Positions 1 through 64,000 of a stretch of DNA of 64,000 nucleotides are shown here, in pieces. Each line of letters opens with the position of its first letter. Within the stretch, counting starts at the first letter, position 1. The translations under genes and the position numbers were made by a program. Origin of the DNA: Acidobacteriota bacterium. Its GTDB lineage: Bacteria > Acidobacteriota > UBA6911. The stretch covers positions 929 to 64,928 of the forward strand of contig JAAYAJ010000002.1 of NCBI GenBank assembly GCA_012719455.1. The letters run 5' to 3'. The notes under the pieces were generated by a model. That model searched no databases and had not been told where the DNA came from. It saw only the letters and a program-made list of their open reading frames with translations.

Positions 1-517
1 TCGTGAGATCGACCTTGCCTCCGCGCAACCGTACACGGTCACTGAACCAGGCATGTTCATACCATATCTCGGTGAGCCTGACGCTTTGATCGTCATCCGC
101 GTCATCGTTGAAGCCTGAAAGGGTCGGGATGTCGCCGTCGATACCATCGCCCGCCCCGGCCTCGAACAGCGTGTAGAATTTGCCGTGCTTTGCAACCGGC
201 AAGGTCAATTCCAAATCGAACGACATGGAGCCATCGGTTACGTCACCCCCGGGGCCCAGGAGCTCCTCGGCCCCGGGGGAACCCTGGAGCACACCGGTCG
301 CTCCAAGTGCGATTTCGATCTTTTCGTACCATCGCTTTTCTTCTTCGGCTTTTGAAGCGTGCGCAGCCCGTTGTTCGACGGCCTTATCCATGCTTTCATT
401 ATCGGTTTTAACGGCGGCCGTTTCTGGCCGCGTTACGCCGTGCTCCTGGCCAAACACCGAGCCGGCGACAAGCAGGGTCACCAATCCGCCCGTCACCAAC
501 CTTCCGACTAGGTTCAT
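1..517 (-). CDS. Secreted outer-membrane porin-like protein (OprB/carbohydrate-porin-like). N-terminal part only; the gene runs off the window start.
   Basis: Reverse-strand translation from ATG at 517-515 gives MNLVGRLVTGGLVTLLVAGSVFGQEH, a signal peptide. It continues ...FYTLFEAGAGDGIDG...SVRLTEIWYEHAWF..., which resembles porin N-termini. The + strand ORF 180..545 has no recognisable content. Confidence 0.4.
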   Translation of the reverse strand, partial: MNLVGRLVTGGLVTLLVAGSVFGQEHGVTRPETAAVKTDNESMDKAVEQRAAHASKAEEEKRWYEKIEIALGATGVLQGSPGAEELLGPGGDVTDGSMSFDLELTLPVAKHGKFYTLFEAGAGDGIDGDIPTLSGFNDDADDDQSVRLTEIWYEHAWFSDRVRLRGGKVDLT

Positions 518-544
518 CTCTTCATTCTCCTTCCAGTTTTTGTG

Positions 545-600
545 ACCAAAAAAAAAGGGCGTAACGAGTCCGGCATCACATGCCGACCTCGTCACGCCCT
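545..600 (-). terminator. Rho-independent terminator for the minus-strand feo operon.
   Basis: Imperfect inverted repeat GGGCGTAACGAG (557-568) / CTCGTCACGCCC (588-599) with a nested GGCAT/ATGCC mini-hairpin. An A-run at 548-556 on + gives a U-run after the stem on the minus transcript. It lies between the feo operon end (654) and the porin gene start (517). Confidence 0.55.
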
Positions 601-653
601 CACTTCCCGACTCCCAGCGCCGGGCCGTAGGACCTATGTTTTCACCTTCAGGG

Positions 654-920
654 TCAGGCGGTTTCCGCCAAGACCCCTATCAACTTCTTCCTCAACTCCT
701 CCAGTTGCCTGGACTTGAAGGCCCTTTTTGACTCCTCCAGCACCTGGATGGTTTCAAGCAGCGTTTCCTTAAGCTTCCGCTTGTGGGGACACGACGAAAC
801 ACACCGGCGCAGGACAGGCGCATCGCCCCCTCCCTTCAGGTAATTCAGAAGGCAGCCGTGATCCTTAAGTATCACGTGGATGTCTTCGAGATTCTTAGTC
901 AACAATTCGTAAGCCGTCAT
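654..920 (-). CDS. Small Cys-containing hypothetical protein (88 aa), last gene of the feo operon. Possibly a FeoC-like accessory protein.
   Basis: MTAYELLTKNLEDIHVILKDHGCLLNYLKGGGDAPVLRRCVSSCPHK... Its ATG overlaps the stop of the upstream Cys-rich gene (ATGA). It is a sub-part of listed ORF 654..1436. Confidence 0.4.
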   Translation of the reverse strand: MTAYELLTKNLEDIHVILKDHGCLLNYLKGGGDAPVLRRCVSSCPHKRKLKETLLETIQVLEESKRAFKSRQLEELRKKLIGVLAETA

Positions 921-1092
921 TTGTCGGCATCCCGTCCTTGATAAGCCCCGGGGAAATCCTTGTAGGCGCAACCCCGGCAGTTGACGCCGCATCCGCACCC
1001 GTCGTTCTTGCCCGGCATGGTCCGGTAGAACGATCTTCCCGCCATGAGTGCAACGGTGGCTACAATTACAACGACAATGATGTTCTCCAGCA
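917..1092 (-). CDS. FeoB-associated Cys-rich small membrane protein (58 aa).
   Basis: Reverse translation MLENIIVVVIVATVALMAGRSFYRTMPGKNDGCGCGVNCRGCAYKDFPGAYQGRDADK gives one TM helix plus a CGCGxxCxGC motif. It starts 11 nt after the feoB stop. Confidence 0.55.
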
Positions 1093-1102
1093 TGCAAGCC
1101 TC

Positions 1103-3316
1103 CTATCCAATCCCGATGCCAAGCAGCCTGCCCGCCTGGTAGACGAACACGGTCACCACATAAGCCAGAAGAGTGAGCCCCCCGAGCTGGAACAACGCCC
1201 ACCGCCACGAGTTGCTTTCCCGCCTTGTCACGGCGATGGTTGCCATGCACGGCGCGCTGATGAGGCAGAAGAGCATGATGCAGAAACCGACCAATGGGGA
1301 ATACGTGTTCTTGAGCTTGTCCCTGAGCGTTTCGGATTCCTCGTCCGCCTCGCCCACGGAGTAGACGATCCCCATTTGCGCCACGAAGACTTCCTTGGCG
1401 GCAAAGGCGCCGATGAGCGCGGTGCCGATCTTCCAATCGAACCCCATGGGTTTCAGGACGGGCTCCATCGCGTGGCCGATGCGTCCCGCGAGGCTGTGAA
1501 CGAGCTTCGCTTCAGCTTCTTCGTTGTCGACGACGGCCAAGCGTTCGTCCTTTTCATCCTGCCCCGCGTTTTCCGTTTCAATGGCCTGCCTCGCCGTCTC
1601 GAACCTTGCGGCTTCTTCTTTAGACAGGCCCGGGAACACCATCATGGCCCATAAAAGAATGGAAATACCGAGGATGATGGTCCCGGCCTTTTTTAGGTAC
1701 AGCCAGCCACGCTCCCACATGTGGATGAGCACGCCCTTCATTGTCGGCATCCGATACGGAGGCAGTTCCATCAAAAACGGCACCGATTCACCCTTGAGGA
1801 TTGTGCTGCGAAGCAGCTTGGCGCTCGCGACGGCAAGGAGAATGCCGATTACATAGATAATCCAAAGCATGGATGCATGCCATGCCTGCGGGAAGAACGC
1901 TGGAATAATGAGTGCGTAAATCGGCAGCCTGGCGCCGCAACTCATGAGGGGGGTCACAAGCATCGTCGTCAGCCTGTCCCGCCGGTTTTCCAGTGTGCGG
2001 GTGGCCATGATCGCCGGAACGGAGCAACCGAACCCGATAAGCATCGGGATAAAGCTTTTGCCGTGTAATCCGATCTTGTGCATCAAGCGATCCATGATGA
2101 AGGCCGCCCGGGCCATGTAGCCGGAATCCTCGAGAATCGCTATGGCCAAAAACAACAGCAGAATGTTCGGCAGGAACACGACCACACCGCCGACACCACC
2201 GATAATGCCATCCACCAGGAGGGATTTCAGGAGGCTTTCCGTCCCTTCCGGCCACCAGCCTTCAACCACCCCGCCCAACCATCCAAAGGCTCCTTCAATC
2301 CATTCCATGGGCGGAATTCCCAGGGTGAAAGTCAGGTGGAAGACGAGGTACATCAGGACGAGAAACAGCGGGATGCCGAGAACGCGGTTGGTGACTACGG
2401 AGTCTATCCTGTCCGAAATCGTATGGCGAATCTCTATGGTGGAACGTACCGCTTCCTGGCAAGCACCGGAGATGAATCCATACCTTGCCCCGGCGATAGC
2501 GGTTTCAGCGGATTCGCCGAGTACCTTCTCGATGTGCGCGGCGCTTTTCTCGATCTGCTCGTTGACTTCGGAGGATGCGATCGTTGCCCGCAACTCCTTG
2601 TCGTTCTCAAGAAGTTTCACGGCCAGCCACCGAGCATCGTAATTGCCCGCGACCGTACTGTCCGCCCGGATGATGGACTCTATTTTGGCTATTTCATCCT
2701 CGACTTCCCGTCCATAGTTGATCGCCGGCACCTTGTGGTAGGATTTTTGAATGCCAGTTTTGGAGGAAAGATCGTCGGTTGATGCCTTTTCAAGGTTTTG
2801 GTCCGCCTTCAGCGCGCCCTCGTTCGCCGTTAAGACGATTGCGTCGAGAAGTTCTTTCATTCCCTTACCCTTATTGCCGACGGTCTCCACGATGCGTGCC
2901 CCGAAGAACCTTGAGAGTTTTTCGGTGTCGAACTCGTACCCGCGCGCCCTGGCCATATCACTCATGTTAAAGGCCAGCACGAGCGGTACGCCGAGTTCCA
3001 TGAATTGAACCGCGAGATAAAGGTTTCTCTCAAGGTTCGAGGCATCAACGATGTCGACGACCACGTCCGGCTTTTCATCGATGATGACGTTCCTGGCCAC
3101 CACTTCCTCCGCCGAGTAGGCGGTCAAGCTGTATGTTCCGGGCAAGTCAACGATCTGAAGTTCCGTGTCGCCGTGCCTGCGGAACCCCTCCTTGCGTTCC
3201 ACGGTCACACCGGGGTAATTGCCCACGTGCTGGCGGGCCCCGGTTAATTCATTGAATATGGTTGTTTTCCCGGAATTCGGGTTACCCGCGAGGGCGACCA
3301 CTACCTTGGGCTTCAT
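1103..3316 (-). CDS. feoB: Ferrous iron transporter FeoB (N-terminal GTPase plus membrane permease).
   Basis: MKPKVVVALAGNPNSGKTTIFNELTG G1 motif, DLPGTYSL, and a long polytopic C-terminal domain. 737 aa. Confidence 0.95.
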   Translation of the reverse strand: MKPKVVVALAGNPNSGKTTIFNELTGARQHVGNYPGVTVERKEGFRRHGDTELQIVDLPGTYSLTAYSAEEVVARNVIIDEKPDVVVDIVDASNLERNLYLAVQFMELGVPLVLAFNMSDMARARGYEFDTEKLSRFFGARIVETVGNKGKGMKELLDAIVLTANEGALKADQNLEKASTDDLSSKTGIQKSYHKVPAINYGREVEDEIAKIESIIRADSTVAGNYDARWLAVKLLENDKELRATIASSEVNEQIEKSAAHIEKVLGESAETAIAGARYGFISGACQEAVRSTIEIRHTISDRIDSVVTNRVLGIPLFLVLMYLVFHLTFTLGIPPMEWIEGAFGWLGGVVEGWWPEGTESLLKSLLVDGIIGGVGGVVVFLPNILLLFLAIAILEDSGYMARAAFIMDRLMHKIGLHGKSFIPMLIGFGCSVPAIMATRTLENRRDRLTTMLVTPLMSCGARLPIYALIIPAFFPQAWHASMLWIIYVIGILLAVASAKLLRSTILKGESVPFLMELPPYRMPTMKGVLIHMWERGWLYLKKAGTIILGISILLWAMMVFPGLSKEEAARFETARQAIETENAGQDEKDERLAVVDNEEAEAKLVHSLAGRIGHAMEPVLKPMGFDWKIGTALIGAFAAKEVFVAQMGIVYSVGEADEESETLRDKLKNTYSPLVGFCIMLFCLISAPCMATIAVTRRESNSWRWALFQLGGLTLLAYVVTVFVYQAGRLLGIGIG

Positions 3317-3410
3317 GTGTCCTCCTGCTCCATCCTCGATGGAATCCCACAGATATTTTTGGATTGCCTTACTTTTTTAGTCTTGCCGAAACTTTGCCGC
3401 AAAAAAAAAT

Positions 3411-3659
3411 TTATTCCACAATGATCCTCTGGGCCATGCCCCGACCCAACACTATCCGGCTGCCCTTTACAGCTATAATAAACGGTCCATGGAGGGAGTT
3501 CCGAAGCACTTCGATCTCCACGCCCGGCACCAGCCCCATCGAGGCCAACCTGCCCTGGAACCCATGCCCCGCATTCACGGCGACAAATCGTACTCGCCTA
3601 CCCGCTTGTACAATTGTTAACGGCATTGCATAAACCTCGTTACCGGACTTGATTGCCAT
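3411..3659 (-). CDS. feoA: FeoA (SH3-like ferrous iron transport protein A).
   Basis: 82-aa ORF ...LASMGLVPGVEIEVLRNSLHGPFIIAVKGSRIVLGRGMA..., typical of FeoA. It starts directly at the upstream stop codon. Confidence 0.8.
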   Translation of the reverse strand: MAIKSGNEVYAMPLTIVQAGRRVRFVAVNAGHGFQGRLASMGLVPGVEIEVLRNSLHGPFIIAVKGSRIVLGRGMAQRIIVE

Positions 3660-4418
3660 CTACAACACTTCGATCTCGATCCCATCGGCCTCGTCTTTCC
3701 GCATGGAGAGATGATAGCCTTTCACCTTGATATCTATGGGGTCTCCCAGGGGAGCCACTCGCTTCACCTCAACGACGGCCCCCGGCGTGACGCCCATCTC
3801 GACCATCCTTTTATTTGCTCCTTCCCGGGCATTGACTTTCAGCACTTTGCCTCTTTGCCCCGGTTTCAAATCCTTCAACTTCACTGCTGTCATCGCTTTC
3901 GGACCTCCTTGCCGTCTCCTTCGCTTCACGTCTTCAAGAGTCGCCGAAATGCATCTTTCGCAATTCTCCCGAGTGTCATCATGATCACAGTGGTAACCGA
4001 AACCCGCAATCCACTTGGATCCTCCACGCGGGCAAACCTCGATGAATTCGGCGAATTGGATGAACCGCTCCAGGATAATCTTGGGAATGGAGTGCTCCAT
4101 TTGACAGGCGGCCTTATCGGCGTCACACTCGTCCACCGCAAGAACCTTGACGAAGAAATCACTGAGAACCTCGTGGCGACGGACCACATCCTTGGCGGCA
4201 ACCGTCCCGGCGGGTGTCAGGGAAATCACGTCGTAAGGGGCGTAGTTGATTAGTTCCCTATCGGCAAGTGAGCGAAGCGCGCCTGTCACCGACGAGCTGC
4301 TGACCTTCAGCCGCGTTGCAATATCCTTTGGCCTCACCGCCTGTTTCTCCGCGATGATGTGAAAGATCGCCTCGAGATAATCTTCCAGGCTCGCTGTTAA
4401 CGTTTCAGCCGCTGTCAT
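3660..4418 (-). CDS. DtxR/IdeR-family metal-dependent transcriptional regulator fused to a C-terminal FeoA domain.
   Basis: N-terminal LEDYLEAIFHI...SSSVTGALRSLADRELI matches a DtxR HTH. A Cys-rich insert follows (CPRGGSKWIAGFGYHCDHDDTRENCERC), then a C-terminal FeoA-like KLKDLKPGQRGKVLKV...VKGYHLSMR domain. Confidence 0.8.
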   Translation of the reverse strand: MTAAETLTASLEDYLEAIFHIIAEKQAVRPKDIATRLKVSSSSVTGALRSLADRELINYAPYDVISLTPAGTVAAKDVVRRHEVLSDFFVKVLAVDECDADKAACQMEHSIPKIILERFIQFAEFIEVCPRGGSKWIAGFGYHCDHDDTRENCERCISATLEDVKRRRRQGGPKAMTAVKLKDLKPGQRGKVLKVNAREGANKRMVEMGVTPGAVVEVKRVAPLGDPIDIKVKGYHLSMRKDEADGIEIEVL

Positions 4419-5060
4419 TTTTCACCCCTCAGCCCATTTAGTTTCATCATGCCAAACTTTTTACGGCGTGCCGAAACTTATGTCAAGCATTTTTTCCCGC
4501 CGTCAAATTCCCAATCCGACACCTCCAGGCGGGCGATCAATTATCGCTTGGCGGAAAAAGAACATGCCGTATCGCTTGCGGCGGCCGGGCCCGTCTTCGA
4601 CGCAAGCCCGACGGGCGATGAACCCATCCAGGATTTCGAGGGCTCATGATCGATGAGGGGACCATGGCACGCTTACGTTTGTCGGAAACGACGCCATCAC
4701 GCCAGAACACCCGATTGGTTTCCAGCCGCAGCGCCCCTCGCCCCGGCTTCTTTTGGCCTTCCAACGCCATTTGAGAGCGGCCCCGGCATCGGGGAACCAG
4801 GCCGTTGATGCAATGCCGTACGATATTCGGCAATGGCTTCATCCAGCCTGCCTTTAAAACCAAGCGCGGCGCCCAGGTCGACGAGAGCGCCCGCCGATGT
4901 CAACCAGGCCCTGGCGGCCCCGGCCGGCGCAGCCCGCGAGAAACTCATATTCAACACAACCCTTTTTCTGCTATTTTGGTGTTTCTCGACAAACAGGCGG
5001 CCGTCCCGCAGATCGCCCCGGGCGTTTATAATCACGAATTTTGGGAGAGCGACGAAACCG

Positions 5061-6236
5061 ATGAAGATCATCCACAGCGCCGACTGGCAGGTCGGCAAGC
5101 CGTTTGCGGGGATCGAGGACGATTACAAGCGCGCGCTCGTGCAGAGGGCGCGCATCGAGGCCGTCGACCGGATCGCGGAGGTCGCGCGGGAAGAAGGCGC
5201 CGGGGTGGTGCTCGTCGCCGGGGATCTTTTCGATTCGCCGAGCGCGGACAAGTCCACGGTCGCCGAGGCGGCGAGCGCCATCGGCCGGATCGGGGTGCCC
5301 GTGGTGGCGATCCCGGGCAACCACGACCATGGCGGGCCGGGGAGCGTGTGGGAGCAGGATTTCTTCCGGCGCGAGAGCGCCCGCCTCGCCCCGAACCTGA
5401 CGATCCTGCTTGACACCGAGCCGTTCGAACTCGACGAGGTTGTGTTGTTTCCCTGTCCCCTGCTCCGCCGGCTGGAGGCCGGGGACCGGACCGAATGGCT
5501 GCGTGACCCGGCGGTGTTTCAGAATTTCCCCCCCTCCAAGGCCCGCGTCGTTTTGGCCCACGGCAGCGTCCACGGCTTCACGGGGGGCGGGGACGACGAG
5601 GAGGAGGACGGGATGGAACCGAACCGCGTGGACCTTGCGCTCCTCCCGATGGACGAGATCGACTACGTCGCCCTGGGGGACTGGCACGGGGCGAAGCAGG
5701 TGGGACCCAAGGCTTGGTATTCCGGGACCCCCGAGAGCGACCGGTTCCAGAAGGGGGAGGAGCAGAAACCGGGCCATATCCTGCTGGTGGAGCCGCGGCG
5801 CGGGGAGCAGCCCGAAGTGCGGATGATCCCCACCGGCCGGCTGCGGTGGTCGGAGGCCTCGTTCGAGTTCGCCGACGACGCCGGCGTGGATCACTGCGCG
5901 GGTCGGCTTGACGAATTGCTGGGCCGGCGGTCCAACGAGGACCTGCTCCGCCTCTCCCTCGGCGGGAGTCTCGGCATCGAGGCCTCGAGCCGGCTCGAGA
6001 CGCTCCTCGATTCGCTCCGGGCCCGGCTGTTGCGGCTCAAAATAGACGACCACACCACCATCGCCCCCACCGACCGGGAAGTGGAGGCTCTCACCATGCA
6101 GGCGGGCGATCCCCTCATCGCCACCGTGGCGCGCCGCCTGGCGGCCATGGCCCGCTCCGCCGGCGACGAAGCGGAGGTCGCGGCCGTGGCGCTGCGCGAA
6201 CTGCACGCCGCCTGCCGGCGGGAGGGGGAGGCATGA
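5061..6236 (+). CDS. sbcD: SbcD/Mre11-family DNA-repair nuclease subunit.
   Basis: MKIIHSADWQVGKPF...VVLVAGDLFD...IPGNHDHGG...LAHGSVHG are calcineurin-like phosphoesterase motifs. Start chosen at internal M77 of ORF 4833..6236. Confidence 0.85.
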   Translation: MKIIHSADWQVGKPFAGIEDDYKRALVQRARIEAVDRIAEVAREEGAGVVLVAGDLFDSPSADKSTVAEAASAIGRIGVPVVAIPGNHDHGGPGSVWEQDFFRRESARLAPNLTILLDTEPFELDEVVLFPCPLLRRLEAGDRTEWLRDPAVFQNFPPSKARVVLAHGSVHGFTGGGDDEEEDGMEPNRVDLALLPMDEIDYVALGDWHGAKQVGPKAWYSGTPESDRFQKGEEQKPGHILLVEPRRGEQPEVRMIPTGRLRWSEASFEFADDAGVDHCAGRLDELLGRRSNEDLLRLSLGGSLGIEASSRLETLLDSLRARLLRLKIDDHTTIAPTDREVEALTMQAGDPLIATVARRLAAMARSAGDEAEVAAVALRELHAACRREGEA

Positions 6237-9235
6237 AACTTCTGTCGGCGACGGTGCGCAACTACCGCATTCACCGGGAGACCCGGGTGGACTTCGATTC
6301 AGCGCTCACCCTGATCGCGGGGCCGAACGAGTCGGGCAAAAGCACATTCATCGAGGCCGTCCACCGGGGACTCTTTCTCAAGTCCAGGATCACCGGCGAT
6401 GGGCGGCAGGGGATGGTCTCGAACCTGTACCCCGGCCACCCGGAAGTCGAGATCGCCTTCATCGCCGGCAAGAACGAATACCGGCTGTTGAAACGTTTCA
6501 GCGGGGCGGGGGGAACGACGACGCTCACCTCGGCCGAGGGCGCCTCGTGGCATGGGGACGAGGCCGAATCGATCCTCAACGCGCTTTTGCAGGTGGAGGA
6601 GGTGGGGGGCGGGCGCAACCTCGCCGACCGGACCCTGCAGCAATGGGCCCATCTCTGGGTGTGGCAGGGCAAGAGCGGGCAGGACCCTGCGCCCGACACG
6701 GCGTCGGAACAAAATGCGCTCCTCGAGCGGCTGCAGCAGGAAGGGGGCGCCGTCGCCCTGCAGTCCCCGCGCGACGCGGAGGTGGCCGGCCGCTTCGCCG
6801 AACGCTCCGCCGCCCTCTTCACGAGCGCCGGGAAACCGAAGGCGGGGTCCGAACTGCAACAGGCCGAGGCCCGGCTCCAGGACGCCGAGACCAAGAGGCG
6901 GAATGCGGCCGAGAGGCGGCAACGGTTGCTCGACGCCGCTACCGGTTTCGAGCAGGCCGAGGAGACGGTCCGGCGCACCACGGATGACCTGGACGCACTC
7001 GACGCCGAGCTCCGGAAAGTCACGGAACAACTGGCCGCGGCGCAGGCCTTCAAGGCGCGGGAGGAACAGCAGGCGCTTGCCTCCGCCCGGACGGAGGAGA
7101 AGCTTGCCGACTTCCGGAAGGCTGACGGGCAGATCCGCAACCTCCGCCGGGAGATCGCCACCCTGGAAGAGGCGCTTGCCCCCGGGCGGGAAGAGACCAA
7201 ACTGGCCCGCACCCGGAGGGAGGAGCGGCAGGCACAGGCGCAGCTTGCGGCCCGGGCCCACGAGGAGGCCGCCGAACGGGCGCGCCGCGTCCGCCGGCGG
7301 CGCGAACTGGCCCGCGCCCGGGTGGAAAGCTTCGACCGCGAGTCCCGGTGCCGGGAACTGGCCGGGCGGCTGGAGGACGCTCAAAAGATCCGGGACTCCA
7401 TCCGCGCCCTGCGCGACGAACTGGCGCCGTTGCCCCCGGTGGACGCGGACTCCCTGGGTCGCCTGCGCCGGCTCCAGTCGCGCGCGGACCAAGCCGCGGC
7501 CGCCCTCGAAGCCATGGCCGCCGGCATCGAGGTGGTCGCATCCGGCCGGCCGGTGCGGATCGGGGACCGCGAGGCGGCGCCGGGGAGCGCGCACAGGGTG
7601 ACGGAGGCGGTCGATATCTTCGTAGGGGATGATGTTCACCTGCGCGTCCGGCCGGGCGGCGGCAACAGTCTCGCCGAAGCCCGGGCTGCCCTCCGGGCGG
7701 CGGGCGACGCGCTCCGGGAGGCGCTCGACCGGCTCGGGGTGGATTCACTCGCCGGGGCGGCGGAGATCGCAAACATGCGCGCGAACCTCGAATCGGGGCT
7801 CGAACGGGAGGAGTCCAGGCTCGGGGATCTTGACGACGGCAGCCTCGAAGGGGCCCTGGCCGAAGCCCGGGAAGCCCTGGCCGCCGCCAAAGGCGAGGCG
7901 GAGCGCCGCTCGCAGCTGGTCCCCGACGCCCCGGAACCTTCCAACCGGGAGGAGGCGGAGGCCTGGCGCCGGGCGGAGGAGCAGGCGCTCGAACAGGCCG
8001 ACGAGGAGGAGACCGCCAAGAAGGCCGCCGGGCAGGCCGCACAAGCGGATTTCGATGAGGCCGAAAAGGCCCTGGTGCAAATCGCCGCCGCCATCGGCGC
8101 GCAGGAGGCGCGCCTCGACGAGCTGCAGGCCCAGGCGCGCCTCCTCCTCGCAAACCACGGCGAGGACCAATTGCGCCTGGAGGCCTTGCGCGCGGCCGAG
8201 GAAGAGACCGCGGAGGCCCGTACGGCGCTCGAACAGACCCGGGCGCAGCTGGAGCAACTGCAGCCCGACCAGCTGCAACGGGACCGGGTGCGGCTCGAAA
8301 GGGCCATCCAGGCCCAGGAGGAGCAGCGCCAGCAGGCGCGCGAGCGGCGCGCCGCCAGTCGCGCCGCGCTCACCCTCGACGGCAGCGACGACCCCCGGGC
8401 GGAACTCACCCGGGCCCGGGTGCGCGAGCGGACGGCCCGGGAATACCACGAAAGCGTCCGCCGCCGGGCGGAAGCCGTGCGGCTCCTCGGGCGGCTCTTC
8501 GAGGAGGAACGGCGCGTCCTGGCCGACCGGTTCACCCAGCCGCTGGCGGAGCGGATATCGGACTACCTCGTGGGGGTCTTCGGCCCCGGCGCCCGGGCCG
8601 AGGTCACTTTCGACGGCACCGTTTTCAAAGGTATCCGCCTGGTCCGGTCCGGGGCGGCCTTCCCCTTCGACGCCCTGAGCGGCGGCACGCGCGAGCAGCT
8701 GGCTGCGGCGGTGCGGCTGGCCACGGCCGAACTGCTGGCTGAGAACCATGGCGGCTCGTTGCCCGTGATCTTCGACGACTCCTTCGCCTTTTCCGACCCG
8801 GACCGGGTGCGCGACCTGCAGCGCATGCTGGATCTTGGCGCCGCGCGCGGGCTGCAGGTCATCGTGCTGACGTGCACCCCCTCGGACTACGCCCCCCTCG
8901 GCGCCCGGCAGGTCCTCCTGTCCCCTGCCCCGACGCGGGCCGGCATGAATGACATGGCGTCAGCCGGCGACTCCGCGGAGGAGGCTCCTTCGGCCGGGGA
9001 AACCGCAGAGGCTCCGGAAACAACGGCGGAAACAATAATGGAAACAACAGAAGCAGACTGCAAAGCGTTCCTTGCCGCCCTGCAGGAACCGGGCGGGAAA
9101 TCGGGTAACCAGGCGCTCCGTAAACACCTGGGCTGGACCGAAGAGCGTTACGCCGCGACCCGGGCCCGCCTCATCGGAGAGGGGCGCATCCTCCCCGGAA
9201 GAGGAAGGGGCGGGAGCGTGATGCTGCCGACGTAG
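6233..9235 (+). CDS. sbcC: SbcC/Rad50-like AAA ATPase with coiled coil and a C-terminal winged-helix-like extension.
   Basis: Walker A LIAGPNESGKSTFIEAV. Long Ala/Glu/Arg-rich coiled coil. C-terminal signature/Walker B LSGGTREQLAAAVRLA...VIFDDSFAFSD. ATGA overlap with sbcD. Confidence 0.8.
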   Translation: MKLLSATVRNYRIHRETRVDFDSALTLIAGPNESGKSTFIEAVHRGLFLKSRITGDGRQGMVSNLYPGHPEVEIAFIAGKNEYRLLKRFSGAGGTTTLTSAEGASWHGDEAESILNALLQVEEVGGGRNLADRTLQQWAHLWVWQGKSGQDPAPDTASEQNALLERLQQEGGAVALQSPRDAEVAGRFAERSAALFTSAGKPKAGSELQQAEARLQDAETKRRNAAERRQRLLDAATGFEQAEETVRRTTDDLDALDAELRKVTEQLAAAQAFKAREEQQALASARTEEKLADFRKADGQIRNLRREIATLEEALAPGREETKLARTRREERQAQAQLAARAHEEAAERARRVRRRRELARARVESFDRESRCRELAGRLEDAQKIRDSIRALRDELAPLPPVDADSLGRLRRLQSRADQAAAALEAMAAGIEVVASGRPVRIGDREAAPGSAHRVTEAVDIFVGDDVHLRVRPGGGNSLAEARAALRAAGDALREALDRLGVDSLAGAAEIANMRANLESGLEREESRLGDLDDGSLEGALAEAREALAAAKGEAERRSQLVPDAPEPSNREEAEAWRRAEEQALEQADEEETAKKAAGQAAQADFDEAEKALVQIAAAIGAQEARLDELQAQARLLLANHGEDQLRLEALRAAEEETAEARTALEQTRAQLEQLQPDQLQRDRVRLERAIQAQEEQRQQARERRAASRAALTLDGSDDPRAELTRARVRERTAREYHESVRRRAEAVRLLGRLFEEERRVLADRFTQPLAERISDYLVGVFGPGARAEVTFDGTVFKGIRLVRSGAAFPFDALSGGTREQLAAAVRLATAELLAENHGGSLPVIFDDSFAFSDPDRVRDLQRMLDLGAARGLQVIVLTCTPSDYAPLGARQVLLSPAPTRAGMNDMASAGDSAEEAPSAGETAEAPETTAETIMETTEADCKAFLAALQEPGGKSGNQALRKHLGWTEERYAATRARLIGEGRILPGRGRGGSVMLPT

Positions 9236-9298
9236 CACCGGCGCCCAATGAACGGGCGCAACATGATCCAGCCGGACGGAAGAAAGAGGAGAAGAGAA

Positions 9299-10045
9299 AT
9301 GGAAGTGATCGCCCTCCCCGCCCTGGGGGACAACTACATCTACATGATCTGCGGCGACGAGCCTGACCGGGCGACGGCGGTGGACCCGGGCGACGCCCGG
9401 CCCGTCATCGACTGGCTCCGGAAATCGGGCCGCCGACTCGAGGCGATTCTCGCCACCCACCATCACGCCGACCACACGGGGGGCATCCCGCGCCTGCTGG
9501 AACTCTTCCCCGGCATCGAGGTCTCCGCGGGAGCGGGGGACCGGGGACGGGTTCCGGGCCAGACCCGGTTCCTCTCCGAGGGGAACACCGTTTGCGGCGG
9601 CGCGGGCCGGGTGCTGGACGTTCCCGGGCACACCCGCTCCCACGTCGCCTATTTCTTCGACGACGGTCGCGGGGGCGGAGACCTGTTTTCGGGCGATACC
9701 ATCTTCGGCGGCACCATCGGGAACCTGTTCGAGGGAACCCCCGAGGACATGTTCGCCTCGATGCGCAAGATCCGCGCGCTCCCGGACGGCACCCGCATCT
9801 GGTGCGCCCACGAATACACCCTCGAGTTCGTGCGGGAGGCGGCGCGGGTGGACCCGGAGAACACGCTCCTGCAACGGCGGCTGCGGCGGCTGGAATCAGC
9901 CGCGGGCACGCCCACGGTGCCGCTGACGCTCGCGGAGGAGCGGGCCACGAACCCCTTTCTCCGCTGGGACGATCCTGAGCTTACGGCCCGTTTCGGGACC
10001 ACTCCGGGGATCGCGACCTTCCGCCACCTGTGCGCCGTCGCCTGA
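9299..10045 (+). CDS. gloB: Hydroxyacylglutathione hydrolase (glyoxalase II, metallo-beta-lactamase fold).
   Basis: MEVIALPALGDNYIYMI...ATHHHADHTGG (THxHxDH). RBS-like aggagaagagaa upstream. Start chosen at internal M18 of ORF 9248..10045. Confidence 0.8.
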   Translation: MEVIALPALGDNYIYMICGDEPDRATAVDPGDARPVIDWLRKSGRRLEAILATHHHADHTGGIPRLLELFPGIEVSAGAGDRGRVPGQTRFLSEGNTVCGGAGRVLDVPGHTRSHVAYFFDDGRGGGDLFSGDTIFGGTIGNLFEGTPEDMFASMRKIRALPDGTRIWCAHEYTLEFVREAARVDPENTLLQRRLRRLESAAGTPTVPLTLAEERATNPFLRWDDPELTARFGTTPGIATFRHLCAVA

Positions 10046-10108
10046 CGGCCGAATCCTTTTGGGGATGGCGGGATCATCCGCCGGGGTTCGATCAGGCGAC
10101 GTCCGTGG

Positions 10109-10139
10109 CCCGGCCGGGAAGGAACGCTTCCCGGCCGGG
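10109..10139 (+). terminator. Perfect 13-bp GC-rich hairpin downstream of gloB. Candidate intrinsic terminator or attenuator with no U-tract.
   Basis: CCCGGCCGGGAAG gaacg CTTCCCGGCCGGG, 64 nt after the gloB stop. Confidence 0.3.
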
Positions 10140-10363
10140 ATGGATGGGAGCGAAAGCAGGAGGAGGAACGGGGCGATTATACCCCCGCCTTGCATTTCGG
10201 GAGAGCGGGGTTCAAAAAATCGCCAACCGGGAATGATTGACTTTGCCCAAGCTATATCCTAACCTTCCGGAAGCGGCGCTGAGAAGGAGAGCTGTTTCTG
10301 AAAGCGCCGCTCACGCGCGCCGCCCCGGCCCGGGCGGAAAGCCGAGTTTGACAAGGGAGACCC

Positions 10364-11308
10364 ATGGATAGACGCAGATTCCTCGGAATGGCCGGATTGG
10401 CTTGCGGCGGCGCAGCGCTCGCCGGGTGCGGAAAAGGCCCCGGCCCGGGCGACCCCGGATCGGGAGGGACGCCCCCCCAGGGACGCGGCTCGCTTACGGC
10501 GGGTAGGGGAAGAGGGGAGGTGTACGTGGGGAAGGCGGCCGACCCCACGAGCGCCCTCCGGTCGGCGCTGGCCGCGGCCGGGGGCCTTGCCTTCATCCGG
10601 CCCGGAAGCCGCGTCGTGCTCAAGCCGAACGCCGCCTGGTCCCGCACCCCGGCGCAGGCGGCCAACACCGACCCCAGGCTGCTCACCGCCATGATCCAGC
10701 TGTGCCGGGAGGCGGGGGCGGGGAAAATCACCGTCTTCGAGCATACGATCGACCGCCCGGCGGCGCAGGTGCTCGCCGTTTCCGGCATCGCGGCCGCCGC
10801 GCGCCAGGAGGGGGCCGAGCTGATCTACGGCGCCACCGAGGGGGATTTCGCCCCGATCATGGTGCCCCGGGGCAAGATGATGAAGCAGGACACGCTGGCG
10901 CGCGCGGTGCTGGAGGCCGACGTCTTCATCAACATGCCCAAGGCCAAGCACCATTCCCAGACGCAGCTGACGCTCGGGCTGAAGAATCTCATGGGGGTCA
11001 ATTTCAACCGCCAGGCATGGCACTCGGGTCCCGACCTGGCCCAGTACATCGCCGACTACGCCAGCGCCGTGGCCGTCGACCTCACCGTCATGGACGCGTC
11101 CCGCATCCTGGTCACCAACGGGCCGAAGGGGCCCGGCACGATACGTGAGCCGGAGGAAGTGATCGTGTCCTTCGACCCGGTCGCCGCGGACGCCTACGCC
11201 TGCCGCCTGTTCGACCTGGAGCCGTCGTCGGTCGCCTATATCGGGAAAGCGGTGGAACTGGGCCTGGGAGAAGGCAATCCCTCGAACATCGTCGTCAAGC
11301 GGGCCTGA
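10364..11308 (+). CDS. DUF362-domain protein with a Tat signal and lipobox (predicted exported lipoprotein).
   Basis: MDRRRFLGMAGLACGGAALAGCGKGP has twin-arginine RRRFLG followed by LAGC. The body (VVLKPNAAW...VFINMPKAKHH) resembles DUF362. Confidence 0.7.
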   Translation: MDRRRFLGMAGLACGGAALAGCGKGPGPGDPGSGGTPPQGRGSLTAGRGRGEVYVGKAADPTSALRSALAAAGGLAFIRPGSRVVLKPNAAWSRTPAQAANTDPRLLTAMIQLCREAGAGKITVFEHTIDRPAAQVLAVSGIAAAARQEGAELIYGATEGDFAPIMVPRGKMMKQDTLARAVLEADVFINMPKAKHHSQTQLTLGLKNLMGVNFNRQAWHSGPDLAQYIADYASAVAVDLTVMDASRILVTNGPKGPGTIREPEEVIVSFDPVAADAYACRLFDLEPSSVAYIGKAVELGLGEGNPSNIVVKRA

Positions 11309-11332
11309 TCCCCCGCCACCGGAACCGACTAT

Positions 11333-12943
11333 ATGAAAACCGTGCGCAGGACCAGCCAGATCTTTTTCCTCCTCCTCTTTCTCGTGCTCTTCTTCCAGAC
11401 CGCACACCACATCGACTGGGCGGACGGCGGGATGAGCGTATCGGCCTTCCTCCCCGCCGATTTCTTCCTGCGCATCGACCCGCTGCTCGGCTGGACCGCC
11501 ATTGTCGCATCGAGAAGCTTTCCCCTTGCGGTCGCGCTCTGGACCGTGCCCGTGCTCCTTTTAACCCTTCTCTTCGGCCGGGCCTTCTGCGGTTGGGTCT
11601 GTCCGCTCGGGACCTTGGTCGACTGCGCGGACCGCGCCGTGCGCCCGAAGCGGGAGCGCCGCACCAAGCTGGAGCGTTCCCGGCCCCGGCTGAAGTATTA
11701 CGTGCTCGGGGCGGTGGCCGCGAGCGCCCTGCTGGGATCCCAGCTGGTCTGGCTGCTTGACCCGATCGCCCTCACCTTCCGGAGCCTGACGCTCGGGTTC
11801 TTCGCCCCCCTGCAACGGGCGATCCAGTGGCTTCCGGGAACGGGCCGGCTCCAATCGTGGGGGATCTTTCCCGACCAGCAGGCGGCGTACGGAAGCGGGT
11901 TCGCCGCGGCGCTCCTGCTGGGGGCCATCCTTGCCGGCGGGTTCCTCTCCCGCCGGTTCTGGTGCCGCAGCCTCTGCCCGCTGGGGGCGCTGCTGGGCCT
12001 CATCGCCCGCGTCCCCTTCTTCCGCCGCAGGGTCGGAAGCGCGTGCAACGAATGCACCCTCTGCCGGCTCGAATGCAAGATGGACGCGATCGGGGAAAAG
12101 GGGAAGCGCACCTCCACGGCCGAATGCATCCAATGCCAATCCTGCGCCGAACTGTGCCCGCAGGAGGCGATCCGCATGTCCCCCGGGAGACCGGAACCGG
12201 GCCCCAAGCTCAACCTCGACCGGAGGCGCCTCCTCGCCGGCGTCGGCGTGGGCACCGCCTGGGGACTGGGCGCGGCTTCGGCCCTGGCCCGGCGCCCCAC
12301 GCGCGACGGCGAAAGCCGCATCACCGGCAAACGCCTCATCCGCCCCCCCGGGTCGGTCGCCGAGGAGCTCTTCACCGAGCGCTGCGTCCGCTGCGGCGCC
12401 TGCATGAAGGTATGCCCGACCAACGGCTTGCAGCCGGCGATCGTCGAAGGGGGCCTGGGCGCGATCTGGACTCCCGTGTTGACGCCCAGGGTGGGGGAAT
12501 GCAGCCAGAACTGCAACCTGTGCGGCGAGGTGTGCCCCACGGACGCCATCGAACCCTTCACCATCCCCGAAAAGGAGCACCTGTTCATCGGGCGCGCCGT
12601 CATCAACCGCTCTTCGTGCGTCGTCTGGGAATCTGGCAAACAGTGTCTCGTCTGCGACGAGGTGTGCTCCTACAGCGCCATCTACTGGCTGGACAAAAAC
12701 GGCTCCGCCGTCCCGTACCCGGCCGACGGGGGCGATGCCGAACCGCTCCAGGGGTTCCCCTACGTGGATCCCGCCCGCTGCGTGGGTTGCGGCATCTGTG
12801 AGTACAACTGCCCCGCCGGCGGCCCCGACGCCGCCATCCGCGTGACGCGCGACGGGGACAAGCGGCACCTGTCCCGCGCGGAACAGGAGGCGTGGCAGGC
12901 GGCCAACTGGACCGAGCGCGAGGGAAAACCTTCCCTCCGTTAG
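11333..12943 (+). CDS. Membrane-bound polyferredoxin (NapH/MauN-type 4Fe-4S binding protein).
   Basis: N-terminal TM helices carry a CGWVCPLG motif. Several CxxCxxCxxxCP ferredoxin motifs follow: CNECTLCRLEC, CIQCQSCAELCP, CVRCGACMKVCP, CNLCGEVCP, CVGCGICEYNCP. Confidence 0.7.
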   Translation: MKTVRRTSQIFFLLLFLVLFFQTAHHIDWADGGMSVSAFLPADFFLRIDPLLGWTAIVASRSFPLAVALWTVPVLLLTLLFGRAFCGWVCPLGTLVDCADRAVRPKRERRTKLERSRPRLKYYVLGAVAASALLGSQLVWLLDPIALTFRSLTLGFFAPLQRAIQWLPGTGRLQSWGIFPDQQAAYGSGFAAALLLGAILAGGFLSRRFWCRSLCPLGALLGLIARVPFFRRRVGSACNECTLCRLECKMDAIGEKGKRTSTAECIQCQSCAELCPQEAIRMSPGRPEPGPKLNLDRRRLLAGVGVGTAWGLGAASALARRPTRDGESRITGKRLIRPPGSVAEELFTERCVRCGACMKVCPTNGLQPAIVEGGLGAIWTPVLTPRVGECSQNCNLCGEVCPTDAIEPFTIPEKEHLFIGRAVINRSSCVVWESGKQCLVCDEVCSYSAIYWLDKNGSAVPYPADGGDAEPLQGFPYVDPARCVGCGICEYNCPAGGPDAAIRVTRDGDKRHLSRAEQEAWQAANWTEREGKPSLR

Positions 12944-13008
12944 GAGCCTGTCCCCCGCCCAGTGCTTTTCTGCTATAGTTCGGGCGCACGCATGCAAAAG
13001 GAGTGGGT

Positions 13009-14514
13009 ATGTCCGGCATTTTCGGCGCAGCATCCAGGAAGGGGAACTGCATTCAATCCCTCTATTACGGCCTCGACTATCACAGCCACCTCGGCACCGA
13101 TTACGCCGGGATGGCCGTCTACCGCGACCGGGGGATCGAGCGCAAGATTCACGACATCCGCGGGGAGAACTTCCGGCCGAAGTTCCGGCACGCTTACGAA
13201 AAGATGAGCGGCCCCTACGGCATCGGCGTGATCGGCTACGACATCCAGCCGGTGGTGCTCTCCTCGCGTCTCGGCGTCTTTTCCGTGGTGATGAACGGCT
13301 ATATCCATAACCTCGACGCGATCATCGCCCGGCTCCAGTCCGAGGGGTCGACGTTTGCCGAGATCCAGCCCGATTCCACCATCAGCCCCGCCGAGGTGGT
13401 CGCCGAAATCATCAGCCGGGCCGACAGCCTCGAAGCAGGAATCCTCTCCGTCTTCGCCCTGATCGAAGGCTCGGTCTCGCTGCTCGTGATGACCAAGGAC
13501 GGCGTGTACGCCGCGCGCGACCGCGAGGGGCATTCGACCCTGGTCATCGGAGAGAACGGCGACGGGTTCGCCGTGACCACCGAGACCACGGCTTTCCCCA
13601 ACCTGGGGTACCGGACCATCGCCGAACTCGCCCCGGGCGACATCTTCCTGATCTCGGGGCAGGGGATCTCCCGGCGTTGCGGGGCCGACCCGCGCCTGGG
13701 CCGACCCTGCGCCTTTCTCTGGATCTACACCAGCTTCCCCGCCAGTTCCATCGAGGGGATCAACGTGGAACAGGCGCGTTACCGCAGCGGGGCGCTGCTG
13801 GCGCGGCGCGACCGGGCCGCAGGCTTCACGGCCGACATCGTTTCCGGGGTTCCCGACAGCGGCGTGGGACACGCCATCGGCTACGCCAACGAGTCGGGAA
13901 TCCCTTACGCCCGCCCGCTGGTCAAGTACACCCCCTCCTGGCCCCGGAGCTACATGCCCTCGGTGCAGACGACGCGTGACCTGATCGCCAGCATGAAGTT
14001 GATTGCGATTCCCGAGATCATCCGGGACAAGCGCATCGTCCTCTGCGACGATTCGATCGTGCGCGGCACCCAGATCCGGAGGATGGTCAAGGAAAAACTC
14101 CTGGTCAACGGCGCCCGCGAGGTGCACATCCGGATCGCCTGCCCGCCGCTCCTGTTCCCCTGCATCTACAACGAGTCTACGCGCACGACCCGGGAACTGG
14201 CCGCGCGCAAGGCGATCCGCATCCTGGAAGGGAGCGACATCCCCGACATCTCCGGCTACCTTGCGACCGGATCGGCCCCTTACCGCAGGATGGTCGCCGC
14301 GATCGCACAGGGAATAGGGGCCCATTCCCTGCTGTACCAGGATCTCGAGGACATGGCCGAGGCCATCGGACGGCCCTTGGAAGGGGTCTGCACCTACTGC
14401 TGGACCGGGCTGTCAGGGGAGCGCCGCGAACACCCGGTAGGAATGGGGCTTGATCTCGACCGGAACCATCGTGCGCCTCACCCCCCCCACACCGAAGGGC
14501 CCGAAGCCGCCTGA
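13009..14514 (+). CDS. Amidophosphoribosyltransferase-family protein (PurF paralogue) with Ser in place of the N-terminal catalytic Cys.
   Basis: PRPP-binding RIVLCDDSIVRGTQI and FeS-ligand-like CPPLLFPCIY...CTYCWTG motifs are present. The N-terminus is MSGIFG instead of the canonical MCGI. Confidence 0.8.
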   Translation: MSGIFGAASRKGNCIQSLYYGLDYHSHLGTDYAGMAVYRDRGIERKIHDIRGENFRPKFRHAYEKMSGPYGIGVIGYDIQPVVLSSRLGVFSVVMNGYIHNLDAIIARLQSEGSTFAEIQPDSTISPAEVVAEIISRADSLEAGILSVFALIEGSVSLLVMTKDGVYAARDREGHSTLVIGENGDGFAVTTETTAFPNLGYRTIAELAPGDIFLISGQGISRRCGADPRLGRPCAFLWIYTSFPASSIEGINVEQARYRSGALLARRDRAAGFTADIVSGVPDSGVGHAIGYANESGIPYARPLVKYTPSWPRSYMPSVQTTRDLIASMKLIAIPEIIRDKRIVLCDDSIVRGTQIRRMVKEKLLVNGAREVHIRIACPPLLFPCIYNESTRTTRELAARKAIRILEGSDIPDISGYLATGSAPYRRMVAAIAQGIGAHSLLYQDLEDMAEAIGRPLEGVCTYCWTGLSGERREHPVGMGLDLDRNHRAPHPPHTEGPEAA

Positions 14515-16311
14515 AGTTCCCTCCTTGCCCGCCAGGGTCTCCCCGGTGGTCAGCTCCCGCACCCCCGTGTAGCGGGAATCGAGTGACAGCGTGACGGCGA
14601 CCGGTTCGGGCCGGAACGACTCCACGATGAAGGTGCCGTTGTCGTAGACGAAGAGGGCCACGTCGCCCGGCGCCTCCACCCGCACTTCCATCTCCCTGAG
14701 CAGGACGTTGCGGATCTGCGTGAGCACCCCGGGCGGGAAGCTGTATAGGTCGCTGAAGTTGTCCGGGATCACCAGGACGTACAGGGTCCCCCCGCCGTAG
14801 GCGGCCTGGACCAGGAGCGGGTACCCGAGGTCGTTTTGGGTCATGGCGCTGGCCAGTTCCCAGGCGTCGTTGGTGAGGTATTGGATCTGCGGGATGAGGA
14901 TGGAAAGACCGGGGGGGAGATCGGGCTGGCCGCGGAAATTCTTGATGACGGCCCTCCGCCCGGTGTCGCGGATCTCGGCAATGTGCCTGATCCCCTTCCC
15001 CTCGAGCGCCCGCAGCAGCCCCGAGGTGATGGTCACCGATTTTCCCGCCCTCAGCTGGCGTTCGATCTTGGCCACAATCCCGGGATCGAAGGCGGCCGAC
15101 TCCGTCAGCAGCACCATGGGCGCGTCTTCGGGAAACCGGGGGAGAAGGTCGATCGGGATGCCGATCATCCCCAGGTAGTTGTGCAGGAAATCCTCGCCGG
15201 TGGAATGAAAAGGCTTGTAGCTGGGAAGCCCGACGGGACGGCCGAGTTCGTGGAGGAACCGGTCCACCTCCTCGAGCGTGTAACCCGCCGCGCGCGCGAA
15301 CGTGACCGGCGGTTTTCCTTCCCCCCCCGACGCGGCGACCGAGGCGGTCATGGCGTCGAAATCGAAGCTGGGCCCGTACTCCTGCCATGGCGCCCGGTCG
15401 GTGGGGCGGATCGGGCGCTCGAGCTGGAGGAAATCGAAGAGGGTGATCTCCGGCGCCCGGGCGAACAGGGTGAGCCAGATCTGTTCGGCATAGCGGTCGG
15501 GGTAGCGCCCCCCGTAGGTGTCGACCCAGCCGCCGCCGTTGTGCCCGGGACGCAGGTTCTCGAAGTATCGGAAGATCGAATAGCCGAGGTATTCCTGCAG
15601 GTGCTGGTCCCCGGTCCGGTCGCGCGTCTCCGTGCCGGTGTAGACGCCGTCAAAGAGCAGCGGCCCCCGCTCGAGGTCGAAGCCGAGCCCCTGGAAGTGC
15701 TCGTACCAGTTCGGGTACTTGATCACCATGCGGACCCGGGGATTCACCCGTTTCGCCGGCCCGATGACCAGGTTGCGGGCGGCTTCGTCCATCAGACCGA
15801 GGCGGAAATCGGTCCAGCTCTTCTCCCCCTTCGCCCGGATGCAGCGCTCGCACTTGCAGTTGGTGAAAAAGAAGTCGTCGAGGATGATTTCGTCGAACAG
15901 GCCGGCCGTGAACTCGACCACCTGCCGGACCTTGTCCCGGTGCTCGGGGTTACTGTAGCAGTAGGTCTCGAAGCGGTTGCTCTCGTCGACCGTCAGGGTG
16001 ATGCCGCCCGCGACCTCGAGCCCCCGTTTCCGGAAAAATTCCGCGGCGTTTTTCACCGTCTCCGCATCCGCGACGATCGTGTCCCGGTGCGTTTCCAGGT
16101 AAATCTTGTCGACCTTCACCTGGCGCGCGATCGCGTCCCAGTGGGCCTGCAGCCATTCGGGATCGGCCATCCGCCGCACCTCGTAGACGCGGGCGTAGAC
16201 GGAAACGGCGAAATTGCGGTAGTGCCCCGGGGCCGGGAGGGCGTCCGGGAGTGAGGAGAAGATGGCCGCGACAGAGATCAGCACGGCGCGGAGCAATGAG
16301 GACCGTCGCAT
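14413..16311 (-). CDS. Secreted protein, putative glycoside-hydrolase-like TIM-barrel family (GHL/DUF4015-like).
   Basis: Signal peptide MRRSSLLRAVLISVAAIFSSLPDALPA; 632 aa. Motifs include DDFFFTNCKCERC. Family assignment is tentative. Confidence 0.45.
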   Translation of the reverse strand: MRRSSLLRAVLISVAAIFSSLPDALPAPGHYRNFAVSVYARVYEVRRMADPEWLQAHWDAIARQVKVDKIYLETHRDTIVADAETVKNAAEFFRKRGLEVAGGITLTVDESNRFETYCYSNPEHRDKVRQVVEFTAGLFDEIILDDFFFTNCKCERCIRAKGEKSWTDFRLGLMDEAARNLVIGPAKRVNPRVRMVIKYPNWYEHFQGLGFDLERGPLLFDGVYTGTETRDRTGDQHLQEYLGYSIFRYFENLRPGHNGGGWVDTYGGRYPDRYAEQIWLTLFARAPEITLFDFLQLERPIRPTDRAPWQEYGPSFDFDAMTASVAASGGEGKPPVTFARAAGYTLEEVDRFLHELGRPVGLPSYKPFHSTGEDFLHNYLGMIGIPIDLLPRFPEDAPMVLLTESAAFDPGIVAKIERQLRAGKSVTITSGLLRALEGKGIRHIAEIRDTGRRAVIKNFRGQPDLPPGLSILIPQIQYLTNDAWELASAMTQNDLGYPLLVQAAYGGGTLYVLVIPDNFSDLYSFPPGVLTQIRNVLLREMEVRVEAPGDVALFVYDNGTFIVESFRPEPVAVTLSLDSRYTGVRELTTGETLAGKEGTSGGFGPFGVGGVRRTMVPVEIKPHSYRVFAALP

Positions 16312-16396
16312 CAGGCGTGCCCCGCCGGGGTAGATGGAGCGAGCCCCTGGCCCTGCCCCATCCATCCCGGCCGGATTCATTTCGGACTATATCGGA

Positions 16397-16954
16397 CTAT
16401 TTGCTGCCGAAATGAAACACCACGCCCGTGGAGAAGCGCAGGTTGTCGGTCCATCCGAAATCAGTCCGGGTGGTCAGGTAATCGAGCTGGATCGCACGCA
16501 CGGACACCTTGTCGTTGACCTTGACATCCACCCCGCCGCCGAACGCCATGGCGAGATTGTTCTGTATGAGATCCATCTCTTCGGGGTTGACGTGGTTGAT
16601 CCCGAAGAGCGCGTGGAGGAAGGGCGTGACTTTTTCAGTCCTTATCTTGTAGCGCGGTCCGAACAGGAAGTTGTGCGACTTGACATCGTACCACGGATAG
16701 ACGCCCGAGCCCGTGACAACGGGACCGTCCAGGTACCCGTAGTGGCCGGTGAAATCCATGACGGCGCTCCATCTTTCGGTAGCGTTGAAATCAACCGCAA
16801 CGTTCCACCCGTTCAGGTTGCAGGAAATGTCCTCCCCCGCATCACAGCGGTAAAAGGAATACCCCCCGAACACGTCTGCGACCGGGACATCCTGCGCCAC
16901 TGCCATTCCCGCAAAGCCCAACAACAAAATCACTGCAAACCCAAGCTTTTTCAT
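16397..16954 (-). CDS. Outer-membrane beta-barrel protein (OmpW/OmpA-like small porin family).
   Basis: Signal peptide MKKLGFAVILLLGFAGMAVAQ. Alternating hydrophobic beta-strand pattern, C-terminal ...GVVFHFGSK. Start at internal M28 of ORF 16397..17035. Confidence 0.6.
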   Translation of the reverse strand: MKKLGFAVILLLGFAGMAVAQDVPVADVFGGYSFYRCDAGEDISCNLNGWNVAVDFNATERWSAVMDFTGHYGYLDGPVVTGSGVYPWYDVKSHNFLFGPRYKIRTEKVTPFLHALFGINHVNPEEMDLIQNNLAMAFGGGVDVKVNDKVSVRAIQLDYLTTRTDFGWTDNLRFSTGVVFHFGSK

Positions 16955-17232
16955 CAGTCGTACCTCTTCAAGTGTAGTTATGTTTGTGTGACTGCGATCT
17001 TTTTCAGTGTGCGCGCCTTCCAAACCAAAAGTCAAATCCTATTATCCGAAGAGTTCGTTGTCGCTTCTCGTCCAAGACGGCTAAATATTATCTAAACACA
17101 GCTTTTATTGTCAACAGATATTGAAGATATCCCGAAACATGGTTTTCCGCCGCGTCGGTGGGAATCTTTGACTTGGCGGCAGGAAGCATCTAACATGCCC
17201 CTGTCTGGAACCTGATTCGGGAGATCGCGCCC

Positions 17233-17640
17233 ATGCCCCGGGACGAAAAGGAAAAAACCAAACCCGGCGACGGGAAACCATCTCTTTCACGCAGGGAGTT
17301 CGCCCTCGCCTCGCTGGCCGTGCTGGGGGCTCAACCGCTCTCCACGGCCGAGGATCCGCCGCCGCTGTCGGATGAGGCGCGGGCGATGAAGCTGGTCCTG
17401 GACGAAGGGGTGCGGGAGCGGCTCGAGGAGCGCCACATCACCGAGGAGGACATGCGGCGCGTCCTCTGCCACGCGGAGCAATCGGGCGAAAAACTGTGCC
17501 GCCCCCAGGGGGGGCGATTCCTGGCCAAGCTCCGCATGGCCGAGACCTACTTTTACGTCGAATACGAGCCCCGGGATGGTGCTTTCCGCGTCCGGACGGC
17601 CTACGCGCACCGACTGCTGCTCGAAGGAGACCCCGGATGA
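17233..17640 (+). CDS. Small hypothetical protein; N-terminal Tat-like segment plus a DUF4258-like C-terminal half.
   Basis: SRREFALASLAVLGAQPLSTA resembles a twin-arginine signal. C-terminal ...HITEEDMRRVLCHAEQSGE...YFYVEYEPRDGAFRVRTAY resembles small toxin-like DUF4258 proteins. First gene of a four-gene operon. Confidence 0.45.
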   Translation: MPRDEKEKTKPGDGKPSLSRREFALASLAVLGAQPLSTAEDPPPLSDEARAMKLVLDEGVRERLEERHITEEDMRRVLCHAEQSGEKLCRPQGGRFLAKLRMAETYFYVEYEPRDGAFRVRTAYAHRLLLEGDPG

Positions 17641-17822
17641 CTGATTGGTTCTGCTGCAAGGACAAGGTCGCCATGGAGGAAAAGGAGCTGCTCGTCAGCT
17701 ACATGCTGCTGCGCCAGTTCGTCCCCGGGATGAAGTGCCCCGTCTGCGGCGTGGAGTACCTCACCGAGGAGGTGGTGACCACCATCGTCAACGAGGCTGA
17801 AGACGCCCTCGAACAGAAATAG
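17637..17822 (+). CDS. YgiT/MqsA-type zinc-finger small protein (61 aa).
   Basis: MTDWFCCKDK...GMKCPVCGVEYLTEEV carries CxxC...CPVCG motifs. ATGA overlap with the preceding gene. Start at internal M48 of ORF 17496..17822. Confidence 0.45.
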   Translation: MTDWFCCKDKVAMEEKELLVSYMLLRQFVPGMKCPVCGVEYLTEEVVTTIVNEAEDALEQK

Positions 17823-17829
17823 GACCCGC

Positions 17830-19167
17830 ATGGCCGAAGTCGTTTCGCGAACCGAGAGCCTCTGTCCCCACTGCCTGCGGCGCGTCCCCGCCGAGCGGGT
17901 GGCCGTGGGGGACGAGCTGTTCCTCCGCCGCAGCTGCCCGGAGCACGGCGAGGTGGAGCCCGTGCTGCTCTGGCGCAACCGCACCATCCCCTACTCCCTC
18001 TGGAGCCGCCCCGGGGACCCTTCGGCTCTTCCCCCACCCGATCCGCCCGGAGACTGCCCGCGCCTTTGCGGCATCTGCGCCGGGCACCGGCAGAGCACCT
18101 GCAGCGCCATCGTGGAAATCACCGCCCGCTGCGACCTCCGCTGCCCCGTCTGCTTCGCCGCCTCCGGGCCCGCGGCCGGCCCCGACCCCGACCTGGCCGG
18201 GCTGGAGCGCCTCCTCGGGCGGACGTTCGCGCGGGCCGGGAACTGCCCCCTGCAGCTGAGCGGCGGGGAACCCACCCTCCGGGACGACCTGCCCCTCATC
18301 GTGCGCCGGGCGCACGAGATCGGTTTCGATCATGTCCAGGTCAACACCAACGGCCTGCGTCTCGGGCGCGACCCGGAATTCGCCCGCGCGCTGGCCGATG
18401 CGGGGGTCACCGATTTTTTTCTCCAGTTCGACGGGGTCAGCGACGACGTCTTCCGCCGCCTGCGGGGAGCGCCGCTCCTGGACCTCAAGCTCGGGGCCCT
18501 CGAGCGCTGCCGGGAACTGCAGGTAGGCGTCATCCTCGTCCCGACCCTCGTCAAGGGAGTGAACGACGCCCAAATCGGCGAACTCATCGAGTTCGCCAAG
18601 GCGTGGATGCCGGTCGTGAAGGGGATCCACTTCCAGCCCCAGGCCTGGCTCGGCCGCTACCCGCATTCGCCCCGCAACAACGACCGGGTGCTGATCCCCG
18701 ACATCCTCGAGGCGATCGAGCGCCAGACAGGGGGGGAAATCGAGACAGGGAATTTCATCCCCCCCGGTTGAGAGGAACCCCACTGCTCCTTTTCCGCTCT
18801 CTCCGTGCTGAGAGACGATGGGAGGCTGGTGGCGACCACGCGTTTCGAGCGCGCCGGACCGGCCGGGGACGACGCCGCCGAAAAATCGCGCGCCTACGTG
18901 CGGCGCCACTGGAAATTCGCCGAACCCGGACCCGCTTCCGCCGCCCCGCCGCCCGGTCCGGACAACCTCTTCGAGCGGGTCCGCACCCATGTGCTCTGCA
19001 TCTCCGGCATGGCGTTCCAGGATGCCTGGAACATCGACCTCGAGCGGCTCCGGCGCTGCTGCATCCATGTCGCGAGTCCAACCCGGGGTCTGGTCCCCTT
19101 CTGCGCCTGGTACCTGGTCGACACGCACGGACGCCGACTTTACGGGGAAACCGCCCATGTTCCTTGA
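17830..19167 (+). CDS. Radical-SAM enzyme with an N-terminal zinc-ribbon-like motif and a C-terminal Cys-rich extension. It contains a single in-frame TGA at 18769-18771, so it is either a selenocysteine candidate or a disrupted gene.
   Basis: CPHCLRR...SCPEHG; radical SAM CDLRCPVC; GGEPTL. ORFs 17830..18771 and 18805..19167 are in the same frame. The only stop between them is TGA, and the downstream codons EEPHCSF... are open. Confidence 0.6.
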
Positions 19168-20542
19168 ACAGTGGCTGCACGGCGTCATCCGGTCCGGCCT
19201 TGAAAACGACCCCGGTCCCCGCGCGCGCGTGCAGGCCGGACCCGCCCCGGGGCGCGCCGAGGTGGTGCGGTACCAGGGGGCGTTGCTGGCCCGGGCGGTG
19301 CGCTACGCGGCGGCGCACAGCTCCTTTTACAGGGATCTCTTCCGAAAAAGCGGCATCCGCCCGGAGGAGATCCGCGGGTGCGCCGACCTCGGGCGCCTCC
19401 CATTCACCAGGCAGGAGGATGTGGCCCGCGCCCCCTACCGTTTCCTGTGCCTTTCCCGGGCGCAAATCGAGCGGGTCCATACCTTCGTCACCTCCGGCAC
19501 GACGGGACCCCGGAAGAAGGTTTTCTGGACCCGGGGGGATCTCGGGCGCATCGTCCGTTTCATGGCCGCCGGCATCGGGACGGTGGCCGGCAGGCAGGAC
19601 GTCGTACACATCTGCCTTCCCGACGGCCCTCCTTACAGCCAGGCGGACCTGCTCGGACGCGGGGTGGCCGCCGTCGGCGCCCGGGCGCTGGTGGCCGGCA
19701 CCGGCCGCTCCGCGCCCGAGCACCTGGAGTGGATCCGGCGGCACGGCAGCACGGTGCTGTTCGGCTGCGCCGGTCCCCTCTACCGGCTCACGCGCGAACT
19801 GGAGGCGCTGTGCGACCCGTCCCGGTGCGGGGTGCGCGTCCTCTTTCTCACCGCCGAGTATGTCCCCGCAGCGCGCAGGCGGGAGTTGGAAAGAACCTGG
19901 AAATGCCGGGTGCGGACGCACTACGGGCTCACCGAAATGGGGCTCGGGGTGGCCGTGGAGTGCGAGGCCGGGCACGGTTACCACTTCAACGAAGCCGACC
20001 TCCTGCTTGAGATCATCGATCCCGTGACGCTCGAGCCGGCGGCGCCCGGCGAGGAGGGGGAACTGGTGTTCACCACCCTCAACCGCGAGGCGATGCCCCT
20101 TTTGCGCTACCGCACCGGCGACATCTCCCGCTGGATCCCGGGGCCCTGCCCCTGCGGCGCCCGGAGCCTGCTCCGGTTCGACGCGGTCCGAAAACGCCGG
20201 GAATCGATAGTGACGATCGGCGCGGGAGAGGAGATTCACCCAACGCTGTTCGACGACGTCCTCTACGCCCTCCCCGGGGTGCTGGACTACCGGGTGGAGG
20301 TGACGCGGGACGGGGAACGGCCGCGCCTCGATTTCGGGATCGAGCTGCTTCCGAAAGCGGGGGACACGGCGCACGCCATCGCCGCGCGCCTCCACGGGCA
20401 CCCCCTCGTCCGGCGGCTTCTCCACCGGGGGGAGATGGCGCCCCCGGGGGTGAGCCTCCTGCCGCCGGGAGCGCTGAAAACGGCGGACCGGGCCAAGAAA
20501 CTGGTCGTGGACCGCCGCGACCGACTCAAAGCGCGGGCTTGA
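19157..20542 (+). CDS. Phenylacetate-CoA ligase / coenzyme F390 synthetase-like (PaaK-family) adenylate-forming enzyme.
   Basis: TSGTTGPRKKVFWTRGDL AMP-binding motif; YGLTEMG; C-terminal domain. 11-nt overlap with the radical-SAM gene. Start at internal M114 of ORF 18818..20542. Confidence 0.8.
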   Translation: MFLEQWLHGVIRSGLENDPGPRARVQAGPAPGRAEVVRYQGALLARAVRYAAAHSSFYRDLFRKSGIRPEEIRGCADLGRLPFTRQEDVARAPYRFLCLSRAQIERVHTFVTSGTTGPRKKVFWTRGDLGRIVRFMAAGIGTVAGRQDVVHICLPDGPPYSQADLLGRGVAAVGARALVAGTGRSAPEHLEWIRRHGSTVLFGCAGPLYRLTRELEALCDPSRCGVRVLFLTAEYVPAARRRELERTWKCRVRTHYGLTEMGLGVAVECEAGHGYHFNEADLLLEIIDPVTLEPAAPGEEGELVFTTLNREAMPLLRYRTGDISRWIPGPCPCGARSLLRFDAVRKRRESIVTIGAGEEIHPTLFDDVLYALPGVLDYRVEVTRDGERPRLDFGIELLPKAGDTAHAIAARLHGHPLVRRLLHRGEMAPPGVSLLPPGALKTADRAKKLVVDRRDRLKARA

Positions 20543-21263
20543 CCGCCATGATCGAGGCGCTCCCCCATTTCCGGTCGACGTGCGGGACCATGCTCCCGAT
20601 GTCCCACCCCTTTTCTTCCAGGAACCCGAGGACCTCCCGGGCCCGATAGAGGTGCGTCACCTCCACCTGGATCCGCTCGAAACCGGCCCCGGCGAGCGCG
20701 CGGGCGTATTCCCGCTCCTCGAGCGCCCCTCCGAGACACCCCACCCAGCGGCCCACCCCCGCGCGGATCCCCGCGGGGATGTCGCCCCGGGTGACGATAT
20801 CACAGGCAGCCAGCCGCCCGCCGGGCGCCAGGACGCGGAAAGCCTCGGCCAGCACCCGGCCCTTGTCGACGGAAAGGTTGATGACGCAGTTGGAAATGAC
20901 GACATCGACCGTGCCGTCCCGGAGCGGAATGCGCTCGATTTCGCCCCTGACCAGTTCGACGCCGGCCGTGCCCTTAAGGTTGCGGGCGGCCAGGGCGATC
21001 ATCTCCTCCGTCATGTCCAGGCCGTAGACCCTGCCCCCCGGCGCCACCCGCCGGGCCGCCAGCAGGCAGTCGCGCCCCCCGCCGCTTCCAAGATCCAGCA
21101 CCACGTTCCCGGGCCCGAGCCCGGCCAGGGACACGGGGTCGCCGCAACCGAGCGACACCTGCACGGCCGCCCCCCCCTCCCGCCGGCTCCTCTGGAGCGC
21201 CCGCGCGGCGATCGCCCCGTACCTGCGCCGCACTTCCCCGCCGACATCCATGCCGTCCTCCAT
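20526..21263 (-). CDS. Class I SAM-dependent methyltransferase, arsenite methyltransferase (ArsM)-like.
   Basis: SLGCGDPV...VLDLGSGGGRDC...VYGLDMTEEM...VISNCVINLSVDKGRVLAEAFRVLAPGG carries ArsM-type Cys/SAM motifs. Confidence 0.6.
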   Translation of the reverse strand: MEDGMDVGGEVRRRYGAIAARALQRSRREGGAAVQVSLGCGDPVSLAGLGPGNVVLDLGSGGGRDCLLAARRVAPGGRVYGLDMTEEMIALAARNLKGTAGVELVRGEIERIPLRDGTVDVVISNCVINLSVDKGRVLAEAFRVLAPGGRLAACDIVTRGDIPAGIRAGVGRWVGCLGGALEEREYARALAGAGFERIQVEVTHLYRAREVLGFLEEKGWDIGSMVPHVDRKWGSASIMAVKPAL

Positions 21264-21480
21264 CCGGAGCCGCCGCCAATCCCCGCGGCCCCTTTGGATG
21301 AAACGTTACCATCATGGAGGACGTAATTAAAAGCGATAGGATTGAATGGTTGACAACCTGTCCCCGTTTGTTCCACAGTGGTAGCCGTCCACCCGCACGC
21401 GGATGACGAGGCAATGTTTGTCCATGGGTCAACCCCGAAGACGACACTCATTACATAATATCGAGCGAAGGAGTAACGCC

Positions 21481-22290
21481 ATGTCCGGAGGCAAGAAAAC
21501 CGACAGCACGGAAACGGCTGCCAAAAAGAAATTTACAAGACGCGATTTTCTGGTCACCGGCGGAACCGTGGTCGCGGTCGATGCCCTGATAGCCACGACT
21601 CCCGCCGCTGCGGTCGCCGCGTCCCCCGCGCCACCGCCTGAAAAAGTCCAGGCCTACCCTGCATCCAAGGGGTACCTGGTCTACGACAGCAAGAAATGCA
21701 TCGGGTGTACGACCTGCATGCTCAGCTGCTCGCTGACCCACTACGGGGTGCAGAGCCTCTCGCTGGCGCGCATCCAGATCATACAGGACTCCTTCGGAAA
21801 ATTTCCGACCGACCTGGAGATGGCCCCCTGCCGCCAGTGCAAGTACCCCCCTTGCGTGCAAAGCTGCCCGGTCCAGGCCTGTTTCGTCGACGAGGCCAAT
21901 GGCAACGTCCGCAGGATCGACACCGACAAATGCATCGGCTGCAAGACCTGCCTCAAGATGTGCCCCCAGCAGCCGCACCGGACCGTCTGGAACCACGAAA
22001 TCAAGAAATCCACCAAGTGCGACCTCTGCCTCGAGACCCCTTACTGGAACGAAAAGGGGGGGATCGGCGGCAAGCAGGCGTGCGTGGAATCGTGTCCTAT
22101 GAAAGCCATCAAGTTCGTCAGCGAAATGCCCGACCAGAAGGAAACCGATGGCTATAACGTCAACCTACGCAACGAACATTGGCTCAAGCTGGGGCTGGTG
22201 GACGACAGCAGAATCGTACCGCCTGGATCGCGCAGCATGGGCGGCGGCGCACCGAAAGCCAAAATGCAGGCGCCCAAAGCGAAAGCATAA
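21481..22290 (+). CDS. Tat-exported four-cluster [4Fe-4S] ferredoxin-type subunit (DmsB/YdhX-like).
   Basis: TRRDFLVTGG twin-arginine motif. Four CxxCxxCxxxCP-type motifs. RBS aaggag at 21467-21472. Start at internal M27 of ORF 21403..22290. Confidence 0.8.
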   Translation: MSGGKKTDSTETAAKKKFTRRDFLVTGGTVVAVDALIATTPAAAVAASPAPPPEKVQAYPASKGYLVYDSKKCIGCTTCMLSCSLTHYGVQSLSLARIQIIQDSFGKFPTDLEMAPCRQCKYPPCVQSCPVQACFVDEANGNVRRIDTDKCIGCKTCLKMCPQQPHRTVWNHEIKKSTKCDLCLETPYWNEKGGIGGKQACVESCPMKAIKFVSEMPDQKETDGYNVNLRNEHWLKLGLVDDSRIVPPGSRSMGGGAPKAKMQAPKAKA

Positions 22291-22304
22291 GGAGGAGACA
22301 TATC

Positions 22305-24407
22305 ATGCCAGGCGGATACACAGGTAAGATCTTAAGAGTCAATCTCACGACCAAGCAGGTCAGCACCATTCCCACGGAGAAGTACGTGGAATTCGGCGGC
22401 GGCCACGGCATCGGTTCGGCCGTCTTCTTCGACCTGGTCGGCGACCAGCTCCCGTTCGACGCCTTCGATCCCCGCAACCTCATCATCATGATGGCGTCCC
22501 CCTTCTCGGGCACCTTCATGCCGGGCAGCGGACGGTGCGAAGTCCAGGGGCTGGGGCCGATGCTCTACCCGATCGAGTGGTTCGGCCACAGCAACTTCGG
22601 GGGGCGGTTCACCGCCCAGATGAAATTCGCCGGCTGGGACGGCATCGTCGTGGAAGGCGCCTCGGACAGTCCGGTCTACATCGACGTCATCAACGACCAG
22701 GTGAAGATCGAGGACGCCACCAACGGCGTCTGGGGAATGGACACCTGGGACGCGCAGCAGGAAATCTCGCGCCGTGCCGTCCCCGGCCTCAAGCAGGGCG
22801 AATGGGCCGAACTGGCCCAGAATTGCTTCACCACCCAGATCCCCGCGGTCGTGGCCTGCGGTCCCGCGGGCGAACGCAAGAGCCGGCTGGGTGCGCTGCT
22901 TCACGGCCCGGGCTCCCAGGCCGCCCTGTGCGGATTCGGCGGCGTCTTCGGGTCCAAGAACCTCAAGGCCATCAGCTTCCTCGGCACCGGCAGCGTCCCT
23001 ATCGCCGACCCCAAGGCCTTCATGGACGCCCGGCTCTGGTTCCGCCAGTTCCAGTGGGACGTGGATAACCCGCGCGACGCCGAGATTTTCGAAGGGGGGG
23101 GGTATTCCCTGATCAACGGCGCCCCGAGCGGCGGCAACGTGACCAACGGCGGGCCCAACCGGGTGCCCGCGCGCGCGGCCGCCTGCGCTTCCTGCCCCAG
23201 GGGATGCAAGATGCGGCTTGCCACCGGCGACAGCAACGAGGCGGTATGCGCCGGGACCATGGTGGCCAACGTCGGCGGCGGCGGCATGTTCGCCGCCTTC
23301 GGCCGCAAGCCGGACCCGAACGCCATGCCCACGGCGCTCAGCCAGAAGCTGACGCGGCAGGCCAACGATCTCATGCACCGCTACGGTCTCGGCCATTGGC
23401 AGGTAATGGCCACCCGCGGCTACATCGAAGCCCTGGTGCGCGAAGGCGTCATCGGCAAGGGAAAGCAGATCGATTTCGAGCTGCCCCCCGCGGGAAGCTT
23501 CGCCTACCACGAAACGATGTTCCGGACCATCGCCCTGCGCGAGGGGCCTCTCGGCGCCTTGGCGGCCGAGGGGGCGGCCCGGATGGCCGAAAAGCTGGGG
23601 CGCTACCAGAAGGACGTCTCGAGCGGCATGCTGAGGTTGACCTACTACGGGACCCAGGAGCACTACGATTCCGCCACCCAGGTGGAATGGGGCTACGGCT
23701 CCATCCTGGGGGAGCGCGACCTGATGCTGCACCAGATGGCCAACTACCCGCTGCACTGGATGGCGCAGTCGGGCAACCCCTACCTCGACGCCGAACAGGC
23801 CTCCAAGCTTTACGCCGAGGCGATGGTCCCCTACGAGGACGACCGCTACCTGGTCGATTACGGGGAAGGACCGACGGGGATCTACTCCGATTCCAAGGTC
23901 AAGCAGGTGGCCTGGGTCAAGCACTACGAGAAGTTCTGGATCGGCGCGGGCGGGTTCTGCGGATGGCGCTGGCCGCAGTGCATCACCAACAACACCGCCG
24001 ACCGGCGGGGGGCCACCCCTCATGCGGAGCCGAGGTTCTGGAACGCCGTGACGGGCCAGAACAAGACCTTCGCCGACTACATGGAACTGGGGCACAAGAT
24101 CTTCACCCTCGACCGGGCCATCTGGGCGTTGCAGGGCCGGACGCGGGACATGGAGGTCTTCCCCGACTACGTGTACGACCAGGAAAGCAGGGGCAGCGTC
24201 CAGCCGATGGTGGTCGACGGCAAGTGGACATACGCCACGGGGCAGGGACGCAAGCTGGACCGTGCCAAGGTCGAGGACTGGAAGACCCGCTTCTACAAGT
24301 TCGAGGGGTATAATCCCGCCACCGGGATCGCCACCCGGGAGACGCTTGAGAAGATGGGGATGAAGAAGGTAGCCGACACCCTCGAGAAGCGGGGCAAGCT
24401 GGGCTAG
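22305..24407 (+). CDS. Aldehyde:ferredoxin oxidoreductase family (W/Mo-pterin) enzyme, YdhV-like, 700 aa.
   Basis: MPGGYTGKILRVNLTTKQV...GGGHGIG AOR N-terminal domain. No signal peptide of its own. RBS aaggagg upstream. Start at internal M43 of ORF 22179..24407. Confidence 0.85.
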   Translation: MPGGYTGKILRVNLTTKQVSTIPTEKYVEFGGGHGIGSAVFFDLVGDQLPFDAFDPRNLIIMMASPFSGTFMPGSGRCEVQGLGPMLYPIEWFGHSNFGGRFTAQMKFAGWDGIVVEGASDSPVYIDVINDQVKIEDATNGVWGMDTWDAQQEISRRAVPGLKQGEWAELAQNCFTTQIPAVVACGPAGERKSRLGALLHGPGSQAALCGFGGVFGSKNLKAISFLGTGSVPIADPKAFMDARLWFRQFQWDVDNPRDAEIFEGGGYSLINGAPSGGNVTNGGPNRVPARAAACASCPRGCKMRLATGDSNEAVCAGTMVANVGGGGMFAAFGRKPDPNAMPTALSQKLTRQANDLMHRYGLGHWQVMATRGYIEALVREGVIGKGKQIDFELPPAGSFAYHETMFRTIALREGPLGALAAEGAARMAEKLGRYQKDVSSGMLRLTYYGTQEHYDSATQVEWGYGSILGERDLMLHQMANYPLHWMAQSGNPYLDAEQASKLYAEAMVPYEDDRYLVDYGEGPTGIYSDSKVKQVAWVKHYEKFWIGAGGFCGWRWPQCITNNTADRRGATPHAEPRFWNAVTGQNKTFADYMELGHKIFTLDRAIWALQGRTRDMEVFPDYVYDQESRGSVQPMVVDGKWTYATGQGRKLDRAKVEDWKTRFYKFEGYNPATGIATRETLEKMGMKKVADTLEKRGKLG

Positions 24408-24432
24408 AGTCCGTCTCCGGCCTCGAGTTCCG

Positions 24433-24476
24433 GGGGCCGCGGGTCGCGAGTGCGACCCGCGGCCCCTTTTTTATTT
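24433..24476. terminator. Bidirectional rho-independent terminator between the AOR gene (+) and nifS (-).
   Basis: Perfect 15-bp stem GGGGCCGCGGGTCGC gagt GCGACCCGCGGCCCC followed by TTTTTTATTT. Confidence 0.7.
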
Positions 24477-25691
24477 CGCTTCGAGCATCCCGAGCGCATC
24501 CGGATGGGGGGCGTTGACGGCGTTGTCCCAGTAGGGGGAAAGCGTGCGCAGGTTGGCTACGATGCCCGGGAACACTTCGAGCACCCGGTCGATCTCCGCG
24601 TCGGTGGTATAGCGGCTCAGGCTGAAGCGGACCGAGCCATGCACCGCCGTGAAGGGCACTTTCATCGCCCGCAGCACGTGCGAAGGCTCGAGCGACCCGG
24701 AGGTGCAGGCCGACCCGCTCGAGGCGCAGATCCCGTACTCGCCGAGCTGAAACAGCATCCCCTCCCCCTCGATGAAGTGAAAGGAGATGTTCAGGGTGTT
24801 CGGCAGGCGCGGGGCCCCGCCGCCGTTGATCTCGACCGAAGGGATCCTCTCCACCAGGCCCCGCTCCAGCCGGTCGCGGAGGCGCCCGATCCGGGCCTCG
24901 TCCCCCGGCGCGTTGGCCGTCGCGAGGCTGAAGGCCCGGCCGAGGCCCACGATGTAAGGGACGTTTTCGGTCCCCCCGCGCCGGCCCGCCTCCTGGTGCC
25001 CCCCGAGTAGAAACGGACGCATCCGGGTGCCGCGGCGCAGGTAGAGGACGCCCACCCCCTTGGGTGCGTGCAGCTTGTGCCCCGAAAAGGAGAGAAGGTC
25101 CACGTAAGGAAACCCCCGCACCATATCGATGGGCAGCTTCCCCACCGTCTGGGTGGCGTCGGTGTGAAAGACGATGCCCGGGTCGGTCTCCTTGACGATG
25201 CGCGACAGCTGGTCGATGGGAAACACCACGCCGGTCTCGTTGTTGGCGTGCATGATCGACACCAGCAGGGTCTCCGGCGAGAGCGCGCGGATGAACCCCG
25301 GCATGTCGAGATTACCGTTCCGGTCCACCTCCACGTACGTCACCCGGCAGCCGTTTCGTTCCATCTCCCGGCAGACCTCCAGCACGGCCGGATGTTCCAC
25401 CGTGGTCGTGATGATATGTTTCCGGTTCGGGTTGGCGCGCACGACCCCCTGGATGGCGGTGTTGTTGCTTTCAGTCGCGCACCCGGTGAAAAGGATCTCG
25501 CTCGGTTCCACCCCCCCGAGGCAGTCGGCGATCGTCCGGCGCGCGGCGGCGACCGCCTGGCTCGTCCGCCCGGCGGGTTCGTACATTGAACTGGGGTTGA
25601 AATAGTCTTCGGTGAAAAACGGGATCATCGCCTCGTAGACTTCCGGGGCGATCCGCGTCGTGGCGTTGTTGTCAAGATAGATAATATCCAT
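24471..25691 (-). CDS. nifS: Cysteine desulfurase (NifS/IscS, class V aminotransferase).
   Basis: MDIIYLDNNATT...SFSGHKLHAPKGVG (PLP lysine)...SSGSACTSG active-site Cys loop. Confidence 0.9.
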   Translation of the reverse strand: MDIIYLDNNATTRIAPEVYEAMIPFFTEDYFNPSSMYEPAGRTSQAVAAARRTIADCLGGVEPSEILFTGCATESNNTAIQGVVRANPNRKHIITTTVEHPAVLEVCREMERNGCRVTYVEVDRNGNLDMPGFIRALSPETLLVSIMHANNETGVVFPIDQLSRIVKETDPGIVFHTDATQTVGKLPIDMVRGFPYVDLLSFSGHKLHAPKGVGVLYLRRGTRMRPFLLGGHQEAGRRGGTENVPYIVGLGRAFSLATANAPGDEARIGRLRDRLERGLVERIPSVEINGGGAPRLPNTLNISFHFIEGEGMLFQLGEYGICASSGSACTSGSLEPSHVLRAMKVPFTAVHGSVRFSLSRYTTDAEIDRVLEVFPGIVANLRTLSPYWDNAVNAPHPDALGMLEAK

Positions 25692-25697
25692 GCCCGC

Positions 25698-26666
25698 CTA
25701 TACCTCGATCACCCGGATCCGCTCGTCCACCCGTTCCCTCAGGATCCGCTCCACCATCTTTTTCAGCGTCCGGGAGGCGCCGGAGCAGTGGGCGCAGGCT
25801 CCCTGGAGCCGACAGTAGACGATCATCCCCTTGATGTCCACGATCTCGATGTCCCCGCCGTCGAGCTTCAGGGAGGGACGGACGAACTCCTCCACCACCT
25901 TCTCCACCTTCTTCGAAAACTGGTAGGGGGAGAATTCGGCGGGAGGCGGCGCCTCGAGCGATACCAGCGGAAACACCGGCGCCGCCGGGGTGTCGCTCGC
26001 AGCCGCCGTGCTTTCCCCCTGCCAGGCCCGGTCGAGCAGGTCCTGCAGCCCGCCGGGGACATGGTGGCAACTGCTGCAAGCGCCGCCGGCCTTGATGGCG
26101 TTGGTGATCTGCGGGATCGTCCGCAGGTTGAGCTCCTTGATCTTGCGCAGGATGTAGGGTTCGGTCAGGGAAAAGCACTTGCACACCATGCGCCCCTCCT
26201 CGGTATCCCGACCCTGCAGGTCGATACCCAGCGCTTCCAGGTCCACCCCGCGCCGCTGCGCCCAGTTGAAGACCGCCGCTTCCAGCGCTTCCGCGCCCAT
26301 GACGGAGCAGTGGATCTTCTGCTCCGGGAGCCCCCCGAGGTATTCCACGATGTCGCTGTTCTGGATGCTCAGCGCGGAGATCGGGGTGTACTCCCCCTGC
26401 TCGATGATGGAGCACAGCGCCTCCGAAGCGGCGATGGCGGAAGTGCAACCGAAGGTCAGGTATTTCGCCTCGGTGATGATGTCCTGGGTTGGATCGCTGG
26501 GATGGCGCTTGACACGGAAGGTGAACCGCATCGCATCCCCGCAGGCTATCGATCCGTGCTCGCCCATCCCGTCGGGGTTCTCGATTTCGCCCAGGTGGGT
26601 GCCCGGCCTGCCGTGCACCGCGTCCATGAACAGCTGCTTGGTCTTATCGCTGTATTCCCAATCCAT
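25698..26666 (-). CDS. nifU: NifU (IscU-like N-terminal domain, BFD-like [2Fe-2S] middle domain, NifU C-terminal domain).
   Basis: MDWEYSDKTKQLFMDAVHGRPGT...GSIACGDAMRF...C-terminal CxxC motifs. Start at internal M27 of ORF 25698..26744. Confidence 0.9.
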   Translation of the reverse strand: MDWEYSDKTKQLFMDAVHGRPGTHLGEIENPDGMGEHGSIACGDAMRFTFRVKRHPSDPTQDIITEAKYLTFGCTSAIAASEALCSIIEQGEYTPISALSIQNSDIVEYLGGLPEQKIHCSVMGAEALEAAVFNWAQRRGVDLEALGIDLQGRDTEEGRMVCKCFSLTEPYILRKIKELNLRTIPQITNAIKAGGACSSCHHVPGGLQDLLDRAWQGESTAAASDTPAAPVFPLVSLEAPPPAEFSPYQFSKKVEKVVEEFVRPSLKLDGGDIEIVDIKGMIVYCRLQGACAHCSGASRTLKKMVERILRERVDERIRVIEV

Positions 26667-26854
26667 CGTCCGACTCCGCGTGATTGCCAGTAGTTCCGGC
26701 CCGGGCGGCGCCCGGCGTGACACCCATCGGCGACGCCCCACCACCTCAGGCCGGAGGAACTTTATAATATAGCGCTTCGGCGGGCTTCAGGCAAACGTGC
26801 AGGTGGAGGGGAAGCGGCGGGAGTGTGGTAGAATGCCCCAAGCGGGCGGCCCCT

Positions 26855-27211
26855 ATGACACAGCGGGAATTCGAGGAGATCGTCGAGCGCGCCCTGCGCG
26901 GGGTGCCCCGGCGGTTCCGGGACATCCTGGAGCGGGAGGGGATCCCGGTGCTGGCGCGCAACCGGGTCCCGCGGGCGCTCCGGGAAGAGGACCGGGTGCT
27001 GTTCGGGCTTTTCGTGGGCGTACCCTACACGGAGCGCTCCATGTTCGACCTCGAGCTGGAGCCCACGCGCATCGAACTCTACCGGGAAAGCTTCGAAGAG
27101 ATGTTTTCAGACCGCGCCGAAATGGAGGCCGAGATCGTGAAAACCGTCATCCACGAAATCGGCCACTACTTCGGATTCTCCGAGCCTGAACTCGAGCGCC
27201 ACGGCCTCTGA
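26855..27211 (+). CDS. Small zincin-like metallopeptidase-family protein (Zincin_1/DUF1025-like).
   Basis: 118 aa with HEIGHYFGFSE (HExxH). TGgTAGAAT extended -10-like sequence just upstream. Confidence 0.65.
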   Translation: MTQREFEEIVERALRGVPRRFRDILEREGIPVLARNRVPRALREEDRVLFGLFVGVPYTERSMFDLELEPTRIELYRESFEEMFSDRAEMEAEIVKTVIHEIGHYFGFSEPELERHGL

Positions 27212-27231
27212 CCGGTCTTGCCGGGGGGAGC

Positions 27232-28290
27232 CTACGGGTGCTGGGGCGCCAGGTCCAACCCCATCGTCTCCGGCAGGAGGAACATGGCGTTCATGTTCTG
27301 CAGCGCCGACCCCGCCTGCCCCTTGACCAGGTTGTCGATATGGCTGATGACGCGGAAGACGCCCGTGCGTTCGTCGGTGGCCACGGTGACGATGACGCGA
27401 TTGGAGCCGCGCACGTCGCTCGTCCCGGCCGGTTCAGTGTAGTCGCGCACCTGGAAAAAGGGCTCCCCGGCAAAGGTGTCCCGGTAGGCTTCCAGGACCT
27501 TCCGGTGGGTCACCCCTGTGGGCAGGCGCCCGTAGAGGGTGGAGAGAATGCCGCGCACCATCGGCACCACCTGGGGGGTGAAGGTGACGCGCACCTCGCG
27601 GCCCGCCAGCAGGCCGAGTTCGCGCTCGATCTCCATCACGTGTTGATGCCCGGTAAGGCGGTAGGCGTTGGTGTTCTCGTACCGCTCGGGGAAATGGAAG
27701 CCGGCCGCCGGCTTCTTTCCCCCGCCCGACACGCCGGTCTTGCAGTCGCAGCAGATTCCCTCCGTTTCCACCAGCCCGTGTTGTACCGCGGGCCACAGCC
27801 CGCAGATGCAGCTCATGGCGAAGCACCCGGGGTTCCCTACCACGCGCGCCTTCCGCACCCTGTCGCGGTGCAGCTCGGTCAGACCGTAGACGCTCTCCCC
27901 GAGCAGCCCGGGGGCCTTGTGCACCGGGTCGCGTGCGATGCGGGTGGCGTATTCGCGATAGAGCGCCTCGGAGTTGAACCGGAAATCGCCCGAGTAGTCG
28001 ACCACCCTGCGGCCGGCCGCCACCTCGACGGGGGCCACCGTCTGCCCGACCCCGTCGGGGGTCGCGCAGAACACGACGTCGACTTCGGTCTCCCGCGCCT
28101 CGGCCGAATCGGGCGCGACGATGACCTGGTCGCAGTACCCCCTCAGGTAGGGCCACATGTCACTCAGCGGGCTCCCCACCCCCTGCACATCGACCAGGAC
28201 CTCCAGGGAGACCTCGGGGTGCCGCAGCAGCAGCTCCACCAGCCCGATTCCCCCGTACCCGCCCGCTCCCACCAGCTTCACTCGTACCAT
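27232..28290 (-). CDS. argC: N-acetyl-gamma-glutamyl-phosphate reductase.
   Basis: MVRVKLVGAGGYGGIGLVELL...VGNPGCFAMS active-site Cys...SHIDNLVKGQAG. Start at internal M25. Confidence 0.9.
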   Translation of the reverse strand: MVRVKLVGAGGYGGIGLVELLLRHPEVSLEVLVDVQGVGSPLSDMWPYLRGYCDQVIVAPDSAEARETEVDVVFCATPDGVGQTVAPVEVAAGRRVVDYSGDFRFNSEALYREYATRIARDPVHKAPGLLGESVYGLTELHRDRVRKARVVGNPGCFAMSCICGLWPAVQHGLVETEGICCDCKTGVSGGGKKPAAGFHFPERYENTNAYRLTGHQHVMEIERELGLLAGREVRVTFTPQVVPMVRGILSTLYGRLPTGVTHRKVLEAYRDTFAGEPFFQVRDYTEPAGTSDVRGSNRVIVTVATDERTGVFRVISHIDNLVKGQAGSALQNMNAMFLLPETMGLDLAPQHP

Positions 28291-28391
28291 TCCACCATCC
28301 TCCATCGCGTCGTCACGGCCCGGCCGTGCCACTGTGTCTATAACACGACCGGGCGCCGACATCGAGCCCGAATCGTCGCGCCCCGAGGGCG

Positions 28392-29384
28392 TCAGGGGCG
28401 GAGCAGTTCCCGCGCCGAGAGGAGGATTTCAATCTTGCCCTTCTCCCGGAGCCTTTCGACGAGGGCCTGAAGTTCGTTGTCGGCCTTGAATTGCCGCAGG
28501 CGCTCCCCGAGCTGCGGCCGCACGTCGTCGTAGCTGAACCTCCCCCGGGGCCGCCGCTCGGTCACCTCCATGACGTGATACCCGAGACGGGTCCGGACCA
28601 GGCCCACCTCCCCTACGGGGAGCGAAAAAGCCGCCTCCGAGTATTCGGGCAGGAGGCTTTCCCGGGTGCCGTACCCCATGTCGCCCCCGCGGGCGCCCGA
28701 AGGGTCCGTGGAATGTTCGGCCGCCAGCCGGGCGAAATCCTCCCCCCGGCGCACCCTGTCCAACAGGCTCTCCCCGAGCCGGCGGGCCTCCTCCTCCGTT
28801 CTCCCTTCGGCCCGGACGAGGATCTGGCGCGTCCGGGCGATCTCCGGGTGCTCCAGCTCCTCCGGGTGGGCCGCGAAATGTTCCCTCATCTCCGCTTCGG
28901 ACACGACCACCTTTTTGTGGATCGTCCCCTCGATATACCGGCTCACCAGCAGGTTCCTCCGCAGGATCTCCTTGTGGGAGGCGCGGTCGAGGTTCTGGCG
29001 GGCCAATTCCGCGTCCATCGCCGCGTCGTCCTTGAACAACTTCCGGAATGTCTCCATTTCAGCGGCCGCATCCTCCTCCGACACCCGCATACCGGCGGCG
29101 GCGGCCTCCTGCCGAATCAGCTCGGTGTTGACGAGCGCGGTAAGCTTGCCCAGGACCAGTTCACCGCGGTACTCGGGGCGCAGGTCCTGCCATTCAGGGT
29201 CGCCGATGGCGGCGAGTTCCCGGCGCACTTCGAGCTCCAGGTCCCCGCCCCGAATCTCCGCTCCATTCACCCGGGCCACCACATCCGGGAACAGCCTCTC
29301 CGAGCCGGAACCATCCTGTGCGGCAACGCCCGCGACGGCCAGGAGCGCCGCCAGGGCGGCCGCCACCATATCAGGCAGTTTCAT
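28392..29384 (-). CDS. Periplasmic parvulin-type peptidyl-prolyl isomerase (SurA/PpiD-like chaperone).
   Basis: Signal peptide MKLPDMVAAALAALLAVAGVAAQ. PpiC domain ...FARLAAEHSTDPSGARGGDMGY...GYHVMEV. RBS aaggagag. Confidence 0.7.
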   Translation of the reverse strand: MKLPDMVAAALAALLAVAGVAAQDGSGSERLFPDVVARVNGAEIRGGDLELEVRRELAAIGDPEWQDLRPEYRGELVLGKLTALVNTELIRQEAAAAGMRVSEEDAAAEMETFRKLFKDDAAMDAELARQNLDRASHKEILRRNLLVSRYIEGTIHKKVVVSEAEMREHFAAHPEELEHPEIARTRQILVRAEGRTEEEARRLGESLLDRVRRGEDFARLAAEHSTDPSGARGGDMGYGTRESLLPEYSEAAFSLPVGEVGLVRTRLGYHVMEVTERRPRGRFSYDDVRPQLGERLRQFKADNELQALVERLREKGKIEILLSARELLRP

Positions 29385-29516
29385 GGGCCCTCTCCTTGCA
29401 TCCATTCATGGAACGTAACCTAGCACAGAGCTCCCCCGTTTTCATGGTATAATGCGCCCCCGGCGGGCATCCGACGCAGCCCCCCGAGAGCGGCGCCGGG
29501 CGCCCTGCGGAAACAA

Positions 29517-29544
29517 CCGAGGCTCAACCGCCGAGGCTCAACCG
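29517..29544. repeat. Perfect tandem duplication of the 14-bp CCGAGGCTCAACCG in the PPIase/VKOR divergent intergenic region.
   Basis: ccgaggctcaaccg ccgaggctcaaccg read directly, ~40 nt upstream of the VKOR-fusion start. Confidence 0.5.
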
Positions 29545-29584
29545 ATTGAAGCGACCAACCATGCCGCAGAGGATGCACAACCCT

Positions 29585-30865
29585 ATGAAGCGACTCCACC
29601 ATAATCTCTGGATCCCCGCCCTGGCAGCATTGGCCCTCCTGCCCGCGGTCTGCCCGGCGCAGACCGAACTCCCGGTGGTGCGGGCGGTCCTGTTCAGTTC
29701 CCCCACCTGCTTGCATTGCGCCGATGTCCGGGAGAACGTGCTCCCCCCGCTTGCCGCCCGCTACGGTCCCCAACTGCAGGTGGCCGTCATCAGCACCGCG
29801 ACCGAGAACGGGCAGGAGTTGTTCCTCTCCGCCTGCTTGCAACACGGGCTCCTGAAGATGTCGGTGCCGTTGCTGGTGGTGGGGAACTCCGCCTTGGTCG
29901 GGAGCGTGGATATCCCGGACAAATTCCCGGGCCTCATCGACCGGTACCTGGAAGCCGGGGGGGCGGACTGGCCCCCGATCCCCGGACTCAGGACGATGAT
30001 CGCATCGGCCCCGCTCCCCGCCGGGTCGGCCCGGCCGCCTGCATCCAAATCCCCCGCACCGGCGCCCCCCGCGGCGGCACCCGAGAAAACCACGGCATCC
30101 GCCCCACCCGAGGCGGCGCCGGCCGCACCGGCGCCCCCCGAGCCCGCCGCGCCGGCTATCGCGGAACCAGTGCCGGCGCCGACGTCCGCTCCCACACCGG
30201 AGTCCGAGCCGCCGGCTCCCGCGGCTCCAGCAGCTCCCGCCTCGGGCATCCTCGACCTGACCGGAGAGGAAGAAAACCCGGGCATCCTGGCAAAGATCCG
30301 GCGCGATCCGTACGGCAACGGCCTGGCGATCCTGATGCTCGTCGTCATGATCGCCGTGCTGGCGGCCTCTCCGAAAATCGCGGGACGGGCCGGGTCGGGA
30401 AAGGGAGACCTGCGCCGGCCGCGCCTGGACGCCTGCGTCCCGATCCTCGTGCTGGCGGGGTTCGTCGTCGCCGGCTACCTGTCCCACGTGGAACTGAGGG
30501 AGGTCGAGGCCGTCTGCGGTCCCGTGGGGGACTGCAACACCGTGCAGCAGAGCTCCTACGCGAAGCTGTTCGGCATCCTTCCCATCGGGGTGCTGGGACT
30601 CGGCGGTTTCCTGACCATCCTGGCCGCATGGGCGCTGCGCCGCTTCGGCCCCGCCCGGATTTCCCTCCAGGCGGCGGTGGCGATGCTGGCGCTGACGGCC
30701 TTCGGGGTGCTCTTTTCGATCTACCTGACGTTCCTCGAGCCCTTCGTCATCGGCGCCACCTGTCTCTGGTGCCTCAGTTCGGCCGCGATCATGACGCTGC
30801 TGTTTCTGCTCGCGCTCAGGCCCGGAGTCGGAGCCTGGAAGAAGCTCAGGAACGGTCCAGGCTAA
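29585..30865 (+). CDS. Thioredoxin-like domain fused to a vitamin K epoxide reductase (VKOR) membrane domain through a Pro/Ala-rich linker. Disulfide-bond formation.
   Basis: Signal/TM MKRLHHNLWIPALAALALL; CLHC thioredoxin-type motif; PAPAPPAAAPE... linker. VKOR C-terminal domain carries CGPVGDC and CLWC. Confidence 0.75.
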   Translation: MKRLHHNLWIPALAALALLPAVCPAQTELPVVRAVLFSSPTCLHCADVRENVLPPLAARYGPQLQVAVISTATENGQELFLSACLQHGLLKMSVPLLVVGNSALVGSVDIPDKFPGLIDRYLEAGGADWPPIPGLRTMIASAPLPAGSARPPASKSPAPAPPAAAPEKTTASAPPEAAPAAPAPPEPAAPAIAEPVPAPTSAPTPESEPPAPAAPAAPASGILDLTGEEENPGILAKIRRDPYGNGLAILMLVVMIAVLAASPKIAGRAGSGKGDLRRPRLDACVPILVLAGFVVAGYLSHVELREVEAVCGPVGDCNTVQQSSYAKLFGILPIGVLGLGGFLTILAAWALRRFGPARISLQAAVAMLALTAFGVLFSIYLTFLEPFVIGATCLWCLSSAAIMTLLFLLALRPGVGAWKKLRNGPG

Positions 30866-30866
30866 G

Positions 30867-32024
30867 TCACTCGCCGGCCGCGTCCGCGACGGCGCCGAAG
30901 ATGACGACACTCCGCCCGGCGACCGCCGCCGCCGCGTGCCGCGTCCAGTCCAGGTCGACCGTCCCCTCCGGCAGCGGGTGGACCCGCAGGGCTACGACAG
31001 CCTTGACGCAGTAATCGGAATTCTTCTCGTAATCCCGGTTGAAGCGGTGGCGCTCCGGGACCCGCGCCACGCAGGCCTCGGTGGCCCGGCTGGAGATGTC
31101 GGGGATTCCCGGGTTTTTCATCTGGGGGGCGACGACGCGCAGCGGCCCGCTCCCCACCAGCCGCCCTTCGGCCGAGATGGAGGCGGCGGGATAGGGCTCC
31201 CCGTTGACGGAGAAGGAGAGCAGGATGTCGGCGTCGGGCAACGGCACCCCCTCCTTCAGCCCCCGGGCGCCGTAGCGCACCCAGCCGCATTCCCCCAGGG
31301 TCTCCTCGTCCAGGCCCATGACCGGGGCCGCCTGCGGATATTTCCTCCGCAGCTGCTCGATCGAAAAGGTCGTGGTATAGCCGTCGAGGCTGATGACGTC
31401 GACGGCCGTCGCCCCCTTGCGCAACCCGGCGGCCTCGAGCACGTCGATGAGGCGGAAGCCGCCGATGTCCGAATAGCTGTCGCCTTCCCTGGATTTGCTC
31501 ACGTTGACGAACAGGGCCTGCTCGAACAGCGGAAGACCGCGCCGTTTCAGCTCATCCAGGGAAAGGAGGACGTGCGGCGCCTCGGGGTAACCGGGACGGC
31601 TCGCGGCATCCCCGGGGTGGGTCGCCGCCCGGATCTCCTCGGCGTTGGAAAACCCGTCCCGGTCGGAATCTAACGCGGCGATGGCGGCGAACGCCCCGGC
31701 GTTGCGCCCCGACCCGAGGTAGTCTTTTCCAAAGGAATTGAGAGTGTCCGCCTTCCTGCGGCCGTAATCGGTCACCTGGTGGCAGGAATCGCAGCTGCTG
31801 AGCACCACGGCGTCCTTCGCCCCGGGGGGCGGCGCCGAAATCCGGCTGTGACAGACATCGCACGTGTCCATCCGGGTCCCCTCAAGGTGCGGATAAGCGC
31901 CGACGAAGATTTCCGAGTCCTGTTCCTGGTGGGTCCGGTAGGCGGCCGTTCCGGCGCCGGCCACGAGGAGGAGCGCCGCACCCAGCACGGCCGTTGCAGG
32001 TTTGATTTTGCGGAGGAAATGCAT
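30867..32024 (-). CDS. Dihaem c-type cytochrome fused to a sulfite-oxidase-family (Oxidored_molyb-like) domain.
   Basis: Signal peptide MHFLRKIKPATAVLGAALLLVAGAG. Two CxxCH motifs (CDVCH, CDSCH). DSDRDGFSNAEE Ca-loop-like segment. C-terminal ...SLDGYTTTFSIEQL...NGEPYPAASISAEGRLVGSGPLRVVAPQM. Confidence 0.55.
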   Translation of the reverse strand: MHFLRKIKPATAVLGAALLLVAGAGTAAYRTHQEQDSEIFVGAYPHLEGTRMDTCDVCHSRISAPPPGAKDAVVLSSCDSCHQVTDYGRRKADTLNSFGKDYLGSGRNAGAFAAIAALDSDRDGFSNAEEIRAATHPGDAASRPGYPEAPHVLLSLDELKRRGLPLFEQALFVNVSKSREGDSYSDIGGFRLIDVLEAAGLRKGATAVDVISLDGYTTTFSIEQLRRKYPQAAPVMGLDEETLGECGWVRYGARGLKEGVPLPDADILLSFSVNGEPYPAASISAEGRLVGSGPLRVVAPQMKNPGIPDISSRATEACVARVPERHRFNRDYEKNSDYCVKAVVALRVHPLPEGTVDLDWTRHAAAAVAGRSVVIFGAVADAAGE

Positions 32025-32397
32025 ACTCTCTTCTCCCGGTAGCGGCCCTGCGGCCGATAATGTCCGCGCGTCCATGCGCGGGAAGATCTTACCTAAAGCC
32101 ACCGCCGCTTACAACTATGGCGCCAATAGGACAAAATAACACCTAAAAACGCTATTTGACCTGGATCACGACCAAAATCTCCAGCAGAGCGATCCGATCG
32201 CCTCCTGTTCCCCTCCCGCTTGCGTTCTGGACAATCCTTCACGGAAGAAATAGTACTACTAGCATGGATCCTATTGCCAACGACGGAACACCCGCACCCG
32301 ACAAAACCTGTTGCCGCCGCGGCGCGGCTGTGCGATGGTGGGGCCTGCGGTGGCGCCTCCGGACTCCCGCCAGCGTCGCCGACACGGGGACTGACCG

Positions 32398-33672
32398 ATG
32401 GAATGGGTGACTCTTCGGGATTTCGCGATCGCGCTGCTGATCGGCGCCCTGGTGGGCGCCGAGCGCGAAAACCACAAGCGCGCGGAAGACCCCGCCAGCA
32501 ACAGCGGCCTGCGCACCTTCATCCTGTTCGCCATGGCCGGGGCGGTCTCTGCCTGGATCGGCGCCCGCATGGGCTCCCCGTGGCTCTTCGTCGCCACCCT
32601 GGCTGTCGCGGGCGGGACCCAGATCGCCAGCTACGTGATGCACGGGCGCCAGCGGCCGCAATCGATGGGCATGACCACCGAGGCGGCGGTGCTGTGCGTG
32701 TGCCTGCTCGGCGGGATGACGACGCTGGGGTACCCCGAACTGGCGGTGGGCCTGGGCATCGTCACCACCGCCATCCTCGCCTACAAGGACCCGATGCACA
32801 GCTGGGTCAGCCGGTTGGGGCGGGACGACATCTACGCCGGCCTGAGGCTGCTCTTCGCCTCGTTCATCGTGCTCCCCCTTCTCCCGAACCGGACCGTGGA
32901 CCCCTGGAACACGCTCAACCCTTACAAGCTCTGGCTTCTCGTCATCCTGATCTCCGCGCTCTCGCTGATCGGCTATATCGCCGTCCGCTGGCTCGGGCCG
33001 GGACGGGGCACCGCCCTGACCGGGTTGGCGGGAGGATTGGTGTCCTCGACCGCCGTCACCCTCTCCTTCGCCCGCGGCGACCGGGAGTCCGACCAGCCTG
33101 CCGCGCGCGATCTCCTCGCCCTGGGCATCCTGATCGCCTGGGGGATGATGTTTCCGCGGGTGATGGTGGAAGTGGCGGTGGTGTACCCCCCGCTCCTTTC
33201 CCGGCTGGCGTCCCCCTTCCTGGCCATGGGGCTGGCTGCGCTCGGCGCGGCCGCCTTCTTCTACCGCCGCAGCCTTCGCAGCCGGGCCGGGGACCGGGGG
33301 CACATGCAGGACGTCGCCCTGAAGAACCCCTTCAGCCTCACCCGGGCCGTCAGTTTCGGCCTGGTATTCGCCCTGGTGCTGGTGGCGGTCAGCATCGCCG
33401 AGGAACGCTTCTCATCCCGAGGCCTTTACCTGGTCGCTTTCCTGGCCGGCCTGACCGACGTGGACGCCATCACCCTGTCGATGGCCGACTTCGCCCGGAG
33501 CGGGGGCGCCGAGAACACGGCTGTTGCCGCCATCACCCTGGCCGCGCTGGCCAACACCTTCGCCAAATGCGGCTTTGTCCTCCTCTTCAGCAGCCGGGGC
33601 CTGAAAAAAAGGATACTGCCGGCGACGTTGGCCATCGCACTGGCGGGCGGCGCCGCGCTCCGGTTCCTCTGA
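32398..33672 (+). CDS. MgtC/SapB-family membrane protein with a DUF4010 domain.
   Basis: ALLIGALVGAEREN is the MgtC N-terminal signature. Polytopic, 424 aa. Confidence 0.75.
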   Translation: MEWVTLRDFAIALLIGALVGAERENHKRAEDPASNSGLRTFILFAMAGAVSAWIGARMGSPWLFVATLAVAGGTQIASYVMHGRQRPQSMGMTTEAAVLCVCLLGGMTTLGYPELAVGLGIVTTAILAYKDPMHSWVSRLGRDDIYAGLRLLFASFIVLPLLPNRTVDPWNTLNPYKLWLLVILISALSLIGYIAVRWLGPGRGTALTGLAGGLVSSTAVTLSFARGDRESDQPAARDLLALGILIAWGMMFPRVMVEVAVVYPPLLSRLASPFLAMGLAALGAAAFFYRRSLRSRAGDRGHMQDVALKNPFSLTRAVSFGLVFALVLVAVSIAEERFSSRGLYLVAFLAGLTDVDAITLSMADFARSGGAENTAVAAITLAALANTFAKCGFVLLFSSRGLKKRILPATLAIALAGGAALRFL

Positions 33673-33696
33673 AGGGGCGCGCAACCAACGGGCGGC

Positions 33697-34695
33697 CTAT
33701 TCGCTCTTGAGCGACCGCTCCATCAGCGCGTCGATGGCCTCCCGGGGGGAGATCGCTCCGCGGAGGAGGAGGCCGACCATCGTCGCGATCGGCATGTCCA
33801 CCCCGAGGCGCCGCGAGAGCTCGAGCACGGCTTCGGTCGTCTTCACCCCTTCGGCCACCTCGTGCATCGAGCGCAGGATGTCGTCGAGCCTCCTCCCCTT
33901 GCCCAGTTCGACCCCCACGCGGCGGTTCCGGCTCTGCGCCCCCGTGCAGGTGAGCACGAGGTCCCCCATCCCGGCCAGCCCGGCCAAGGTATCCTGGCGT
34001 CCCCCGCAGGCCTCGGCGAGGCGGGAGACCTCGGCCAGGCCCCGGGTGACGAGCGCGGCCATGGGGTTGTGCCCCAGGCCCAACCCCTCCACGACGCCGG
34101 CGGCGATGGCGATGACGTTCTTGACCGCGCCCCCCAGTTCTACCCCCACCACGTCGTCGGAAGCGTACAGGCGCAGCGTCCGGGAGGAGAATTCCCGCTG
34201 GATCCGCCCCGCGAGGTCCGGGGAAGCGGAAGCCGCCACGATCGCCGTCGGCTCCCCGCGCGCCACTTCGCGCGCGAAGCTCGGCCCCGACAGGACCGCC
34301 ACCCGGGGCTCGAAGCGGGGGGAGAGGACGGCGCGGATGACCTCGCTCATGCGCATCAGCGTCCCCTCCTCCAGCCCCTTGGTGGCGCTCACGAGAACCA
34401 TGTCCGACCGGAGGAGGGGCGCCATGCGCTCGTACAGGGCGCGGCAGACGTGCGACGGCATCACGCTGAGCACGATTTCCGCCGGGGCGAGCGCCTCCTC
34501 GAGGTTCGAGGTGGCGCCCACGGCGGCGGGAAGGACGATATCGGGCAGGAAAAGCCGGTTGCGCCCCTCCTCCCGGATGGAGGCGACCACCTCCTCTTCG
34601 CGCGCCCAGAGCCGGACGCCGTGCCCCATCCCCGCCAGCGCCCCCGCAAGCGCCGTCCCCCAGCTCCCCGCCCCGATAACGGCGACCTCCGCCAT
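33697..34695 (-). CDS. gpsA: NAD(P)H-dependent glycerol-3-phosphate dehydrogenase.
   Basis: MAEVAVIGAGSWGTALA...GAVKNVIAIAAGV. Start at internal M8. Confidence 0.9.
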   Translation of the reverse strand: MAEVAVIGAGSWGTALAGALAGMGHGVRLWAREEEVVASIREEGRNRLFLPDIVLPAAVGATSNLEEALAPAEIVLSVMPSHVCRALYERMAPLLRSDMVLVSATKGLEEGTLMRMSEVIRAVLSPRFEPRVAVLSGPSFAREVARGEPTAIVAASASPDLAGRIQREFSSRTLRLYASDDVVGVELGGAVKNVIAIAAGVVEGLGLGHNPMAALVTRGLAEVSRLAEACGGRQDTLAGLAGMGDLVLTCTGAQSRNRRVGVELGKGRRLDDILRSMHEVAEGVKTTEAVLELSRRLGVDMPIATMVGLLLRGAISPREAIDALMERSLKSE

Positions 34696-34820
34696 ACCCC
34701 CTCCTTCCGATGTCAAAATATCACAGCGGCGCGGGGGGACCGGGGAAGAAGTCCCAAAAATTTCCGCCTTGCGGGCGATTGTGAATTCCCAAACCGGCCG
34801 CTTGCCTTCATAATGTCCCC

Positions 34821-35642
34821 ATGCTGAAACGACAGAAGACAGGATCGGTGCTTTGCCCCTCGTGCGGCAAGCTGGTCGGGGTGGGGGACGACGCCTGTTT
34901 CCACTGCGGCCGGCCGAACCCGGGGATGTGGGGTTTTGCCGGGGTGCTGCGCCGGATGGGGGGAAACCTCGGGTTCGTCCCCGTAGTCATCTACGGGTGC
35001 GCCCTGCTGTATGTGGCCACCCTTATCATGGACCCGCAGGGAATCCGGATGTCGGGGCTCTCCATCCTCTCCCCGAGCACGCGGAGCCTGCTGGCCTTCG
35101 GCGCCAGCGGCGCCCTCCCCGTGTTCCGCCTGAACCGCTGGTGGACCGTCCTGTCCGCCGGGTGGCTCCACGGCGGGCTGCTGCACATCGCCTTCAACCT
35201 GCTCTGGATCCGCCAACTGGCGCCGGCGGCGGCGACGCTGTACGGGGCCTCCCGCGCCGCCATCATCTACACGGTCGCCTCCGTCACCGGGTTCCTGCTG
35301 AGCACCCTCTGCGGCATCCAGTTGACGGTAGGGGCCAGCGCCCCGATCTTCGGACTCCTGGGGGCGCTGGTGGCCTACGACCGGCGCACCGGGAGCCGCC
35401 AGGTCGGCAGCCAGGCGCTGACCTACGCCGCTGTCCTTTTCGTGTTCGGGCTCCTGATGCCCAACGTCGACAACTTCGCCCACCTGGGGGGGTTCGCGGG
35501 GGGCTTCGTCGCGGGGCGGGTGTTCAATCCCCTCCTCCCCGAGCGGGTGGGGCACACGATCGGGGCCCTGGCCTGCCTGGGAATGACGGCCCTGTCCGTC
35601 ATCGCGTCGGTGGCGACTTCGGGGATTTTCTTCGCACGGTGA
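34821..35642 (+). CDS. Rhomboid-family intramembrane serine protease with an N-terminal zinc-ribbon.
   Basis: CPSCG...CFHCG zinc ribbon; GASAPIFG catalytic Ser motif; AHLGGFAGG catalytic His. Confidence 0.8.
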   Translation: MLKRQKTGSVLCPSCGKLVGVGDDACFHCGRPNPGMWGFAGVLRRMGGNLGFVPVVIYGCALLYVATLIMDPQGIRMSGLSILSPSTRSLLAFGASGALPVFRLNRWWTVLSAGWLHGGLLHIAFNLLWIRQLAPAAATLYGASRAAIIYTVASVTGFLLSTLCGIQLTVGASAPIFGLLGALVAYDRRTGSRQVGSQALTYAAVLFVFGLLMPNVDNFAHLGGFAGGFVAGRVFNPLLPERVGHTIGALACLGMTALSVIASVATSGIFFAR

Positions 35643-35664
35643 TAGGCGGCCCGACGGCCGGTTT

Positions 35665-36702
35665 TCAGCCGCCGATGCTGATCATCTCGATTTTCCTGCG
35701 CGAACCGGGCTCGTACTCACCCGCCTTCATCGCCTCCAGGCGCTCCTCGGAATAGCGGTCGGCCCTCGCTTCCCAGGCGGACCGGATGGTCGCCAGGATC
35801 TCCCGGTCGTCGGCCCCCGTGCGCAGCAGCCGCTTCAGGTCGACACTCCGGTCGGAGAAGAGGCAGAGGACGAGCCTGCCGTCGGCCGTCAGGCGCGCGC
35901 GCGTGCAGCCGATGCAGAAGGGCTCCGTCACCGAGGCGATGACGCCGATGTCGCCCCCCCGGTCGACGTAGCGGTAATTGACCGCGGGTGCGCTCGGGTC
36001 GCTCCGGCCGGCCTCTTCGAGGGGATAGCGCGCGTGGATGATCTCCAGGATCTCCCGCTTGGACATCATCCGCTCCGACACCCACTGGTTGGAGTTGCCC
36101 ACGTCCATGAACTCGATGAACCGGAGCCAGAACCCGTTCCGGCGCGCGAAATCGACCAGGGGAAGGATGTCGTCGTCGTTGACACCGCGCTGGACGACGG
36201 AATTGATCTTGATGGGCGCGAGCCCCAGGAGCCGGGCGGTCATCAGCCCTTCCAGGACGCTGGCCAGGTTGTCACGCTTCGTCAGGGCGCGGAACCTGGC
36301 GGGATGGATCGTGTCGAGGCTCACGTTGATCCGTCGTAGGCCGGCGCGCATCAGCCGCGCCGCCTGATTCTTCAGGTGGGAGGCGTTGGTCGTCAGGGAA
36401 AGGTCCCTGAGCCCCTCGAGACCGGCGAGGGCGGAAACCAGGGTGTCCAGCCCGTGCCGGAGCAGCGGCTCCCCCCCGGTGATCCGGATCTCCTCGACCC
36501 CCGATCGGAGGAAGAGCCCGGCCAGGCGCGTGATCTCCTCGAAGGTGAGGATCTCCCTCCGGTCGATCCACTCGTACTGCTCGAGCGGCATGCAGTAGCT
36601 GCAGCGGAAGTTACACCGGTCGGTGACCGATATCCTCATCTCCCTCAGTTCGCGCCCGAGGGTGTCCTTGATGCCGACGATGCCGACGCGATCGACTTCC
36701 AT
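35665..36702 (-). CDS. moaA: GTP 3',8-cyclase MoaA (molybdenum cofactor biosynthesis, radical SAM).
   Basis: ISVTDRCNFRCSYCMP; GGEPLL; C-terminal CIGCTRARLTADGRLVLCLF motifs. Start at internal M17. Confidence 0.9.
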   Translation of the reverse strand: MEVDRVGIVGIKDTLGRELREMRISVTDRCNFRCSYCMPLEQYEWIDRREILTFEEITRLAGLFLRSGVEEIRITGGEPLLRHGLDTLVSALAGLEGLRDLSLTTNASHLKNQAARLMRAGLRRINVSLDTIHPARFRALTKRDNLASVLEGLMTARLLGLAPIKINSVVQRGVNDDDILPLVDFARRNGFWLRFIEFMDVGNSNQWVSERMMSKREILEIIHARYPLEEAGRSDPSAPAVNYRYVDRGGDIGVIASVTEPFCIGCTRARLTADGRLVLCLFSDRSVDLKRLLRTGADDREILATIRSAWEARADRYSEERLEAMKAGEYEPGSRRKIEMISIGG

Positions 36703-36863
36703 TCGCTTGCCACTCCGGGGCGATTCGGGCCGCCCCCTGCCCCCGCCCATGATACCATGGGCGATCTTTCAGTATCGCACCTCATGGGATCCAAGGCAAC
36801 CCGGGGCCGAAAAGACGCTCCGCCCCTCGCCGGGACGGGCCGCTTGGGGTATGATGCCTCCTT

Positions 36864-37553
36864 ATGAAGAAGAAGTACCGCGGATACCTCCGGGAAACCC
36901 GGCGGCCGGTCTACTCGGCCGCCCTGGTTTTTCCCTTTCTGCTGGTGTACCACGCCGGGACGTTCCTTGCCGACACCACGCACATCAACGGCGCCGACGC
37001 GTTGATCCTCCGGATCCTCGGCGCACTCGGCATCTATTCCGTCTACGCCTCCGCCCTGGTACTGGCCGCGATGCTGGCGGCCTGGCAATGGCGCACGCGC
37101 GCGCCCGGCAGGATCCGCCCCCGCCTGCTGGCGCTCTGCCTGCTCGAGAGCGCCTGTTTCGCCCTCGTGCTCCTGGCCCTGTTCGGCTGGCTCGGCCCGC
37201 GTCTTCCCCTGGCGGCCGGGGGCCCCGGGATCAGTAACTTCATCCTCTACTGCGGCGCCGGCGTATACGAGGAGTTGCTCTTCCGGTGGATCCTCGTCGG
37301 CTTCCTCCTCTGGCTTTTCCGTAAAGTCCTGCCTCCCGCCGCGGCGACGGCGGCTGCCGTCCTCTCGGCGGCGCTGGTATTCGCGGCCTTTCACTACCTC
37401 GGCCCCGGCGGAGACCCGTTCTCCCCGGGAAGTTTTGCCCTGCGGACGGCGGGCGGGTTATATTTCGGCGTGATTTTCATCGCCCGGGGGTTCGGCGTGG
37501 CCGCGGCGTCCCATGCCCTGTACGATATCTTTCTCGGGATCGCCGCCTGTTGA
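36864..37553 (+). CDS. CPBP-family intramembrane metalloprotease (CAAX protease self-immunity family).
   Basis: EELLFRWIL, FAAFHY and HALYD motifs in a polytopic protein. Confidence 0.7.
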   Translation: MKKKYRGYLRETRRPVYSAALVFPFLLVYHAGTFLADTTHINGADALILRILGALGIYSVYASALVLAAMLAAWQWRTRAPGRIRPRLLALCLLESACFALVLLALFGWLGPRLPLAAGGPGISNFILYCGAGVYEELLFRWILVGFLLWLFRKVLPPAAATAAAVLSAALVFAAFHYLGPGGDPFSPGSFALRTAGGLYFGVIFIARGFGVAAASHALYDIFLGIAAC

Positions 37554-37578
37554 ACCCGCGGATTGCGGAAGGGATTCC

Positions 37579-38262
37579 ATGATGCAGAGGATCGGATACG
37601 TCATCTTCGACAACGACGGGCTCCTGCTCGACACGGAGCCTTTTTACACCCGCGCCCACGAGGTGGTCGCCGCCCGCTTCGGCAAGGTGTTCGACTGGAC
37701 GGTTAAATCCCGGATGATCGGGCTCCGCGCCGAGGACTCCGCCCGGGTGATGATCGAGAGCCTGGGGATCCCCCTGTCGGTTCCCGAGTACCTCGAGGCG
37801 CGCCAGGGAATGCTCGACGAGCTCTTCCCCGGGGCGGAACCGTTGCCCGGGGCGGTGCGCCTCAGCCGCCACCTCCACCGGCACGGCATTCCCATGGCGG
37901 TGGCCACGAGCTCCAACCGCCGCCATTTCGACCTGAAAATCACCCGGCACCGGGAGTGGTTCCGCATCTTCTCCTCGGTTGTCACCGGCGACGACCCGGA
38001 GGTCGGCCGCGGCAAGCCCGCGCCCGATATCTTCCTGCTGGCGGCCCGGAATCTCGGGGCCGACCCGGAGCGCTGCCTGGTCTTCGAGGACTCCCCCGCC
38101 GGGGTCGCCGCGGCGCGCGCCGCCGGGATGTACGTTGTCGCGGTCCCCGACCCGCACATGGAGGAAAGCGCCTACGGCGCGGCGCACCAGGTCCTCCGCA
38201 GCCTCGTCGACCTGGATTTGCCCGCCTGGGGGCTCCCGCCGCTCGGAGAGGAGGAAGAATGA
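37579..38262 (+). CDS. HAD-superfamily hydrolase (subfamily IA, beta-phosphoglucomutase-like).
   Basis: [15 protein letters not shown] motif I; VATSSNRR motif II; GRGKPAPD...[16 protein letters not shown]. Start at internal M23. Confidence 0.75.
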
Positions 38263-38681
38263 AAAGCCACCGCAAGGTACTCGAAGTTTTCATCCCGGAC
38301 CGCATGGCGTTCCGCAACATCACCCCGGAGGTCCAGGCCGCGCTCGACGAGAGCGGCGTCCGTGAAGGCCTCGTCCTCGTCAACGCCATGCACATCACCG
38401 CCAGCGTTTTCATCAACGACGACGAGCCGGGCCTGCACGAGGATTACGCCCGCTGGCTGGAACGGCTGGCCCCCTTCGACGCGGGGACCAAGGTCTACCG
38501 CCACAACCTCACCGGCGAGATCAACGGCGACGCCCACCACAAGCGGCAGATCATGGGACGCGAAGTGGTCGTGGCCGTCACCGGCGGGGCGCTCGATTTC
38601 GGCCCCTGGGAACAGATCTTCTACGGCGAGTTCGACGGCGGGCGCAAAAAGCGGATCCTGATCAAGATCATCGGGGAATGA
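38259..38681 (+). CDS. yjbQ: YjbQ/UPF0047-family protein (secondary thiamine-phosphate synthase family).
   Basis: 140 aa with [22 protein letters not shown]...[18 protein letters not shown] overlap with the HAD gene. Confidence 0.75.
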
Positions 38682-38688
38682 AACATCG

Positions 38689-39771
38689 TCAGAGGTATTG
38701 CGCGATGCGGGCCGCGGCGATTTCGTCCCCGCCCCCCGTCAGCCGCTCCGCCGGTCCCGCGCTCAGCTCGAGCCGGTCGAGAAACGGGCCCAGGTTGCCC
38801 CGGTAGAGCTCTTCGGCGGGGATGTGGACGTGCTTGAGGTAACGGCCGACGGCGGCCTCGAGCACCGGGTATTCCCTGAAATCGCTCCGCTCGGCGTAGG
38901 CCAGCGGCTTATGGTTGACGACGCAGTCGGACAGGATCCCGAAGCCGGGCTTGGAAACCACCGCGTCGACCGAGGCGACCACGTCGGAAAAGGGGACGCG
39001 CTCCCGGTCCAGGGCATGGAAGTGGGGCGACTCCCACCGGAGCGGCAGGACGGTGAAAAACTCGCGATCCCCGTTCTCTGCGGCGCGGGCCAGGGCCCCG
39101 TCGTCCCATTCGAGCGTCGTGAAGGAGAGGAGGACCCATTCCCGGTCCGGGTCGCACCCCGCGATCCGCGCGATCTCCTCCCGCCGGCACCGGCCGGGGG
39201 TCGCGACCAGGGGAATTTCCTCGCTGCGGGGAAAGGAGTCCATCGCGGGGGAAAACGGAAGGCGCAGGAGCATGTCTGTCCGGGCGTACCCGGCGGCGAA
39301 GATATCGACCACCGCCCGCCACCGGGGACTGCGGTCGAGGAATCCGGCGTAAATCCAGTCCCAGGAAAAGTTGCCGACCGCCAGCGCGGGGACGCCCATC
39401 CCGGCGGCCGCCTCGATGGGAAACGCCGGGATGTCCGCCACCACGACGCCGATCCTCCGCTCGCGGAGAAACACGCTCTCCGCGTCGATGAGCTCCCGGC
39501 GCCGGGAGCACAGCCGCTCCACCCGATCCAGCGTGGCCTCGACATCCACCCGGATCGAGTCGAGCTGGACCATCCCGACATCGAAGGATCCCGGGCGCAG
39601 GGCGTACCCGCCGGGCCCGAGCTGGCTGCGCACGAACGCCTCGTCGAGCCCGCTCACCACCCAGACCGGCACCTCCGGCCGCAGGCGCCGGAAGGCCCGG
39701 ATGATATCGCACGACCGGCGGCCGTGCCCGTAGCCGTGGGCCGTGATGTAGTAAGCGACTCCCCGTTCCAT
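38689..39771 (-). CDS. GT-B glycosyltransferase-like protein (MJ1255/UDP-glycosyltransferase-like).
   Basis: AYYITAHGYGHGRRS N-terminal signature. 1-nt stop/start overlap (TGATG) with trxB upstream. Confidence 0.5.
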   Translation of the reverse strand: MERGVAYYITAHGYGHGRRSCDIIRAFRRLRPEVPVWVVSGLDEAFVRSQLGPGGYALRPGSFDVGMVQLDSIRVDVEATLDRVERLCSRRRELIDAESVFLRERRIGVVVADIPAFPIEAAAGMGVPALAVGNFSWDWIYAGFLDRSPRWRAVVDIFAAGYARTDMLLRLPFSPAMDSFPRSEEIPLVATPGRCRREEIARIAGCDPDREWVLLSFTTLEWDDGALARAAENGDREFFTVLPLRWESPHFHALDRERVPFSDVVASVDAVVSKPGFGILSDCVVNHKPLAYAERSDFREYPVLEAAVGRYLKHVHIPAEELYRGNLGPFLDRLELSAGPAERLTGGGDEIAAARIAQYL

Positions 39772-40700
39772 CAGGCCGGGTTGGCCCCCAGCCAGCGTTC
39801 AGCGCGGAGCGCCGCCATGCAGCCGAAAGCGGCGGCCGTGACCGCCTGCCGGTAGTTGGGGTCGTGCACATCCCCGGCCGCGAAAACACCCTCCACGCTC
39901 GTTTCCACGTCGTTGCGGGTGACGATGTAACCCTGTGGGTTCAGTTCCAGCGCACCCCCGAGGAATTCGGTGGCCGGCTGGTGCCCGATCCCCATGAACA
40001 CCCCCCCGATCGCCACCCTGCGCTCCTGGCCGGTCCTGACGTCCTTGACGGTGACCGCCTCGAGCGCCTCCGCCCCGTGATAGGCGGTGAGCACGCTGTT
40101 CCAGAGAAAGTCGATCTTCGGCTCCCGCTCCGCCCGCTCTTGCATGATCCGGCTGGCGCGCAACTCATCCCGGCGGTGCACCACGGTCACCTTCGAGGCG
40201 TGGTGTGCCATCGTCAGCGCCTCCTCCAGGGCGGTGTCCCCGCCCCCCACCACCATGACCTCCTGGTTGCGGAAGAACATCCCGTCGCAGACGGCGCAGG
40301 CCGAAAGTCCCCGGTTGCGGAACCGGTCCTCGTCCGGCAGGTCGAGCCACCGGGCCCTGGCCCCGGTGGCGACGATCACCGTGCGCGCCTCCACCCATCC
40401 CGACCGGGAGCGGACGCGCAACGGACCCCGGAAGTCGACCTCCTCGGCGTCCTCCTCGAGCATCTCCACGTCGAACCGGAGCACCTGTTGTTTCATCCGC
40501 TCCATGAGGTCGGGCCCCTGGACCCCTTCGGGAAACCCGGGGAAATTCTCCACCTCGCTCGTGTACATGAGCTGGCCCCCCGGCATCTGCAGCCCCCTGG
40601 GTTCGGAAGCGAGCAGGAGCGGGGCCAGACCCGCCCGCGCCGCGTAGATGGCCGCGGTGTATCCCGCGGGTCCGGAACCGATGATGACGACGTTTCTCAT
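39771..40700 (-). CDS. trxB: Thioredoxin reductase.
   Basis: MRNVVIIGSGPAGYTAAIYAARAG; redox-active CAVCDG; GGGDTALEEA NADPH site. Confidence 0.9.
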   Translation of the reverse strand: MRNVVIIGSGPAGYTAAIYAARAGLAPLLLASEPRGLQMPGGQLMYTSEVENFPGFPEGVQGPDLMERMKQQVLRFDVEMLEEDAEEVDFRGPLRVRSRSGWVEARTVIVATGARARWLDLPDEDRFRNRGLSACAVCDGMFFRNQEVMVVGGGDTALEEALTMAHHASKVTVVHRRDELRASRIMQERAEREPKIDFLWNSVLTAYHGAEALEAVTVKDVRTGQERRVAIGGVFMGIGHQPATEFLGGALELNPQGYIVTRNDVETSVEGVFAAGDVHDPNYRQAVTAAAFGCMAALRAERWLGANPA

Positions 40701-40757
40701 AAACGCACCCGTATGGTTAAGAGTTGAATAGCGCCGAATATAGCAGAACGGTTCCGG

Positions 40758-42401
40758 TCAGGTCACCACCGTGGGACCGGTGCGACCGAAGCGCTCCCGG
40801 AGCCGGAACAGGTCGTGCGCGGCCTCGACCAGGGGCGCGAGCGTCTCCCCCTCGCCCAGTCCCCCGTCCCCAAGGACCCTTTCGAAGTAGAGCCGCAGCG
40901 TCGCCCCCTCCGTCCCCGTCCCCGAGAGCCGGGCCACGATGCGCGACCCGTCGTCGCCGAGGACCCGGATCCCCTGCCTCCGGCTGACGCTGCCGTCGAC
41001 CGGGTCGGTGTAGCTGAAGTCGTCGGCGTGCCGCACCACGGCGCCCGCCAGCCGCGTGCCGGCAAGCGCGGACACCCGGTCCCTCCACTCGCCCATGGCC
41101 CCGTCGGCCGCCCCGGTGTCAAGCCCCTCGTAGTCGTGCCTCTGGAAATAGCTGCGTCCGAAGCGGCGCCAGTGGCTGATGAGCGTCTCCCCCACCGAGA
41201 CGCGGGTGACGGCCAGGATCGAGAGCCAGCAGAGGACGGCCCAGAGCCCATCCTTTTCCCGCACGTGGTCCGACCCCGTGCCGAAGCTCTCCTCCCCGCA
41301 CAACGTGCATTGCCCCGAATCCATCAGGTTGCCGAAGAACTTCCACCCGGTCGGCGTCTCGTGGCAGGGGATCCCCAACGCCCGGGCCACTCGGTCCACG
41401 GCCGTGCTGGTGGGCATCGAACGCGCCACCCCCCGCAGCCCGGAGCGGTAGCCGGGGATGCACCCGGCCGCGTGCTCGGCAAGGACCGCGAGCGAATCCC
41501 CCGGGCTCACGTAAATCCCCCGCCCCATGATCATGTTGCGGTCGCCGTCCCCGTCGCAGGCGGCGCCCATGTCCGGGGCGTCGCTAAGCGACATCCGCCG
41601 CACCAGTTCGCGGGCGTGCCGCTGGTTGGGATCGGGAGGCTCCCCGCCGAAGTCCTCGAGCGGCGTCCCGCGGATGACGGTGCCCTCGGGGGCGCCCAGC
41701 ATCCCTTCCAGGATGGTCCGCGCGTATGGTCCCGTAACCCCGTGCATGGCATCGAACAGGAGCCGGAAGCCGGACCGGAAGAGTTCCCGGAGGACCTCGA
41801 AGTCGAACAGCCCCTCGAGGACCGCGATGTAATCGGAGGTCGGGTCGATGACGACCACCTCGGCGCCGCCCAGCCGGACGGCGCCCTCCCGGTCCAGGTC
41901 CACTCCGGGCGCCTCGAGCGAAAGGTAGCGCCCGAGCACGCGCGAGTGCGCATAGATCCTTTCAGTGACTTTCTCGGGGGCCGGGCCGCCGTTGTGGGTA
42001 TTGAACTTGATCCCGAAATCGGCCTCGGCCCCACCGGGGTTGTGGCTTGCCGTCAGCAGGATCCCCCCGACGGCCCCCCGGCGGCGGATGACGGCCGACA
42101 TCGCCGGCGTCGACAGCAGGCCGCCGCGCCCGACCAGGATGCGCCCGAAACCGTTGGCCGCGGCGATCTTCAGGATCGACTGGATCGCTTCCCGGTTGTG
42201 GTAGCGACCGTCGCCGCCGACGACGAGGGTCTTCCCGGAAAAATCGGGAACCTCCTCGCGCACCGCGTCGAAGATCGCCTGCGTGAAATTCTCGACGTAA
42301 TGGGGCTGCATGAAGCGCCGCGTCTTCCTGCGCAGTCCCGAGGTACCGGGACGCTGGTCGTCGAAGGGGGTGGTCCGCACACTCACACTTTTACTTTCCA
42401 T
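40758..42401 (-). CDS. pgm: Phosphoglucomutase (alpha-D-glucose phosphate-specific).
   Basis: TASHNPGG active-site Ser loop; DGDGDRNM metal-binding loop; GEESFG sugar-binding loop. Start at internal M7. Confidence 0.85.
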   Translation of the reverse strand: MESKSVSVRTTPFDDQRPGTSGLRRKTRRFMQPHYVENFTQAIFDAVREEVPDFSGKTLVVGGDGRYHNREAIQSILKIAAANGFGRILVGRGGLLSTPAMSAVIRRRGAVGGILLTASHNPGGAEADFGIKFNTHNGGPAPEKVTERIYAHSRVLGRYLSLEAPGVDLDREGAVRLGGAEVVVIDPTSDYIAVLEGLFDFEVLRELFRSGFRLLFDAMHGVTGPYARTILEGMLGAPEGTVIRGTPLEDFGGEPPDPNQRHARELVRRMSLSDAPDMGAACDGDGDRNMIMGRGIYVSPGDSLAVLAEHAAGCIPGYRSGLRGVARSMPTSTAVDRVARALGIPCHETPTGWKFFGNLMDSGQCTLCGEESFGTGSDHVREKDGLWAVLCWLSILAVTRVSVGETLISHWRRFGRSYFQRHDYEGLDTGAADGAMGEWRDRVSALAGTRLAGAVVRHADDFSYTDPVDGSVSRRQGIRVLGDDGSRIVARLSGTGTEGATLRLYFERVLGDGGLGEGETLAPLVEAAHDLFRLRERFGRTGPTVVT

Positions 42402-42529
42402 GCGCATATGATAACCCATTTCGGCGGGATGCCCCGCAGGTTTTTGCGCCCGCGACGGCTGCCGAAACCCCCTCCCCTGTGGTACTCTGGTCAGGCCAGG
42501 AAACCACCATTCCTCGAGGAGGAGATCTC

Positions 42530-42991
42530 ATGAAAAAAGACGACTTTTACCAGTACGCGGTGGACGGCTACCGTCCGGTCGAAAACATGATGAAGATGAT
42601 CCCGGCCGACAAGCTGGACTGGAAACCGGGCGACGGCTTCATGACGCTCGGGCAGCTCATCCGCCACCTCGGCGACGGCATCGGCACCGAACTGGAGATG
42701 CTGGTCCATAACAGCTGGGCGACACCGGCCGAGGGGATGCCCTCCTGCGATGTCGCCGATGCCCTGTCCCGGCTGGAACGGGACAAGGGTACGCTGCGCG
42801 CCGTGCTGGACGGCCTGACCGAGGAGGAGTTCGCCAACAAGGTGGCCTCCACCCCCTGGGGCGCCGCGGGCACGCTGGAGAAGATGGCCTTCTCCTTCCA
42901 GGAGCACTTCACCAACCACAAGATGCAGCTCTTCACCTATCTCAAGCTGCTCGGGTTCCCCGTCAACACGCAGACCCTGTACGGGGGATAG
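42530..42991 (+). CDS. DinB/YfiT-like (DinB_2 superfamily) four-helix-bundle protein.
   Basis: 153 aa. LGQLIRHLGD...EEF...HFTNHKMQLFTYLKLLG histidine pattern. RBS gaggaggag. Confidence 0.6.
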   Translation: MKKDDFYQYAVDGYRPVENMMKMIPADKLDWKPGDGFMTLGQLIRHLGDGIGTELEMLVHNSWATPAEGMPSCDVADALSRLERDKGTLRAVLDGLTEEEFANKVASTPWGAAGTLEKMAFSFQEHFTNHKMQLFTYLKLLGFPVNTQTLYGG

Positions 42992-43036
42992 GCCGACGGC
43001 CGGTCCTCCAACCGCCCCCTGTTCGAGCGCACAAAA

Positions 43037-45661
43037 ATGTTTCGAAAACCCTTACCAACGCTTTTCCCCCGCCCGGTGGTCCTCCTGCTCGGGTTCTGGC
43101 TCACAGCCACCGCCTTCCAGGGCGCCCCGGAGGACGCCTGGGCGGAGCGGACGCTCGCCGGGCTCTCCCTCAGGGACAAGATCGCGCAGCTGGTGCAGAT
43201 CCGGGTCCCGGGAACGTTCCTCAACCGCCGGGGCCCCGAATTCCTGAAGATTGCGGCGGAGATCCGGGAGCACCACGTCGGAGGGGTGGTCCTGTTCGCG
43301 GGCCATGTCCACGAATCGGCCGTACTGCTGAACGAACTGCAGGGCATGTCCCGGCTGCCGCTGCTGGTCGCCTCCGATTTCGAGCGTGGGGCGGCTTTCA
43401 GGATTTCGGATACGACCCCCTTCCCCTGGACGATGGCGCTCGGCGCGGCGGGGGACGAATCCCTGGCCTACCGGCAGGGCCGCGTCACGGCCCGCGAGGC
43501 GCGCGCCCTGGGGGTGCACTGGATCTTCGCTCCCGTGGTGGACATCAACAGCAATCCCGAAAACCCCGTCATCAACATCCGGTCGTTCGGGGAGGACCTG
43601 GAAACCGTCGCCCGCCTGGGCGCCGCTTTCATCCGCGGGGCGCGCGAGGGGGGGGTGCTGACCACGGCGAAGCATTTTCCCGGGCATGGGGACACGGCGG
43701 TCGATTCCCACCTCGGCCTGCCGGTGATCAGGGCGGATGCCCGGCGGCTGCGCTCGCTGGAATTCGTCCCCTTCCAAAGCGCCATCGCGGCGGGGGTGGA
43801 CTCCATCATGACGGCTCATGTCGCGGTCCCCGGAATAACGGGAGACGCGGGGGTTCCCGCCACCCTTTCCGCCAGGGTGCTTACCGACGCCCTGCGCGGA
43901 GAACTGGGGTTTGAGGGACTGGTCGTCACCGACGCCCTGGAAATGGCCGGGGTCACCGGCCGCTACTGGGGCGGCCGCGCGGCCGTGGCCGCGCTCGCGG
44001 CCGGGGCCGATATCCTGCTTTTGCCCACCGACGCGCTCGTGGCCATCAACGAGGTCGAGCGCGCCGTCGGGCGCGGGGAGATTTCCGAAGCCCGCATCGA
44101 CGCCTCGGTCCTGAAGATCCTCAAGGCCAAGAGCCGGCTGCGGCTCCATCTTCACCGGCGGGTCGAGCTCCCCTCCATCGGCTCCGACGTGGCCGCGCCG
44201 GAAAGCCTCGCCCTGGCCCAGGAAATCGCCGATCGCGCCGTCACCGTCGTCAGGGACGATGCACGGCGGCTGCCGCTCGACCCAGTCGCGGAACCGAGGA
44301 TCTACAGCCTCGTGCTGACCCCCGGCCTCGATTCTTCCCCCGCGTCCGTTTTCCAGGCCGAACTGCGCCGCCGGTTTCCCACCGTGACCACGGCCTGGGC
44401 CAACGCCCGCATCCCCGCCGATCAGGAGGAGGCGATCTTGAAAAGCGCGGCGAACGCGGACGTCGTCCTCTGCTCCATCGTGATGCGGCTGGCGACCGGC
44501 CAGCCGTCCCAGTCGATCCCGGCCGCGCAGCGCCGGATCCTGGCACGGCTGGCCGCGTCCCCCCGGCCGGTGATCTGGATCGCGCTGGGAAGCCCCTACG
44601 TACTTGAAATGGCGCCCCCGTCGGTCACATCCCTGTGCACCTTCAGCACCTCCGAATCCTCGCAGATCGCCGCCGCAAAAGCGCTCTCGGGCGCCGTCCG
44701 GGTCGCGGGGAGGCTCCCCGTCTCGATCCCGCGCTATGCCGGCGCCGGCTCCGGGATCGAGATCCCGCGGCTCAAAATGGTGCTCGAGCCTGCAGACGCG
44801 CTCTCGATGGGGCTTTCCCCGGACGCTTTCGATCCCACCCGCCGCTCTATCCGTGACCTGACCGGGGCCGGGGTGCTGCCCGGCGTCCAGCTCGTCGTCG
44901 GGCTCCGCGGAAAGATCGTGTTCGAAGCCTCCGCCGGTCGCGGTGGCCCCGATCCCGACGCCCCCGCCGTCCTGCCGGAAACGGTCTTCGACCTGGACAC
45001 CCTGTCGCTCCCGGCGGCGGCCACCATGGCGGCCGCCCCGGCGATGGAAGAAAGGGCGTTCGACCTCCGTTCCCCCCTCGCCGACTATGTCCCCGAGGCC
45101 GCGGACCGGGCGCCCGGAGCCGGGGCCATCCTGGACCTCCTCGGTCCCCTCTCGGGCCCGTCACCGGGCGAAGAGCCCGCGGAGCTCTTCACGGAAGCGG
45201 TTTCACGCTCGCTCGGAGTCCCCTGGCACCGCTTCGTCTCGGAAAACCTCTTTGCGCCGCTCGGTATGAAGCACACGTCCCACACCCCCCCGGCCCGGCT
45301 GCACACAGCGGGACGCCCGACGCCGCTCTCCCTGTACGGCACGGCCCGCGACCTGGCGGTGTGGGCGCAGATGCTGCTCAACCGCGGCCTGTACGACCAT
45401 CGCCGCCATGCGCGCGCCGCCACGATCACGGCGCTCACCGGCTCGCGGGGGCCCTGGTCGAAGCCGTCCGGGGCGGACTGGACCGCGGGCCTGGGGCGCT
45501 CCGCCTACGGGCACAACGCGCCCAACGGCTCCTTTTTCTGGGTGGACCCGGAACGGAAGCTCTTCGTCATCCTGCTTGCCAACGGACGAAAGGGGGACGC
45601 CGCGGTGCTCGAGGCCCAGCGGGTCCTGGCGGAATCGGTCCTCGCGGCGCTCTCCAAGTGA
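43037..45661 (+). CDS. Secreted GH3 beta-N-acetylhexosaminidase (NagZ-like) fused to a C-terminal beta-lactamase/serine-hydrolase-like domain.
   Basis: Signal peptide. GH3 motifs KHFPGHGDTAVDSH, ITDALEMAG. C-terminal domain ...FDLDTLSLP...YGHNAPNGSFFWVDPERKLFVILLANG is beta-lactamase-like but lacks the SxxK lysine. Confidence 0.75.
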   Translation: MFRKPLPTLFPRPVVLLLGFWLTATAFQGAPEDAWAERTLAGLSLRDKIAQLVQIRVPGTFLNRRGPEFLKIAAEIREHHVGGVVLFAGHVHESAVLLNELQGMSRLPLLVASDFERGAAFRISDTTPFPWTMALGAAGDESLAYRQGRVTAREARALGVHWIFAPVVDINSNPENPVINIRSFGEDLETVARLGAAFIRGAREGGVLTTAKHFPGHGDTAVDSHLGLPVIRADARRLRSLEFVPFQSAIAAGVDSIMTAHVAVPGITGDAGVPATLSARVLTDALRGELGFEGLVVTDALEMAGVTGRYWGGRAAVAALAAGADILLLPTDALVAINEVERAVGRGEISEARIDASVLKILKAKSRLRLHLHRRVELPSIGSDVAAPESLALAQEIADRAVTVVRDDARRLPLDPVAEPRIYSLVLTPGLDSSPASVFQAELRRRFPTVTTAWANARIPADQEEAILKSAANADVVLCSIVMRLATGQPSQSIPAAQRRILARLAASPRPVIWIALGSPYVLEMAPPSVTSLCTFSTSESSQIAAAKALSGAVRVAGRLPVSIPRYAGAGSGIEIPRLKMVLEPADALSMGLSPDAFDPTRRSIRDLTGAGVLPGVQLVVGLRGKIVFEASAGRGGPDPDAPAVLPETVFDLDTLSLPAAATMAAAPAMEERAFDLRSPLADYVPEAADRAPGAGAILDLLGPLSGPSPGEEPAELFTEAVSRSLGVPWHRFVSENLFAPLGMKHTSHTPPARLHTAGRPTPLSLYGTARDLAVWAQMLLNRGLYDHRRHARAATITALTGSRGPWSKPSGADWTAGLGRSAYGHNAPNGSFFWVDPERKLFVILLANGRKGDAAVLEAQRVLAESVLAALSK

Positions 45662-45678
45662 CCCCGGGCCCGCGTGTC

Positions 45679-48231
45679 ATGCAGCCGCAGCCGGAACCGC
45701 TCCCCATCGACCCCCATCTCCCGGAAATCGGCGCGGCTCTCGACGCCGCCGGAGCCCTGGTCCTGACGGCGCCTCCGGGGGCAGGAAAGACGACGCGCAT
45801 CCCCCCCTTTCTCCATCTCCGGGGAACCACCGCCAGCGGTGAAATCCTGGTCCTGGAACCGAGGCGGCTGGCGGCCCGGATGGGCGCGCTGCGGGTGGCC
45901 GCCGAACTCGGGGAACGACCGGGGCGGACCGTGGGCTATTCGATCCGGTTCGACACGGTGGCCGGCCCGCACACGCGCATCCGCTTCCTGACCGAGGCGG
46001 TCCTGGTGCGGCAAATGCTGGAGGATCCCGACCTGGAGGGGGTGGGCACCGTCATCCTGGACGAGTTCCACGAACGGAGCCTCGCAACCGATCTCGCGCT
46101 CGCCCTGCTCCGCCGGCTGCAGCGGCGCGTCGGGCGCCCACGGCTCCTCGTCATGTCGGCGACCATGGACCCCCAACCGGTCGCCGCCTTCCTGGACGGC
46201 GCACCCGTCATTGCGCTCGGGGAAACCCGCTACGACCTCGACATCTCCTACGAGGAGAAAATCGACCGCCGGCCGCTCGAGAAGAGGGTGGCGGGCGCGG
46301 TCCTTGGACTCTTCCGCTCGGGCCTGGAGGGCGACATCCTGGTCTTCCTCCCCGGCGCCGCCGAAATCCGCCGCGCGGCCGCGGCACTCCGGCCTACAGC
46401 GGATCGGCTGGGGTTACGGATCCAGCCCCTGCACGGCGACCTCCCGGCGGGAGAACAGGCACTCGCGCTCCAGCCGGGGGACGCGCCCCGGGTGATCCTG
46501 TCCACCAACGTGGCCGAGACTTCGATCACCATCCCCGGCATCGGCGCCGTCGTCGACAGCGGCCTGGCCCGCATCTCCGCTCACTCCGCCTGGAGCGGGC
46601 GTCCCACGCTCACCACCGCCAGGATCTCCAAGTCCTCGGCCGCACAACGCGCCGGGCGGGCCGGCCGCACCCGTTCCGGCCGCGTCGTCCGCCTCTACAC
46701 CCGCCACGATTTCCTCGCGCGCCCCGACGCCGATCCCCCCGAAATCCGCCGGGCCGACCTTGCCGAAGCCCTCCTGGCGCTCCACGGAGCCGGCATCCGC
46801 GACACGGGTGACTTCCCCTGGTTCGAGCCTCCGCCCCAGGCGGCGCTCGACGCCGCCCGCCGCCTGCTCACACGGCTGGGGGCGGTCGACTCCTCCGGCC
46901 TCATCACCGACTCGGGGCGGCGCATGCTCCGCTTTCCGGTCCACCCCAGGATCGCCCGGATGATCGTGGAGGGGGAAGCGCTGGGGGTGGGACGGGACGC
47001 CGCCCTGCTCGCGGCCCTGCTCGGCGAGCGGGACATCCGCCTGGACGCCCGCGCGGGCGTCGGCGGCGCGGGGGGACCGGCGCGGGAGCCGGCTTCGGGC
47101 CCGTCCGACCTGCTCGAACTGATCGACCGCTTCCGGGAGGCGGAGACGGCCCGTTTCGTCCCGGAACGGCTCCGGGAGCTCAGCCTCGATCCGCGTGCCG
47201 TCGCCGCCGCACGGCAGGCCTTCCGCCAGATCGGACGCCTCTCTTCCGGGGGCGCGGGCTCCTCCGCGCCTCCAGGGGAGCGGGAAGAGGCGCTGCTCCT
47301 GGCCATACTCCGCGCCTTCCCCGACCGGGTGGCCCGCCGGCGCCGGCCCCACGCGCGCGAGCTCCTGCTCGCCGGAGGCGGCGCGGCGCGCCTCTCGGAC
47401 CGGAGCGTAGTGCGGACAGCCCCCTTCCTGGTCGCGGTGGACATCGAGGAGCGCCTGGACCCCGTGGATGCCCGGGCGGCCGTGCCCCTGGTCCGGCTGG
47501 CCTCCGCCGTCGAGATCGAGTGGCTGGCCGCGCTCTACCCGGATGCGCTGGAGGAAAGGACAGAGCGGGTGTGGAACGAGGCCGCCGGGCGGGTGGACGA
47601 AGTCCGGCGGACCCTGTTCGAAGGGATCACGCTCGAGGAATCGGTCCGGCCCGCCCCCCCGTCGGAGGAGAGCGCGCGGCTGCTGGCGGCGGCCGCGGCC
47701 GGGCGCGGGATCGGGCTGTTCGCGGACCATGCCTCGGTCCCCGGGCTCGAGGTCCGCGCGGCGCTTCTGGCCCGCTGCTTCCCCAATCCCCCCTTCCCCC
47801 CGCTCGGCGCCGACGCCGTCGCCGAGGCGGTCGCGCGCCTCTGCCGCGACCGGTGCACCCTCGCCGAACTCGCCGCCGTTTCGCTTGTCGCCGCCCTCCT
47901 GGAGCCCCTCTCCGCACGCCAGCGCGCCCTGCTCGAACGGGAAACGCCCGAACGCATCCGGCTCGCGGGGGGACGGATGGTACGGGTGCATTACGAACCG
48001 GGGCGCCCCCCATGGATCGAATCGAGGCTGCAGGATTTTTTCGGCATGGCGGCGGCGCCGACGATCTGCGGCGGGCGGGTGCCCCTGACAGCGCACCTGC
48101 TGGCCCCCAACGGGCAGGCAGTCCAGGTCACCCGGGACCTCGCCGGCTTCTGGACCAACCACTACCCCGCCATCCGGCGCAAACTCGCCCGGCGCTACCC
48201 GAAACACGCCTGGCCGGAGCGGCCGGCGTGA
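45679..48231 (+). CDS. hrpB: ATP-dependent RNA helicase HrpB (DEAH-box).
   Basis: LVLTAPPGAGKTTRIPPFL motif I; ILDEFHERS DEFH box; SATMD; C-terminal HrpB domain. Start at internal M107. Confidence 0.85.
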   Translation: MQPQPEPLPIDPHLPEIGAALDAAGALVLTAPPGAGKTTRIPPFLHLRGTTASGEILVLEPRRLAARMGALRVAAELGERPGRTVGYSIRFDTVAGPHTRIRFLTEAVLVRQMLEDPDLEGVGTVILDEFHERSLATDLALALLRRLQRRVGRPRLLVMSATMDPQPVAAFLDGAPVIALGETRYDLDISYEEKIDRRPLEKRVAGAVLGLFRSGLEGDILVFLPGAAEIRRAAAALRPTADRLGLRIQPLHGDLPAGEQALALQPGDAPRVILSTNVAETSITIPGIGAVVDSGLARISAHSAWSGRPTLTTARISKSSAAQRAGRAGRTRSGRVVRLYTRHDFLARPDADPPEIRRADLAEALLALHGAGIRDTGDFPWFEPPPQAALDAARRLLTRLGAVDSSGLITDSGRRMLRFPVHPRIARMIVEGEALGVGRDAALLAALLGERDIRLDARAGVGGAGGPAREPASGPSDLLELIDRFREAETARFVPERLRELSLDPRAVAAARQAFRQIGRLSSGGAGSSAPPGEREEALLLAILRAFPDRVARRRRPHARELLLAGGGAARLSDRSVVRTAPFLVAVDIEERLDPVDARAAVPLVRLASAVEIEWLAALYPDALEERTERVWNEAAGRVDEVRRTLFEGITLEESVRPAPPSEESARLLAAAAAGRGIGLFADHASVPGLEVRAALLARCFPNPPFPPLGADAVAEAVARLCRDRCTLAELAAVSLVAALLEPLSARQRALLERETPERIRLAGGRMVRVHYEPGRPPWIESRLQDFFGMAAAPTICGGRVPLTAHLLAPNGQAVQVTRDLAGFWTNHYPAIRRKLARRYPKHAWPERPA

Positions 48232-48240
48232 CGCTGGTTC

Positions 48241-48424
48241 CTAGCCCGGATTATTCATGAAGCTCCTGCTGCGTCGGTGCAATCGAGCATGTCTACATCG
48301 TTGCGCTTGGTCGGATTCCTCGACGTACCGTCGAGTACGCCTGCGGAATTCTCCCGGCGCGCGCCTTGTATCCACGCCCGCCTGCGCCGCCTCGCAACGT
48401 ATCCTCATGAATAATCCGGACTAG
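48241..48424. mobile_element. 184-bp non-coding element bounded by 20-bp terminal inverted repeats (MITE-like or IS remnant), inserted between convergent hrpB and the NusG-like gene.
   Basis: Left CTAGCCCGGATTATTCATGA (48241-48260) versus right TCATGAATAATCCGGACTAG (48405-48424): 19 of 20 complementary. The interior has lower GC than its surroundings. The right repeat overlaps the TAG stop of the NusG-like gene. Confidence 0.45.
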
Positions 48425-48957
48425 AGCGGCCGGACGTCGGAGGCGTCGATGTCCACGGCGACCGCCTGGCGGATCAGGTCCACCTGGAGCACGAAGCGCA
48501 AGTGCCTCCGTTTTTCGACCAGGACGCCGACGACGCCCTTGAGCGGACCGGCCGTGACCTCCACCCGGGTCCCCAACCGTACGTAAGGATAGGGATCGGC
48601 TGAAAGGCCGGCTTCCAGGAAGCGCCGGATGGCGTCGATCTGGCTGTCGGGAACCGGTTCGGCGCTCCCCCCGAATCCCACGAAACGGACCGCGCCCGGA
48701 AGGTTCAGAACGCGGTAGCGGTTTTCCGGGGTGTCCTCGTGGTGGACGAACAGGTAGCCGGGAAAGAGCGGGAGCCAGACCTTCTTCTTGCGGTCCTTCC
48801 AGCGGCTGACCACCTCGCGCATCGGCAGGAAGACTTCGATCCCGCGCTCCGACAGCGCGGCCAGCATCTTCTTTTCAAAACGGCTCCGGGTATAGAGGGC
48901 GTACCACCGCGGCGGTGAAGACGGATCGAAGGAGAGTGGGTCTTGAGGTTGTACCAT
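48421..48957 (-). CDS. NusG-family transcription antitermination paralogue (UpxY/LoaP-like; NGN plus KOW).
   Basis: WYALYTRSRFEKKMLAAL...GIEVFLPMREV...LPLFPGYLFV is an NGN domain. C-terminal GTRVEVTAGPLKGVVGVLVEK is a KOW motif. Confidence 0.7.
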   Translation of the reverse strand: MVQPQDPLSFDPSSPPRWYALYTRSRFEKKMLAALSERGIEVFLPMREVVSRWKDRKKKVWLPLFPGYLFVHHEDTPENRYRVLNLPGAVRFVGFGGSAEPVPDSQIDAIRRFLEAGLSADPYPYVRLGTRVEVTAGPLKGVVGVLVEKRRHLRFVLQVDLIRQAVAVDIDASDVRPL

Positions 48958-49237
48958 AAATCCCGGGCACCATGGAAACCATACGCGCCTCCTGCAAGGA
49001 GGGACTTTCGAATATAACCGCCCTGCCGCGGCATGTCAACCGCCCCCGGCGGGCACGGCCGGGGCGCGCCCCGTGCCGCCGAAAAGACGGCCCGCATTCA
49101 GATTTCTTAACTTGATTCATGGACATTTCGTATATCATGGTGGCCATGAACACCACAGCCAACTGAACCGGGACTCCCCGCACTCCAGGCGGAAAGGGTC
49201 CGAGCATTAAGCCTATTGCCCGAAACAGGAGGATCCG

Positions 49238-51640
49238 ATGCATGCGCCGAAAAGGTTTCACCTCCATGGTCCCCTCTCCGTCCTGATCCTGTGCTCCGTG
49301 CTCTTTGCCTTCCAGTCCCCGGCCCAGGACGCCGCCCCGACCGAAGGCCGCGCTCTCTACGAAGTCCTGAAGGGATTCGATCTCCAGGGGAAAGCGTCCG
49401 TGAGCAACCTCACGCTCAAGAAAGACCGCGCCGAAATGGTCTTCACCGGCGATTTCTATTTCGCCGCCCCGGCCAACGGCCGGGTCACCGGCGCGGTCTT
49501 CATCGGCAGCGGGAGTTTCAAGGCGGCCGCGCCCCCCATCTCCTATGAAAAAGAGGCCATGGTGCGCTTCATCAACACCGATACGGCCGAGAGCGATTTC
49601 CGCACCGCCGTGCTGCGCTTCAGCGACGACACCTTCGAGCAGATCGGGAAGGGGATGGAGGCGGGGGCCGCGGCCCCCGACGACGCCCGGAAGCTGGCGG
49701 CCGAACTCGAACCAAGGCTGCTCAAGGAGACGGGGGCCAACATCTCCGCGCGCCTGCTGGTTTCCCTGGCAAACGCCGAATCCCCGGGCGTTTTCCTCGC
49801 GCAGTTCGACAAGGGGAGCCGCGGACGGTTCACCTACCTCGTCGACCCGCAGACGCGCCTTCCCAGCTCGGTCTTCGGCATCAACGGGGGGGAAAAGGTG
49901 CTCCTGTTCTCCTACGCCCCGTACTCGTACACCAACGACATGTGGATCGCCACCTATTCCGAGGAGAATTTCGCCAAGAACCAGGCCAGCTATTCCGACA
50001 GCTTCGACCTGGTCGCCCCGCTCCACTACGACATGGAAATCGACGTGCGCAACGCGCGCAAGGTCCTGCGCACCCGGATGCGGATCGATTTCCAGTCGCT
50101 GGCCGACGGACTGCGGGCGATCCCGATGGACGTCAACGAGGGTTTGACGGAGTTCGACAACATCCGGCTCAAGGAGGCGATGCGGGTTACGTCCGCCCGT
50201 TACGAAGGCAGGGACATCCCCTGTCTCCAGGAGGACTGGGAGTCGGGGCTGACGATCCTGCTGCCGAAGGCGATGAAGAAAGGGGAGAAATTCAGCGTCG
50301 AGGTGGCGCTCGAAGGCGATTTCATCGACAACCAGGACACCTTCTTGAACTGCTACTACCCCCAGGACAACAACGGCTGGTACCCGAAGTACGGCTACCT
50401 CAAGCGCTCCACCTTCAACGCCCTGTTCCGCCACGACAAGAACGACCGCGTGGCCAGCATCGGCAAGCTGGTGCGCGAAGGGACCTGGCCCGATTCCACC
50501 GACGGCCTGACCGAATTCCGGATGGAAATCCCGGTGTCTTTCATCTCCTTCGCGGCCGGGAAACTCGTCCGCCACAGCGATCACCGCAAGCTGCAGTTCG
50601 GGGAGATCGATCTCGATTTCTATTCGGTCCCCTCCTCGGTCAGCAGCGTCAAGGAGGATTTCATCCTCGCCGAGATGGGGAACGTCCTGAACTATTTCAG
50701 CGAATATTTCGGCGCGTACCCCTACCCCTCTTTCAAGGCCACCATCCATCCCTTCAACTTCGGCCAGGGATTCCCCACCCTGCTGATGATCCCCAGGACG
50801 GACCAGGCCAACTACGCGGTCTTTTCCTTCATCGCCCATGAAACCGCGCACCAGTGGTGGGGCAACATCGTCGCCTGGCGCTCCTACCGCGACCAGTGGC
50901 TGAGCGAGGGGTTCGCCGAATACTCCGGCATGCTCTACACCGGGTTCCGCGACAGCATGAAAAACCAGCGGGAGCTGATCGACGACGCCCGCTACGTACT
51001 CCCCTTCCGCCCGAAAACCGACCGGGGGATCGGCAAGGAAAAGCTGGCCGAAATCGGGCCCCTCATCCTGGGACATCGGCTGAGCACCCGGAACACGATG
51101 AACGTCTACAGCAACCTGATCTACAGCAAGGGGGCGCTGGTGCTGCGCATGCTCCACTTCCTCTTCTCGGACCCCAACACCGGGTCGGGCCAGCCGTTCT
51201 TCGACATGATGTCCGATTTCGTCAAGCAGTACCAAAACCAGGCGGCCTCCACCGAGGACTTCATGCGCGTGGCCGGAGCGCACTTCGCCAACACGCCGCT
51301 CGGGAAGATGTTCGGGCTGAAGGATCTCGGCTGGTTCTTCCAGCAGTGGGTGTTCGAGGCGAAACTACCCAGCTACCGGATGGAATACAGGATCGAGCCG
51401 GGCGACAACAACTCCGCCGTGGTCACCGGGACCATCCTCCAGGCGAACGCCGGCCCCAGCTGGTTCATGCCGCTCCCCGTCGTCTTCAAGTTCCCGGGGA
51501 ACCAGATGGGGCGCGCGGTGATCTATGCCAACGGGCCGGAAACCGCTTTCAAGATCCCCCTGCCGATGAAACCCAACTCGGTGGAACTGGACCCCGACCT
51601 GTGGATCCTGTCGGAGAAAACCGAAACCAAGAAGAAGTAG
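49238..51640 (+). CDS. Secreted M1-family zinc aminopeptidase.
   Basis: Signal peptide. HETAHQWWGN (HExxH) and WLSEGFAEY (third zinc ligand Glu). 800 aa. Confidence 0.85.
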   Translation: MHAPKRFHLHGPLSVLILCSVLFAFQSPAQDAAPTEGRALYEVLKGFDLQGKASVSNLTLKKDRAEMVFTGDFYFAAPANGRVTGAVFIGSGSFKAAAPPISYEKEAMVRFINTDTAESDFRTAVLRFSDDTFEQIGKGMEAGAAAPDDARKLAAELEPRLLKETGANISARLLVSLANAESPGVFLAQFDKGSRGRFTYLVDPQTRLPSSVFGINGGEKVLLFSYAPYSYTNDMWIATYSEENFAKNQASYSDSFDLVAPLHYDMEIDVRNARKVLRTRMRIDFQSLADGLRAIPMDVNEGLTEFDNIRLKEAMRVTSARYEGRDIPCLQEDWESGLTILLPKAMKKGEKFSVEVALEGDFIDNQDTFLNCYYPQDNNGWYPKYGYLKRSTFNALFRHDKNDRVASIGKLVREGTWPDSTDGLTEFRMEIPVSFISFAAGKLVRHSDHRKLQFGEIDLDFYSVPSSVSSVKEDFILAEMGNVLNYFSEYFGAYPYPSFKATIHPFNFGQGFPTLLMIPRTDQANYAVFSFIAHETAHQWWGNIVAWRSYRDQWLSEGFAEYSGMLYTGFRDSMKNQRELIDDARYVLPFRPKTDRGIGKEKLAEIGPLILGHRLSTRNTMNVYSNLIYSKGALVLRMLHFLFSDPNTGSGQPFFDMMSDFVKQYQNQAASTEDFMRVAGAHFANTPLGKMFGLKDLGWFFQQWVFEAKLPSYRMEYRIEPGDNNSAVVTGTILQANAGPSWFMPLPVVFKFPGNQMGRAVIYANGPETAFKIPLPMKPNSVELDPDLWILSEKTETKKK

Positions 51641-51651
51641 ACACGACGTCC

Positions 51652-51680
51652 GGCCGCGGCGGGCGGCATCCGCCGCGGCC
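51652..51680 (+). terminator. GC-rich hairpin downstream of the M1 peptidase gene (candidate terminator; no U-tract).
   Basis: GGCCGCGGCGG gcggcat CCGCCGCGGCC, 11-bp perfect stem, 12 nt after the stop codon. Confidence 0.4.
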
Positions 51681-51828
51681 CCCTTCCCCCTCGCCCTTTC
51701 CATCAATTCTTGCCACTCCCTCCCCCTTCTGTGGTACAAAGTGCGACAAGGGCCCGGGGCGCAGCCCGACCGTTCGGCGACGGCGCCCCGGTCACGGAAT
51801 GCAGCCACCAAAGGAAAGTCGGAGACCC

Positions 51829-53541
51829 ATGGACAAGAAACTGGCGCCGTTGCTCGATCCGCGCGGGCACCAGGAACGGCCGACCGTTCCCCTGGCGCCC
51901 CGCGGCGGCATCGAGAATCTCAGGCGGGGAAAGATCCTCTTTTACGACAACACCAAACTGGGCTTCTGCAACTACGGCGAAGTCTTCGTCCGCATCCGGG
52001 AGCGCCTGCGCGGACTGGGGATATCGAATTTCGTCGACTACCGGGAAACCGTCCGCGGCAAGGACACCCGGGAACTGGAGGCGTACGCGGCGATGCTCGC
52101 CCGGGAAAAGCCGGCGGCCGCCGTCGTGGCCCTCGGCGACATGGGCACCTCCCCCGCGACCTGCATCGTCACCATCGCGCTGGAGAAGCTGGGCATCCCG
52201 AGCGTCTACATCACCGCCCCCCCCGGCGGGGACCTGGTCGAGGGGGTCGCGGCCTACCGCGCCGGGAACCTCTGCCTGTGCAAGATCGATATCTACCAGG
52301 CGAGCACCCGGGAAGAGGTGCGTGCCCAGGTAGACCTCAAGTGGGACTTCATCATGGAATCGCTCGCGGGGACGCCCGAGCAGGTCCGCGAGGCCGCCCG
52401 CATCGATTTCAAGATGGACCTGGCGCCCCCCGCCGCCGACGGGCTGCTTCCCGTCACCGCGGGGATCGAGCCGAGCGAGGAGAGGGTGTACGAACCTGGT
52501 TGCTACATGGAAGAAATCATGGAGTACCTCGACCGGGAACACCTGGGGGACGGCCTGCCGGTCATTCCCCCGACCGCGGCGCGCCTCGAAAGGATGTTTT
52601 CCTGCTGCCCCTTCGCGCCGGAAACCCCCCTGTGGCACGAGGTCGGACCCGCGGGCAAGGACGTCACTGTCCGCGACGTCGCCATCGCGGCGGTGATGGC
52701 CGGGTGCCGACCGGAGGCGATGCCGGTCCTGGTGGCCGCGTTCCGGGCGATGGCCGACCCCCGGTACAACCTGCTGCAGTCGGTGACGACGTCCCACCCC
52801 GGGGGGAACCTGGTCCTGGTCAGTGGCCCGATCGCCCAGGAGATCGGGATCTCGGGCCGGCAGGGGTGCCTGGGCCCCGGGTATCCCGCCAACGCCACCA
52901 TCGGGCGGGCGGTCAACCTCGTCATCCTGAACGTGTGCCGGGCTGTCCCCGGCGTCTGCGACCTCGACTGCCTCGCCTCGCAAGCGGAATTCACCTACTG
53001 CTTCGCCGAGGAGCCCTCCCTGGCCCAGTGGCCGATGATCAACGAGGAGCGCTGCGACGCCCGGACCACGACCGTCTACGTGCTCAAGGCGGAGCCGCAG
53101 CACGACATCATCGACTTCCTGAGCCTGAACGGCCATGACCTGCTCGACACCCTGATCGACTGCTGCACGACGCTCGGGACCAACAACGCCTACATCCCGG
53201 GGCCGCTGGTGCTGGTCCTGACCCCGGATCACGGGATGATGCTGAAAAATTCGGGGTATACCAAGGACGCCATCCGCGAGCAGGTCCACCTGAGGGCGAC
53301 CCACGACGTACCCATGGTGCGCAACCGCGGGCTGGTCCCGGTGCGCCCCCCGGAATTCGCCCATCGCCACCCGATGCCGGTGACCCGGTCACCCCGGGAC
53401 ATCGAGGTGGTCGTCGCCGGAGGGCGCGGGGGGCATTCGGGCGTCATCCTGCCCTGGGCGTTGCACAGCGAGGGGATCGTCCTGCCGGTGACCCTGCCCG
53501 ACGGCACCCCGGCGCACAGCATCGACCAATTCAGGAAGTGA
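51829..53541 (+). CDS. Conserved hypothetical protein (570 aa), first gene of an operon with an FAD oxidoreductase and a Mo-hydroxylase large subunit.
   Basis: RBS aaggaaag..ggaga before ATG at 51829. Multiple Cys (CC pairs at 259/260 and 445/446). No family recognised with confidence. Confidence 0.5.
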   Translation: MDKKLAPLLDPRGHQERPTVPLAPRGGIENLRRGKILFYDNTKLGFCNYGEVFVRIRERLRGLGISNFVDYRETVRGKDTRELEAYAAMLAREKPAAAVVALGDMGTSPATCIVTIALEKLGIPSVYITAPPGGDLVEGVAAYRAGNLCLCKIDIYQASTREEVRAQVDLKWDFIMESLAGTPEQVREAARIDFKMDLAPPAADGLLPVTAGIEPSEERVYEPGCYMEEIMEYLDREHLGDGLPVIPPTAARLERMFSCCPFAPETPLWHEVGPAGKDVTVRDVAIAAVMAGCRPEAMPVLVAAFRAMADPRYNLLQSVTTSHPGGNLVLVSGPIAQEIGISGRQGCLGPGYPANATIGRAVNLVILNVCRAVPGVCDLDCLASQAEFTYCFAEEPSLAQWPMINEERCDARTTTVYVLKAEPQHDIIDFLSLNGHDLLDTLIDCCTTLGTNNAYIPGPLVLVLTPDHGMMLKNSGYTKDAIREQVHLRATHDVPMVRNRGLVPVRPPEFAHRHPMPVTRSPRDIEVVVAGGRGGHSGVILPWALHSEGIVLPVTLPDGTPAHSIDQFRK

Positions 53542-53573
53542 AAACCGCGACGGGCGGAACGGAGAGAGCGTGC

Positions 53574-55004
53574 ATGGAAATATACGGTGAATACGATGTC
53601 GTCATAGCCGGCGGGGGGACCTCGGGGGTCGCCGCCGCCATCGCCTCCGCGCGCACCGGCGCGCGTACCCTCCTCGTCGAGCGGCTCGGCACCCTCGGGG
53701 GGCAGATGAACGTGTCCGGGCCGCCGGGGTTCGCCTACGCCTACATGTTCAACCCGCGCCGGGAACAGATCATCGCCGGGATCCTCGAGGAAACGCACCG
53801 GCGGCTGCTCGAGGCGGGGCACGCCCTTCCCCATACCACCCCCGATTTCCGCGTCGGCTACAGCTTCTCCCTGGTGGACCCCGATTACTGGGGCCTCCTC
53901 GTCTTCCAGATGATGCAGGAGAACGACGTCGAACTACTGCTCCATTCCCTGGTCGTGGACGCGGTCATGGAAGGGGACGCGATCCGCGGGGTGATCGTGG
54001 AAAACCCCTCCGGCCGGCAGATCGTGCTCGGCAAGATCGTCATCGACTGCACCGGGGAGGGGGAACTCGCCGCGCGCGCGGGCGCGCCCTATGAACAGGC
54101 TCCAAAGGAGGACCTGGAGCCGCACACGGTCTCCTTCACCGTCGACGGGGTCGACTGGGACAAGGTCCTCGCCTACGTCAAGGAGAACGCGGCCTACGAG
54201 TTCAATGCCATGACCCATCCCTACCTCGGCTGGAGCGAAGAGGAGATCATCGAGAGGATCCGGCGGGTCGAGGATGTGCGGGAGATCTCCAACTTCATGG
54301 GTTATTACACCCTGCGGGACCGCGCGGTGGCCGCCGGGGAGTACCACCCCTACAGCGGCGTCGGCTTCTTCATCCTGCCCCGCGACCACGGGGTTCTGCA
54401 GGCGCACTTCCAGCACTCGTCGCAGGTGGGGAACGCCGACCCCACCGACGTCCGCGACCTGACCCGGTGCGAAATCGAGTGCCGGGCGCAGATCCGGATG
54501 GCCCTGGGCTTCATCCGGCGCTACATGCCGGGGTTCGAGAACTCCTACCTGACGCGCGTCTGCCCGGAGCTGAGGATCCGGGAGAGCCGGCGCATAGTGG
54601 GGGACTACGTCCTGTGCAAGCAGGACGTGGCCGAGGCGCGCAAATTTCCCGACGTGATCGGCAAGAGTTCCTTCGCCAGCGGGGCCAAGCATGTAGCCAC
54701 GGCCGACACCATCTCCTACGAGGGGATCGTCTACCCGAAGGACGGCGGTTCCTACGACATTCCCTACCGCTGCCTGGTCCCCCGGAAAGTTGAAAACCTG
54801 CTGGTGGCCGGAAAGGCGATCTCAACCGACCGGGCCTCCTATGCGCGCTTTCTGCAGCTGACCATGGTCACGGGCCAGGCCGCCGGCGTCGCCGCCGCCC
54901 TCTCGGCCCGGGAAGGGATCACTCCCAGGCAGCTCGAGGCCGATGTCACGGAACTCCAGCGGGTCCTCCAGCAGCAGGGAGCGATCCTGTTCGGAACCCA
55001 TTAG
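53574..55004 (+). CDS. FAD-dependent oxidoreductase (FAD_oxidored/PF12831-like).
   Basis: YDVVIAGGGTSGVAAAIASARTGARTLLVERLGTLGG dinucleotide-binding motif; C-terminal GKAIS...VTGQAAGVAAA. Confidence 0.75.
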   Translation: MEIYGEYDVVIAGGGTSGVAAAIASARTGARTLLVERLGTLGGQMNVSGPPGFAYAYMFNPRREQIIAGILEETHRRLLEAGHALPHTTPDFRVGYSFSLVDPDYWGLLVFQMMQENDVELLLHSLVVDAVMEGDAIRGVIVENPSGRQIVLGKIVIDCTGEGELAARAGAPYEQAPKEDLEPHTVSFTVDGVDWDKVLAYVKENAAYEFNAMTHPYLGWSEEEIIERIRRVEDVREISNFMGYYTLRDRAVAAGEYHPYSGVGFFILPRDHGVLQAHFQHSSQVGNADPTDVRDLTRCEIECRAQIRMALGFIRRYMPGFENSYLTRVCPELRIRESRRIVGDYVLCKQDVAEARKFPDVIGKSSFASGAKHVATADTISYEGIVYPKDGGSYDIPYRCLVPRKVENLLVAGKAISTDRASYARFLQLTMVTGQAAGVAAALSAREGITPRQLEADVTELQRVLQQQGAILFGTH

Positions 55005-55014
55005 CGAGGTTGCC

Positions 55015-57426
55015 ATGGACTACAGGCCCTGGACCTGGAAGGTGCCCGAAAATTACCGGGAAACGCAGCCGTCCATCCGCCGCCAGGACGCCTGGGAGAA
55101 GGTGAGCGGGAGCGCGGTCTACACCCGCGACATTACGCTGCCGGGAATGCTGTACGCCAAGATCCTGACCTCTCCTTACGCCCACGCGCGGATCACGCGC
55201 ATCGACAGCACGCGCGCCGAGGCGCTGCCGGGCGTCCGGGACGTGCTCCGGTTCACCGACCCGGACATCGCCCATGACAGCGCCACCGGGGCCTGGTACG
55301 AGATTTCGGGGAACTACGATATCCTGACCCTCCCCGGCACGGCCGACTTCTTCCAGCACCCCATGGGGGTCGCGATCACGGCCGACAGCGAGGAGGTCTG
55401 CGACCGCGCCCTGCGCCTCCTCGACATCGAATGGGAGGAGATCCCCTTCATCCTGGACATGGAGGAGTCGATCCGTCCGGACGCGCCCAAGATCATGGCC
55501 GACGTCCGGCGCACCAACGCCCATGCCCGCGAACCCAATACCATCCTGACGGAGAGTTTCACCCTCGGCGATCCGGACGGGGGATTCGCCGCGGCCGACC
55601 GGGTCCTCCGGTACAAGATCACCCGCGAGATGAACGCGCCGGTCGCAGCCGAACCCGCCGTCTGCATCGCCCAGTGGCGCGGGGATTTTCTCGACCTCTG
55701 GGTCCACCACCACGACATCCCGCACTGGTTCCTCGTCAACCCTACAGAGGCCCGGGAGCAAACGGTCCCCCCCCTCGCCGAGTGGTCCAAAATCACAGCC
55801 ACCCTTCCCTACCAGGGGTGCATGTTCGGCGGCTTCGCCTGGCTCGCCTACTCCGCCTGCTTCACCCGGCTGGCCGTCATCCTCGCCCGCCGGGCGGGCG
55901 GACGGCCCATCAAGCTCCTGTACGACGAGAGCGCCCATTACTGCCTGGGGGACGACGGCGGCACCTACAGCTGCACGGTAGGCGCGAAAAAGGACGGCAC
56001 CATCACTTCCGCCGCCTGGCACGTCGTCGGCCCGCGCAACGCCCTGGCCGAGAAGACCTACGAGGGGACGGCGATCCCCAACTTGCGCGCCACCTGCGAG
56101 TGGGGGCTCGTCAACCGGGGGCACCAGATGTGCTTCCGCCATGGGGCCAACAGCTGCGTCCCCCATGGCGTCATGTTCGACCGGGTGGCCGCGGAGTTCG
56201 GGCTCGACCCCACCGAGGTGGCGCTCCGCAACGACGGCTGCCGGGGGCACGACTGGGACTGGGTCACGCGCTACCAGAGGGAGAACGGCTTCCCCGAACG
56301 CTGGAGCCTGCGCGAGGTGATCGAGAAGGGGAAGGCGGCCATCGACTGGGACCGGAAATGGCACCCGCCGGGAACGCGAAAACTCCCGGACGGGAAAATG
56401 CACGGGATGGGCTTCATGCAAGTGCTCGAATGGACCTGGCAGGCTCCGGCGAGCGCGATGTCCTGGGCCTGCCTGATGCTGCGCAACGGCATCGTGGCCA
56501 TCGTGGGGGTCCGCAGCGACATCGGCTCCGACACCGAATCGGGCGCCCGGCACATCGTCGCCTCGGAACTGGGGCTGAAATACGAGGACACCGTAATCCA
56601 GGAGCGCCGCTCGGACAACTCGAGCTTCTACATGTGGCAGCCCGGCGGTTCCTTTTCCACCGCCTATATCAACACCCAGCTGGTCATGGCCGCCCGCGAG
56701 CTGAAGCGGAAGATCCTCGAGTACGCCGTAAGCCCCACTCCCGCCTACAACTCGAGCCACTTCTTCAAGACCGCCGGCCCCCCGGCTTTCCCCGGCCTGC
56801 GCCCGGAAGAACTCGACATCCGCGACAGCTTCGTTTTTGAAAGGGCCCGCCCGGAAAACAGGAAGACGCTGCGGGAGGTGGCCGACATCTTCTGGGACGC
56901 CGACCCGGCCCTGGCTCATCCCGTAGTCGGAACCGTCTCCGGCCTGACCATGGACGGCAATCCCGATCCGACGATGTACGTCATGGGGCGCCAGGCCCAT
57001 TTCATCGAGGCCGCGGTCGACACCGAAACGGGGATGGTCGACATCATGCGCATCGTCTGCGTCAACGACGTAGGGCACCTGTTCAACCCGCGCGGAGCCC
57101 AAGCCCAGCAGTACGGCGGGGCCCTGATGGGGCTCGGCCGGAGCGCCACGGAGGAGCAGGTCTGGTGTCCACGCACCGGGGTGGGTCTGAATTTCGACCT
57201 GGCCCAGTACCACATCGGGACGATGAACGACTACCCGCCGGCCGAGTGCCTCGTCGTCGAGAGCCACCTGGGGTACGCCGCCTTCGGCGCCTTCGGCATA
57301 GGGGAGAACGTGGGGGCGGCCATGTCGGGCATCACCGCCTCGGCCATCTACAACGCGACCGGGAAATGGGTCTCGGACTACCCGACCACCCCCGACCGGG
57401 TGCTGCGGGCGCTCGGCAGGATCTGA
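55015..57426 (+). CDS. Xanthine dehydrogenase/aldehyde oxidase-family molybdopterin-binding large subunit. No adjacent FeS or FAD small subunits.
   Basis: N-terminal a/b-hammerhead ...WEKVSGSAVYTRDITLPGMLYAKILTSPYAHARI. 803 aa Ald_Xan_dh_C-type body. Confidence 0.85.
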   Translation: MDYRPWTWKVPENYRETQPSIRRQDAWEKVSGSAVYTRDITLPGMLYAKILTSPYAHARITRIDSTRAEALPGVRDVLRFTDPDIAHDSATGAWYEISGNYDILTLPGTADFFQHPMGVAITADSEEVCDRALRLLDIEWEEIPFILDMEESIRPDAPKIMADVRRTNAHAREPNTILTESFTLGDPDGGFAAADRVLRYKITREMNAPVAAEPAVCIAQWRGDFLDLWVHHHDIPHWFLVNPTEAREQTVPPLAEWSKITATLPYQGCMFGGFAWLAYSACFTRLAVILARRAGGRPIKLLYDESAHYCLGDDGGTYSCTVGAKKDGTITSAAWHVVGPRNALAEKTYEGTAIPNLRATCEWGLVNRGHQMCFRHGANSCVPHGVMFDRVAAEFGLDPTEVALRNDGCRGHDWDWVTRYQRENGFPERWSLREVIEKGKAAIDWDRKWHPPGTRKLPDGKMHGMGFMQVLEWTWQAPASAMSWACLMLRNGIVAIVGVRSDIGSDTESGARHIVASELGLKYEDTVIQERRSDNSSFYMWQPGGSFSTAYINTQLVMAARELKRKILEYAVSPTPAYNSSHFFKTAGPPAFPGLRPEELDIRDSFVFERARPENRKTLREVADIFWDADPALAHPVVGTVSGLTMDGNPDPTMYVMGRQAHFIEAAVDTETGMVDIMRIVCVNDVGHLFNPRGAQAQQYGGALMGLGRSATEEQVWCPRTGVGLNFDLAQYHIGTMNDYPPAECLVVESHLGYAAFGAFGIGENVGAAMSGITASAIYNATGKWVSDYPTTPDRVLRALGRI

Positions 57427-57435
57427 CAGCCGGCG

Positions 57436-58650
57436 TCAGCGCCCGCCGCGGAAGCCCGGGAAGGGGGAGAGCGCCCGGTCGAGCACCCCGAGGGAGTAGG
57501 TGATCGCCACGCCGTAGTTGGTGATCGGGACCCCGGCTTCGCGGCAGCGCAGGATGCGCGAGAGCACCTCCCGGCGGTTGAGCATGCAGGAACCGCAGTG
57601 GATGACCAGTTGGTAGGCGCCGATCTCCTCGGGGAAATCGTGCCCCTGCAGGTGGACGAATTCCAGGTCGGCCCCCGTGTACTGACGGATCCAGCGCGGG
57701 ATCTTGACCCTGCCGATGTCCTCGCCGATGGGGTGGTGGGCGCACGATTCCAGGACCAGGACCCGGTCCCCCGCCCGCAATCGGTCGACCGCCTTTACCC
57801 CGCGCACGAACTCCGCCAGGTCCCCCTTGAGCCGGGCGAAGAGGATGGAAAAGGAGGTCAACGGGACCCCGTCGGGCACGTCCCCGGCCACCCGCAGGAA
57901 GACCTGGGAATCGGTCACGACCAACGCCGGGGACTCACGGAGCCGGCCGAGCGCGGTGCGCAGCTCCCGCTCCTTGACCACCAGGCAGCAGGAGTCGTGG
58001 TCCAGAACGTCACGGATCGACTGCACCTGGGGGAGGATGAGCCGGCCGCGCGGAGCTTCCAGGTCGATGGGGACCACGAGCACGACCATGGACCCCGGCG
58101 CGATCAGGTCCCCCAGGATCGGCGGAGCCTCCAGGAACTCTTCAGGGGCCGACCGGACCAGGGCTTCGCGCAACCCGCCGATTCCGCGCCCGAGGCCGGC
58201 GGCCGTGACCACCACCGGGATCTTCCTCTTTTCGAGGTCCCGCAGGGTTGCGGGAGCGGGAGCGCCCAGGTCGGACTTGTTGAACACGACGATGACGGGG
58301 ATCTTCCGCCGCTCGAGTTCCCCGAGGACCCCCTCCTCGAACGAGCCCCAGTCCGCCCCCGCCGCCACGAGGATCCCCAGGTCGGTCCGCTCGAACACCT
58401 GCCGCGTGCGCCCCGCACGTACCTCCCCGAGCGCGCCCTCATCGTCGATCCCCGCGGTGTCGATGAACAGGACCGGGCCGAGCGGCGGCAGTTCCATCGG
58501 CTTTTCCACCGGGTCGGTCGTGGTTCCGGGAACGTCGGAAACGATCGACACCTCCTGGCGCGTGAGCGCGTTCAGGAGCGAGGACTTCCCCACGTTGCGG
58601 CGGCCGAACAGGCCGATGTGCACTCGCATCCCCTTGGGCGTAGCTTTCAT
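57436..58650 (-). CDS. hydF: [FeFe]-hydrogenase maturation GTPase HydF.
   Basis: G1 LFGRRNVGKSSLLNAL; G3 DTAGID; NKSD G4. C-terminal cluster-binding CAHHP...HCGSCMLNRRE (CxH...HCxxC) and a ...YGVAI-type C-terminus. Start at internal M83. Confidence 0.85.
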   Translation of the reverse strand: MKATPKGMRVHIGLFGRRNVGKSSLLNALTRQEVSIVSDVPGTTTDPVEKPMELPPLGPVLFIDTAGIDDEGALGEVRAGRTRQVFERTDLGILVAAGADWGSFEEGVLGELERRKIPVIVVFNKSDLGAPAPATLRDLEKRKIPVVVTAAGLGRGIGGLREALVRSAPEEFLEAPPILGDLIAPGSMVVLVVPIDLEAPRGRLILPQVQSIRDVLDHDSCCLVVKERELRTALGRLRESPALVVTDSQVFLRVAGDVPDGVPLTSFSILFARLKGDLAEFVRGVKAVDRLRAGDRVLVLESCAHHPIGEDIGRVKIPRWIRQYTGADLEFVHLQGHDFPEEIGAYQLVIHCGSCMLNRREVLSRILRCREAGVPITNYGVAITYSLGVLDRALSPFPGFRGGR

Positions 58651-58753
58651 TCCTTTTCCTCCGGCGGAGGGCACCCCGCCCGCATGATACAGTCGGGGGT
58701 GCGCTCGGCGCCTCGAACTCCACGCGGAAGATCTGCTCCCGGGGCTCGCAGCT

Positions 58754-60178
58754 TCAGAAAATGAGGTCCCTCTCCCCGGCAGCCCGTATGCGCGCAAGGC
58801 GATTCTCGATCTCGTCCCGGTCGGCCGCCGGTCCAAGACGCTCGAGCTCGGCGCGGATGAGGGCTTCCCCGGCGGCGCGGGTCCCGGGCGAGGCATAATC
58901 GGCCAGGTACTCCTGGAGCGTCATCAGGGCGTTGGGGGTGCAGTAGCGCTTGATGAACCCCGGGACGGCAAACTCCATGAAGTGTTCGCCCGTCCGGCCG
59001 AGCCGGTAGCAGGCGGTGCAGAAGCTGGGGAGGTAACCGTCCTCGATCAGCTCGCGCATCACCGCGTCGAGGCTGCGGGTGTCCCCCAGTTCGAACTGTT
59101 CCCGGTCCCTGACCTGGCGGGCGTCCCGGTAGGTGTAGCCGCCGATCTCGATACGGCTGCCGGCGTCGATCTGGGAGACGCCGAGAGCCAGGAGCTCGCG
59201 CCGGAGCCTGGCCGGCTCCCGCGCGGTCAGGATCAGCCCGGTATAGGGGACCGCCAACCGGAGGGTGGCGATCACCCGGCGGAAATCGTCGTCCGCGATC
59301 GACCCCATTCCGGCCGGCTCCACGCCGCTGGCGGGCCGCAGTCGCGGGAAACTGATGGTGTGGGGGCCGACGCCGTACCGCCCGCGCAGGTACACGGCGT
59401 GCGCCACGAGCCCCAGGACCTCGAAGCGCCAGTCGTGCAGGCCGAACAGGACGCCGATGCCGACATCGTCGCACCCGGCCTCCAGCGCCCGGCTCAGGCC
59501 GTCGAGGCGGTAGGCGTAGTCCCCCTTCCGGCTGCCGCGGGCGTGTACGCGACGGTAGGTGCCGTGGTGATAGGTCTCCTGGAAGATCTGGTAGGTGCCG
59601 ATCCCCGCGGCCTTGATGGTGCGGTAGCCCTCCACGTCCATCGGGGCCGCGTTGATGTTGACCCTGCGGATCTCCCCGCGCCCCTTCCTCACCCCGTAGA
59701 CCGTGCGCACCTGCTCGGCGATGAATTCCGCATCGTATTTCGGGTGCTCTCCGAAGACCAGGATGAGGCGCTTGTGTCCCGCGTCTTCCAACCGTTCCAC
59801 CTGATCGCGCAGCTCGTCGGGAGTGAGGGTGCGGCGCACCGCCAGCGGGTTGCTGCGCCGGAAGCCGCAGTAGACGCAGTCGTTAACGCAGTCGTTGCCG
59901 ACGTAGAGCGGGGCGAAGAGCACGATGCGGTTGCCGTAGACAGTTTCCTTCAGGGTCCGGGCGGCGCCGAAAATCATCTCGAGCAACCCGGGGTCCTCCG
60001 TCCGCAGGAGCGCGGCCGTCTCTTCGACCGTGAGCGGCTCCTTTTCAAGGCTCTTGGCGATGACGTCCTGGACCGTTTCCCGATCGGGCGCGGGCCCCTC
60101 GAGCAGCGAGGAAAGGTAGGCGTCGTCGATGAAATCGACCGCGCCCGGGCTGGTTTTCAATGCAGGCAATCCAGACAT
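58754..60178 (-). CDS. hydG: [FeFe]-hydrogenase H-cluster radical-SAM maturase HydG (ThiH-like with a C-terminal auxiliary-cluster motif).
   Basis: Radical SAM CVNDCVYCGF. ThiH/BioB-like body. C-terminal SFCTACYRLGRTGEHFMEFAVPGFIKRYCTPN (CxxCx22C) distinguishes HydG from ThiH. Confidence 0.85.
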   Translation of the reverse strand: MSGLPALKTSPGAVDFIDDAYLSSLLEGPAPDRETVQDVIAKSLEKEPLTVEETAALLRTEDPGLLEMIFGAARTLKETVYGNRIVLFAPLYVGNDCVNDCVYCGFRRSNPLAVRRTLTPDELRDQVERLEDAGHKRLILVFGEHPKYDAEFIAEQVRTVYGVRKGRGEIRRVNINAAPMDVEGYRTIKAAGIGTYQIFQETYHHGTYRRVHARGSRKGDYAYRLDGLSRALEAGCDDVGIGVLFGLHDWRFEVLGLVAHAVYLRGRYGVGPHTISFPRLRPASGVEPAGMGSIADDDFRRVIATLRLAVPYTGLILTAREPARLRRELLALGVSQIDAGSRIEIGGYTYRDARQVRDREQFELGDTRSLDAVMRELIEDGYLPSFCTACYRLGRTGEHFMEFAVPGFIKRYCTPNALMTLQEYLADYASPGTRAAGEALIRAELERLGPAADRDEIENRLARIRAAGERDLIF

Positions 60179-60189
60179 GCAAAACCCCG

Positions 60190-61329
60190 TTATCGGGAAG
60201 CATTCGCGGAACCCGGGCGCAGCACCACGCTGAAGGTGCTGCCGACGTCGGGGCGGCTCTCCACGGAAATGTCACCATCGTACAGCGTGACAATTTTTTT
60301 GAGCGTCGACAAACCGAGCCCGCTTCCCGAGATGTGCCGGGTCTTGTCGTTCTTGATGCGAGAGAAATCGCGGAACAGCCGCTGACATTCTTCGGGGGTC
60401 ATGCCGATGCCCGAATCTTCCACGTCGAGGCGGATCTCGTCTTCCACCTCCTGGACCCGAACGCCGACCCGGCCCCCGTCCCGGTTGTATTTCACGGCGT
60501 TGGATACGAGGTTGTTGAAGATCATCTCGATCTCGGCCCGGTCGGCCTCTATCCCGGCTCCCTCCGGCAGGTCCAGGTCGATCGTGATGCCGCGCCGCGC
60601 GGCTTCGGCCTTCACGTTTTCCACCGCCTGGCGGGCGATCTCGCCCAGGTCCACCGTCGCGATCACCCGCTGGCGCTGCCCGGATTCAATGGAGGTCATG
60701 TCGAGCAGGTCCGATATGAGCTTACGCATCCCCTCGATGCGCACGAGGCAACGGTCCACGATGTGGTCATAATCCGCGAGCGTTTCACCGACCGCGCGCT
60801 CGCGCATCATCTGCAGGTAACCCTCGATGGCGGAGATGGGCGCCTTCATCTCGTGCGCCAGGACGCTGACGAACTGGAACCGGACCTGGCGCTTTTCCTC
60901 CGCCAGGCGCCGCGCCTGGCGCTGCAGGATCAGGTGCCGCGCCGCCTTCCGGACCGCGCCCCGGAGTTCTTCCGGCGTAAAGGGTTTGGCGAGAAAATCA
61001 TAGGCCCCCCGCCGCGTGGCGGTCACCGCCGTGTCGAGCGATGCGTACGCGGTGATCATGATGACCAGCAGGTCCAGGGGCTGTTTCATGAGCCGGTCCA
61101 GGATGTCGAGTCCCGTCGTATCCGGCAGCTTGTAGTCGAGGATCACGATGTCGGGCTGCTCCTCGGCCATCCTCTCGTCGAATTCCCTGCCGTCGGCCGC
61201 CGTGCGGATGTTGAAACTGACGTCGCCGTTGATGTCGTGCAGGTGCAGGTGCATTTTGCGCAGGGCGCGCTCCGCCCCCCGGCGCATCCCGTATTCGTCG
61301 TCCACGATGAGAATATTGAGGAGATCCAC
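60190..61329 (-). CDS. Hybrid sensor: N-terminal response-regulator receiver fused to a histidine kinase (HisKA plus HATPase_c). Probable GTG start.
   Basis: Receiver ILIVDDEYGMRR...DIVILDYKLPDTTGLDIL; H-box SVLAHEMKAPI; N/G boxes NLVSNAVKYN, GSGLGLST. Confidence 0.8.
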   Translation of the reverse strand: MDLLNILIVDDEYGMRRGAERALRKMHLHLHDINGDVSFNIRTAADGREFDERMAEEQPDIVILDYKLPDTTGLDILDRLMKQPLDLLVIMITAYASLDTAVTATRRGAYDFLAKPFTPEELRGAVRKAARHLILQRQARRLAEEKRQVRFQFVSVLAHEMKAPISAIEGYLQMMRERAVGETLADYDHIVDRCLVRIEGMRKLISDLLDMTSIESGQRQRVIATVDLGEIARQAVENVKAEAARRGITIDLDLPEGAGIEADRAEIEMIFNNLVSNAVKYNRDGGRVGVRVQEVEDEIRLDVEDSGIGMTPEECQRLFRDFSRIKNDKTRHISGSGLGLSTLKKIVTLYDGDISVESRPDVGSTFSVVLRPGSANASR

Positions 61330-61345
61330 TACCGGCGCCTTTCCG

Positions 61346-61729
61346 CTACTGGACTTCTTTCAGGAGACGGTCCACCTCATCGGCCAGGATGCGGGGATTG
61401 ACCGGCTTGTTCAGGAACGTGCTCACCGGCAGCCAGGTCTCGTCGGGCGTAAAACCGAACTGCAGGTCCATCTCCTTGCTGATGCCCGTCAGCATGACCA
61501 GCGGCATCTTGGGATAGCTCGCGTGGAGCTCGCGCGCGAGCTCGAAACCCGCGGTCTTGTCCTCCATCATGACGTCCAGCACCGCCAGGTCCGGGACCTC
61601 GGCCGCCACCGCCCGCCTCGCTTCGGCCGCCGAGAAGGAGACCGTGACCCTGTGCCCGCGCTGGGCGAGAACCGTCCGATTCATCTCGATAATGTCCTGG
61701 TCGTCGTCGACCAACAGAATGTGAGCCAT
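61346..61729 (-). CDS. Single-domain (CheY-like) response-regulator receiver.
   Basis: MAHILLVDDDQDII...DLAVLDVMME...LVMLTG...KP. RBS aggagg. Confidence 0.8.
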   Translation of the reverse strand: MAHILLVDDDQDIIEMNRTVLAQRGHRVTVSFSAAEARRAVAAEVPDLAVLDVMMEDKTAGFELARELHASYPKMPLVMLTGISKEMDLQFGFTPDETWLPVSTFLNKPVNPRILADEVDRLLKEVQ

Positions 61730-61759
61730 TGCAGCCTCCTTTTCAGAAACACGCCCGGC

Positions 61760-63760
61760 CTACTCGTCCCGCGACCTCCGCGGAAGCCTGACCGTGAATT
61801 GAGTTCCCGTCGGTCCCGCTGACGGATCGCTGTTGGACACCATGGTAATGTCCCCCCTGTGCATCTTAACAATTCCGTAGGTTACGGCAAGTCCCAGGCC
61901 GGTCCCCTTCCCGATCTGCTTGGTGGTGAAGAAGGGCTCGAAGATCTTGGCCTGGTTGTCCTTGGGCACGCCGATGCCGGTGTCGGCGACCGCGAAGCGG
62001 ACCGCGTCGGCGTCCCCTTCGGCCGTCACCAGGACGCTCCCCCCGTCCGGCATCGCTTCGCAGGCGTTGCCGAACAGGTTGGTGAGGACCTGGTTGATCT
62101 GGTCGGGATCCAGGTCGACCACCGGGTCCTCGATCCGGAGCTCCACCCGCGCTTCGATGTTGGCGGGAAAGGGGTAGGCCTTGACCGCGTGCCGCAGCAG
62201 TTCACCCAAATCGACGGTCCGCAGCACGGCCTTGTTCTGGCGGGCGAAGTGGAGCAGCCGGACCACGATCTTCTTGCAGCGGTCCGCCTGCTCGGCGATC
62301 ATGTCCAGGTCTTCCTTCCACTCCGGGTGTTCCCCTGCCTCCTCGAGCAGCATGTGGGCGTGCATCAGGACGATCCCGAGCGGGTTGTTGACCTCGTGGG
62401 CCACCCCGGCGGCCAGCTGCCCCATGCTGGCGAGCCTTTCGGAGTGCATCAGCGCCTCCTGCGTGCTGATGAGCTGCTCGTGGGACTCCTCCAGCTGCTG
62501 GTTGATGTCCCGGAGCTTCTCGATCGTGTACGGAAGGCACATCTCCGTTTCGGCCAGGTGGCGGTGGATGGCGATGGCGTGTTCCACGCAGGTGTCGTAG
62601 CCGCAGGCGCCGCAGTTCAGTTCATCCTCGGACCGCAGCTTCCCCATGCGCGCGAGGATGGCCGTCACCTCCTCCCGCGAGGGCTGGGAGATGCGCTGGT
62701 CGTAGGGGCTGAATTTCCGCCTTAAATCGACATCGCGGAAGCGCTCCATGTCGGCCTCCCAGCGCTTCCGCCGCTCCTCATCCCGGCAGCGGTCCCTGAC
62801 GTACCGGCCCACCAGGCTCCGGCGCCAGAAGAGGCTCGTATCCACCGTCATGCCGGCCCCCATGATGCAGCCGTTGCAGCAGAGGACCTCGAGCAGGCGC
62901 ACGTCCAGGCTGCTCGATTCCGCCGCCTGGATCGCCTCGACGAAATTGGTCCGCCCGTCCGTGGCCAAGATCTCCCCCTGCATCAGGTCTTCCCTGATGT
63001 CGGCCGCCTGCAGCAGCCCCCGGCTGATGGGGAAAAGCCCCCCGGAGCCGCTCCAGGGCGGGTCGAAATCCCCGCCCGTCACGGTGTCCGGCGCGATCCC
63101 GGCGCCGGAGAACATCTGGCGCAACTCGGCGAACGTCAGCACCGCCGCGACCTCGCCGTCGAGCTCCTTGCTGGCCGCCTCCCCCTTCTTGGCGATGCAG
63201 GGACCGATAAAAACCACGGGGACCCCGGGCCCGTACAGCCGCTTCAGCACGCGGGCGGCGGCCACCATCGGGGAGACGATGGGGGCCAAGCGGGGAACCA
63301 GGTCCGGGTAGTACCTCTCGACGTAGCCCACCAAGGCAGGGCAGGTGGAAGCAATGTAGTGGCTGTAGGGGGGGTGTTCCAGGAGCTCCCGGTAACCCCG
63401 GGCCACCAGGTCGGCGGCAAAGCCGACCTCGTGCACGTAGCGGAAACCCAGGGCCCGGATCATCCCGACGACGGCCTCGGGGGGACACTCCTCGAACTCG
63501 GCGGCGAAACTCGGGGCGACGATGGCGGCAACGGCGGCGTGGCGTCCGAAAAGGGCCTCCACGTCATGGGTCCCGTCGAGCACCTGCTTGGCACCCTGGC
63601 TGCACACGCTGGCGCAGTTTCCGCACCCGATGCACCGTTCGGGGATCACGCGGGCCTGGCCCTCGGAAATGCCTATGGCCTTGGCGGGGCATTCGCGCAC
63701 GCACGTGTAGCATACGCGGCAGCGCTCCTTGATCGTTTGTACGAAACATGCCGCCTGCAT
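61760..63760 (-). CDS. Sensory (HydS/Group-C-like) [FeFe]-hydrogenase domain fused to a histidine kinase.
   Basis: N-terminal 2x[4Fe-4S] motifs CRVCYTCVRECP / CIGCGNCASVCS. H-cluster-like motifs ASTCPALV (L1), IGPCIAKKGE (L2), EVLCCNGCIMG (L3). Accessory C-x2-C-x4-C-x16-C (NCGACGYDTCVEH...EMCLPY). H-box GVAHEVNNPLG; HATPase GTGLGLAVTYG. Confidence 0.8.
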   Translation of the reverse strand: MQAACFVQTIKERCRVCYTCVRECPAKAIGISEGQARVIPERCIGCGNCASVCSQGAKQVLDGTHDVEALFGRHAAVAAIVAPSFAAEFEECPPEAVVGMIRALGFRYVHEVGFAADLVARGYRELLEHPPYSHYIASTCPALVGYVERYYPDLVPRLAPIVSPMVAAARVLKRLYGPGVPVVFIGPCIAKKGEAASKELDGEVAAVLTFAELRQMFSGAGIAPDTVTGGDFDPPWSGSGGLFPISRGLLQAADIREDLMQGEILATDGRTNFVEAIQAAESSSLDVRLLEVLCCNGCIMGAGMTVDTSLFWRRSLVGRYVRDRCRDEERRKRWEADMERFRDVDLRRKFSPYDQRISQPSREEVTAILARMGKLRSEDELNCGACGYDTCVEHAIAIHRHLAETEMCLPYTIEKLRDINQQLEESHEQLISTQEALMHSERLASMGQLAAGVAHEVNNPLGIVLMHAHMLLEEAGEHPEWKEDLDMIAEQADRCKKIVVRLLHFARQNKAVLRTVDLGELLRHAVKAYPFPANIEARVELRIEDPVVDLDPDQINQVLTNLFGNACEAMPDGGSVLVTAEGDADAVRFAVADTGIGVPKDNQAKIFEPFFTTKQIGKGTGLGLAVTYGIVKMHRGDITMVSNSDPSAGPTGTQFTVRLPRRSRDE

Positions 63761-63812
63761 GATGGCTCCGTCCGGCTCCGACCGGCCCGCCCGGAGGCGG
63801 ATCCGCCTTGGT

Positions 63813-64000
63813 TTAGGCGTGCCCGCCGCCCGCGTCGGCGGCTTCCTGCAGCAACCGGTGCACCTCGTTCCTCAACTGCTCCGGGCGCACCGGCTTGTCC
63901 ATGATCCGGTTCGCCTTGATCCAAGACTGGGCCTCCGGGTAGAGCGCGGAAAACGACAGCCCCGTCTCCCCCGCGACCGCAGTCAGGAGAAGGATGGGGA
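63813..64000 (-). CDS. Response-regulator receiver domain protein. C-terminal part only; the gene runs off the window end.
   Basis: Reverse translation ...PILLLTAVAGETGLSFSALYPEAQSWIKANRIMDKPVRPEQLRNEVHRLLQEAADAGGGHA* looks like a receiver alpha4-beta5-alpha5 region. Confidence 0.55.
   Translation of the reverse strand, partial: PILLLTAVAGETGLSFSALYPEAQSWIKANRIMDKPVRPEQLRNEVHRLLQEAADAGGGHA

What the first reader, a model, noticed from the sequence alone, without database searches (positions are those of the whole stretch)
61760..63760. H-cluster motifs in the kinase-fused hydrogenase domain differ from catalytic enzymes in the way sensory HydS proteins do
Read directly: L1 is ASTCP rather than TSCCP, so the proton-relay Cys is replaced. 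L2 is PCIAKKGE, keeping C, K and E. L3 is EVLCCNGCIMG rather than ExMACxxGC, so the Met near the bridging CO is replaced by Leu. An extra C-x2-C-x4-C-x16-C motif precedes the coiled coil and kinase. Loss of the proton pathway plus an accessory cluster is the pattern reported for putative sensory [FeFe] hydrogenases, consistent with signalling rather than turnover.
Basis: partly seen in the sequence, partly recalled or inferred. Interest (0 to 1): 0.7.

Follow-up and report, generated by a model that had tools for sequence, protein, structure and literature searches.

The report
Hydrogenase-like hydrogen sensor fused to kinase
This gene encodes an iron-iron hydrogenase domain that has lost its fast proton route and is joined directly to a histidine kinase, so it most likely reports hydrogen levels to the cell rather than making hydrogen; the type is already known from genome surveys but has never been tested in the laboratory.

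Summary
ORF 61760-63760 (-) encodes 666 aa with five parts:
- two ferredoxin-type [4Fe-4S] motifs
- an [FeFe]-hydrogenase H-domain
- a Cx2Cx4Cx16C cluster (PF04060)
- a heptad linker
- HisKA + HATPase_c

Alignment to CpI shows all four H-cluster cysteines, K358 and E361 kept. C299 is Thr, and E279, E282, R286 and S319 are lost. M353 is Gly and M497 is Leu. One correction: the L3 Met (M497) sits by the bridgehead amine.

This is the published Group C "HydS" pattern. The PAS domain is replaced by a directly fused kinase.

At least 591 species genomes in many phyla carry the family. It sits directly downstream of a hydCBA hydrogenase in 57 of 69 loci. A receiver-kinase hybrid follows it in 69 of 71.

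HydDB (2016) and a 2024 Hydrogenedentota survey already list kinase-linked or kinase-fused sensory [FeFe] hydrogenases. This is therefore a new member of a known, biochemically untested kind.

Hydrogen sensing is inferred, not shown.

The parts
61760..63760 (-). Whole gene: HydS-type [FeFe]-hydrogenase domain fused to a histidine kinase, 666 aa
   Evidence: ORF. Domains. 100% identical to P0001, an NCBI Acidobacteriota MAG protein.
63590..63733 (-). Two ferredoxin-type CxxCxxCxxxC motifs (C14/17/20/24 and C43/46/49/53), giving two accessory [4Fe-4S] clusters
   Evidence: Pfam Fer4_10, Fer4 and Fer4_7. Translation checked. All eight Cys invariant in 54 aligned homologs.
62855..63532 (-). H-domain (Fe_hyd_lg_C, aa 77-302)
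   Evidence: Pfam E 5.3e-47. The AF2 model has pLDDT above 90 for most of this stretch. Foldseek matches DdH, CbA5H, TkHydA1, TmHydA and CpI at probability 1.00.
63338..63352 (-). L1 motif ASTCP. T139 replaces the proton-relay Cys (CpI C299). C140 is the cluster ligand (CpI C300).
63179..63205 (-). L2 motif GPCIAKKGE. G186 replaces CpI M353, the Met at the bridging CO. C188, K191 and E194 are kept.
   Evidence: Role of M353 from PMC10055695.
62849..62890 (-). L3 motif EVLCCNGCIMGAGM. L293 replaces CpI M497, the Met at the adt amine. C295 and C298 are the ligands (CpI C499, C503) with one residue fewer between them. C294 is an extra, non-universal Cys.
62537..62614 (-). C-terminal Cx2Cx4Cx16C motif (C383, C386, C391, C408); PF04060 [4Fe-4S] site
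   Evidence: Pfam PF04060 at 29.7 bits against a cutoff of 23. Four Cys invariant. Same motif published for the M2e and M2f classes (PMC8163306).
62426..62536 (-). Helical linker, aa 409-445, from the last cluster Cys into the DHp helix. Leu at 416, 423, 430 and 437 are spaced by heptads.
   Evidence: Invariant and near-invariant Leu. Helices in the AF2 secondary structure, at low pLDDT in the monomer model. Linker length varies only in steps of 7 across the family.
62237..62425 (-). HisKA (DHp) domain with phospho-acceptor His455 (codon 62396-62398)
   Evidence: Pfam HisKA E 2e-13. H455-E-x-N-N-P invariant. Translation.
61775..62110 (-). HATPase_c catalytic domain with N, G1, F and G2 boxes
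   Evidence: Pfam E 3.5e-25. N561/N565, D593-x-G-x-G and G619-T-G-L-G-L invariant. Best solved relative is ZraS 9jfj, E 6.5e-37.
63813..64000 (-). 3' part of an upstream single-domain response regulator (137 aa in full), cut by the window end
61346..61729 (-). Single-domain response regulator, 127 aa, 30 bp downstream of the sensor kinase
   Evidence: Pfam Response_reg E 1.6e-16. At least one single receiver gene is adjacent in 62 of 72 related loci.
60190..61329 (-). Receiver-HisKA-HATPase_c hybrid kinase, 379 aa, with no sensor domain of its own
   Evidence: Pfam. Present within 1.2 kb downstream in 69 of 71 related loci.
58754..60178 (-). HydG, radical SAM maturase of the H-cluster
   Evidence: NCBIfam TIGR03955 at 491.8 bits against a cutoff of 312.
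57436..58650 (-). HydF, GTPase scaffold for H-cluster maturation
   Evidence: NCBIfam TIGR03918 at 551.8 bits against a cutoff of 325.6. Pfam HydF_dimer and HydF_tetramer.

Best explanation
The gene encodes a cytoplasmic sensor kinase whose input module is a Group C (HydS-type) [FeFe] hydrogenase.

Shown by sequence:
- The module can bind a complete H-cluster; four Cys ligands, A-P-S, P164, K191 and E194 are kept.
- It carries two N-terminal [4Fe-4S] clusters and one C-terminal Cx2Cx4Cx16C cluster.
- It lacks the Group A proton pathway (C299, E279, E282, R286, S319) and both framing methionines.
- The last cluster Cys is joined to the phospho-acceptor His455 by a heptad-periodic helix of fixed length.
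- The kinase has all its catalytic motifs.
- The gene lies in a same-strand run rex-hydC-hydB-hydA-RR-hydS/HK-RR-REC/HK-hydG-hydF, with short gaps where measured (RR137 to hydF: 11-103 bp; hydA to RR137: about 75 bp).

Inferred:
- H2 binds and is slowly split at the H-cluster.
- The resulting change in the redox state or conformation of the H-domain and C-terminal cluster domain passes down the coiled coil as a register or rotation change.
- This switches autophosphorylation of His455.
- The phosphoryl group goes to the adjacent single-domain receivers and to the receiver of the 379-aa hybrid kinase. The hybrid kinase relays to an output not encoded in the cluster.
- The likely target is expression or activity of the neighbouring NADH-linked HydABC hydrogenase and its maturases, so that H2 metabolism tracks H2 partial pressure.
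For: Motif mapping:
- HMMER alignments to solved catalytic enzymes and a MAFFT alignment to CpI with family counts.
- The same substitutions hold across 132 diverse 50%-identity cluster representatives.
- Fold level: AF2 H-domain pLDDT is above 90. Foldseek gives probability 1.00 to DdH, CbA5H, TkHydA1, TmHydA and CpI for the N-terminal roughly 440 aa, and to ZraS for the kinase part.

Agreement with published sensory features:
- C299, M353 and M497 are altered in sensory enzymes. M353 is Gly in about 51% of them (PMC10055695).
- The Cx2Cx4Cx16C motif and two N-terminal clusters are shared by classes M2e and M2f. M497 is Leu in TamHydS (PMC8163306).

Module logic: the same 2xFer4 + H-domain + PF04060 module is fused in relatives to PAS, HisKA/HATPase, HisKA_3/HATPase, Sigma54_activat+HTH_8, GGDEF and MCPsignal.

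Kinase competence: H-box, N, G1, F and G2 residues are invariant.

Linker: 46 residues lie between C408 and H455 in 118 of 120 and 75 of 80 family members. Other lengths are 39, 53, 32 and 67, which differ by multiples of 7.

Context:
- A hydCBA cluster lies directly upstream in this organism.
- In related genomes HydA is directly upstream in 57 of 69 loci and the REC-kinase hybrid is downstream in 69 of 71.
- The partner HydA keeps C299, E279, E282, R286, S319, M353 and M497.
- HydG and HydF pass NCBIfam equivalog cutoffs.
Against: - No experiment exists on this protein or on any kinase-fused HydS in the literature held.
- The sensory role of the whole Group C/D is still called putative (PMC8924675).
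[quoted passage not shown] A simple 'cluster reduction is the signal' model is therefore doubtful, at least for Group D (PMC13104023).
- No DNA-binding response regulator lies in the cluster or elsewhere in the 64-kb window, so the output is unknown.
- hydE is absent from the window and from 10 kb on either side of the gene, although 24 related loci have it. H-cluster maturation in this organism therefore cannot be confirmed from the sequence at hand.
- The linker has low confidence in the monomer model.
Confidence: 0.7

Rival explanations
1. It is a redox sensor, not an H2 sensor. The N-terminal ferredoxin-like clusters exchange electrons with ferredoxin or the HydABC complex. The kinase reads the cellular redox poise. 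The H-cluster serves only as an electron sink or structural element.
For: - Two canonical [4Fe-4S] motifs are invariant.
- The cluster starts with the NADH/NAD+-sensing repressor Rex (NCBIfam NF003995 above its cutoff; Rex homologue found in 39 of 55 loci with enough upstream flank). Redox control is therefore already a theme at this locus.
- In TamHydS the N-terminal clusters are the main electron route (PMC13104023).
Against: - Every residue that binds or hydrogen-bonds the [2Fe] subsite is invariant across 120 homologs, and nearly so across 132 diverse representatives. A ferredoxin sensor would have no need of this.
- H-cluster maturase genes are embedded in the same gene run.
- A redox sensor would not require the selective loss of the proton pathway.
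Confidence: 0.12
2. It is a fourth subunit of the HydABC complex ('BfuT'). It docks on the enzyme and tunes electron flow or activity directly, with the kinase domain acting on the complex rather than on gene expression.
For: - Tight, widely conserved adjacency to hydA (57 of 69 loci).
- The 2024 Hydrogenedentota survey names the adjacent Group C gene bfuT, as part of the cluster (PMC11406978).
- No DNA-binding regulator is found in the cluster.
- Single-domain receivers often act through protein-protein contacts (general knowledge of two-component systems).
Against: - Solved HydABC complexes matched here (8a6t, 7p5h) are listed as HydABC only.
- The protein has a complete, conventional HisKA/HATPase kinase and cognate receivers, which fits a diffusible phosphorelay.
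- 7 of 69 loci have no HydA homologue in the fetched flanks.
Confidence: 0.08
3. It senses another H-cluster ligand such as CO or O2, using the modified pocket to report inhibitors rather than H2.
For: Characterised HydS enzymes show altered CO and O2 reactivity, attributed to changes at C299, M353 and M497 (PMC8163306).
Against: - The altered reactivity reported is increased tolerance to CO, not higher affinity.
- The genomic partner is a hydrogenase, not a CO dehydrogenase or an oxidative-stress system.
Confidence: 0.05
4. It is a slow but genuine catalytic hydrogenase, and the kinase fusion has an unrelated input.
For: TmHydS and TamHydS do turn over H2 at low rates despite lacking C299 (PMC10055695; PMC8163306).
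Against: - The protein has no other candidate sensor domain. Only 37 residues separate the cluster motif from HisKA.
- The Group D alternative proton pathway residue (TamHydS E252, CpI V423) is Leu249 here (PMC10407848).
- A catalytic-type HydA with the Group A proton pathway and both framing methionines intact (apart from Ser at CpI C300) is encoded next door.
Confidence: 0.03

Closest known systems
Kinase-domain Group C [FeFe] hydrogenases from genome surveys: HydDB C1 'histidine kinase-linked (putative)', and the HydDB C3-classified 'BfuT' with a His-kinase domain next to bfuABC in Hydrogenedentota and Caldithrix abyssi (WP_006928132.1)
   Same: - An H-domain with sensory-type substitutions is fused to a histidine kinase and encoded beside a trimeric Group A3-type hydrogenase (PMC5037454; PMC11406978).
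- Hydrogenedentota genomes are among the 80 related loci found here, including the isolate CSSed162cmA_463 used in that paper.
   Different: - Nothing essential differs; this is another member, from an Acidobacteriota MAG of anaerobic digesters.
- The surveys did not report the residue-level pocket map, the heptad-quantised linker, or the near-universal REC-kinase hybrid downstream.
- Assignment to subgroup C1 or C3 could not be tested here.
TmHydS, Thermotoga maritima (Group C, class M2f)
   Same: - Two N-terminal [4Fe-4S] clusters, an H-domain and a C-terminal Cx2Cx4Cx16C cluster.
- C299 is replaced by a non-relay residue and M353 is Gly.
- The gene is linked to another hydrogenase.
   Different: - TmHydS has Ala at C299 (Thr here) and Ser at M497 (Leu here).
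- It ends in a PAS domain with no kinase. This protein has no PAS and a directly fused HisKA/HATPase.
- The L3 ligand spacing is Cx2C here. In the PAS-type representatives it is mostly Cx3C (49 of 64).
TamHydS, Thermoanaerobacter mathranii (Group D, class M2e)
   Same: - No PAS domain, M497 is Leu, and the same three-cluster layout.
- Residue numbering is almost superimposable: A137, E122, K126, E289 and C379 in TamHydS against T139, G122, L126, E291 and C383 here.
   Different: - Group D has Ser or Thr at M353 (Gly here).
- It has a Glu at TamHydS 252 that starts an alternative proton path (Leu249 here).
- It retains E282 and K at R286 (Gly and Leu here).
- TamHydS has no fused output domain.
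[NiFe] regulatory hydrogenase system HoxBC-HoxJ-HoxA (HydDB Group 2b, histidine kinase-linked)
   Same: It has the same logic. A low-activity hydrogenase acts as the H2 receptor for a histidine kinase that controls hydrogenase genes (PMC5037454, Table 1).
   Different: - The metal centre and fold are unrelated.
- Sensor and kinase are separate proteins joined through a PAS-like domain of HoxJ.
- The output regulator HoxA is known, whereas here the output is not identified.
CpI and other Group A catalytic [FeFe] hydrogenases
   Same: Same fold and the same H-cluster ligands and cyanide-binding residues.
   Different: - The proton pathway is lost and both framing Met are replaced.
- Q325 is Met and the L3 loop is shorter.
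- An extra C-terminal cluster and a kinase are present.

Membership tests
Group C (HydS, M2f-like) putative sensory [FeFe] hydrogenase | H-domain with all four H-cluster Cys ligands and the CN-binding Lys | tested here: met
   C140, C188, C295, C298 and K191 align with CpI C300, C355, C499, C503 and K358. All are invariant in 120 homologs.
Group C (HydS, M2f-like) putative sensory [FeFe] hydrogenase | Proton-relay Cys (CpI C299) and the rest of the Group A proton pathway not conserved | tested here: met
   C299 is T139, S319 is A159, R286 is L126 and E282 is G122. The E279 region is deleted or non-acidic. Gap placement around E279-R286 differs between the two alignments, but neither places an acidic residue or Arg there.
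Group C (HydS, M2f-like) putative sensory [FeFe] hydrogenase | Small residue (Gly, Ser or Thr) at CpI M353; M497 not conserved | tested here: met
   G186 in 120 of 120 and L293 in 120 of 120. The published frequencies at M353 are G 51%, S 32% and T 17%.
Group C (HydS, M2f-like) putative sensory [FeFe] hydrogenase | Two N-terminal [4Fe-4S] motifs plus a C-terminal Cx2Cx4Cx16C motif | tested here: met
   Published definition.
Group C (HydS, M2f-like) putative sensory [FeFe] hydrogenase | PAS domain after the C-terminal cluster | tested here: not met
   Pfam finds no PAS. Only 37 residues lie between C408 and the start of HisKA. The kinase takes the place of PAS. HydDB nevertheless counts kinase-linked forms within Group C.
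Group C (HydS, M2f-like) putative sensory [FeFe] hydrogenase | Encoded beside a Group A (often A3, trimeric) hydrogenase | tested here: met
   The run hydC-hydB-hydA lies immediately upstream. The same holds in 57 of 69 related loci.
HydDB subgroup C1 versus C3 | Placement by the HydDB k-NN classifier or by phylogeny with reference sequences | not testable with these tools
   No HydDB classifier or reference set was available. The literature bins kinase-bearing relatives in both C1 and C3.
Group D (M2e, TamHydS type) | Ser or Thr at CpI M353, and Glu at TamHydS 252 (CpI V423) starting an alternative proton path | tested here: not met
   G186 and L249. The family has L, M or I at this position. 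Definitions.
Group A catalytic [FeFe] hydrogenase | Canonical TSCCP, MPCxxKxxE and ExMxCxxGCxxGGGQ motifs with an intact proton pathway | tested here: not met
   NCBIfam FeFe_hydrog_A scores 106 bits against a cutoff of 406.
HisKA-type sensor histidine kinase | H-box His in a DHp domain plus N, G1, F and G2 boxes in HATPase_c | tested here: met
   Pfam HisKA at 50.6 bits and HATPase_c at 89 bits, both above their cutoffs. Motif residues invariant. ZraS 9jfj matches at E 6.5e-37.
HisKA-type sensor histidine kinase | Autophosphorylation and transfer to a cognate receiver | not testable with these tools
   Needs biochemistry. Candidate receivers are adjacent, and RR127 and the REC-kinase hybrid show the conserved acidic pocket, Asp, Thr and Lys on direct reading.

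The most novel reading that the evidence does not exclude
The kinase-fused HydS, one or two single-domain receivers and a sensor-less receiver-kinase hybrid form a fixed multi-component H2 phosphorelay. This relay has travelled together with a particular clade of NADH-linked HydABC hydrogenases, those with Ser at the CpI C300 position (TSCSP), across more than a dozen phyla. No DNA-binding regulator is in the cluster. The relay may therefore act after translation on the hydrogenase complex rather than on transcription. Signalling would pass mechanically through the heptad-locked helix from the C-terminal cluster domain and would not depend on that cluster's redox state.
Probability: 0.25. Interest if true: 0.55.

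Novelty: new member of a known kind. Interest (0 to 1): 0.35.

Why it matters
Whether Group C/D [FeFe] hydrogenases really sense H2, and how they pass on the signal, is still open. [quoted passage not shown]

A version with the kinase fused directly to the sensor gives a built-in, assayable output: His autophosphorylation and phosphotransfer to the neighbouring receivers. The linker length also makes a testable prediction. Insertions of seven residues should be tolerated; insertions of other lengths should not.

The family is widespread in uncultured anaerobes of digesters, sediments and groundwater. It probably shapes how fermenters set H2 production against H2 partial pressure.

For genome annotation, NCBI has no dedicated model. 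The protein is named only as 'hydrogenase large subunit C-terminal domain-containing protein'.

Tried and rejected
- **Extra Cys in L3.** I asked whether C294 of 'LCC' is the real ligand, which would keep Cx3C spacing. Rejected: in the wider family that position is C, A, S or F, while C295 is invariant.
- **Group D membership.** Rejected on G186 and L249.
- **hydE.** Searched for in the window and in 10-kb flanks; none found. Only hydG cross-hits at 25% identity. Relatives do have it, confirmed by TIGR03956.
- **Output regulator.** Searched the window for further receiver or DNA-binding response regulators; none beyond the cluster.
- **Promoters and terminators.** A scan of 57-64 kb gave counts at the level of shuffled sequence, so it is uninformative.
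- **Rfam.** No match in the whole window.
- **Literature on TSCSP.** Only one relevant mention.
- **Literature on experiments.** A search for work on a kinase-fused HydS found none.
- **Unavailable sources.** The Greening 2016 ISME paper is not held. The afdb50 fold library was unavailable.
- **Reference sequences.** I could not obtain TmHydS or TamHydS sequences. Comparison with them rests on residue identities and numbers printed in the papers, not on my own alignment.
- **Model coordinates.** These are not exposed, so distances in the pocket were not measured. The mapping rests on sequence alignment plus the fold match.
Full report
**What is at the coordinates**

The finding spans one complete ORF, 61760-63760 on the minus strand, of 666 aa. 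Pfam finds these domains in order:
- two ferredoxin-type 4Fe-4S motifs (aa 10-57)
- the [FeFe]-hydrogenase H-domain Fe_hyd_lg_C (aa 77-302, E 5.3e-47)
- the small 'FeS' domain PF04060 (aa 381-410)
- HisKA (aa 446-508)
- HATPase_c (aa 551-662)

- ASTCP at 63338-63352
- GPCIAKKGE at 63179-63205
- EVLCCNGCIMGAGM at 62849-62890
- CGAC...C, that is C-x2-C-x4-C-x16-C, at 62537-62614

**Do the motifs sit in the H-cluster pocket?**

Yes. HMMER alignments of aa 1-420 against solved catalytic enzymes align 'yiASTCPalv' with 'mfTSCCPswi'. They align 'vfiGPCIAKKGE' with 'vsvMPCIGKKFE', and 'llEVLCC.NGCimGAG' with 'fvEVMACpGGCmsGGG'.

I also aligned the protein, its 120 closest homologs and the neighbouring HydA to CpI. 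It returns every published landmark at the right number: E279, E282, R286, C299, C300, S319, M353, C355, K358, E361, M497, C499 and C503.

Residues kept, all invariant in 120 of 120 homologs:
- C300 = C140, C355 = C188, C499 = C295, C503 = C298
- K358 = K191 and E361 = E194
- A230-P231-S232 = A82-P83-S84, and P324 = P164

Residues changed:

| CpI residue | Here | Family count |
|---|---|---|
| C299 | T139 | T 101, S 14 of 120 |
| S319 | A159 | A 114 of 120 |
| R286 | L126 | invariant |
| E282 | G122 | variable, mostly R |
| E279 region | deleted | all |
| M353 | G186 | invariant |
| M497 | L293 | invariant |
| Q325 | M165 | invariant |
| GGGQ | GAGM | - |

One residue is also missing between the two L3 cysteines.

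An AlphaFold2 model built on 54 homologs has pLDDT above 90 through most of the H-domain. Foldseek matches its first roughly 440 residues to DdH, CbA5H, T. kivui and T. maritima HydA, and CpI at probability 1.00. The C-terminal part matches the ZraS kinase.

The sequence reading is right, but one structural label is wrong. According to PMC10055695, M497 in L3 contacts the bridgehead amine of the azadithiolate. M353, the first residue of the L2 motif MPCxxKxxE, sits by the bridging CO. So the Leu in L3 replaces the amine-side Met.

The second Cys in 'LCC' is the conserved ligand. The first is C, A, S or F in more distant family members, so the ligand spacing really is Cx2C rather than Cx3C.

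**Comparison with the published sensory enzymes**

PMC8163306 defines the M2e (Group D) and M2f (Group C) classes by three features:
- two N-terminal [4Fe-4S] motifs
- a C-terminal Cx2Cx4Cx16C motif
- absence of C299 and of all residues crucial for Group A proton transfer

TmHydS has Ser and Gly at M497 and M353. TamHydS has Leu and Ser. PMC10055695 reports Gly at M353 in about half of sensory sequences.

This protein therefore has the Group C signature at M353, and shares Leu at M497 with TamHydS. It lacks the two Group D hallmarks. One is Ser or Thr at M353. The other is the Glu at TamHydS 252 (CpI V423), which starts the alternative proton path (PMC10407848); here that position is Leu249.

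It differs from TmHydS in having no PAS domain. Only 37 residues separate the last cluster Cys from HisKA.

I could not obtain the TmHydS or TamHydS sequences. This comparison uses the residue identities printed in the papers.

**How large and how varied is the family?**

- The protein is identical to a database entry from an Acidobacteriota MAG. It occurs on contigs from anaerobic-digester metagenomes.
- The 120 best hits (61-90% identity apart from the identical P0001) are almost all full-length with the same domain architecture; a few are truncated at the N-terminus.
The best 80 are all MAGs. Their titles name Acidobacteriota, Planctomycetota, Hydrogenedentota, Lentisphaerae, Myxococcota, Desulfobacterota, Fermentibacteria, Fibrobacteres, Verrucomicrobiota, Gemmatimonadota, Thermoleophilia, Nitrospiraceae, Clostridia and others.
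- An exhaustive HMMER search with aa 1-420 found 5155 cluster representatives at E up to 0.001, of which 888 score at or below 1e-30.

Among the best 150 representatives:

| Group | Number |
|---|---|
| Cluster motif followed by a kinase | 48 |
| Motif followed by 160-215 residues | 64 |
| Longer tails | 17 |
| Motif at the C-terminal end | 3 |
| Fragments or no motif | 18 |

Pfam shows that the 160-215-residue tails are mostly PAS domains. The longer tails are Sigma54_activat plus HTH_8 in 15 of the 26 sequences scanned. That set was the 17 long-tail representatives plus 9 long kinase-fused ones. GGDEF and MCPsignal also occur.

One conserved input module joined to many standard output domains is the usual signature of a sensor domain.

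**Genomic context**

The window ends 240 bp upstream of the gene. Contigs carrying the identical protein show the rest. On the same strand the order is:
1. Rex
2. HydC (NuoE-like)
3. a 1090-aa HydB (NuoF-like fused to a GltD-like NAD(P)-binding part)
4. a 571-aa HydA
5. a 137-aa receiver
6. this gene
7. a 127-aa receiver
8. a 379-aa receiver-HisKA-HATPase hybrid
9. HydG
10. HydF

Gaps from RR137 to hydF are 11-103 bp by my arithmetic; the hydA-RR137 gap is about 75 bp, and the gaps upstream of hydA were not tabulated. HydA passes the NCBIfam model for 'NADH-dependent [FeFe] hydrogenase, group A6'. HydG and HydF pass their equivalog cutoffs. The sensor kinase passes no NCBIfam model.

Across the 80 related loci, counting only loci with enough flank:

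| Neighbour | Loci |
|---|---|
| HydA homologue directly upstream | 57 of 69 |
| Receiver-kinase hybrid within 1.2 kb downstream | 69 of 71 |
| At least one single-domain receiver adjacent | 62 of 72 |
| HydB | 51 of 55 |
| HydC | 49 of 55 |
| Rex | 39 of 55 |

The partner HydA keeps the full Group A proton pathway and both methionines. It is the natural internal control for the substitutions in the sensor.

**Signal path inside the protein**

The kinase motifs are invariant: H455-E-x-N-N-P, N561/N565, D593-x-G-x-G and G619-T-G-L-G-L.

Between C408 and H455 lie 46 residues in 118 of 120 close homologs and in 75 of 80 genome loci. The alternatives are 39, 53, 32 and 67, all offset by multiples of seven. 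Of 30 more distant kinase-fused representatives with a recognisable H-box, 27 obey the same rule. Leu416, 423, 430 and 437 are invariant or nearly so.

This is what a continuous coiled coil looks like when helical register carries the signal. It ties the C-terminal cluster domain mechanically to the DHp helix.

That reading fits the 2026 TamHydS result. There the C-terminal cluster is not reduced by H2 and may have a structural signalling role (PMC13104023).

**Most likely mechanism, and what remains inference**

Shown by sequence: cofactor-binding capacity, loss of the fast proton route, a competent kinase, the rigid linker, and the conserved neighbours.

Inferred: H2 is the ligand. H-cluster state changes kinase output. 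The phosphoryl group flows to the adjacent receivers and the hybrid kinase. The target is the HydABC cluster.

The output is unknown. No DNA-binding regulator is in the cluster or the window. Promoter and terminator scans were at chance level.

Rival readings (redox sensor, HydABC subunit, CO/O2 sensor, slow catalyst) are listed with their evidence in the rival explanations.

**Novelty**

HydDB (2016) already lists [FeFe] subgroup C1 as 'histidine kinase-linked (putative)' (PMC5037454). A 2024 survey describes Group C genes with HATPase_c or His-kinase domains next to bfuABC in Hydrogenedentota. It names Caldithrix abyssi WP_006928132.1 as a HydDB reference with a kinase domain (PMC11406978).

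I found no biochemical study of a kinase-fused form in the library held.

The finding is therefore correct and well read, but it is a new member of a known, putative kind. Its practical value is as a directly assayable model for the open question of H2 sensing by [FeFe] hydrogenases.

Noticed in passing
L003:7745-9460 (the hydA gene about 540 bp beyond the window's right end, same strand as the finding): The partner catalytic HydA has L1 = TSCSP. Ser sits at the position of CpI C300, a ligand of the [4Fe-4S] part of the H-cluster. C299, the whole proton pathway, M353, M497 and the other three Cys are canonical. The same is true of 70 of 73 HydA genes next to kinase-fused HydS in other genomes. 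The literature held mentions TSCSPGW only once, in Melainabacteria.
   Followed up: partly
window 57436-61329 and L001-L007; compare L008:13561-14637: hydE is missing from this organism's cluster, from the 64-kb window and from 10-kb flanks. 24 related loci carry a hydE gene, in most of them right after the receiver-kinase hybrid; TIGR03956 is above its cutoff for the two candidates checked, L008 and L017.
   Followed up: partly
window 62396-62536 (linker between C408 and H455): Linker length between the last cluster Cys and the phospho-His varies only in steps of seven residues across the family: 46, with variants of 39, 53, 32 and 67.
   Followed up: yes
P0150-P0254 and alignments A2, A3: The same 2xFer4 + H-domain + PF04060 module is fused in relatives to a sigma-54 activator plus HTH_8, to HisKA_3 kinases, to GGDEF and to MCP signalling domains, as well as to PAS.
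   Followed up: partly
L003:4424-7696: HydB of this locus is 1090 aa, a NuoF-like flavoprotein fused to a GltD-like NAD(P)-binding oxidoreductase part. Most related loci match only the NuoF-like half.
   Followed up: no
window 1103-4418: FeoB (1103-3316, minus strand) and a DtxR-type iron repressor fused to FeoA (3660-4418, minus strand) lie in a stretch with GC 0.55-0.58. The rest of the window has mostly 0.65-0.72 (range 0.61-0.74).
   Followed up: no
window 53538-57426 (+): An FAD-dependent oxidoreductase and a xanthine-dehydrogenase-family molybdopterin subunit converge on hydF. Upstream of them is a UGSC-family ORF, with only a weak Pfam hit below the cutoff. The same three genes follow hydF in the contigs.
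   Followed up: no
window 10364-12943 (+) and 22179-24407 (+): A DUF362 protein is followed by a 536-aa polyferredoxin. Further on lies an aldehyde:ferredoxin oxidoreductase. These are more ferredoxin-linked redox genes in the same window.
   Followed up: no
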